Assembly (NCBI RefSeq): GCF_000400465.1
Contig: NW_008806279.1
Coordinates: 30,001-62,000, forward strand
DNA length: 32,000 bases
Direction of reading: 5' to 3'
Origin: Wallemia ichthyophaga EXF-994
Lineage: Eukaryota; Fungi; Basidiomycota
The translations under genes were made by a program, and so were the position numbers. Shown in pieces: positions 1-32,000 of this stretch. Under the pieces are notes generated by a model. The model was not told where the DNA came from, did no database searches, and saw only the letters and a list, made by a program, of their open reading frames with translations. Each line of letters starts with the position of its first letter. Positions within the stretch are counted from its first letter, which is position 1.

Positions 1-1
1 T

Positions 2-1753
2 TACAAGACTATCGTTGGTGTCTCTGCTGATTTTTTCCAAGAGGAGGACGGTAAAGATGCAACCAAGAAAATCACCGCTAAAGGATTGAACAAAAAGATG
101 AAAAAGGCATACGAAGAGAAAGCTAGAAGGAACCGTGCCATAGACAGTGATGACAATTATGATCAGCTTGAGAGTGAAGATGATGAGGTTGGCAATAGTG
201 GTAAAGATGGTGAGACACCGCTATTTGAGGATTCAGATGAGGATATTCCAAGGCGACTCCGTCGCTCACGACCTACACGTGCCAATCGCTCTGAGTCAGC
301 AGAAGAAGATCAGGATGGTCGTCATTCTATTGACCAGGGTACCTCCAATCAACCTGCAAAATTGAGGGACGCCATGGGTCCCGGAAATGAAAGCACTAAT
401 GAAGAGATGCAATCCAACACTGTACAAGGAAAAGACTTCCAACCTCCACACAGAGATAAATCTGCCACTCCAGGAGACGCATCACATCCTCCAAATAAGT
501 CTTTCAATCACACAAGTAACGTCATCGAAACTCTCGAAGAGAATGGTCCGCAAAGTGAAGACGAGGTGCATGCAAATGACGAAGAGAAGGGGAGTGAGAG
601 GGAGAATGAAGAAAAGATTGTTCAAGAGGATGAAAAGGAAAACGAAGATGAAGATGTTCGTATGCAAGTTGAAGAGGGAGGTGACAAGCAGACTGGGAAT
701 ATTGGAGACTCTCAGCAGATACAACTCGAGCAAGAGCCAGGACAATTGCCTAGTCATTCTTCTCCACAGGAAAGATCTGACAATGTGCCTGTTTCACCTT
801 CTCAAACAAGACATTCTCATGAGCCAAATCAATCGCCTCAGCCAGTCAAAGAGGCACATCAATCAAACGAATCTGCCACTCACGAAACACAGGATGCATC
901 TCAATATCGTGCTTCTACAGAATTAGACACTCAAGAGCCTCGGGAGGTACCTCAACCTCGTGCTGTGGAAGAACCAACCACTCAACAGCCACCGGAAGAA
1001 GCAGCAAAAAACATGGACGACAAGGAAGATGAGAAGGAGGATGAAAAAGAGGACGAGAAAGAAGATGAGAAAGAAGACGAAAAGGAGGATGAGAAGGAAG
1101 ACGAGAAGGAAGACGAAGAGGAAGTAATAGTTGATGAAACAGACGAACCAACTCAAGTCGATCAAGATAAAAAACAAAGTGGACCAGAAGAGAAAGAAAT
1201 TACAGAAGAGATATCACATGCACTCGGTGATCCAAACATCCAATCACTCACTAATAGACTTGACAACGTTGATGACAGACGTCGAGCAGAATTGGAAAGA
1301 CGCAATGCGAATGTAGATGAGCTACAAGGTCTAGATGAGGAGGAGCTCGATGATATGATTCTTGGTGACAGTGAAGTTAAAGTGAAAGAGAGAATATGGA
1401 TGGAGTTCAACAAAGACTATCTCGAAAAGATTGCCATTCGTCAAGCTACAGGTCAAGATACGCAGAAGAAGCCACGTCGCAAAAAGCGTAAGGCTAAAGA
1501 ACAGTCAGTAAAGCCTGAGAATCTGACAGAGGCAGCGTCGCAAGTTCTCAAACAGCGTAAGGTATCAAAGAAAATCAATTATGGTGCGCTTGAAGGACTG
1601 TTTCACAAAGACAACAGAGAAGTCAACAGCTTGGCACCGGGTGAAGTAGATGAAAAAGAAGATGAGAAAGAAGACGAAGAGGAAGAAGGGGATGCTGAAG
1701 AGCACCCTGCGCCTGAGTATGGTGAAGAATTTTCAGATAACGACATGGACTGA
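2..1753 (+). CDS. BRF1: TFIIIB subunit Brf1, C-terminal part (5' end lies upstream of the window)
   Basis: Frame is open from position 2 to TGA at 1753. The C-terminus KERIWMEFNKDYLEK...EAASQVLKQRKVSKKINYGALEGLF matches the Brf1 TBP-binding domain pattern (IW..N.DYL; S.KINY..L). It is preceded by a long acidic low-complexity linker. Confidence 0.8.
   Translation, partial: YKTIVGVSADFFQEEDGKDATKKITAKGLNKKMKKAYEEKARRNRAIDSDDNYDQLESEDDEVGNSGKDGETPLFEDSDEDIPRRLRRSRPTRANRSESAEEDQDGRHSIDQGTSNQPAKLRDAMGPGNESTNEEMQSNTVQGKDFQPPHRDKSATPGDASHPPNKSFNHTSNVIETLEENGPQSEDEVHANDEEKGSERENEEKIVQEDEKENEDEDVRMQVEEGGDKQTGNIGDSQQIQLEQEPGQLPSHSSPQERSDNVPVSPSQTRHSHEPNQSPQPVKEAHQSNESATHETQDASQYRASTELDTQEPREVPQPRAVEEPTTQQPPEEAAKNMDDKEDEKEDEKEDEKEDEKEDEKEDEKEDEKEDEEEVIVDETDEPTQVDQDKKQSGPEEKEITEEISHALGDPNIQSLTNRLDNVDDRRRAELERRNANVDELQGLDEEELDDMILGDSEVKVKERIWMEFNKDYLEKIAIRQATGQDTQKKPRRKKRKAKEQSVKPENLTEAASQVLKQRKVSKKINYGALEGLFHKDNREVNSLAPGEVDEKEDEKEDEEEEGDAEEHPAPEYGEEFSDNDMD
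1028..1123 (+). repeat. Coding 12-nt repeat: (DEKE)7 followed by DEEE
   Basis: GAY GAR AAR GAR x7 with synonymous variation between copies. A shorter echo (DEKEDEKEDEEEE) lies near 1648-1690. Confidence 0.9.
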
Positions 1754-1936
1754 AATCTTGATTAGCTGATTGGCTGATTTGTTGTACCATTATACAGACA
1801 TGTATCGTTATTTTTTCGCACTTACATATGCTTTGATGACGAACACATAGTCACTTGTAAAAGAAAGAAACAGTTATAAATGTGTGTTATTACTTTAAAA
1901 TATTCATTTTATTCGCAATTATAAGAAGGAAAGTTT

Positions 1937-3667
1937 TTAAGCTGATAAGAAAGAGTCTACAGTTTCACTAATCTTCTTCTCAATTGCCTTCTTAACTTCA
2001 TCGGATGGTTGACCAGTGCCGAGGAGCTTCATTAATTCAGAGTCAGCCTTGATAGATTCAGTTGCAGTCTTCTCCCAAGCAACAATCTTCTCAACTGGAA
2101 CCTTGTCCAATAAACCGTTGATACCAGCGTAGATCAATGGAATTTGAACTTCAACAGCCATTGGAGTGAATTGTGGTTGCTTCAACAATTCAGTCAAACG
2201 TTGACCTCTGTTCAACAAGAACTTGGTTGAGGCATCCAAATCGGAACCGAATTGAGCGAATGCAGCAACTTCACGGTATTGAGCGAGGTAAAGCTTAAGG
2301 GAACCTGCGACGGATTTCATCAACTTGGTTTGAGCTGCTGATCCGACACGAGAAACTGAAAGACCAACGTTAATGGCTGGACGGATACCCTTGAAGAAGA
2401 GTTCAGCTTCCAAGAAGATTTGACCGTCAGTGATAGAAATGACGTTAGTTGGAATGTAAGCTGAAACATCACCACCTTGAGTTTCAATAATTGGGAGAGC
2501 GGTCATAGAACCACCACCGTGAGCGTCAGACATCTTTGCTGAACGTTCCAAAAGACGTGAGTGAAGGTAGAAAACATCACCTGGGTAAGCTTCACGACCT
2601 GGTGGACGACGGAGCAAGAGAGACATTTGACGGTATGCAACAGCTTGCTTGGAAAGATCGTCAAAGACGACAAGGGAGTGGCGACCGTTGTCACGGAACC
2701 ATTCACCGACAGCTGCACCGGTGAAAGGTGCCAAGTATTGAAGAGGAGCGGCCTCGGAGGCAGTAGCAGCGACGACAACGGAGTACTTCATAGCGTCATT
2801 CTCTTCAAGGGTTTGAACGAGTTGAGCGACGGTTGAACGCTTTTGACCGACAGCAACGTAAACACAGTAAAGCTTCTTCTTCTCCTCACCGGAGCTGTTC
2901 CAACGCTTTTGGTTGAGGATGGTGTCGAGAGCGACGGCGGTCTTACCGGTTTGACGGTCACCAATGATAAGCTCACGTTGACCACGACCGATTGGAACCA
3001 TGGCATCGACAGGCTTCATACCAGTTTGCATTGGCTCAGAGACAGAGGTACGTGGAAGGATACCTGGAGCCTTAACGGAAGCCTTACGACGTTCGGTAGT
3101 TTCGATTGGGCCTTTACCATCGATTGGGTTACCAAGGGCGTCAATGACACGACCAAGCATGGCTGGACCAACAGGAACATCGACAATTTGACCAGTACGC
3201 TTAACTGTGTCACCTTCACGGATACCACGGTCAGAACCGAAGACGGAAACACCAACGTTGTCAGCTTCCAAGTTAAGGGCCATACCGCGGACACCGGAAG
3301 CGAATTCAACCATCTCTTCGGCTTGGATGTTACGGAGACCGTAAACACGGGCGATACCATCACCGATGCCTTAAATGAGATTAGATGATTGTATTCTTGA
3401 TCAATTTTACTTTAAAAACTCACTCAAAACACGGCCAGTCTCTTGGACATCACCAGTAGCGCCAACACCAGAGATACGTTGCTCAAGGATGTTTGAAACT
3501 TCAGATGCAGCTGGCTTGGCTGTTGCGTAAGTGCGGGCCAAAGCTGGGCGTGACTGTGGAGTGGAGTGAGTGGGCGTGTCGGTGCAAGTCAACCAATAAA
3601 ATCTCACCATCTTTGCGAAGTTTACAACGCCACGCAATGCGGCAGGTCTGAATGCAGCTCTATGCAT
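1937..3667 (-). CDS. ATP1: Mitochondrial F1 ATP synthase alpha subunit; complement(join(1937..3369,3424..3553,3608..3667)), 540 aa
   Basis: Contains GDRQTGKT (Walker A), [23 protein letters not shown] and [13 protein letters not shown]. Two GT-AG introns restore MHRAAF... presequence plus [11 protein letters not shown]. Spliced length 1623 nt is divisible by 3. Confidence 0.98.
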
Positions 3668-4217
3668 TTTTATCTTTTATTTGAGATGAAAGTTGAGCGG
3701 AATCCAGCTCAAGGCCGAGTTATGAGATTTTATTTGAAAATTTGAAGTCTAAATTGGAAGTGGTTAATATGATGGGAAGTATTCTAATTGTATAAATATC
3801 TAATTTATATCTTTTTTACTTTTCTCTCGGCTAGCTTGGATAAAGACTTACGAAATCCGATTATTGGATAGGTGGCGAGGGGTGCTTGGTGATTGTTGCT
3901 TTGAAATGGCTATAACACGCGTAAACTACATACCAACACACAGCTTATACTATCATTCTCTTATTCATCAATATCCGACGATATCCACCGTCTGTTTGCG
4001 TTGGGCATACAAAGCTGAATTTTTTTGAATTAAATCAGTTCTAGCAACTAAATTACCTTATAAATCTAATTTGCATCTCTTTATTCGAAGTTTCTATAAA
4101 AATAATCGACACAGCTATTTTTATACTCTAGGATCGCCATCATCATCCATCTCGCACGACTGGGACGATTGAGGCGTTTATCTTTAATTTATAGAAACAT
4201 ACACGCGACGCAACAGA

Positions 4218-5405
4218 ATGGTAAGAAATATCCGCGTCTTGAATCGTTTTCTCTTACGCTTGTTGGTACAGGGCAGGCGTAAGATTACTATAGCTCCTTT
4301 GAAGGAGGATCGTAATAGATCAGTCACCTTTTTAAAGCGTAAGACTGGCTTATTCAAGAAGGCACATGAATTGGGTGTTCTATGTTCTGCAGATGTCGCT
4401 GTCATTGTCTTTGGTAATAACGGCAAGCTACATGAATTCTCTAGTGGAAATATTGAAAAGATTTTGATGAAGTATACGGAGCACTCTGGTGAAACTGAGC
4501 GTCGGGGGCCGCGCGATTTCACTGATTCAAATGAGAACGATGACAATGATAATGATATTGAGCAAGATAATGAGCATGATGATAATATGGAACATCATCA
4601 ATCTACTCATTCACCGAGTGTTAGCGTTAGTGCAAGACAAGATGATAAAGACATCAAACCGCGCATCCAAGTCGATCAATTGGGTGATGAAAATGCTCAC
4701 TCACCTTCACCGTCATTTACGCAAAACCATCCAGCGCACCCACCGCAGCTGCCTCGATCTCCAAAACCAATCTCCCCGAAACCACTTTCACCTTATCCTA
4801 TGCCTTCGTCTTTCTTGTCTCCAAACTCACACACTCAACCACAGCATAATGAAACGTTTATGAATTGGCAATTTGCGCAGATGCAAGCTCAGATGATGTC
4901 ACAACAGCAACAGCAACAGCAACAGCAACATCAACATCAACAGCAACATCAACAGAGAACAACTCAACCATCACCGCAGCAGCATTTCTTATCACCATCA
5001 ACACACCTCCTCAATCCAAACTCACCCAATAGCTCTCATCCACCACCGCCGTTTTTTGCATCGCCAAACATGTCTAATATGCCAGGTATGCCATGGTACG
5101 CTCCCATTCCACCTGTAGCATGGCCACCACCTCCTGCGCCTCCCTCTCAACTACCAAATTCCATGTTCATGGATCCCTTCCAATTCCCCTTGGAGGGATT
5201 TGGTGGCTCATCAGAAACTCCATTCCAGTGGCCGATTTCAAATAAAGATAGTAGCAACGATAACAGTAGCGCACAAAATCCTCAAAATCCTCATGCCCAT
5301 AAATCAGCTGGTTCTGATACGGCTGCAAGCACAACAACGACAGCGACACCTGTCAAGACGGAAGATGACTCACCACGACCTGGAAAGCGAACGCGAAAAA
5401 GTTAG
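4218..5405 (+). CDS. RLM1: MEF2-type MADS-box transcription factor (Rlm1/Smp1-like); join(4218..4220,4272..5405)
   Basis: ATG|GTAAG...CTTAC...TACAG|GGC gives the canonical [39 protein letters not shown] start, followed by MEF2-like KILMKYTEH. The C-terminus is Q/P-rich. Confidence 0.85.
4902..4955 (+). repeat. Coding poly-Gln/His tract (CAA/CAG)
   Basis: Encodes [18 protein letters not shown] (18 codons). Confidence 0.9.
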
Positions 5406-6095
5406 TGTGCTCAAGTTCAAGGTTGAACTGAAATTGAAATTATGGATGGACACTTTTCGTGCTTTTCAACTTATAAAGATAATTAAACAGATTTTTTTTA
5501 TGTCGCTTTATTTCATAGATGAACACTTTTCACTTTGTTGAAACTAAAGTTGTATCTGCATTTTTAGCCTGTCGATAGAAAAGCTGTTGTATGTGAGACA
5601 CGGTAATATCCTGCAAAATTCTGAAATTTAAGCAGAGATTTGCAGGGACGTTGAGAGGAAGGGTACATCCACTTCTCATTCTCAATAAGTCTGAATCGAT
5701 GATACCTTTAAGCCTAAGATTCTGATTTAGATTTTGAGTGCATTTAAGTATTGTTGCATCTGAATAATAATGCACAAGTTATCAGTGTATTACAGTAATA
5801 TTAAGCTATAGTACTTTTACTCGCATCTTTTCAATTATAGTGAGACTATCCTTGTTGGTGGCAAATTTAGCAGACCTTCTTGATGTCTTTTCAACGAGAC
5901 ACCCAAAATTGAAAAGTACCAAAATCGTATTGACAGGAGCATTCTCAACTGAGGTTTGCGTCGCTATCATATCCCTACGCCAAGAACATGTCTTGATATC
6001 AAATTGTACAAGAGTTATTTCTCATTCACTCACTTATGAAATTACCTTGATAAAATATTGCCAACAAAACACATAAATACTTGTCAAAAACAAAC

Positions 6096-8944
6096 TTACA
6101 AGACATCCTGACTCCTCTTCAAATCCCAATCAATCCGCTCGCTAATCTGTTTTATATTGCTAACGATGTGATCTTGCACATCGTCGCCATGACCAGCAGC
6201 GATTTTGAGAATGATTTGATTCAGGGGAGTTGAGCCGAGTATATCGACATGGTCGCCTGTGTTATCCCCACCTCTAAGATCGAGACTATCAGGCTGATGT
6301 TCCACTTCATACGTAACTATCCGGCTGTTGCCTGGGTTGTAGCGTCTATCTTCGCGCCTCCAACCTTCCGCACACATTGCACCTAGAGATGTAAGCGACA
6401 CTGTGCCATCGCCTTGACCAAATTTGACGCCATTCGATACACTAGGCGTAGTACTGTCAGTGCTAAAGTCATTTTCGATGGCGTGTTGAGACGTTAATGG
6501 CAAATCTTCTTGCGATTCATGCGTAACAGTGCAATTTTCCGCCTCACATCGTCCCACCTCGAGATCAGACTGAAGCTGCTGATGCGTCTTGGGTCCTTCG
6601 CTGTAATAGTATGAACGCTGAAGATATTTCATTAGAGGCGTTCGTTGCTTAGATTTTCGGTTTAAAGTCTTCCCACTTACTTCTGTTGGTTTACCCACAC
6701 CGTAAACACAGTAGATGGACATCGACGGCGCATTTGGGAGACGCGTTTCGAGGGGATTTGACCATTTAGTAGGATCATTGTTGTTTGCATCAAGCTAGAA
6801 AAATGTGAGTCTTATTGTCTTCATACACACCACGCATCACCAACCTTTTCCTCATCGATCTCAATACCGTATGAATAGTTGGTCTGCATCATCTTCTGCC
6901 AAACTTGAGGCGTATTGCTTAGTATGTAAGGATTAGATTCGGACATGGTGTAGTTGGTGCGAGTGTTGTTAGCGGCGTGGTTGTCGCGTATAGATAAAAA
7001 GCGGCCTGGATTGTTCACATTAGTGAGTAGCCGCCACTAGAGCACCCACGCACCATACGTGTCTGTCGTGTTGGCTGGATCGTCAGGCGCACTGTTCTCG
7101 TCACCCCACACTGCATCACCCCCCTTCATCCACATACCCGCTATACCAAACCACGAGCGGAAGAGATCAGCGCGCTCCTCCTTGCTGAAGAACTTCTCGA
7201 GAGCGTATGCCCCAGCGGGATTCAGCTCCACAGTGTCTTTCATCTCACCCGAAAGGAGTGCTGTCATAGCTGATGGTGGAGTGGTGGCGTCAACAAGGCA
7301 GCTCAGCTTAGCTTTGAATATCCCACTCACCCTTGGGCACACCGAGTAGTGTGCCGGATATGTTTATTAGAGACTCTATGTGATCCTCTACCCATCGATC
7401 ACCACCCCCGCCATATCCTTCCGCTTCTACCCATTTGAAGAAGTACTATGCGTGGTTTAGTACTGTGTTGAGCTCAGAGCTCTTCTCGCTCCACTCACAA
7501 GCAAAACTGTGCCACCCATCGAATGTGAAGCGAGCTTGAATGGTGTGTTAAGGAAACGAAACGCAATCAACGCCTGCAGTTCCTCTCACAATTGTCTTTT
7601 TGCCGTGTATCTTTTTGTTCAGCTCTATGCGACTCTTTACTCGCGTGAAGTAGCTGTCGCGGTTTTCGAGATTCGTGTAAGCAAGTCTCCAGCTGGCAGG
7701 GACGTCATTGGAATGTCAGACGAAGACATGCTAACACTCACTCATATGCAGCCATTTCGAGATCTTGAATATCATATTAGATGGCCAAGTAGTGTACTAG
7801 TGTATGAAAGAACCTACTATTTGTATCGTCTGGGCTGTGTTAATGTTGGTATTGCGTATTTCTCCACTCACAATTGATGCATGCCAGATTCTCTATAATG
7901 GGTCTCCAGACCCAGTATCTTAGTGGGTCATTAGAGAGTTGTTGCTAGTAGACGCCCACTCACCCTTGCATGAACATACTCGCCGCATCGAGACCTTGCG
8001 CAGGTCTGACGCGTACACCAGCAGGATCTAAACCAGTGTCGCTTTCTCGGATTAGGAACGCACTCCGCCGCTAATATTTCCACCCACCAATCGAGAGAAA
8101 TTTGTCTAATCCACTCATTTTTATCCGCGAAAATACTCTTAAACATGCTAACATGTATGAGCGTGCTAAAATACAATCTGAAGAACAGACCCACGTATGT
8201 GTACCCCAGATCCGCTGTCTGAAACTCGCCAGGCTGCCTGCATCTGTTGACCAGGACTCGAGACCGGTAGTGATTACACCCGGGAAGAGCATCAAAGGGC
8301 TGTTAGCAGTAAGGCCATCTTCAGCAGCTGCCAAACCAGTTTTGAAACCGCGCGAGCTGAACCAGAGCTTAGCATCACTGATGCGTGTGGTGAGGTCATC
8401 GAAGAGGTACTCCCACTGAGCGCCCAGACCGGATAGATCAAAGTCAGGCAGATCAGCCAGTCCATTTGGGAGAGGGGCGAGTATTATAGATGCCAATGCA
8501 AACCCAATGCTGAGAAATAGGGGTAAGAGGAAGCGTCTAGTTTTCACGACGCGTTTCGTGCGCTTGAACGCGCCTTTGCGGTTGGCTTTGTCGTTTTCGC
8601 TGTGTGCTTGAGCGTGTTGAAGGAAAGGGATCTGTGGGGCGTGAGGGAGTGTGTGCGTGTCGATCGAGCTGCGTACTTCGGACAAGTCGACTGAAATTGA
8701 GTACTGTGAGAAAAGCCGGGAGTACACGAGAAGACGTTCTACCCACTCTCGTGCAACGGCGTTCCTGGCGCAACCTGCCAAGATTAAGCAGCGAATCGAG
8801 TAATAAGCTTCTACGCACCACCGAATATGATTTACGGCGAGGATCGTGCCTCAATTTCACCTGAAGCTCAGTGGCCTTCAGTTGTTCCTCTTTCTCCTTG
8901 TCCTGTCCCGCTTGCTGCATTTTCCGGCGCTGATAGATGCCCAT
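6096..8944 (-). CDS. LRO1: Phospholipid:diacylglycerol acyltransferase (PDAT/LCAT family), multi-exon; start codon and first exons less certain
   Basis: N-terminal TM segment (RRFLLPLFLSIGFALASIILA), then LFPGVITTGLESW, DTGLDPAGVRVRPAQG, YWVWRPIIENLA, nucleophile ASHSMG (about 7514-7530), IYCVYGVGKPTE, GDGTVSL and DHVDILGS. Confidence 0.9.
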
Positions 8945-9007
8945 CCGAGGAGATGGAGATGGCTGTTAATCACCAACGAACTCAACCAATCAAATCGATC
9001 CATCGGA
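8945..9007. promoter_or_regulatory. Very short divergent intergenic region between LRO1 and CAX4, containing CCAAT (8984-8988)
   Basis: 63 bp lie between the two inferred ATGs. Promoter function is inferred from position only. Confidence 0.45.
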
Positions 9008-9708
9008 ATGGCAGCACTCACGCATTTGGATTTAACTTACGTGCAATATACGCTGGACTCCCACGTCAGCTTTCTTCTGGCTCACGTCACGTTGTTGCCC
9101 TTTGTGTGCGCATAGCCCTGGGATACACCACGACCGCTCACACCACGCAGCACTCTCAGCGCATATGCTGCCTTGGTATATTTCAACAGAGACGCTGTTA
9201 TTCTCAACGCGTTCGCCGGACAGCTCGCCAACGAGGGGCTGAATTTGGTGCTCAAGCGGTTATTCAGAATACGCAGACAAAGTGAGAATACGGTTTCTTT
9301 GTTTATATAGCGCTAATAGCCAAAATCCCAGCTATCGGCAATGGTTATGGTATGCCTTCCTCTCACGCTCAGTTCGCAGCGTATACAGCCACTTTCATAC
9401 TGCTACACCAGTACACTCGTCTGGGAAGGGTAGATTTGCAGGCGTGGTGTGCTTGTGCCGTCGCTCTCCTCGTCGCTTACAGTCGACACCACCTCAGCTA
9501 CCACACCACCAACCAGATCATCGTAGGCTGGGCTATCGGTGCCCTTTTCGCAGTTTTCTACTTCAATCTCACTGAGGTTTCGTGTGGGTTGCGTGTAAGA
9601 AGGAAGTCTCTGCTGGGGAAGCTGTGCGGGATGCTGAGACATACCAGGTTGTTCATCGTGCATACCCTTTCGCTCAACGATCCAACACTAAGCATTAGGC
9701 GGAGTTGA
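9008..9708 (+). CDS. CAX4: Dolichyl pyrophosphate phosphatase (PAP2 family, Cax4/DOLPP1-like), 3 or more exons; 3' end approximate
   Basis: LDLTYVQY, GQLANEGLNLVLKRLFRIRR, GYGMPSSHAQF and AYSRHHLSYHTTNQIIVG are the three PAP2 motifs in their DOLPP1 variants. Confidence 0.85.
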
Positions 9709-9922
9709 TGTGAATTTGTGCATCTCTGTATGCGCTTATGTATGCGTATATCTAATTATATACATGTTGACAATGCAGGTGTTTTGTTATGTGCAATATC
9801 TATACGATCCGAGGCAGTGAAATTGATTGGTATGATCCTATTATGTTGGAAATAAGATATCGTTAGTTGAATTGTTCCGTTCTATGCGTGGAAGTGCAAG
9901 TCTCAAGTGAAATAAAAGGTGG

Positions 9923-9950
9923 AAAGTGAAAAGTGAAAAGTGAAAAGTGA
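9923..9950 (+). repeat. (AAAGTGA)4 simple repeat in the 3' region of the MFS gene
   Basis: Four perfect 7-nt copies. Confidence 0.85.
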
Positions 9951-9980
9951 AGAGAAGAATCCGTTCCGCCATAGGTCGCC

Positions 9981-11655
9981 TCACTTGGAAGCCTTGCCGG
10001 CTTCTCCGTCGCCCTTCTCGTCTATAGACAACCTCGGTGATTCCTGATCCGAGAGGTTGTAATTTACAAACTCGTTCTCGTCCTTCTCATAGTAATGCAG
10101 CTTCGCGACGACGGGAATAGCCAGTATAATACCTACGAAAAGACCGATGAAGTTAATGTAGATGTGCACCGTCGATGTAGTATCTACTCTCTGGCTGATG
10201 GCCCATGCTACCGTCTGACCCAACGCCTCTGCCGAACGCAGGATACAAACGTAGGTAGAGAGGTTGTTCACACCACACGCATAGTGGCCCACAACCCAAT
10301 AGAGGTAATTTTGAGAGCCCTGCAGAGGATTAGAAGGTTGTATTTGGAGCCGTCGCCAACTCACCTGACCGACGAAAGTCATAAAAAAGACGACAGGGAA
10401 AGCTCTGTTAAATTCATAGGAAGCACCAGTGAAATCGAGCGCAACTGAGTTATTTGTACCGTAAATCGATCTAATAACAGCTATCCAAGTCCACAGACCC
10501 ATCTCGCAGAAGAAAAGAATGGCCAACATAGTCAGGCCTTTGGTCTTCTCACTCCAGCGCTTGCTATCGAGGTAGAAGCCCATCAGGACGGAGCTGATAA
10601 TGGCACCGAATGGGCTAATAAAGCTGGAGAGTGCACGTGTGCGTACGTTAAAGTACAAACTCGTGTAGTTGGACTGATAAGCGTAGTAAAAGTAGCTCAT
10701 GAAGAAGAGAGGTAGGAGCATGAAAACGCGTGGTTCTCTAAAAGCCTTCAACGTGCGCGTCATCTCAGTCACCAATCCATCTGTTTGGCGCATTTCTACT
10801 TTCGATCCGTCGCGTCTGTAAATGTTGGATGGGTTGGGGAAGAGGAAGGCTATTGCAAAGCCAGCAGCCATCAAGCTGAAGAAGACAATGTAGACGTTGG
10901 GATTTACTTTGCCTGAGTCGTACGAGTGTACGTTGAAGCCTAAACTGATGGAACCACCAAGTGCGAGAGGTGCAAGGTTCTTGGCCACACCCCACAACGC
11001 CAAGTAGCGTCCTCTATCGTCATTGGATGGGAGTGATGAGAAGATGGTACCCTCGGCAGCCCAGAATGCAGCGGCGCTGGTGGTTGTTAGCGGGTAATCA
11101 AGTGAGTGTTGTGAACACATACCTAATTCCACAGAGTACACTTCCACCTATAAGAAATCCGTCGTTGTGGGCGATGGAGTTGTAGTACAACGCGGCGCCA
11201 TCTGGGTTGAATTAGAACGAATACGGCACATTAAGAGCCACCCACAGACGCAGAAGAAGGCGCATCCAAGAATAAGCACCGGTTTGAGGCCGATATACGA
11301 TATAACAGGTGCAGATAGCAGGATACCGACAGTCATGAGGCCGTATACGAGTGCGTTGGCTACGGCGATAGCTTTGACACTACCGAAACCACCTGCGCCA
11401 AGATTACCGATGCCTTTAGAGGATAGTGTGAGTGAGGGTGTAAATTGGCTGTTAGTTGAGCTCACAATCAAACATTCCTGTGTGGCGTTAGAAGGCGCTT
11501 GATAGGTATCATGCAACTCACCAGGCTCGCATAGTGTCAAGATATTGGCAACCAGGCCTGCGTATGTTACAGTGCTGTAGAAGCCAGGTTTCTTGAAAAT
11601 CTGCATATCTGGTGAGTCTGTGGGTGTTGAGGATGGTATGAGTACACACAGCCAT
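9981..11655 (-). CDS. UNC-93-like (DUF895) MFS transporter, multi-exon
   Basis: About 12 hydrophobic segments. CEPG..GIGNLGAGG..ANALVYG and LLPLFFMSYFYYAYQSNYTSLYFNVRTRALSSF are typical of fungal UNC-93-like MFS proteins. The start is either MA|IFKK (ATG 11655) or ATG 11606. Confidence 0.8.
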
Positions 11656-12189
11656 TTTTATTAAGTGGGGTTGGAATAAGGCGTAATCACAATCACTTAG
11701 TAACAACACTTGCTAACCGAAGAAGATTTCACCCAATCGAGTATTAGCACGCAATCAGTAACTGGATTAAAATTAGCAAAGAAATTGTAAATGATGAGTA
11801 AATATACATTGATATATCTTCATATCGCTTTATTTGGATTCATTTGATTGTATTTTACTTGATATTTATATCACATTACAGCCACAGACACGCACATCAA
11901 CAAGCCCAGAGGATGACGATATAAAGCATGAATTGAATTGATCATGCTCATGGATACGCGCTCAAGCTTCAAGCCCCTCTATTCATGTAAAGCCAGAGCA
12001 TATCCCACGACAACCTTCACAGTCGTATAAACAGCACACAGAGAAATACAAAGGATATACTCTAGCGCTCTGTACTTTTAAATAAAATATATTCACCGTC
12101 CACTCATTTCACAATAAATTTTTATCTTATATTTTTCGATGGGAAGGCAAAATTTGGATGAAACTTTCTTCAAGCTTTACGTAGTTGTC

Positions 12190-12862
12190 AGTAAGTATAG
12201 AAATGGGAGAAAGCATGCGTGGTAGCGGATAAGGGATTAGCTTATTGAATTTATATTACATTCTCGTTGTTTCTCGTTCTTCGGCGGTGTTGGTGGTGTT
12301 GTTGGTGCTGCTTTTTCTCCTGCTTCTTGCTTCACGCCGCTCCTTCTCCTGGATTCCCTACACTACCCCCTCTAACACACCTCTTAGTGCCATTCAAGAG
12401 ACGTGCTCACGGTCGTAACAAGCCAGGCGCTTCAAGAGGTCACGTCAAGGGTGTCCGTTGCTCCAACTGTCGCCGTATGGTGCCAAAGGACAAGGCCATC
12501 AAGAGATTCACTGTGAGGTGAGTTTGAGTAGTTTCTACAGTCAGATCAACCTACTAATCCCTCATAGAAACATGGTCGAAGCTGCCGCTGTCAGAGATAT
12601 CTCTGATGCCTCCGTCTACGCTGAATACGTCGTTCCAAAGCTCTACCTTAAGGTCGCTTACTGCGTTTCTTGCGCTATCCACTCTAGAATCGTTAGAGTC
12701 AGAAGCCGTGAGGACCGTCGTAAGAGAAGCCCACCAGCAAGACCTCGTTTCAGAGATGGCAAGAAGGTCAACCCAGCTGTTGTTTCCCAAATGGACCCAA
12801 GAGCTGGCGGTAACCCTGCAAACCCACCTGCACCAATCGCAGCTAACGGTGTCAAAGCCTAA
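12190..12862 (+). CDS. RPS26: 40S ribosomal protein S26 (eS26); join(12190,12388..12517,12568..12862), 141 aa
   Basis: Contains [25 protein letters not shown] and [21 protein letters not shown]. The only in-frame start needs A|GTAAGT...CTAAC...TTAG|TG. Spliced length is 426 nt. Confidence 0.95.
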
Positions 12863-13149
12863 TTGTAATGTACAGAAAGTTTGCATGAATTCGCTACAAA
12901 TATAGCTTGAAATCTTATAGGCTTGTCTTTGGAAATGTGTTTAGAAGTTCGTGCATTGAAATTTGTCTTCTCCCTTCAAATTTAGAAGCAAATTCGAATA
13001 AAAAAGTATTGCAGTAGAGGGTTGAAATTCTCTATTGAATTGAATATAATGACTGTTAATCGCGTTGAAAGTATTCTTAACAATCTACGCTCATATGCTC
13101 AGTGGGCGTACAAGGCTAGCTCTACTGAGATATCAATTAAAAGACTTTA

Positions 13150-15681
13150 ATGCATTTGTATCGAGCTACAGTGAGTGCTATTGCCTAATTTCACCGCTTA
13201 ACCTCACGAGCTTCTCAGGCCACAGCCAATACAGGTGAATTGATGGCTACCGTACATTCATATAATACTCACAGCTTCTACAGCACACTACAAAACACTC
13301 CAACAAGCTCAACTCCCTCCACAAGTCAGACAGTGGCAACAACAACACCGTCAACCACGAAATCCTTAAAGGACTCCCACTCAAACCTCAATCAAGCTTT
13401 GAGCTCTGGAAGCTACCAAACCATTATCAGCACTCTCAAACTTCATTACTTTTCTTCAACCACGCCTTCTTTTCCTCCTTACGCCGTGTCTTACACCCTC
13501 GAACTTATCCTTGCTGACCCAATACCCGATCAGCGTACTCTCGACGCCGTTCTGCTCCTATTCAAATATTCCCGCAGAATAGACGCTGTACCTTACGACA
13601 CTAGCGTCGTCGAGTTGTTCGCCAGAGTTTTCACCCATATCGGTGAATATGACCGTGCACTTAAGATTATACGTTCCTTGAAGCGCCTTAATAGGTATGT
13701 TGGTGTTGATGTCATGGAGTTCGTTGCTCAGTCCATGGAAGCGTCCCAACATAACGCGTTGGCTCTACGCACTCTCTCCATGATGGCTTACGACGATATT
13801 CCAACTGTCGGTATTCTCAATATACGTCTACGCTGCTCTATTGCTTGTGAGGAATTCAATGCGCTTAATTTAGTCGAATTCGAGCATTTCAACATATCCC
13901 CAAACCAGGATACCTACCATGCCCTCATATTTGGACATCTTCTCAACGGTAACCTCGCTCAGTCGAAATTTTACCTCGCACAGATGCATAGAAGTGGCTA
14001 CACTGATAACGTCGCCACTCATCTCGCGATTCTGCGCGCATATAGAACACTCGGCATAGACACTACTCTGGAACATAACGCTCTCAACGATACTGCCAGA
14101 CTTGGTTTGAATGCCGATGCAAGGGTCTTGAATGCACTCATGATGTTACGTATCGACGCCGAAGATGACAGATTAGCGTTGAGGATATTCGAGAAATTCT
14201 TCAACCACTCCATAAGGCCAAATACAGACTCATTAGAGGAGCTAGTTAAGGATGCTTTGGAGTCGCGTAATATTGCTTTCAAGAAACCCTTGCCGGATGC
14301 AGCGACATATGCAATAATTATACAGATTTACGCTCGCAATAACAATCTCGCACGGGCTATATCCTACTACGAAGATTACAGACGATATATAGTCAGAGAT
14401 AACCGTCATGTCGAAGCTGCGCTAGTGAGTGCGTACGTCTCCAATGGAGAAACATCCACTGCACTGTGGAAGCTCAGGAATGGTCAGATACGCACTACGA
14501 CAAAATCTATCAATGCTTTACTTAAAGGTAGTCTCTTAACGATGGGAATGGATGGCTTATACATGGCTCTAAGACTGTTCAGGCGGTTCCGTCGCAAACC
14601 TGATCAAAAGACATTGGAACTAATTTTGCATCATCTGCATGACTTGCATATGCCGCCTTCTAAACTTATACGACTTCTCAACAAATTCATCAATATGTCG
14701 TCGCATAGAATTACACTAAATACGCGCCTATTCAACATTATACGTCTCTCGACTTCTGATCACGTAAAGGCATTGGTATACGATCCATCTAAGGGAATAC
14801 AGAGACGCACACCTGGTGTAGGTAGAAAATCGCCAACATATATACCTTCGTACGAATCCATATCAAGAATGCAAGAATATCTCGAAAACAAGGGCATGAA
14901 CGATGACAGTATGTCGGTAGCTATCAAGATGCGTCTGTTGGCAGTAGCTGGTGATTTCGACGAAGCCAAGGCCATGTTGAAGGAAGTAATTGGCAGCGGC
15001 TACAGACCCAACAAATATCATTTCGGCGCATTGATAGGAGGTGCGACTCAAAATCGCAACTTTGAATTAGCGCAATCGATAATAAGTCAGGCAGCTAGAT
15101 CGGGTGTACAGCCTAATTCTGCTATGTTTTCAACCATAATGGCCGGATATGCCAAGGCTGGGATGTTTCAGGAGGCTTGTGAGATGTTTGATTGGATGCT
15201 AACCAAGAAAATGAAGGTGGGAGTGCGTACGACGCAAGTACTCATCAAGACACACCTCGATGCGCGTATGCCAGCTAAAGCACTCAAATTTAGTAAGTGG
15301 TTGGGTGAGGATACTACACGGCTCGACGATGGCACTCTCGCAACGCTCTACCGTCTCTACGACTATCACGGTATGTATAGAGAGGCAGATGAGGCAGTGA
15401 AGCATGTTACACACCCCACCAAGCAGCTCAGGGATGCAGTACGCTTGATGAAGAAACGCAGAATGAAGCTGAAAGTATATCAAGAATACAACAGATCGTT
15501 CTGGTCTAAACTTAATAGTCAACCTGGTCCGTATAGGACATACGACAGCGAACAGATCAAAAGACTGATTATAGAGTGGGGCAAGGTATGGAATAGCTCG
15601 AGAAAATCGGGGGTGTATAGAAGAGGGGCTAAGTTGTCGAGATACTCGCTCAGCAGATATAGAATCACCAGAAGTTTGTAA
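13150..15681 (+). CDS. Pentatricopeptide-repeat protein, probably mitochondrial; join(13150..13170,13219..15681), alternative start ATG 13243
   Basis: PPR motifs: PNQDTYHALIFGHLLNGNLAQS, PDAATYAIIIQIYARNNNLARA, PNKYHFGALIGGATQN and PNSAMFSTIMAGYAKAGMFQEACEMFDWM. A phase-0 GTGAGT..CTAAT..CAG intron follows MHLYRAT. Confidence 0.85.
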
Positions 15682-15905
15682 TTTATGCTACTAGATACTT
15701 TAAATCACAAATGACGTCTTATCTTGACGTTAGATTGCGCGAGATAAGGTTGCAGCTTCAGCTAGAGCGTGATTCCGCATGTCAAAATTATACTTCACGT
15801 GGCTACTTGGCTTAATATAAAAGTTCATTCCGGTCTTGACGCACAAAAAAATACCGAAAACCAGCGAAACTTCTGCTCCGAGCATCAACCATCTTGATTA
15901 CAGAA

Positions 15906-17266
15906 ATGCTTCACTATAAAATCACACAAGCAACTGCTGCACTCTTTTTAGCTGTTGCTGCCTCAGCGCAATCTGAATCTGCTCAGTCTGCTCAAGTTCC
16001 AGTGGTTGACCTTTCAGCGCCCTACTCGACTAACGAAATTCCTGGAAATCGCAGCTTCGATGCGCCGTTCTTCGTCGAGGATGACACCTTCCCTAGGATA
16101 CAAATATTCGATGAGAAGTTCAAGCAGATAGTGGGTGATGAGCCAACGATCCATTCCATCGCGAAATCTGCCAACGACTCATTCAACGCATTCCACGAAG
16201 CTCCACTTGTTCGAGGCGATCTTGTATACTTCAGTTCTAATGCAGGCAGTGGTGGCAGTGGCCCGGATCGGAATAACAGACTACTGCATGTAAACTTAAC
16301 AGAGATTGAGGAATTGCACGGCGATGGTAATATTACTGTCACATACAACGAACCAAGTGACCGGATTCAAATGATAAACGGTATGGCGCCATATCTAAAC
16401 GATTCAATGATTATTGCGACAGAGGGCCGCGAGAACGCCGGTGTCGAGCCTGGTCTTTTCCGCTACCAGCCTGAAACGAACACTACCACTCCCCTTCTGA
16501 CAAGCTTTTATGGCAGAGTGAGTGAAAGGTTTTTCTGAGACAAGATCTAACGCGATGTGATATTCGATATTCACAGCGATTCGACTCTCTTAATGATCTC
16601 AAGGTGCGTTTTCTAATACATTTCGGTCTCAAGCTTACTTAATGCTTCGCAGATCCATTCATCCAACCAAGTCATCTTCGTTGACAGTCTTTATGGGTTC
16701 TTGCAAGATTTCGCACCGTTCCCAGAACTGCCGGAAATGGTTTACGCATTCGACATGGATACTGGCAAGGTTAGGCCGTTAGCTACAGACTTTGTGCATC
16801 CTAATGGTATAGCATTGAGTCCAGATGAGTCGGTAGCCTATGTGTAAGTGTGGAGCGTAGAGTGGTAGAATATAATCTTCGGATTAACACACCCCGCAGC
16901 ACGGACACAGGTGCTCAAAATGGCACTGTCAACACTCATCTTCCAGCCAGTATATACGCATACGACATCAAGAACGAAGATGGCTTCCTCACATTCAACA
17001 ACCGTCGTATCTTCGCACATGCATTGACGGGTGTTCCAGATGGTATACATTGCGATGATGAGGGTAACGTTTGGTCTGGCGTTGGTGATGGCGTCGCAGT
17101 GTGGGATAAGCGCGGTGAGTTATTGGGCTTGATCAACATTGGAACCACATCTGCCAACTTCGTCCTCGTCGGGGATGGTCTCATTATCGTTCTCGCTGAG
17201 ACTGAGATGTTTGCTGTGAGGTTAGACTCATCTCTCAATCCCGCCAAACTTCACTATGCGGAGTAG
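15906..17266 (+). CDS. Secreted SMP-30/gluconolactonase-family lactonohydrolase; join(15906..16517,16577..16603,16653..16843,16900..17266)
   Basis: Signal peptide MLHYKITQATAALFLAVAASA. Beta-propeller motifs FHEAP, GRRFDSLNDL, PNGIALSPDESVAYVTDTG, GVPDGIHCDDEGNVWSG and SANFVL. Confidence 0.88.
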
Positions 17267-17322
17267 ACATAGGCATTCGGATTAATAGAAATCTCCAGTT
17301 AATCATACATTTGCTATTTACA

Positions 17323-18608
17323 TCATGTCTCAAAATTTTCAACCGAGAGTTTTGACACATCTGCACTGTGTGCTTTGCCTAAAACTAGCTCAGAAAGAAC
17401 TAGTCCAGTCCCAGGTCCGAGTGAGATCCCCCAGGGACCCATGCCGGAGGCGACAAAAACATCATCGCCAACCAAGCTCTTCAATGAAGATATCATAGGG
17501 CGTTTCTTGTAGGTTATTGGGCGGTAGCATAGCTACAAGGGTTAAAGAAGCACTTAAAGCTGCCTAAGACTCACCTGCTTCTTAACTACCTCTGCACCGG
17601 CTAGTGAAGGACCAAGTTCGTACACGGCAGCTCGCAGCTTGTCCCATCTTTCTTCCTGTGTTAGGGCAAGCTCTGCAACTTGTCCAGCATTTGGAGGTAG
17701 CTCTGGCCCTTCGTTCTCGCCAGCAACATATACAGTCCCATCCAATCGACTGAACAACTCTGGCGTGCCGCTCATTGCATTCTCTACACTATCGTAGCCG
17801 AGGATAGTGGTGAATGCGGCATGAGCTGATGGCATAGACGTCGGACGAAGAACAAGTGAGTAGCCAGGCAACGCCTCAATCGGAAGATGGGCTTGAGTGT
17901 CGAACAGTGTGTCAAAAACACTCGATGTCCATGGTCCAGCTGCTAATACAAGCTTATCAGCAGGAATGCTCTCCCCGCTTTCCAGCGTAACAGATTTGTT
18001 CACGTATTCCTTCACTGAGCCTTTAACTACTTTGACGCCATTCTTTTTCGCTTCTTCTAAAATACTCGTTGTGAATAGATATGGCTCCACCTGAGCAGTG
18101 GTATCCTCATCTGACACCATCTCATGGCTAATCACACCTCTTGCATCCTCTAATGGCTTTGAGATCCAATCGATGTTGGACTCGCCCTTGGGTGGTGGTC
18201 GAGGTCTGAATGGCTAATTGTATAATGAGACATTTGACTAAAGTTATGCTATGCACACACCTCCTCGCCATCATGCACCACATTAGCTTTCGGCTTGGAA
18301 TTTCCAGTAGCTTGTGTTGCTTTTAAGACGACATTGGATGTTTGAAGAGCTCTATAATGCCAGCGCGTTCTGCCGTCGAGTTCTTCAGCAAGCCTTTTAT
18401 GTAAGTCGTAGGACAGATACCCTAAACTCTCAGTCGCACTTGCGTGCCAATCTTTAGCTAGGAAACCGCCTGCTTTACCAGAAGCTGCACCGGCAATTTC
18501 AGCGTTTTCAACTATAGTCACATCCACGTTGTCTTCTTTGCTTAGATAGTAAGCGGTACACACTCCAACTATACCGCCACCGATAATCACTACATTTGTT
18601 TTAGACAT
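17323..18608 (-). CDS. TDA3: FAD-dependent oxidoreductase (DAO family, Tda3/YHR009C-like), 3 exons
   Basis: VVIIGGGIVGVCTAYYL, AGAASGKAGGFLAKDW, TAQVEP, LAAGPW and LCYRP..SGMGPWGISLGPGTG. The last exon (17323-17532) was read manually after intron 17533-17574. Confidence 0.8.
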
Positions 18609-18835
18609 ATTCAAGTCGGGTAGCAACCGACATATGACTACATATATCAGATAAGACTGGAGCTCCGATGAAAATCCGACGAAAATTTTGTACAGCGTAT
18701 ATGGATAATAAAAGGAAGGTGAGTATACAAGTTATCCGAATGTGAGATTGTTTCTACTATTAGAGCATCTAACCCGGTGAGAGATAATAAAAAAATATTA
18801 GAGATGAGTGAGCTGAATTTGAACAATTAAACAAA

Positions 18836-20778
18836 CTAGTGCTTGTAATGCACTTCGTTCTCCGTGTTTTGGATGTTTGGCGATTCTAATGGAACGCTGT
18901 GAACTGTATGTGTCTTGTCGTGTTCATCACTATCATCGTCGAATGACTTTTCATCAAATCTAGACGTGCCACCTGAAGATCTCAATCTTTCTCTTCTCAT
19001 GGAAGAAGTAATAGATTCAGCCTCCATTTCTTGTTGATAGTCATCATCATAATAGCTTTCATCGTCGTCATCTCCCCTCCAGAACCTCTTGTCACCTTTA
19101 GCGAGACGCTTCATCCAAGGTGGAACAAAGTATGCTCTTTGAGTTTCCCAATAGACATCCTTGCGGTCCCAGTCTGGTGGTGAGATCTTGTTCTTGGTGA
19201 GGTATCTAATAGCAGCTGGAATGGAGTTGAGTGCAACGTATGAGCAAATACCAGCAATAAGACCATAAGCAATGTTGTACGAGAGTGGCATCATAATGAC
19301 TGTTAAGAACGCTGGAATGGCATCTCCGAGATATCCCCAGTTGATATCAACAATGTTCTTCGCCATCAGTGATCCGACAATGACCAGTGTACCACCAGTT
19401 GCCCATGATGGGAAGGATGCGAAAATTGGTCCGAAGAAAATAGAAATGAAGAAAAAGACTGAACATGTGAGGGCGGTGATACCAGTTTTACCACCTTCAG
19501 CGATACCAGCAGCAGATTCAATGAAAGCTGTAGCTGGCGAACTGCCCATGGTAGAACCAATCAAAATGGATAAACCATCAGCAGTGTAAGCCATTGTTGA
19601 GTTTTCAAAGTCGAGTGTGCGCTCGTTCATGACACCGGCAAATCTAGCCATGGAGTAAAGAGTTCCAGTTGCATCGAGCAAATCGACATAGAGGAAGGAA
19701 ATGAGAGCGATCCATGTATGACCATCGCCGTAGTCAAAGTTGAGGACACCGGCTGATTGCTTGATTGACCTGTATGTGACGACTTGCTTGAAGAAGTCGA
19801 ATCTCGATTGACCTTCATCGGTGTACGGGAAATAAGTCACTGGAGTTGGTCTTGGCCATGAAATGATAGAAACTAAAATGATACCGAGGAACATGGCACC
19901 CTTGACACGGTAGAGCATCATGTACACAGTTACTACACCACCGCAGAATATACCAAGCCACATGGTAGGTGATCTCATAGTAACAGAATCACCGCATGAA
20001 GAAGATCCATCTGGACAACCGGCCAAACCAACGATATTTGAAGGGTCTTTTCCGATGACGTTCAAACCAGAACCCGAAAGTCCGACAAAAGCAACGTAGA
20101 AACCGATACCAGCACCTGCGGCGAGTGCAACAGAACGAGGAACCAAACGAGCAAGCCAAGCACGAACACCGAGCATAGCCAAAACGACAAAGATGACACC
20201 TTCCAAGAAGACAGCACCAAGCGCAGTTTCGTAGTTAACTCTACCACTGTTATTTGGACCGACGACAGCGTTTGCGAAGTAGGCGTTAAGACCCAAACCA
20301 GGACCGACGGCGACAGGGAGATTAGCCATAAGGCCCATTAACAAAGAACCAATGCAAGAGATAGCAGATGTTGCAGTAATCATATCCCTGTAAAAGTCTT
20401 CTGTGCAAGAACTGTACCCGGGGTCGTCGCAGCCTTGAGCGTAGTCGGAGCATCTGCAAGTACCACCGCACTGTCTAAGAATATTTGAGTTTACAGAGAT
20501 AATGTAAGCCATAGCAACTAATATTTTGTCAGTGGAGTAGCTCCATTACCAGAGAAGACGCACCGAATGTTGTAATTCCAGCACGAATTTCTTGGGTGAA
20601 CTTAGCACCAGCGCGTGCCTTCTTGTGGCCTGCCAGAACGCTTAGCCTCGTTTGCCATTGCAACAGCCCACTCACCAGAACCATCCAATCTGAAGTAACG
20701 TCCAAACCAACTATCCGCGATCCTGTCGTTTGCCGATTCATTCCAATTCGAAAGGCGTTCAGCAATCTTGCTGGGCAT
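18836..20778 (-). CDS. azgA: AzgA-family purine (adenine/guanine/hypoxanthine) permease, 3 exons
   Basis: FTQEIRAGITTF.AMAYIISVN, ANLPVAVGPGLGLNAYF, FLYVDLLDATGTL, GSSPATAFIESAAGIAEGGKTG and AIPAFLT..MPLSYNIAYG. Confidence 0.92.
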
Positions 20779-20990
20779 TTTGTGGTACACTCCTCGGGAT
20801 TTGTGTGAAGAGAGGTGAAATGTCAATCTAAGAATCTCATTTAAATATTTTTAATTCTTCAGGAACGGGCGAATTTACGATCGAATTAATGCCTTATAGA
20901 TACATTTTGACCTTGAGATTTCATTGGTGGTACTCTCGCCACTCAATTCTGCCAATTTTCAACCTTAAGACATCCGATTATTGACATACT

Positions 20991-21017
20991 CTTATCAGGA
21001 CCACTCCTTATCAGATA
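20991..21017. promoter_or_regulatory. Cluster of GATA motifs upstream of the purine permease
   Basis: CTTATC at 20991-20996 and 21007-21012, and GATA at 21014-21017, about 210-240 bp upstream of the ATG. The fit to AreA/Gat1-type nitrogen regulation is inferred. Confidence 0.4.
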
Positions 21018-21596
21018 GGAGCAGACGGATACACGCATATCGGACCCGCTATCTGCAGCACTGATCGCAATCCAACGCCGATGCACTTTACTGCAACTGA
21101 TACTGCACTCGCTGTCACTGATTCTGTGCCCTTAATTCGTCAATTTGTAAGTCCGTGCGTTATTAATATGTATGAATCTACACCGGCTTCTTAAACAGCG
21201 TTTATATATGCTTTGTATTGCTTTTTGAATGTTTTTCAGTTGACACTATCAATCCGCATTATCATCTCAGACAAGTTCCGTAATTAAACGCTAATTTTGA
21301 GACAACCGTGATGGCTTTACGGGTGGATAGAGCGTGAATGCTGGCAAATAAAACTTTATGAATAATACAACTAAATCTACTTGCAATCATTCCACATACT
21401 CCTCTCCCAGAATTAGGGTGTTTCATAGCCGACTCTTTCGGCAGATGCATCAAAACGCAGTAATCATCATTACTGAAACATTTGTCATGCATAAGCGTGC
21501 ACATGTTCGTATGGTTCAACGTTCCCGATTAATCGATTCATGCATCAACATTCCAATCTCTCTAAAATCTTTTCATAAATAGCACACTCCACTTGT

Positions 21597-23358
21597 TCAC
21601 CCGATTGCTTGATTCCACCCGAGCTTACCACCCCAGCATCTCCACATGCGCTCGACCACTGCTCTCTTATCGATCACTTGGAGTTGTGGTGCCTCTAAGG
21701 ATGCTAAGTCTTCGCACAAGCCTCTCCGCAGACGCTTGTCATTGATATCTGATGTACTTTTGCGCATTATTGATGTAGCAAGCAAAAGGTGACCCAGTGT
21801 CTGTTGTGGCAGTGGTGACTGTGACGATGGCACGAGCAGACAGTCTATCCGCCTGATACACTCAAACAGCTCAAGACGACGTCTCAAAGAGAGCTCTTTT
21901 TTGCCAATTACCAATCCTAATCCACGCGATAGCCAACTACCAACAAAGTAGACAATCGCGAGCGATGGCGCAACTCCCACAAAGCCGAATGTCAGCTCTT
22001 GCGACTTGAGGAGGGCGTCTAGTTTGGTCATAGTAGTGTCGACATCGCACTTGACTTTTTGTATCTGAATCAGCAGCGCTCTGACCAGTTGACCGAACAA
22101 TGCTGATTTGAATGGCGTCTTCATCTCGTTTTCATACACTTGTAGCACAGCTGACAAGTCACCTTTGCGGACGTTCTCACCTAGCTCCAGTAGTTGTGCA
22201 TCAGATAGTTTGAGATTGTCTTTGCCTAACTCTTTCACCATTCTCTCCAGACTAGCTATGTCACTCTCGAGACCAGCTTCAGTGACGCCCAATCCATGAC
22301 CACCGAATCTGATAGTACTGATTATGTGTGATGCAGGCTCTACAACCCAACTTTGTATGAACCCTTTTACAGTCTCACTAGCATCTCTCAAGTACGCCTT
22401 TACAGCGTCTTGCGATCTCAGCACCACCCTAGCTGCAATGAGCAGAAGAGGGGGACCGACGACAAATTTTGGCCAATTGCGAATGAGCGTGGATGGTCTT
22501 TTGTGATCTTGCACGCGCTGTTGAATGCTGGTTGTGTGAGATGGTATAACGCTATTCACAAGCGTCTTTAAATTGTCCAAGATTGCTTTAAATGAGGTTG
22601 ATTCGCTTACTTTTACGCTTTTTTCCTTATCAAGTGAGCTCAACACGCTCGTTAAATGTTTGATCCAGCTGTTAAGGTCACCACCGAGACTTCTACCGCT
22701 GACGCCACCATTTCCGGGTCCAAATCCATACTTAAGTCCATCAAACGATGCTAACATACCGACAGAGTTGGCAATTTCATCCTTCAACGCTCCCAAATCA
22801 TCCACATGGGACTGTAACTCAAACTTGAGCAAATTGAGGGGTCTGGAAGTGAGCGTGCGCAGATTAAGCGATAATCCAGCTTGGCTATAAGGAAAAAGGG
22901 AAAACATAGATGGTTGGGCATTCTTGGCGTAGTTAAAAGCGCGATTGGGCAAAGCTGGAGGATTTTAGGTTAGAATCTTGATCTGTAATGGCTCACCCAC
23001 TTTGTAATAGATAATTGTACGACTTGAAACGAGATTCGAGCATTCTTTCCCAAAAATTACTCAAATCATTCAGCCTTACTGAGTGATGAAGCAGCGTCTC
23101 GCCGACGTTATCATACAGCACCAGCGTAACTCTGGCAAGCAAAAGCCACTCAAGCTCACTCTCGCCCTGCTTTATATCTAGGCTGTCTAATGCTTTGGAA
23201 GCAGCCTCAAGCGAGTGATCCTTCACCAGCATATTGAGTAGCTTCGAGATTTTGTCTCCACTTTTAAGCGCTTTTTCTGATATTGGAAATGAATCTAGCT
23301 GCAAGCTTAGGCTGCCTAGCCTGTCACTCAAATGTGACGAACATGTCCGTGAGGTCAT
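21597..23358 (-). CDS. NCA2: Nuclear control of ATPase protein 2; complement(join(21597..22954,23001..23358))
   Basis: LIQIQKVKCDVDTTMTKLDALLKSQELTFGFVGVAP, FIQSWVVEP and LESDIASLERMV. A 46-nt GTGGGT intron restores YLLQTLPNR. Confidence 0.9.
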
Positions 23359-23619
23359 CAACGTCGGAATCAGAGAGGTACAATTAGTGGTATGAGGTGG
23401 TTTTGTATATTCCCTCAGTGCTTGTTGGTCATTAACTCACCCATTCCATTTGCCTTGCGCTATGGCCTGTCAGTGCCTGAACCACGGCGATCAGCGGCAA
23501 CTCAGGGCGGCAACAAGGTCAACTTTATTAAAAGGATCCACGTCAATTGATTAAATAGAATAATTATTATATAAGACAAATAATGTATTACAGGTTTGGT
23601 ATCACAGGCACATTTCCGT

Positions 23620-25094
23620 TTATTGCTCTTTTCTATACTTGTCTCTAGATTGGTCCATCTTGCTTCTTATGTGGGAGTCATTTAGTATTGAAGAGCACGT
23701 CTCCATCAAATTATCTTCATCTTCCGGTATGAAAAAGTTAGACAAACTGGTGAGTATTGTCTCAAAGTTGGATTCCTTGTCTATTATGTTATGCCTCAAT
23801 GACCATAGGATGGATATTGAAAACGCAACAACAGCATCTGGACCGTAGAATATCATCAAATCCCAAAATCTTATTTGGGTTTTGAACGGTACTGTGTTTG
23901 CGAATAGCGTAATGTACCATTTAGTAGCATATGAAGTTGGTGGTACATTCTCCTCATCTAGCTTTACAAACACTTTTGGCATTGTCAGCTTGACAATTTC
24001 ATCCTGTACGTGCAGATGTTCAAGCAAACCAGGGAACCCATGTTTGAATACGTTGTGCATTCCGTAATACTTGTCTAGTAAAGTTAACATTGCGTAAGCC
24101 TTTTCAGGTTCGTAATAACACAGCAATGTAGCAGCTATCGGGCCCATTCCCTGACAATATCCATTCGGCTGTAGGGAAAATGCATGTAGCACGTGAAATA
24201 AGTTGCGTTGACCTAACCCATACCTGCTGTGAAATAGTATGTGACCACTTATCGTTCTAGGTACGTCTAAATCTATCTGTATATCGTAGCTCGACGGCTC
24301 AGCTTGTCTATCATAATACTGTCTTATGAGGGATTCTATGACTGATTTGCTCGAATTCCCTGAGTTACTAGAGCCTCCTTCCACGTCTTCATCGACTGTA
24401 GAGATTGATCTTGTTGAAGGTGTTCGCATGCTAATTTTTTCACTGGATACGGACGCATTCGAGTTGTAATAAGGTCTTGGAAAAAGTCCCTGCTTTTGTA
24501 TATTCTGAAGCAGCATAGACTCCCAAGCCGCGGCTCTCCACCTGTCTGGTACGCCCTTGACGAGACGCCTAGCTAAGGTGCTTTCACTGTAGCTGCGTCG
24601 CAACCTCCAACGCCTTATATTACGACCGTAGTCACGTTGTTTAGGCTGTAACATGTTTCTCCACTTTTCAATCCTGTTGATTTCTTTGGTGGACAAAGTA
24701 TCCATGCCCTTCAAGTACTTGTTCACCACCTTTGTCTTATCGAGTTCACTTTCTGGTCTTGTCTTGTGAGACTTAGAAGGCCTCTTAGATGACGGGTTAT
24801 GTTTAGTCTTGTAGAGAATAGTAAGTCGCTGCTTGTTCTCATAATTGTGGAAAAAGAATCCATATCTTTGGTAAATGAGCGGTAGAATCGCTACAATACA
24901 CCGACATACCTATCAAGATTATCATAGAGAGCATCTGAGGAGTCTTCGTGCACGTTCTCGCCGTTGTAGTTGTTACGTATCTTCTGAGCCAGCTGCTCCT
25001 CCTTGATCTCGTGCTCAGATTTATAATAGCTCAATTCTGTGTTATCGAATGCAGCTGACTGTCTTTTCACAGCTGACGTTGTCGCCGTCGTCAT
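23620..25094 (-). CDS. TBC/Rab-GAP domain protein; complement(join(23620..24865,24910..25094))
   Basis: DRYGF, KGVPDRWRAAAW, IDLDVPRTISGH (R finger), GYCQGM (Q finger), YATKWYITLF and RFWDL. Confidence 0.92.
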
Positions 25095-25148
25095 CGTCGA
25101 TTGTTACGAAGAAAGCCCGGTTCGCATAAAACGACCAAGATAATCAGG

Positions 25149-26423
25149 ATGGAGGTCACAAGGCGGCTGCATATTGCGGGAATGACGCCATCTATCACGC
25201 TCAAAGACTTGGAGAATAGATTTAGCAGATTTGGTAGCGTTTTAAGCGTCGAAGATTGTGGCAGGGATGGTAATGGTGATCCACGCAAATATTGCTTCAT
25301 GAACTTCCAAGCAAACCAGGCACAACTTAATAAGCGTATGTCTATCCCATTGTTCTATCAAATTACTTAGATTTCTCCAGTGATGCAAACATTCTCCAAC
25401 TCGCACTGGAAGGACGCTAAGTTGAGGATCAGCGAAGCAAGGCCCAACTATATTACTAGATTGGAAATAGACAAAGAGAAAGCTGCAGAAAAGGAGCGCA
25501 GGAAGGAGTTTAAGCGAGTGAGAAGACTTCTCCAAAAGAAATTAAGAGGCAACCTCAAGACCTACGCAAAGGATATGCGCTTGACAACACCTTACAATGC
25601 AAAATGGAGAAATGTGAGTCTTTCCCAATCACAATAGGCCTTCTAACCATTCAAATAGGGCTGGTACATCACTCCCGCTAAGCACCTCATACATCCAATA
25701 CACATACGCCCTGATCATCCTGTTCCAGTGCCATCCACGTCTAGAGATCCATCGAAATCTTCAAACGACTCAAAAGCTCCGAAACCACCAAAGAAATCTA
25801 AGCAGATCATGATAGATCCGCGCAAGTATGGCCCTATGCATTATGGAGAGAGTATGATAGGCAGTGAAAACGTAAGCTCTGACAATAGACCTTGGAGATG
25901 TGAACAAGACGAGCAAGGTCGTGTAAAATGGCTCAAGGATGGTGACGATGATGAGATATACAACGTAGCTCACGCTGATCCACAGAAAGTTTACGAAGAG
26001 AATGCTGATCAGTATAACAATTTGGATGACAAAGTATTTGCGTCAAAACCTAGACCTAAAGCGAACAACATCGACGAAATTGAGAATCAAGTAAGAAGAC
26101 TAGAAGAGAACGAGAAGAAATATGATGAGGATGCACTCAGTGATGACGATGAGGATGAGATATTTGCAATGCTCGAGAGCCAGAGGTTGAGGGAGAACAG
26201 AAGCGAGTCACCACTGTTTGAAGGTGCACAACCAAAATCTTTTGACTGGCTAAACACAATTCCAGAGTTAGACAAGACGGAACAAGCCAAAGCTCAGCCT
26301 AAGGTCGATCCGTCCGCGGAACAAATCAAGCAAGAGCACAAATCACAAAACGCACTTCTTGATTCACTTTTTCAGAGTAATGACTTTGGAAGAAAAGCAT
26401 CAATAGATATAGACTCCGACTAG
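25149..26423 (+). CDS. Nucleolar RRM protein, NOL8-like; join(25149..25335,25381..25613,25659..26423)
   Basis: N-terminal RRM: TRRLHIAGM..DLENRFSRFGSV..G.PRKYCFMNF..LNKLMQTFSNSHWKDAKLRISEARPNYITRLE, the NOL8/Nop8-type pattern. An acidic tail follows. Confidence 0.72.
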
Positions 26424-26515
26424 TGTTGTAATAGTAGTATTAGCAAGATTATTCACATTTTAATACAGGATTGTGATTAAGATTAAAGAGAAACTAGCGA
26501 TGACTTGGTCTTACG

Positions 26516-29500
26516 CTAGATGATTGCGAACCAATTGCAAGAAGCTTTGGGTTCGACATATGTCCTATAAAACACTTATGAGAAAAGTAATTATCAGCGC
26601 ATCATCAACTCACCTGATATAGAATTTTGTGAGCGGTGTTTGCGGTTGAAAGTGCTTGTGCCAGACATGCGCGAGCGCACAGAGAATGGCGAATCCGCTC
26701 CTGTTCTGTAAGCTGAGTTTTTGTGGTTGGCATGATTGATGTGGCTCATGTCATGTTGCAGGCCCGCAACTGTATGTTTGCCACCACAACAAACTCTTGG
26801 GTCATCAAGGCCCTCATCAGATGCATCGTTGAGGTTCTCATCCTTGTAACGATAAGTTGCGCTTGATTTCGGTCTAGATGGACTTTCCAAGAAGCTAGCG
26901 TTGTTCGCTCTCAGGTATTCAGATGCAGGCGTACCTGCTCTCTTACCCGCTGATGAGCTATAGCCGGAGAAGTACTTTTTGGCACGAGGTGTAGTACCCA
27001 TTCCCATTCCAATATTCGATAGCGCTGACCTTGTCTTGGTTTTAGCAGTGGAGAACGACCAATCAGCATAACCAGTAGCTGTCTTTCCAACGCTGCTGCT
27101 TATTGAGTTACGCGGCTTAGAACCGAAGTCCATCTCTGCGATACTGCTAAATGATGGCCTTCCACTAGCCTCTGAACCGGCGTAAGGTGCTGGATTTATC
27201 GAGTTGCGTTGAAGAAGGTATGACAGTGCGTTCAGCCACATTTCGTGTCTCTCTCTATTTGATGCTGTTAATTTGAGCTCACGATCTTGTGAAGTGAAAA
27301 CAAGTATACTCTCGTGATGTAAGCCAGGTGGAGATGGATTTGGATCATCGATGCTCTCTACGCGCTCAATTGGAACACTCTTCGACTGGGTTTCGGATAC
27401 GTTAGGTCCACCCTGCTCATCTTCACTCCAGAAAAGCATCTTGTTGTATGGATGGAGCCAGAAGTATCTTCTGTGACGCTTGCCGGTATTTCCCTTTAAG
27501 ATAGATTTGCGAGTGTACTTGAAGAGGAATTCACCTAAAAGATCGTTAGTCCGGTCAGTCAAAGGTAAAAATCATCACTCACCAATCATGGTTTGCGTAA
27601 TAGCTTGAATGATTGGATCTGGTTGGGTATTTCCGAGTACATTGCTGCCTGCCATGCTGACACTGTCTTCATCGCTCTCGTCATCTTCGTCCAGATGATT
27701 ATTAGCACTCTTTGGCTCACTCAAGTGTGCAGAAGATGAGCTCACGCTGTAAGAACGGCGCTCGATATTCGACACAGTACCGAACGAGTCACTCGTCTTT
27801 CTTCTGTGTGATTGCGTAGATGTATTTCCGGGCTTGGCTGATCTGAAGCTACCGAGTGACGAAAGCGGTGTACCCGATCTACTATTGTGCTGACTACCGA
27901 CTGCACTCTGGAAAGACATGTTCGACATTTGTTTCCTCAATGCAGGTCTACCCTTAGAGCCAGTAGAGATGGTTTGAGAGCCTCTGTTAGTTGCTCTACG
28001 AATAAATTCTGGCGGCGGTGGTGATGTTGGTCTTGGTGGTGGCATACCTCCGTATGGCAAGGCTGTAGAACTTGAACGAGAGATGATGTCAATGTAGCCA
28101 CCTTGAACTGAAGTTGAGGAGGCTCTCCTTGGAACATCGGGAACCTGTCTAGATCCCCTTCTTGAGACACTCTTGTGCTTGTCTGATAGAGCTGTGCTGA
28201 CGTCCTCAACGTTGTGCTCCGATGTTTGATCAGGGTTTTCGAGATCGGCTTTTGGTTTACTTGTTGGAGATGTTGGATGCTCTTGTTCATGATAGACGTG
28301 AATTGTCTTGACACGTGGTGTGTTGTCATTGTCATTGTCGGTCTGTACACCGAGATGGGTTTGGCCTTGGAGTGTCTGAGATCCGACAGAGGCTGTATTT
28401 GGTTTCGTTGCAGGGAGGTGTTTGATTTTCTCAACCGGAACCTCAACTTTCTTTTCAACAGTCTTTTCGACGATTTTCTGGGCCGTGTGAGAAGTATAAT
28501 GACTGGAGCTGACTGTAACATACCTCAATCTCGATTGGTACCTCAACTGGCACTTCAACCTTCTTTTCAACAGATAATTCGACGGGTACCTCAACCTTCT
28601 TCTCAACAATTTTCTCAACAATTTTCTAGGCTGTGTGAGATGCATAGCAGGTAGCACAAAATAACATACCTCAACTGGTACTTCAATTGGAACTTCAACC
28701 TTCTTTTCAACAATTTTTTCGACAAGTTTCTGGGCTTTGTGAGGATTCTGGTAGATGAAGCATACTAAGACATACCTCAACGGGCACCTCGATTGGCACC
28801 TCAACTTTCTTGTCGACGACCTTTTCAACAAATTTCTGTGATGTGTGAGATTGTAATGCTGAGAGAAATCTGACTTACTTCCACAGGAACTTCAACAGGT
28901 ACCTCAACTGGTACTTCAATCATCTTTTCAACAACGTTTTCGACGATTTTCTGTAACGTGTAAGATTTAACTGGTGATGGGAATTTGACTTACCTCCACA
29001 GGAACTTCAACGGGCACCTCAACTTTCTTCTCCACAATCTTTTCAACGAGTTTCTCCACAGGTACCTCTTTCTCGATGACGCGTTCGTCTGGTTTGAGCT
29101 GCTTTTCGACAACAATTTCGATAGGCTTCTCGACGACGCGCTCAACGATCTTCTCGACTTCGATTTCCTTGGGTATTTCTATGATCTTCTCAACTGGTAT
29201 CTCGACAGTCTTCTCGACAATCTTCTCTACTGGTACTTCGATGATCTTTTCGAAAGGTACCTCGACTGTCTTCTCTACAGGAACCTCGACAACCTTTTCA
29301 ACGATCTTCTCGATAGGTACTTCTACTATTTTCTCTACAGGTACCTCGACTATCTTTTCTACAGGTACCTCGACAACCTTTTCAACGATCTTCTCGATAG
29401 GTACTTCTACTATTTTCTCTACAGGTACCTCGACTATCTTTTCTACAGGTACCTCGACAACCTTTTCAACGATCTTCTCGATAGGTACTTCTACTATTTT

Positions 29501-32000
29501 CTCTACAGGTACCTCGACTATCTTTTCTACAGGTACCTCGACAACCTTTTCAACGATCTTCTCGATAGGTACTTCTACTATTTTCTCTACAGGTACCTCG
29601 ACTATCTTTTCTACAGGTACCTCGACAACCTTTTCAACGATCTTCTCGATAGGTACTTCTACTATTTTCTCTACAGGTACCTCGACTATCTTTTCTACAG
29701 GTACCTCGACAACCTTTTCAACGATCTTCTCGATAGGTACTTCTACTATTTTCTCTACAGGTACCTCGACTATCTTTTCTACAGGTACCTCGACAACCTT
29801 TTCAACGATCTTCTCGATAGGTACTTCTACTATTTTCTCTACAGGTACCTCGACTATCTTTTCTACAGGTACCTCGACAACCTTTTCAACGATCTTCTCG
29901 ATAGGTACTTCTACTATTTTCTCTACAGGTACCTCGACTATCTTTTCTACAGGTACCTCGACAACCTTTTCAACGATCTTCTCGATAGGTACTTCTACTA
30001 TTTTCTCTACAGGTACCTCGACTATCTTTTCTACAGGTACCTCGACAACCTTTTCAACGATCTTCTCGATAGGTACTTCTACTATTTTCTCTACAGGTAC
30101 CTCGACTATCTTTTCTACAGGTACCTCGACAACCTTTTCAACGATCTTCTCGATAGGTACTTCTACTATTTTCTCTACAGGTACCTCGACTATCTTCTCC
30201 ACAGGCACCTCAACCTTCTTCTCCACAGGCACCTCGACGATCTTTTCTACTGGGACCTCAACGATCTTTTCTACTGGAACTTCGACGATCGTTTCTACCG
30301 GGACTTGGACGATTTTTTCAACTGGAACCTCTAAGATCCTTTCGACTGGGACCTCCACGAGTTTTTCGACTGGAACCTCGATGATTTTCTCAACCTCCTT
30401 CTCAACGATGCTCTCAACAGGCACCTCCTTCTCTACAATCTTCTCAATAACGCGGTCTTGCACACCACCCAACTGAGAAGAATCAGCGAGGTTAGTCTTG
30501 TGTGAGGTAGGCTGAGAAGGTGGAATGAAAGAATCACGGAGACCGCTAGCGCTCAGTTTGTTCTTGACAGCTCTGCCGCGTCTCCTACCCAACGACGACA
30601 TGGAGACGTTAGCTTGGGAGATATTGGTATTGGTATTATAATTGCTATCTTCTTCTGAGCTACTCTCCTGTTGAGTCCCTGTCGCTGATGTGCTGCTTGG
30701 TTGTTTGACTGGCGAGTGTGAAGCGAAAAGCGGATCGAGGTCGTCATCGTCGTTATTATCATCATTCTGGTCAGGTGAGTGAGAGGCATCTGTTTCGAAT
30801 TCAGGGAGCTGAATTGATGTTTGACTGGTGTCATCGAGCTGTTTGGAGTTAGTTATGTGCGTACACATATTTGGCAGTACTCTCAACTCACCTCAATAAC
30901 ATCACTTCTATCATACTTATCGTGCTTATCAGTCAAGGCAGACTTACGAAGTTTAGAAGCGCGTGATTTGCTTGGTTTGCCTTTGTTCTTGGATTGTAGA
31001 TTGGTTGGGCTGCTCTGGCTGACGTTAACTTGCTCCTCCTTCTCCTCATCGCTATTATCACCACTCTCATCACTCTCACTATCCTCAACACCTTCGTCCG
31101 GCCCTCTTTGAGACAGGGCCAATTTGCGTTTATATTCGATGATATGACCTTTTTCGTTGCGCAATTGTCTCTGCAGGCCAGCAATAACTCTCTCTTTGTT
31201 CCCATAAGCGACGCGTAGGGTTTCATTTTCGGAAGCGAGAGCAGTAGCGGTGCGAGCGCCACCTGGGGTCATATTAGCATCGTTAGTGTTAACGCGAGGT
31301 GGTCTGGGTGAATCGAAGACGGGCAGGCTGAAGTTACCCGTATGTCTACGTCTACCAGCTGAGTCGCTTTCCTCGAAGATCTCATCGAGGAGGCCCTGCG
31401 TGGGATGATACTCCCCTGGATGACCGAAATCGCTGCGATCGGGGTCGAATTCTGCGTCGGTGTTGAATCTGCGGCTGAAATCGTTGTCATACATCGTATT
31501 GTTCATGCTGACGTCGTTGGAATGGTTGCGTACACGCTTCGCTCGACCCTCCTTCTCTAATCTGTCGATCTCCTTCTTGGCACTCTCAACCGCACTGGCT
31601 AAATCACCCTTTTCACGCGTTGCTGTTGCTCGGTCTTTCCTAGCGAGAGCTGTTTCTGTCTCGTATTTTTGTTTAAGTTGCTCGAGTGATTGGTTCAGTT
31701 TCTCGCTATCTTGGCGCCGTTCTTCGAGGGAGTCTCTCGAGAGCGAGAGGGACTTAGTAAGTTTGTTGCGCTCAGCTTCAAGTTTGGTGAGTGAGTCCTG
31801 ATGGTTTGTGTTACTTGTGTACAGCTCCTGGTTTTGCATTTCGAGATTCCAGTTGTCTTCTTTGAACCTATCGACTGTCTGTTCGAGCGAGTTGAGACGA
31901 AGGAGGAGATCGTCATGTTTTGCGTGCGTGTGCTCCTTATCTAATTGAAGATTTTTGATAGTATCGTCGCGTTCACTGATCAGACTCTGTAGACGTCTCA
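26516..32000 (-). CDS. NUM1: Num1/ApsA/Mcp5-like cortical dynein/mitochondria anchor with coiled coil, VPVEKIVE repeats and C-terminal PH domain; 5' end lies beyond the window, stop at 26516 (if spliced) or 26594
   Basis: Coiled coil with [17 protein letters not shown] domain [14 protein letters not shown]...[41 protein letters not shown]. Introns at 30839-30891, 28951-28993, 28836-28878, 28730-28775, 28626-28669, 28478-28523 and 27535-27582 keep one frame. Confidence 0.88.
28478..28993 (-). repeat. Tandem exon+intron cassettes: 5 phase-0 introns and 4 small exons (72, 60, 60, 102 nt)
   Basis: Each exon encodes K[ILF]VE..VE...VP[VI]E..E. The introns are 43-46 nt, begin GTAAGT or GTATGT, and share a CTYACA branch motif. 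Confidence 0.85.
29283..30196 (-). repeat. Coding tandem array with an 84-nt unit, about 10.9 identical copies ([28 protein letters not shown])
   Basis: CGACAACC recurs at 29287, 29371 and so on to 30127 (period 84). Sequence lines 420 nt apart are identical. Degenerate 24-nt units flank both sides. Confidence 0.97.

Follow-up and report, generated by a model that had tools for sequence, protein, structure and literature searches.

The locus examined here raises the question of how a single fungal gene came to hold five short introns that resemble one another and interrupt the same position of a protein repeat, and whether such an arrangement serves to adjust the length of the encoded protein. 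The introns lie on the minus strand at 28993–28478 of the window, which is the 32,000-nt stretch of Wallemia ichthyophaga EXF-994 contig NW_008806279.1 (positions 30,001 to 62,000) that was analysed. The initial annotation had proposed that the introns multiplied by tandem duplication together with their exons, and that any combination of these exons could be skipped in frame to give a repeat of adjustable length.

The cortical anchor gene and its five introns

The introns fall within a partial gene on the minus strand (26494–32000) whose 5′ end is beyond the window and which amounts to ~1710 codons after the removal of eight introns. Its stop codon, a TAG at 26496–26494, was read off the sequence and is less certain. 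The predicted product is a cortical anchor of the Num1/ApsA/Mcp5 type, with strong matches to Mcp5_PH (Pfam PF12814, E = 3.9e-42, 143.7 bits, cut-off 25) and to PH (PF00169, E = 5.4e-10). This domain, including the one intron that it contains, occupies 27208–27615 on the minus strand in coordinates converted by hand from protein positions. Num1 of Saccharomyces cerevisiae, ApsA of Aspergillus nidulans and Mcp5 of Schizosaccharomyces pombe are cortical dynein anchors, and they have in common with the window gene a C-terminal Mcp5_PH domain, a charged N-terminal part of coiled-coil-like character and a central spacer of tandem repeats. The window protein follows this layout, with an N-terminal part rich in charged residues whose sequence, by eye, resembles a coiled coil, then a long repeat spacer and the C-terminal PH domain. 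The N-terminus of the protein, where this family has a coiled-coil domain that binds dynein and mitochondria, is outside the window; the N-terminal part visible within it had no Pfam match and is conserved with the relative L006 described below. Only one protein of the W. ichthyophaga proteome has a Mcp5_PH domain, and the gene is therefore probably single-copy.

The spacer is composed of a VEKIVEVP-type repeat, which is not known as the repeat type of yeast Num1. Repeats of the VEKIVEVP type occur in some other fungal members of the family (P0119/L010 and P0246) as well as in bacterial-looking proteins (P0249, P0259 and P0275), and the repeat region of this fungal protein also matched the IMCp (alveolin) profile (E = 2.3e-6, 28.2 bits, cut-off 21.1). 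Alveolins are cortical cytoskeleton proteins of alveolates with the repeat core EKIVEVP (PMC3402405), and the match probably reflects a shared simple repeat, not common descent. The intron-free part of the repeat, delimited by translation, spans 28994–30463 on the minus strand and has periods of 24, 72 and 84 in Tandem Repeats Finder. Within it lies an array of twelve 84-nt (28-codon) units (29204–30211, minus strand), ten of which are 100% identical, and exact 84-nt periodicity holds over 830 nt; this array is a young, intron-free expansion. Long plus-strand ORFs at 28985–30476 were considered and rejected as antisense artefacts of the repeat.

The five introns follow directly downstream. In the direction of transcription, and with the exons as translated in the spliced model, they are i1 (28951–28993; 43 nt, GTAAGT...CTTACA...CAG), a 72-nt exon (28879–28950), i2 (28836–28878; 43 nt, GTAAGT...CTCACA...CAG), a 60-nt exon (28776–28835), i3 (28730–28775; 46 nt, GTATGT...CTCACA...CAG), a second 60-nt exon (28670–28729), i4 (28626–28669; 44 nt, GTATGT...CTCACA...TAG), a 102-nt exon (28524–28625) and i5 (28478–28523; 46 nt, GTATGT...CTCACA...CAG). 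The coordinates of i4 were absent from the initial annotation and are supplied here. All counts given there for intron lengths, exons and identities were reproduced, including ungapped identities of exactly 32/43 for i1 and i2 and 30/46 for i3 and i5. All four exons are multiples of three in length and none of the five introns is. The introns are all in phase 0 and split one common site, which reads E|KIVE, E|KFVE, E|KLVE, E|KIVE and E|KIVE from i1 to i5, and every one of them carries the motif CT[CT]ACA, positioned so that its A is 11 nt from the 3′ end.

The junctions of i1–i5 are predicted from sequence. In the spliced model the frame is open through the locus only when all five introns are removed, apart from one joint retention treated further on, and it then enters the Mcp5_PH domain. 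Three additional introns on the same strand complete the gene model. The first, iA (30839–30891; 53 nt), is unrelated to the five, has the branch-like sequence ACTAAC and is conserved in position in L006; the second, iB (27535–27582; 48 nt, phase 1), is likewise unrelated, also has ACTAAC and lies just within the PH domain; and iC (26565–26613; 49 nt) is the probable last intron and belongs to the gene model only. L006 has no intron at the position of iB, and its uninterrupted coding sequence TQTMIGEFLFKY equals the predicted splice product MIG|EFLFKY, which validates the calling of junctions in this gene.

Similarity among the introns and the tandem period

The initial annotation had named a similarity no higher than that between random introns of the genome as a result that would speak against its proposal. 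From the window, 14 other candidate introns were taken as background for the five; these had GT..YAG ends, lengths of 38–63 nt, an open frame of 40 codons or more on either side and a frame that is broken if the intron is retained. Global alignment scores reached at most 7 among the 91 background pairs and 8 among the 70 pairs of a repeat intron with a background intron. Among i1–i5, eight of the ten pairs scored 9–22, above every one of these 161 comparison pairs, and the similarity is beyond chance and beyond that of the other candidate introns of the window. The remaining two pairs, i1–i3 (score 5) and i1–i4 (score 3), were within the background range in the same global alignments. When intron interiors were shuffled with the splice-site ends fixed, z was 3.4–4.8 for i1–i2, i3–i4, i3–i5 and i4–i5.

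The five introns fall into two subfamilies, {i1, i2} and {i3, i4, i5}, which match the two introns (a and b) of a second relative, L011. Because i1–i3 and i1–i4 are no more alike than background introns, the homology of the two types rests on i2 and on a 3′ motif, AATCT[CT]ACA, that is common to both subfamilies. The core of this motif, CT[CT]ACA, was found at the corresponding position in none of the 14 background introns, half of which (7/14) carry CT[AG]A[CT] instead, while iA and iB use ACTAAC. It is a shared derived character that departs from the consensus and not a general splicing signal.

The tandem structure of the locus extends over exons and introns alike. Tandem Repeats Finder reported a period of 106 at 28588–28849 (76% matches), equal to an exon plus an intron of 60 + 46 nt, and a period of 115 at 28777–29024 (78% matches), equal to an exon plus an intron of 72 + 43 nt. 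Similarity between the i1 and i2 copies is unbroken over the exon–intron junction, with identity at 27/30 positions on the exon side and at 15/20 on the intron side. These observations bear on an alternative in which the exon repeats existed beforehand and the introns spread among them without exon duplication, by reverse splicing or gene conversion, with the identical GAG|AAA proto-splice sites as targets. The repeat does offer many sites of this kind, and the trees of exons and introns show no clear congruence; for instance, the 60-nt exon stretches upstream of i1 are 45/60 identical to those of i2 and 47/60 to those of i3. Against such a spread, the likeness crosses the junctions, the tandem period is that of exon plus intron, and dozens of ..VE|K.. 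sites in the upstream array are all intron-free. The relatives described in the next section lack the exons as well as the introns, and with this the alternative is best regarded as very unlikely.

Two further sources of introns were sought within the window. When the five introns were run against the 32 kb by short-word BLAST they matched only themselves, and introner-like copies were thus not found there. A Rogers-type or intronization origin from the exon repeats was rejected, as local alignments of the introns to the intron-free array were no better than those of shuffled sequences, with 44 to 298 of 300 shuffles reaching the observed score.

Cassette number in relatives and population samples

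The initial annotation had suggested that cassette number be compared among strains and species, and two diverged relatives, both of them metagenome or read-archive contigs, carry introns at the collinear site. The closer of these was reached only through an unspliced ORF (P0244, 77% identity) returned by a search of representatives, and its contig, L011, is 1508 nt long with ~80% nucleotide identity to the window in the downstream exon. In L011 the same flanks (downstream ...SVGSQT...) enclose exactly two introns, and these are separated by a 72-nt exon, the counterpart of the exon between i1 and i2. Intron a is 44 nt (GTGAGT...CTAACA...CAG) and resembles i1 and i2 mostly in its 3′ third. Intron b is 46 nt (GTATGT...TCTCACACAGCTCAG) and is identical to i5 at 35/46 positions (score 24, the closest of the five), to i3 at 35/46 and to i4 at 32/46. 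The more distant relative, L006, has a GC content of 30.5% and a complete ortholog of 1567 aa that is collinear with the window gene at 59–65% protein identity. It has a single 62-nt phase-0 intron before KPIIKYVDK (...|K...), again with collinear flanks, and the upstream flank of i1 is collinear with those of both the first intron of L011 and the sole intron of L006.

Intron number at this site therefore differs between lineages, with one in L006, two in L011 and five in the window. Neither relative has the additional exons without the additional introns, so that the differences consist of whole exon+intron units, and the joint absence of exons and introns from both is as expected if cassettes were duplicated or deleted as wholes. 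Interspecific differences in intron length are not multiples of three (43 vs 44 nt), and the exons, which remain in frame, show higher conservation than the introns.

Together, the periods that span exon plus intron, the similarity across junctions and the relatives that lack whole units uphold the proposal that the introns multiplied with their exons. The five introns are very probably paralogous spliceosomal introns that arose by tandem copying of a unit of ~105–115 bp within the gene. The copied unit would comprise the last 20–24 codons of the VEKIVEVP-type repeat together with one complete short phase-0 intron. A probable starting point is the state of L006, a lone intron where the repeat region ends on its 3′ side, and a second stage may have resembled L011, with two diverged introns, type A (43–44 nt) and type B (46 nt); in the window lineage, A would then have given rise to i1 and i2, and B to i3, i4 and i5. 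As to mechanism, we infer misaligned recombination or replication slippage, either of which would add or remove an exon and an intron jointly. The direction of change, gain as opposed to loss, is inferred in the same manner, and with only two outgroup lineages cassettes may instead have been lost in L011 and L006 and not gained in the window lineage.

The order of individual events was not recoverable from the introns of L011, in which the sequences are too short, the distances star-like and paralogs about as similar as orthologs. The ortholog pair i5 and L011 intron b is 76% identical, about equal to the 70–79% at which the cassettes, as paralogs, are identical to one another. The cassettes are old, not young.

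Within the species, five read-archive assemblies (L001–L005) are 99.7–99.8% identical to the window and contain all five cassettes in the same structure. Cassette-number polymorphism was sought in these five further samples and none was found, the structure being the same in all six samples. Their differences from the window are one SNP in i3 (at 28737), a small number of SNPs in exons and, in iB (27582–27535), an insertion of 1 nt. The contigs, assembled from short reads, all end at 29312, where they meet the perfect 84-nt array.

That the cassettes adjoin an array beyond the reach of short-read assembly raises a further alternative, namely that the segments are not spliced at all and belong to a decaying pseudogene or to an assembly artefact of the repeat. 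Five independent assemblies nonetheless agree through all five cassettes, every exon is open in a single frame joined to a well-conserved PH domain, the intron positions are common to two diverged relatives, and the gene is probably present in a single copy, given the lone Mcp5_PH protein in the proteome. An artefact or pseudogene is the least probable of the readings weighed here, and the preferred reading of the segments is that of spliced, co-duplicated introns.

The first protein search for named Wallemia orthologs gave 133 real matches among 8000 candidates, mostly low-complexity, and a protein search with the PH domain only gave six candidates, with P0001 not among them. Two scans of metagenomes for orthologs recovered nothing close, and one of them only the distant L007.

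Splicing behaviour and comparison with known systems

Every copy still has its consensus 5′ site, the family motif and a YAG end. Constitutive removal of all five introns is expected from these signals and is the most likely behaviour. With all five removed, the sole effect on the protein would be a spacer ~98 residues longer than that of the gene with one intron. The initial annotation had further held that retention would truncate the protein before the PH domain. Modelling of retention for all 31 combinations of i1–i5 bore this out for every single retention, with the frame ending at model codons 992, 1025, 1050, 1276 and 1104. The one exception is the joint retention of i4 and i5 (44 + 46 = 90 nt), which is in frame and contains no stop.

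The same symmetry of phase and length underlies the proposed splicing-adjustable spacer, in which the pairing of any 5′ site with any downstream 3′ site would skip exons in frame and vary the length of the repeat. With four internal exons that are multiples of three and introns that are all in phase 0, no skip would disturb the frame; from one of the five introns to another the splice signals could almost be exchanged; and a skipped unit would yield an intron of only ~150–400 nt. In-frame symmetry is, however, automatic when a coding repeat duplicates and implies no function, and the 5′ sites of i1–i5 are all strong consensus sites, with none that resembles a weak regulated one. Introns of 43–46 nt also imply recognition across the intron, which rarely leads to exon skipping in fungi. 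An adjustable spacer is very unlikely. In the W. ichthyophaga transcriptome, alternative splicing affects 15% of genes, mostly as intron retention, with only one exon-skipping event (PMC3849046); the supplements of that paper do not list individual exon-skipping events and do not give the gene of this single event. That phase-0 cassettes would act as an in-frame length dial, with splice sites that are not neighbours pairing now and then or under regulation to produce anchor isoforms whose spacers differ in length, in a fungus where exon skipping is otherwise almost absent, is less probable again, and constitutive splicing remains the favoured prediction.

The copying of whole introns has precedents. 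In the summary of PMC4974935, internal tandem duplication copied an entire intron in Arabidopsis TOUCH3 (Knowles & McLysaght 2006), and segmental duplications that include entire introns were described by Gao & Lynch (2009), as related in PMC4974935 and PMC3443670. These cases likewise involve a whole intron with exon on both sides, copied in tandem with the same phase and similar sequence, and they raise the number of introns without a new splice site; the copying of pre-existing introns has been termed propagation, as opposed to creation (PMC4974935). Unlike them, the window locus has a tiny unit (~105 nt, with an intron of 43–46 nt) that was recopied to five introns, and its setting is a low-complexity repeat in a compact fungal genome, with 1, 2 and 5 copies over three lineages.

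Protein repeats have also grown by the duplication of exon blocks, as in nebulin, collagen and others (PMC1553488), where tandem genomic blocks carry introns and the exon pattern recurs along the gene in the same manner as observed here. Cases of this type come mainly from animals, in genes whose introns are long and whose domains are structured, and unlike nebulin and collagen the window gene has a young, intron-free 84-nt expansion beside old, intron-bearing cassettes. Rogers-type creation, in which the tandem duplication of an exon segment containing AGGT gives rise to an intron (Hellsten 2011, as outlined in PMC3443670), shares with this locus a within-gene tandem duplication that alters intron number. 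In that mechanism the intron is former exon sequence, whereas the introns of the window resemble one another and not the exon array.

The locus is thus a small and tidy fungal example of an already described form of intron multiplication, with interspecific differences in copy number, and it leaves existing knowledge of how introns multiply unchanged. Mechanisms of intron gain that can be read from sequence are uncommon, in fungi especially, and this locus is unusually clean. It also allows two modes of repeat growth, the old intron-carrying and the young intron-free, to be compared within one gene. Loci of this kind are easily broken by gene predictors, and the adjacent array is unassemblable with short reads.

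Elsewhere in the window, Rfam and tRNA scans of the whole stretch found nothing. A mitochondrial ATP synthase alpha gene (1937–3313, minus strand) is 96% identical to that of Wallemia hederae, 89% to that of W. mellicola and at most 82% to those of other fungi; together with the GC content given next, this assigns the window to the W. ichthyophaga/W. hederae group of Wallemia. The GC content of the window is 44–45%, which fits the 45.35% reported for W. ichthyophaga (PMC3849046).

The 84-nt repeat array

The VEKIVEVP repeat region of the anchor protein (28994–30463, minus strand) includes an array of twelve 84-nt (28-codon) units (29204–30211, minus strand), which lacks introns and adjoins the old intron-bearing cassettes on their upstream side. 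The array is a young expansion; 10 of its 12 units are 100% identical, giving an exact periodicity over 830 nt. The count of twelve is that of the window sequence; all five short-read assemblies of the species stop at the array edge (29312), and the unit number may differ between isolates. A further coding tandem repeat within the window, besides that of the anchor gene, occurs in a plus-strand ORF (86–1753), which encodes a very acidic protein containing consecutive, perfect copies of EDEKED (EDEKEDEKEDEK...).

Likeness to the alveolin repeat

The core of the anchor repeat is identical to EKIVEVP, the core of the alveolin repeat in cortical cytoskeleton proteins of alveolates (PMC3402405), and the Pfam model IMCp matches the anchor repeat region (E = 2.3e-6, 28.2 bits versus a cut-off of 21.1 bits). 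Because VEKIVEVP-type repeats also occur in some other fungal Mcp5_PH proteins (P0119/L010, the latter a fungal metagenome contig, and P0246) and in bacterial-looking proteins (P0249, P0259, and P0275), the likeness probably stems from a simple repeat that has arisen repeatedly rather than from common descent. The closest relatives were not among the matches of the word-indexed protein search. When the query contained low-complexity stretches, noise swamped the 8000 candidates listed, and a clean PH-domain query returned only six candidates, with the protein P0001 not among them despite long identical stretches common to both.

Introns within and beyond the cassettes

The predicted intron just inside the PH domain (27535–27582) contains a 1-nt insertion at position 27571 in every one of the five additional samples from this species. 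It is present in the closer relative (L011) and absent from the more distant one (L006), in which the coding sequence runs continuously through that junction. The Num1-like gene of the GC-rich contig L010 also has a long repeat array, within which a phase-0 intron of ~125 nt (L010 ~4840–4964) follows ..VVE.

Within the cassettes, between 28478 and 28669, the fourth and fifth predicted introns (28669–28626, 44 nt, and 28523–28478, 46 nt) together amount to 90 nt. In the gene model, retention of both leaves the frame open, without a stop, and the 102-nt exon between them is translated in a different frame. It is because this double retention stays open that prokaryote-style ORF callers output a long ORF (27575–28831) and the protein P0002.

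What the first reader, a model, noticed from the sequence alone, without database searches (positions are those of the whole stretch)
28420..30453. Fungal Num1/ApsA cortical anchor with about 600 aa of alveolin/articulin-like EKIVEVP repeats
Seen: between the coiled coil and the PH domain lies a long tract made almost only of V, P, E, K and I ([12 protein letters not shown]). Known: EKIVEVP is the signature repeat of alveolate alveolins (IMC proteins), and VPV repeats typify articulins and epiplasmins, which polymerise into membrane skeletons. S. cerevisiae Num1 instead has unrelated 64-aa repeats and clusters at the cortex. Inference: a convergent charged-repeat module that may self-assemble into a sub-membrane scaffold or act as a length-tunable spacer for dynein and mitochondria-cortex tethering.
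Basis: partly seen in the sequence, partly recalled or inferred. Interest (0 to 1): 0.72.

Follow-up and report, generated by a model that had tools for sequence, protein, structure and literature searches.

The report
Wallemia Num1/ApsA anchor with alveolin-like repeats
A Wallemia (basidiomycete) gene for the Num1/ApsA cell-cortex anchor has a 603-residue middle section of EKIVEVP-type repeats like those of protist alveolins, but this kind of tract was already reported in basidiomycete genes that are Num1 orthologues, so this is a new, recently expanded example of a known oddity.

Summary
On the minus strand, window 28424-30454 encodes, after removal of five short introns, a 603-aa tract that is 96% V/E/K/I/P and holds 24 exact EKIVEVP heptads. 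It lies between a Num1/ApsA-type coiled coil and an Mcp5-type PH domain.

The organism is a Wallemia species: the W. mellicola orthologue is 76% identical and syntenic. The match to Pfam IMCp (58.5 bits) depends on residue order, because reversed and shuffled tracts score nothing. The same tract type also occurs in many prokaryotic metagenome proteins.

The feature is not new. Gould 2008 and Goodenough 2018 reported "epiplastin-like" genes in Basidiomycota. The Cryptococcus and Kockovaella sequences they print have the same coiled coil, tract and PH layout, although those authors did not recognise them as Num1.

My survey found the tract in 8 of 112 long homologues (Wallemia, Calocera, Mycena, Marasmius, Austropuccinia, Microbotryomycetes). 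It is absent from Polyporales, Ustilaginomycotina, Ascomycota and Mucor.

Half of the window's tract is a very recent expansion: eleven near-identical 84-bp units, plus duplicated exon-intron modules. Relatives carry about 220-240 aa.

The best reading is a fast-evolving, acidic, extended spacer in Num1's variable middle. Alveolin-like self-assembly remains untested.

The parts
26494..32000 (-). Partial CDS of the Num1/ApsA/Mcp5 orthologue. The fragment is 1710 aa. About 179 N-terminal residues lie beyond the window end, judging from the 99%-identical fragment P0236. There are nine exons and eight introns, and the stop codon is at 26496-26494.
   Evidence: Splice model and translation. It is colinear with the annotated W. 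mellicola protein P0235. Synteny with RRM and RabGAP-TBC neighbours.
31525..32000 (-). Part of the N-terminal Num1-type coiled-coil domain ([11 protein letters not shown]...[13 protein letters not shown]...[17 protein letters not shown]).
   Evidence: BLASTP of P0236 (99% identical to the window) against Cytospora 'Anucleate primary sterigmata protein A' gives E 4e-22, and against Sporisorium 'related to NUM1' gives E 5e-22 (names). The same motifs appear in the C. neoformans sequence printed in PMC6212826 Text S10.
28424..30454 (-). The V/E/K/I/P repeat tract, aa 498-1100, 603 aa. It is interrupted by five phase-0 introns. Net charge is about -59 and pI is 4.65.
   Evidence: Pfam IMCp PF12314 scores 58.5 bits, E 8e-16; reversed and shuffled controls give no hit.
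29279..30202 (-). Array of eleven 84-bp units (28 aa each: [28 protein letters not shown]). Nine are 100% identical (30118-29363) and the two outer units differ by 1-2 bases. Together they code 308 aa, about half of the tract.
   Evidence: The W. mellicola and L001 orthologues do not have this array.
28478..29062 (-). Five tandem exon+intron modules of 104-148 bp. The three complete mini-exons of the common type (exons 3-5) code K-x-V-E-K-x-V-[ED]-K-x-[VI]-E-V-P-...-V-P-V-E; exon 6 is longer and ends VPIEIE. Each exon is followed by a 43-46 nt intron. The introns inside the tract are 28993-28951, 28878-28836, 28775-28730, 28669-28626 and 28523-28478.
   Evidence: TRF periods of 106 and 115 bp. 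The alignment shows that the introns are homologous too. All boundaries are phase 0. W. mellicola has 3 such introns in its annotated model and L001 has 1.
27206..27613 (-). Mcp5-type PH domain, aa 1371-1490, split by intron 27582-27535.
   Evidence: PF12814 144.3 bits, E 2.6e-42; PF00169 40.8 bits.
27614..28423 (-). Basic, S/T/P-rich linker between the tract and the PH domain. It includes the conserved GSQT...GVQTD and [14 protein letters not shown] motifs.
   Evidence: Translation. Conserved in W. mellicola, L001 and more distant orthologues. pI 9.4.

Best explanation
This is the Wallemia orthologue of the fungal cortical anchor Num1/ApsA/Mcp5. An N-terminal coiled coil is joined to a C-terminal PH domain; in yeast those two ends bind dynein/mitochondria and plasma-membrane PI(4,5)P2 respectively. 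The 603-aa EKIVEVP tract is this lineage's version of the hypervariable, repeat-built middle region of Num1 proteins. It belongs to the 'epiplastin-like/alveolin-like' tract class already reported in basidiomycete genes, which are in fact Num1 orthologues. I infer that it works mainly as a long, proline-punctuated, net-acidic polyampholyte spacer without a compact fold. Fully extended it would span up to about 190-205 nm. It would hold the coiled-coil end away from the membrane-bound PH end. Its length changes quickly through slippage or unequal exchange of 84-bp units and through duplication of exon-intron modules. Its resemblance to alveolins is a motif-level convergence, not shared ancestry. 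Shown here: gene identity, architecture, repeat anatomy, recent expansion, distribution among homologues, and the order-specific IMCp match. Inferred: the spacer role, the extended conformation and the convergence.
For: Identity: Mcp5_PH at 144 bits. The coiled coil is homologous to ApsA and to a 'related to NUM1' protein. The W. mellicola orthologue is 76% identical and syntenic. Known class: the C. neoformans XP_568826.1 and Kockovaella sequences printed in PMC6212826 Text S10 show the same coiled coil, EKIVEVPV tract and [18 protein letters not shown] layout. CNAG_03655 appears in that paper's BLAST list and is separately noted as a Num1p homologue. Variable middle: Polyporales and Mucor orthologues carry other repeats at the same position. 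The tract is 603 aa here, against about 236 aa in W. mellicola and about 220 aa in L001, with conserved landmarks. The 11 near-identical 84-bp units and the 5/3/1 counts of exon-intron modules show ongoing length change. Protein-level constraint: identical VEKIVEVP peptides are encoded by 5 DNA versions that are 71-92% identical. No fold: AF2 mean pLDDT is 33 and there is no PDB relative. Proline falls every 8-16 residues, the fraction of charged residues is 0.41 and the net charge is -59. [quoted passage not shown] Convergence: similar tracts with precomputed PF12314 hits sit in prokaryotic metagenome proteins that carry HHH_5, GYF_2, ZapA or FHA domains.
Against: No experiment bears on the tract's function in any fungus. 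The amino-acid motif is kept across subphyla, and conserved landmarks within Wallemia point to more constraint than a pure spacer needs. Alveolin domains with the same heptad mediate alveolin-alveolin interactions and filament stabilisation (PMC12465100), so self-association is not excluded. A single-sequence AF2 run on a low-complexity repeat is weak evidence for disorder. The copy number of the perfect array may depend on the assembly.
Confidence: 0.6

Rival explanations
1. One reading: the tract is a self-assembling, alveolin-like module. It polymerises or cross-links Num1 molecules under the plasma membrane, driving or stabilising the immobile cortical Num1 patches or a local membrane skeleton.
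For: The tract matches Pfam IMCp at 58.5 bits while reversed and shuffled controls match nothing, so the directional EKIVEVP motif is present, with 24 exact heptads. Alveolin domains mediate alveolin-alveolin interaction and filament stabilisation (PMC12465100). The protein is anchored to the membrane by a PH domain, so it sits in the right place. The motif is retained at protein level across synonymous DNA variants and in several basidiomycete classes. There is a functional parallel: the Toxoplasma alveolin IMC10 is the pellicle-side partner of a mitochondrion-pellicle contact, which its authors compare with Num1 (PMC9845740).
Against: Goodenough et al. report no epiplast-like layer in Cryptococcus, whose Num1 orthologue has about 700 aa of the tract. 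104 of 112 long homologues, including Polyporales, smuts, ascomycetes and Mucor, lack it. [quoted passage not shown] AF2 gives no confident structure. Half of the tract here is a very recent expansion, which is more typical of a tolerant linker. The same tract type serves as an apparent linker in many prokaryotic proteins.
Confidence: 0.22
2. The tract is truly homologous to alveolin or epiplastin domains. It would have been inherited from an early eukaryote or acquired by horizontal transfer from an alveolate or euglenid and fused into Num1.
For: The IMCp profile match is above the gathering threshold. Goodenough et al. list early HGT as one formal alternative for the basidiomycete genes.
Against: The tract sits inside a vertically inherited, syntenic gene. 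It is visibly built by local duplication of 24/84-bp units and of exon-intron modules with fungal-type introns. It is absent from Mucor, ascomycetes and many basidiomycetes. The same motif class arises in prokaryotes and, according to PMC6212826, in insects. Most fungal orthologues do not reach the IMCp threshold. Short low-complexity repeats carry almost no phylogenetic signal.
Confidence: 0.03
3. The tract's size is an assembly artefact, or the region is not translated as modelled, for example because part of it is intronic.
For: The 924 bp of perfect repeats cannot be resolved by short reads, and independent short-read contigs break there. No RNA data were available.
Against: One frame stays open for 1.9 kb, closed only by the modelled introns. 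The W. mellicola annotated model and the L001 contig carry the same tract in frame. Even with the array reduced to one unit, about 320 aa of tract remain. Flanking older repeats have diverged at synonymous sites.
Confidence: 0.1

Closest known systems
Cryptococcus neoformans CNAG_03655 / XP_568826.1 ('tubulin binding protein, putative') and the other basidiomycete 'epiplastin-like' genes of Goodenough et al. 2018 (PMC6212826) and Gould et al. 2008
   Same: The architecture is the same. The N-terminal coiled coil shares motifs (EFA.EIGQ.LL.EVRRLQ, E[ED]NWNLE, KxETxxAxARK). A long EKIVEVPV tract follows, and the C-terminus holds an Mcp5-type PH domain ([11 protein letters not shown]...YKYTR). 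Goodenough et al. report one such gene per genome.
   Different: The class and genus differ (Wallemiomycetes). The tract here is 603 aa against about 700 aa. Half of it is a perfect 11x28-aa array, and introns are embedded in the repeat. Those papers did not identify the gene as Num1/ApsA.
Saccharomyces cerevisiae Num1
   Same: Both have a coiled coil, a repetitive middle and a PH domain. The PH domain belongs to the same Pfam family. Both are cortical anchor proteins with a tandem-repeat centre.
   Different: The yeast repeats are twelve 64-aa units unrelated in sequence. EF-hand-like and FFAT motifs were not examined here. [quoted passage not shown]
Aspergillus nidulans ApsA / S. pombe Mcp5 (and Cytospora 'ApsA', Sporisorium 'related to NUM1')
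   Same: The N-terminal coiled coil (E about 1e-22) and the Mcp5_PH domain are homologous.
   Different: None of the ascomycete and smut homologues I examined (Cytospora 'ApsA', Coniochaeta, Lipomyces, Sporisorium and other smuts) has a V/E/K/I/P tract of 60 aa or more. At most they hold 20-46-aa remnants. ApsA and Mcp5 themselves were not examined.
Alveolins (IMC1 family; Pfam IMCp PF12314) of Apicomplexa, ciliates and dinoflagellates
   Same: Both have tandem V/P-rich charged repeats with the heptad EKIVEVP. The profile match is above threshold and depends on residue order. Both sit at the cell cortex.
   Different: Alveolin domains are about 140 aa, belong to multi-gene families and build the subpellicular network under alveoli. 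Here there is one gene in a fungus without alveoli, with the tract flanked by a coiled coil and a PH domain. The origin is most likely convergent.
Euglenid and protist articulins, and epiplastins in general (acid-base-dyad medial domains, VPV modules)
   Same: There are 43 VPV and 80 EK dyads, and the layout is head, low-complexity medial domain and tail.
   Different: Epiplastins are defined partly by belonging to organisms that build an epiplast. The predicted beta-strand content could not be confirmed here.

Membership tests
Num1/ApsA/Mcp5 cortical anchor family | C-terminal Mcp5-type PH domain (Pfam PF12814) | tested here: met
   144.3 bits, E 2.6e-42, full-length profile match 2-119/119
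Num1/ApsA/Mcp5 cortical anchor family | N-terminal coiled-coil domain homologous to that of Num1/ApsA | tested here: met
   BLASTP of the 99%-identical N-terminal fragment P0236 against Cytospora ApsA gives E 4e-22, and against Sporisorium 'related to NUM1' gives E 5e-22. The window holds the C-terminal two thirds of this domain.
Num1/ApsA/Mcp5 cortical anchor family | Architecture of coiled coil, long variable middle and PH domain in one polypeptide; orthology by synteny | tested here: met
   Gene model. W. mellicola orthologue is 76% identical with the same RRM and RabGAP-TBC neighbours.
Num1/ApsA/Mcp5 cortical anchor family | Cortical localisation; anchoring of dynein and mitochondria; PI(4,5)P2 binding | not testable with these tools
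   Needs cell biology. Inferred from the family only.
Alveolins (IMCp domain proteins) | Tandem repeats with consensus EKIVEVP that match Pfam IMCp above the gathering score | tested here: met
   24 exact heptads. 58.5 bits against a cut-off of 21.1. Reversed tract and 4 shuffles give no hit.
Alveolins (IMCp domain proteins) | Found in alveolates, as components of the network under cortical alveoli | tested here: not met
   The host is a Wallemia fungus. The flanks are Num1 domains.
Alveolins (IMCp domain proteins) | Common descent of the repeat domain | tested here: inconclusive
   Local tandem growth, patchy fungal distribution and the same tract type in prokaryotes favour convergence. Low-complexity sequence cannot settle this.
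Alveolins (IMCp domain proteins) | Self-association into detergent-resistant filaments | not testable with these tools
   AF2 single-chain model has pLDDT 33.
Epiplastins sensu Goodenough et al. 2018 | Low-complexity medial domain rich in acid-base dyads and V/I, flanked by a normal head and tail | tested here: met
   80 EK dyads, 96% V/E/K/I/P, ordinary flanks
Epiplastins sensu Goodenough et al. 2018 | [quoted passage not shown] | tested here: inconclusive
   The AF2 model has low confidence throughout, mostly coil with a few short helices and no strands.
Epiplastins sensu Goodenough et al. 2018 | The organism builds an epiplast | not testable with these tools
   The paper reports no epiplast-like layer in Cryptococcus. 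Nothing is known for Wallemia.
Basidiomycete 'epiplastin-like / tubulin-binding protein' genes (Gould 2008; Goodenough 2018) | Basidiomycete gene with a classic acid-base-dyad domain and many VPV modules, with the same flanks as C. neoformans XP_568826.1 | tested here: met
   Read against the sequences printed in Text S10. Single-copy status in this genome was not tested.

The most novel reading that the evidence does not exclude
The EKIVEVP tract is a functional, convergently evolved membrane-skeleton module. Tethered to the plasma membrane by the PH domain, it would self-associate like an alveolin domain. That would nucleate or stiffen Num1 cortical patches in those basidiomycetes that have it. 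Its copy number would then tune patch size or the mitochondrion-cortex distance. This would make the long-unexplained 'epiplastin-like' fungal genes a tractable system for studying how alveolin-type repeats assemble.
Probability: 0.15. Interest if true: 0.7.

Novelty: new member of a known kind. Interest (0 to 1): 0.35.

Why it matters
Three points give it modest value. First, it joins two separate literatures. The basidiomycete "epiplastin-like / tubulin binding protein" genes, whose annotation puzzled Goodenough et al., are the Num1/ApsA cortical anchor. That explains the annotation and places an alveolin-type repeat on a membrane-bound anchor of known function. Second, fungi with tractable genetics could be used to test what EKIVEVP repeats do physically, which is still unclear for alveolins. 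Third, the locus is a clean example of rapid length evolution in a coding repeat, through perfect 84-bp units and duplicated exon-intron modules. It does not reveal a new kind of system.

Tried and rejected
- **PDB sequence search with the tract:** only spurious weak hits.
- **AF2 on 301 aa of the tract:** pLDDT 33. I therefore ran no fold search, because the matches would be meaningless.
- **Pfam on the N-terminal 497 aa:** no family above threshold. I established coiled-coil homology by BLASTP against named orthologues instead.
- **The 1995 ApsA paper:** the body text is not held, so ApsA's own middle region could not be read there.
- **The search for homologous proteins:** it returned only hits within about 0.6-1.75 times the query length. 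The first search therefore gave mostly ORF fragments. I solved this with a tract-deleted long query and the representative-library search.
- **IMCp hit as pure composition:** rejected by the reversed and shuffled controls.
- **IMCp hit as proof of alveolin homology:** rejected, because the same precomputed hit appears on many prokaryotic proteins and most fungal orthologues fall below threshold.
- **Long plus-strand ORFs across the array (28985-30334 and 29076-30476):** rejected as by-products of the repeat.
- **Literature linking Num1 to alveolins:** no paper in the searchable library describes alveolin-like repeats in Num1. The only co-mentions are apicomplexan papers that cite Num1 as an analogy.

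Full report
**The observation**

The finding lies in a minus-strand eukaryotic gene that runs off the window end. Reading the minus strand, I placed eight GT..AG introns of 43-53 nt. That gives one open frame of 1710 aa from window 32000 to a stop codon at 26496-26494. Residues 498-1100 (window 30454..28424) form a 603-aa tract. Its composition is V 33%, E 25%, K 15%, I 13% and P 10%, together 96%. It holds 24 exact EKIVEVP, 27 VPVEKIVE and 43 VPV, with proline mostly every 8, 12 or 16 residues. Tandem Repeats Finder reports an 84-bp period with 12.2 copies at 97% identity.

**The gene**

The C-terminal part matches Pfam Mcp5_PH (PF12814) at 144 bits, E 2.6e-42. The closest named protein is a 1464-aa Wallemia mellicola hypothetical protein, 76% identical. 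Its locus has the same neighbours as the window, an RRM protein and a RabGAP-TBC protein. The organism is therefore a Wallemia species other than W. mellicola (Wallemiomycetes, Basidiomycota).

A 99%-identical fragment (P0236) supplies the N-terminus that the window lacks. Its coiled-coil region aligns with a Cytospora "Anucleate primary sterigmata protein A" at E 4e-22 and with a Sporisorium "related to NUM1-nuclear migration protein" at E 5e-22. Both ends of the protein thus place it in the Num1/ApsA/Mcp5 family.

**How alveolin-like the tract is**

The full tract hits Pfam IMCp (PF12314) at 58.5 bits, E 8e-16, in nine stretches. The gathering score is 21.1. The reversed tract and four residue shuffles give no IMCp hit. 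The resemblance therefore lies in the ordered motif and not only in composition.

The hit is still not diagnostic of alveolins. A search with the tract returned 1911 proteins. The top hits are mostly unnamed metagenome proteins, apparently prokaryotic, with HHH_5 ("flap endonuclease-like"), GYF_2, ZapA or FHA domains, and many carry the same precomputed PF12314 hit. Of five fungal orthologues with clear tracts, only Mycena reaches the IMCp threshold in full-length context. The window scores well because its expanded 28-aa unit contains two canonical heptads.

No solved structure resembles the tract. AlphaFold2 on 301 residues gives mean pLDDT 33 with no confident element.

**It is already in the literature**

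Goodenough et al. [quoted passage not shown] They place them in three classes of Basidiomycota, mostly Tremellales, with a single copy per genome. They add that Gould et al. 2008 had already noted two examples, in Cryptococcus and Coprinopsis. They also saw no epiplast-like layer in Cryptococcus.

Their Text S10 prints C. neoformans XP_568826.1 and Kockovaella XP_021873516.1. Both begin with the Num1-type coiled coil (DMEFATEIGQNLLVEVRRLQ..., EENWNLEV, LKAKHETDMAQARR). Both continue with about 460-700 aa of EKIVEVPV repeats. Both end with [19 protein letters not shown]..., which is the Mcp5 PH domain. They are therefore Num1 orthologues with the same layout as the window gene.

CNAG_03655 appears in that paper's BLAST list. 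A different paper describes it as having "43% homology to S. cerevisiae Num1p" (PMC9552768). I found no paper in the searchable library that joins the two facts.

**Distribution**

I searched the 1.84-billion representative library with the C-terminal 604 aa. I then scanned the long hits, plus the long proteins, for V/E/K/I/P/R/D tracts.

- Of 112 homologues of 900 aa or more, eight have a tract of 60 aa or more, always between the coiled coil and the PH domain.
- These are W. mellicola (236 aa), Calocera cornea (355), Mycena vulgaris (118), Marasmius tenuissimus (138), Austropuccinia psidii (326 in total), Meredithblackwellia eburnea (277), Sporobolomyces salmonicolor (116, a KEVIKEV/PEP variant) and an unnamed Logan protein (476).
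- No tract of 60 aa or more was found in Polyporales (Obba, Laetiporus, Hermanssonia), Panaeolus, Amanita or Serendipita.
- The same holds for four Ustilaginomycotina, the ascomycetes Cytospora, Coniochaeta and Lipomyces, and Mucor. Only weak runs of 30-52 aa occur in some of them.
- Laetiporus and Mucor carry other repeats at the same position.

With the published Tremellomycetes, the tract occurs in at least six basidiomycete classes. It is patchy, not generic.

**How the tract grows**

Eleven consecutive 84-bp units (30202-29279) encode the same 28 residues. Nine are 100% identical in DNA and the outer two differ by 1-2 bases. That makes 308 aa of very recent origin, and it is absent from W. 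mellicola and from a syntenic metagenome relative, L001.

The 3' end of the tract consists of five tandem exon+intron modules. All boundaries are phase 0, and the introns are themselves homologous. W. mellicola has three such introns in its annotated model and L001 has one.

The three tracts share unique landmarks such as [40 protein letters not shown]. The tract is therefore ancestral to the genus, at about 220-240 aa, and has more than doubled in this lineage. Identical VEKIVEVP peptides are encoded by five DNA versions that are 71-92% identical, which suggests constraint on the peptide.

Short-read contigs of near-identical strains break at the array. The exact copy number therefore needs confirmation.

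**Mechanism**

What is shown is a membrane-binding PH domain and a Num1-type coiled coil joined by a middle region. That region is repetitive, lineage-specific and variable in length across fungi.

[quoted passage not shown] The Wallemia tract has a fraction of charged residues of 0.41, a net charge of about -59, a pI of 4.65, frequent proline and no predicted fold. Fully extended it would span about 190-205 nm.

I therefore favour, at confidence 0.6, an extended acidic spacer whose length drifts or is tuned by repeat gain and loss.

The main rival, at about 0.2, is alveolin-like self-association that helps build Num1 cortical patches. Alveolin domains do mediate alveolin-alveolin interactions (PMC12465100). 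In Toxoplasma the alveolin IMC10 is the pellicle-side partner of a mitochondrion contact, which its authors compare with Num1 (PMC9845740). Against this rival stand the absence of the tract from most orthologues and the reported absence of an epiplast-like layer in Cryptococcus.

True homology or horizontal transfer from alveolates is unlikely, given the local duplication history and the recurrence of the motif in prokaryotes.

**Verdict**

The alveolin resemblance is genuine at motif level. The phenomenon, however, was published in 2008 and 2018 for basidiomycete genes that are Num1 orthologues.

What is new here is modest:
- a Wallemia member of the class;
- the explicit identification of those genes as Num1/ApsA;
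- a wider taxonomic distribution;
- a well-resolved, very recent expansion mechanism.

I rate it a new member of a known kind, with interest 0.35.

Noticed in passing
window 28478-29062 (minus strand); L005 8400-8720; L001 7380-7500: The 3' end of the repeat tract grew by tandem duplication of whole exon+intron modules. The exons are 60-102 nt in phase 0 and the introns 43-46 nt. The introns are alignable with one another. There are five such introns here, three in W. mellicola and one in the metagenome relative.
   Followed up: yes
window 28340-28400 (aa ~1110-1130), and homologues P0237, P0239, P0260, P0266, P0267: A short motif of the type G-[SVC]-Q-T-[DEL] (GSQT...GVQTD) flanks the tract in Wallemia. 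It immediately precedes the tract in Marasmius, Mycena and Calocera (GCQTD, GCQMD, MQTD). In Polyporales (xMQIQTLP) and Mucor (ETQCDPEDPS) it is itself the repeated unit. It may be a conserved linear motif of the Num1 middle region, or the seed from which the different repeats grew.
   Followed up: partly
window 28985-30334 (+) and 29076-30476 (+): Two long opposite-strand ORFs (449 and 466 aa, with repetitive F/Y/L/D/N-rich and S/T/F/G/I-rich translations) span the array. They are by-products of the repeat, which has no stop codon in several frames, and not genes.
   Followed up: yes
proteins P0115-P0234: Many unnamed metagenome proteins, apparently prokaryotic, carry V/E/K/P/I tracts 35-95% identical to this one. 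The tracts are joined to HHH_5 ('flap endonuclease-1-like'), GYF_2, ZapA or FHA domains, and many carry precomputed Pfam IMCp hits. The IMCp model is therefore not clade-specific.
   Followed up: partly
proteins P0235, P0260, P0276, P0281: Fungal Num1 orthologues with 236-355-aa tracts give no IMCp hit when scanned full-length. Domain-based surveys would therefore miss this class.
   Followed up: partly
window 86-24729: The rest of the window is ordinary fungal housekeeping. It holds Brf1 (86-1753 +), an ATP synthase alpha/beta-family subunit (1937-3313 -), an SRF-type MADS factor (4218-5405 +) and an LCAT-like fragment (6096-6722 -). It also holds an MFS transporter (9981-11147 -), a PPR protein (13240-15681 +), a xanthine/uracil permease (18836-20512 -), NCA2 (21597-22952 -) and RabGAP-TBC (23620-24729 -). 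An RRM protein with an acidic tail lies at 25101-26423 (+). No tRNA genes were found. The order NCA2, RabGAP, RRM, Num1 is shared with near-identical Logan contigs and with W. mellicola.
   Followed up: partly
L002, L003, L004 and P0236: Short-read assemblies of near-identical strains (98-99% aa identity) end at or just outside the repeat tract. Strain-to-strain copy number of the 84-bp unit therefore cannot be read from public short-read data.
   Followed up: no
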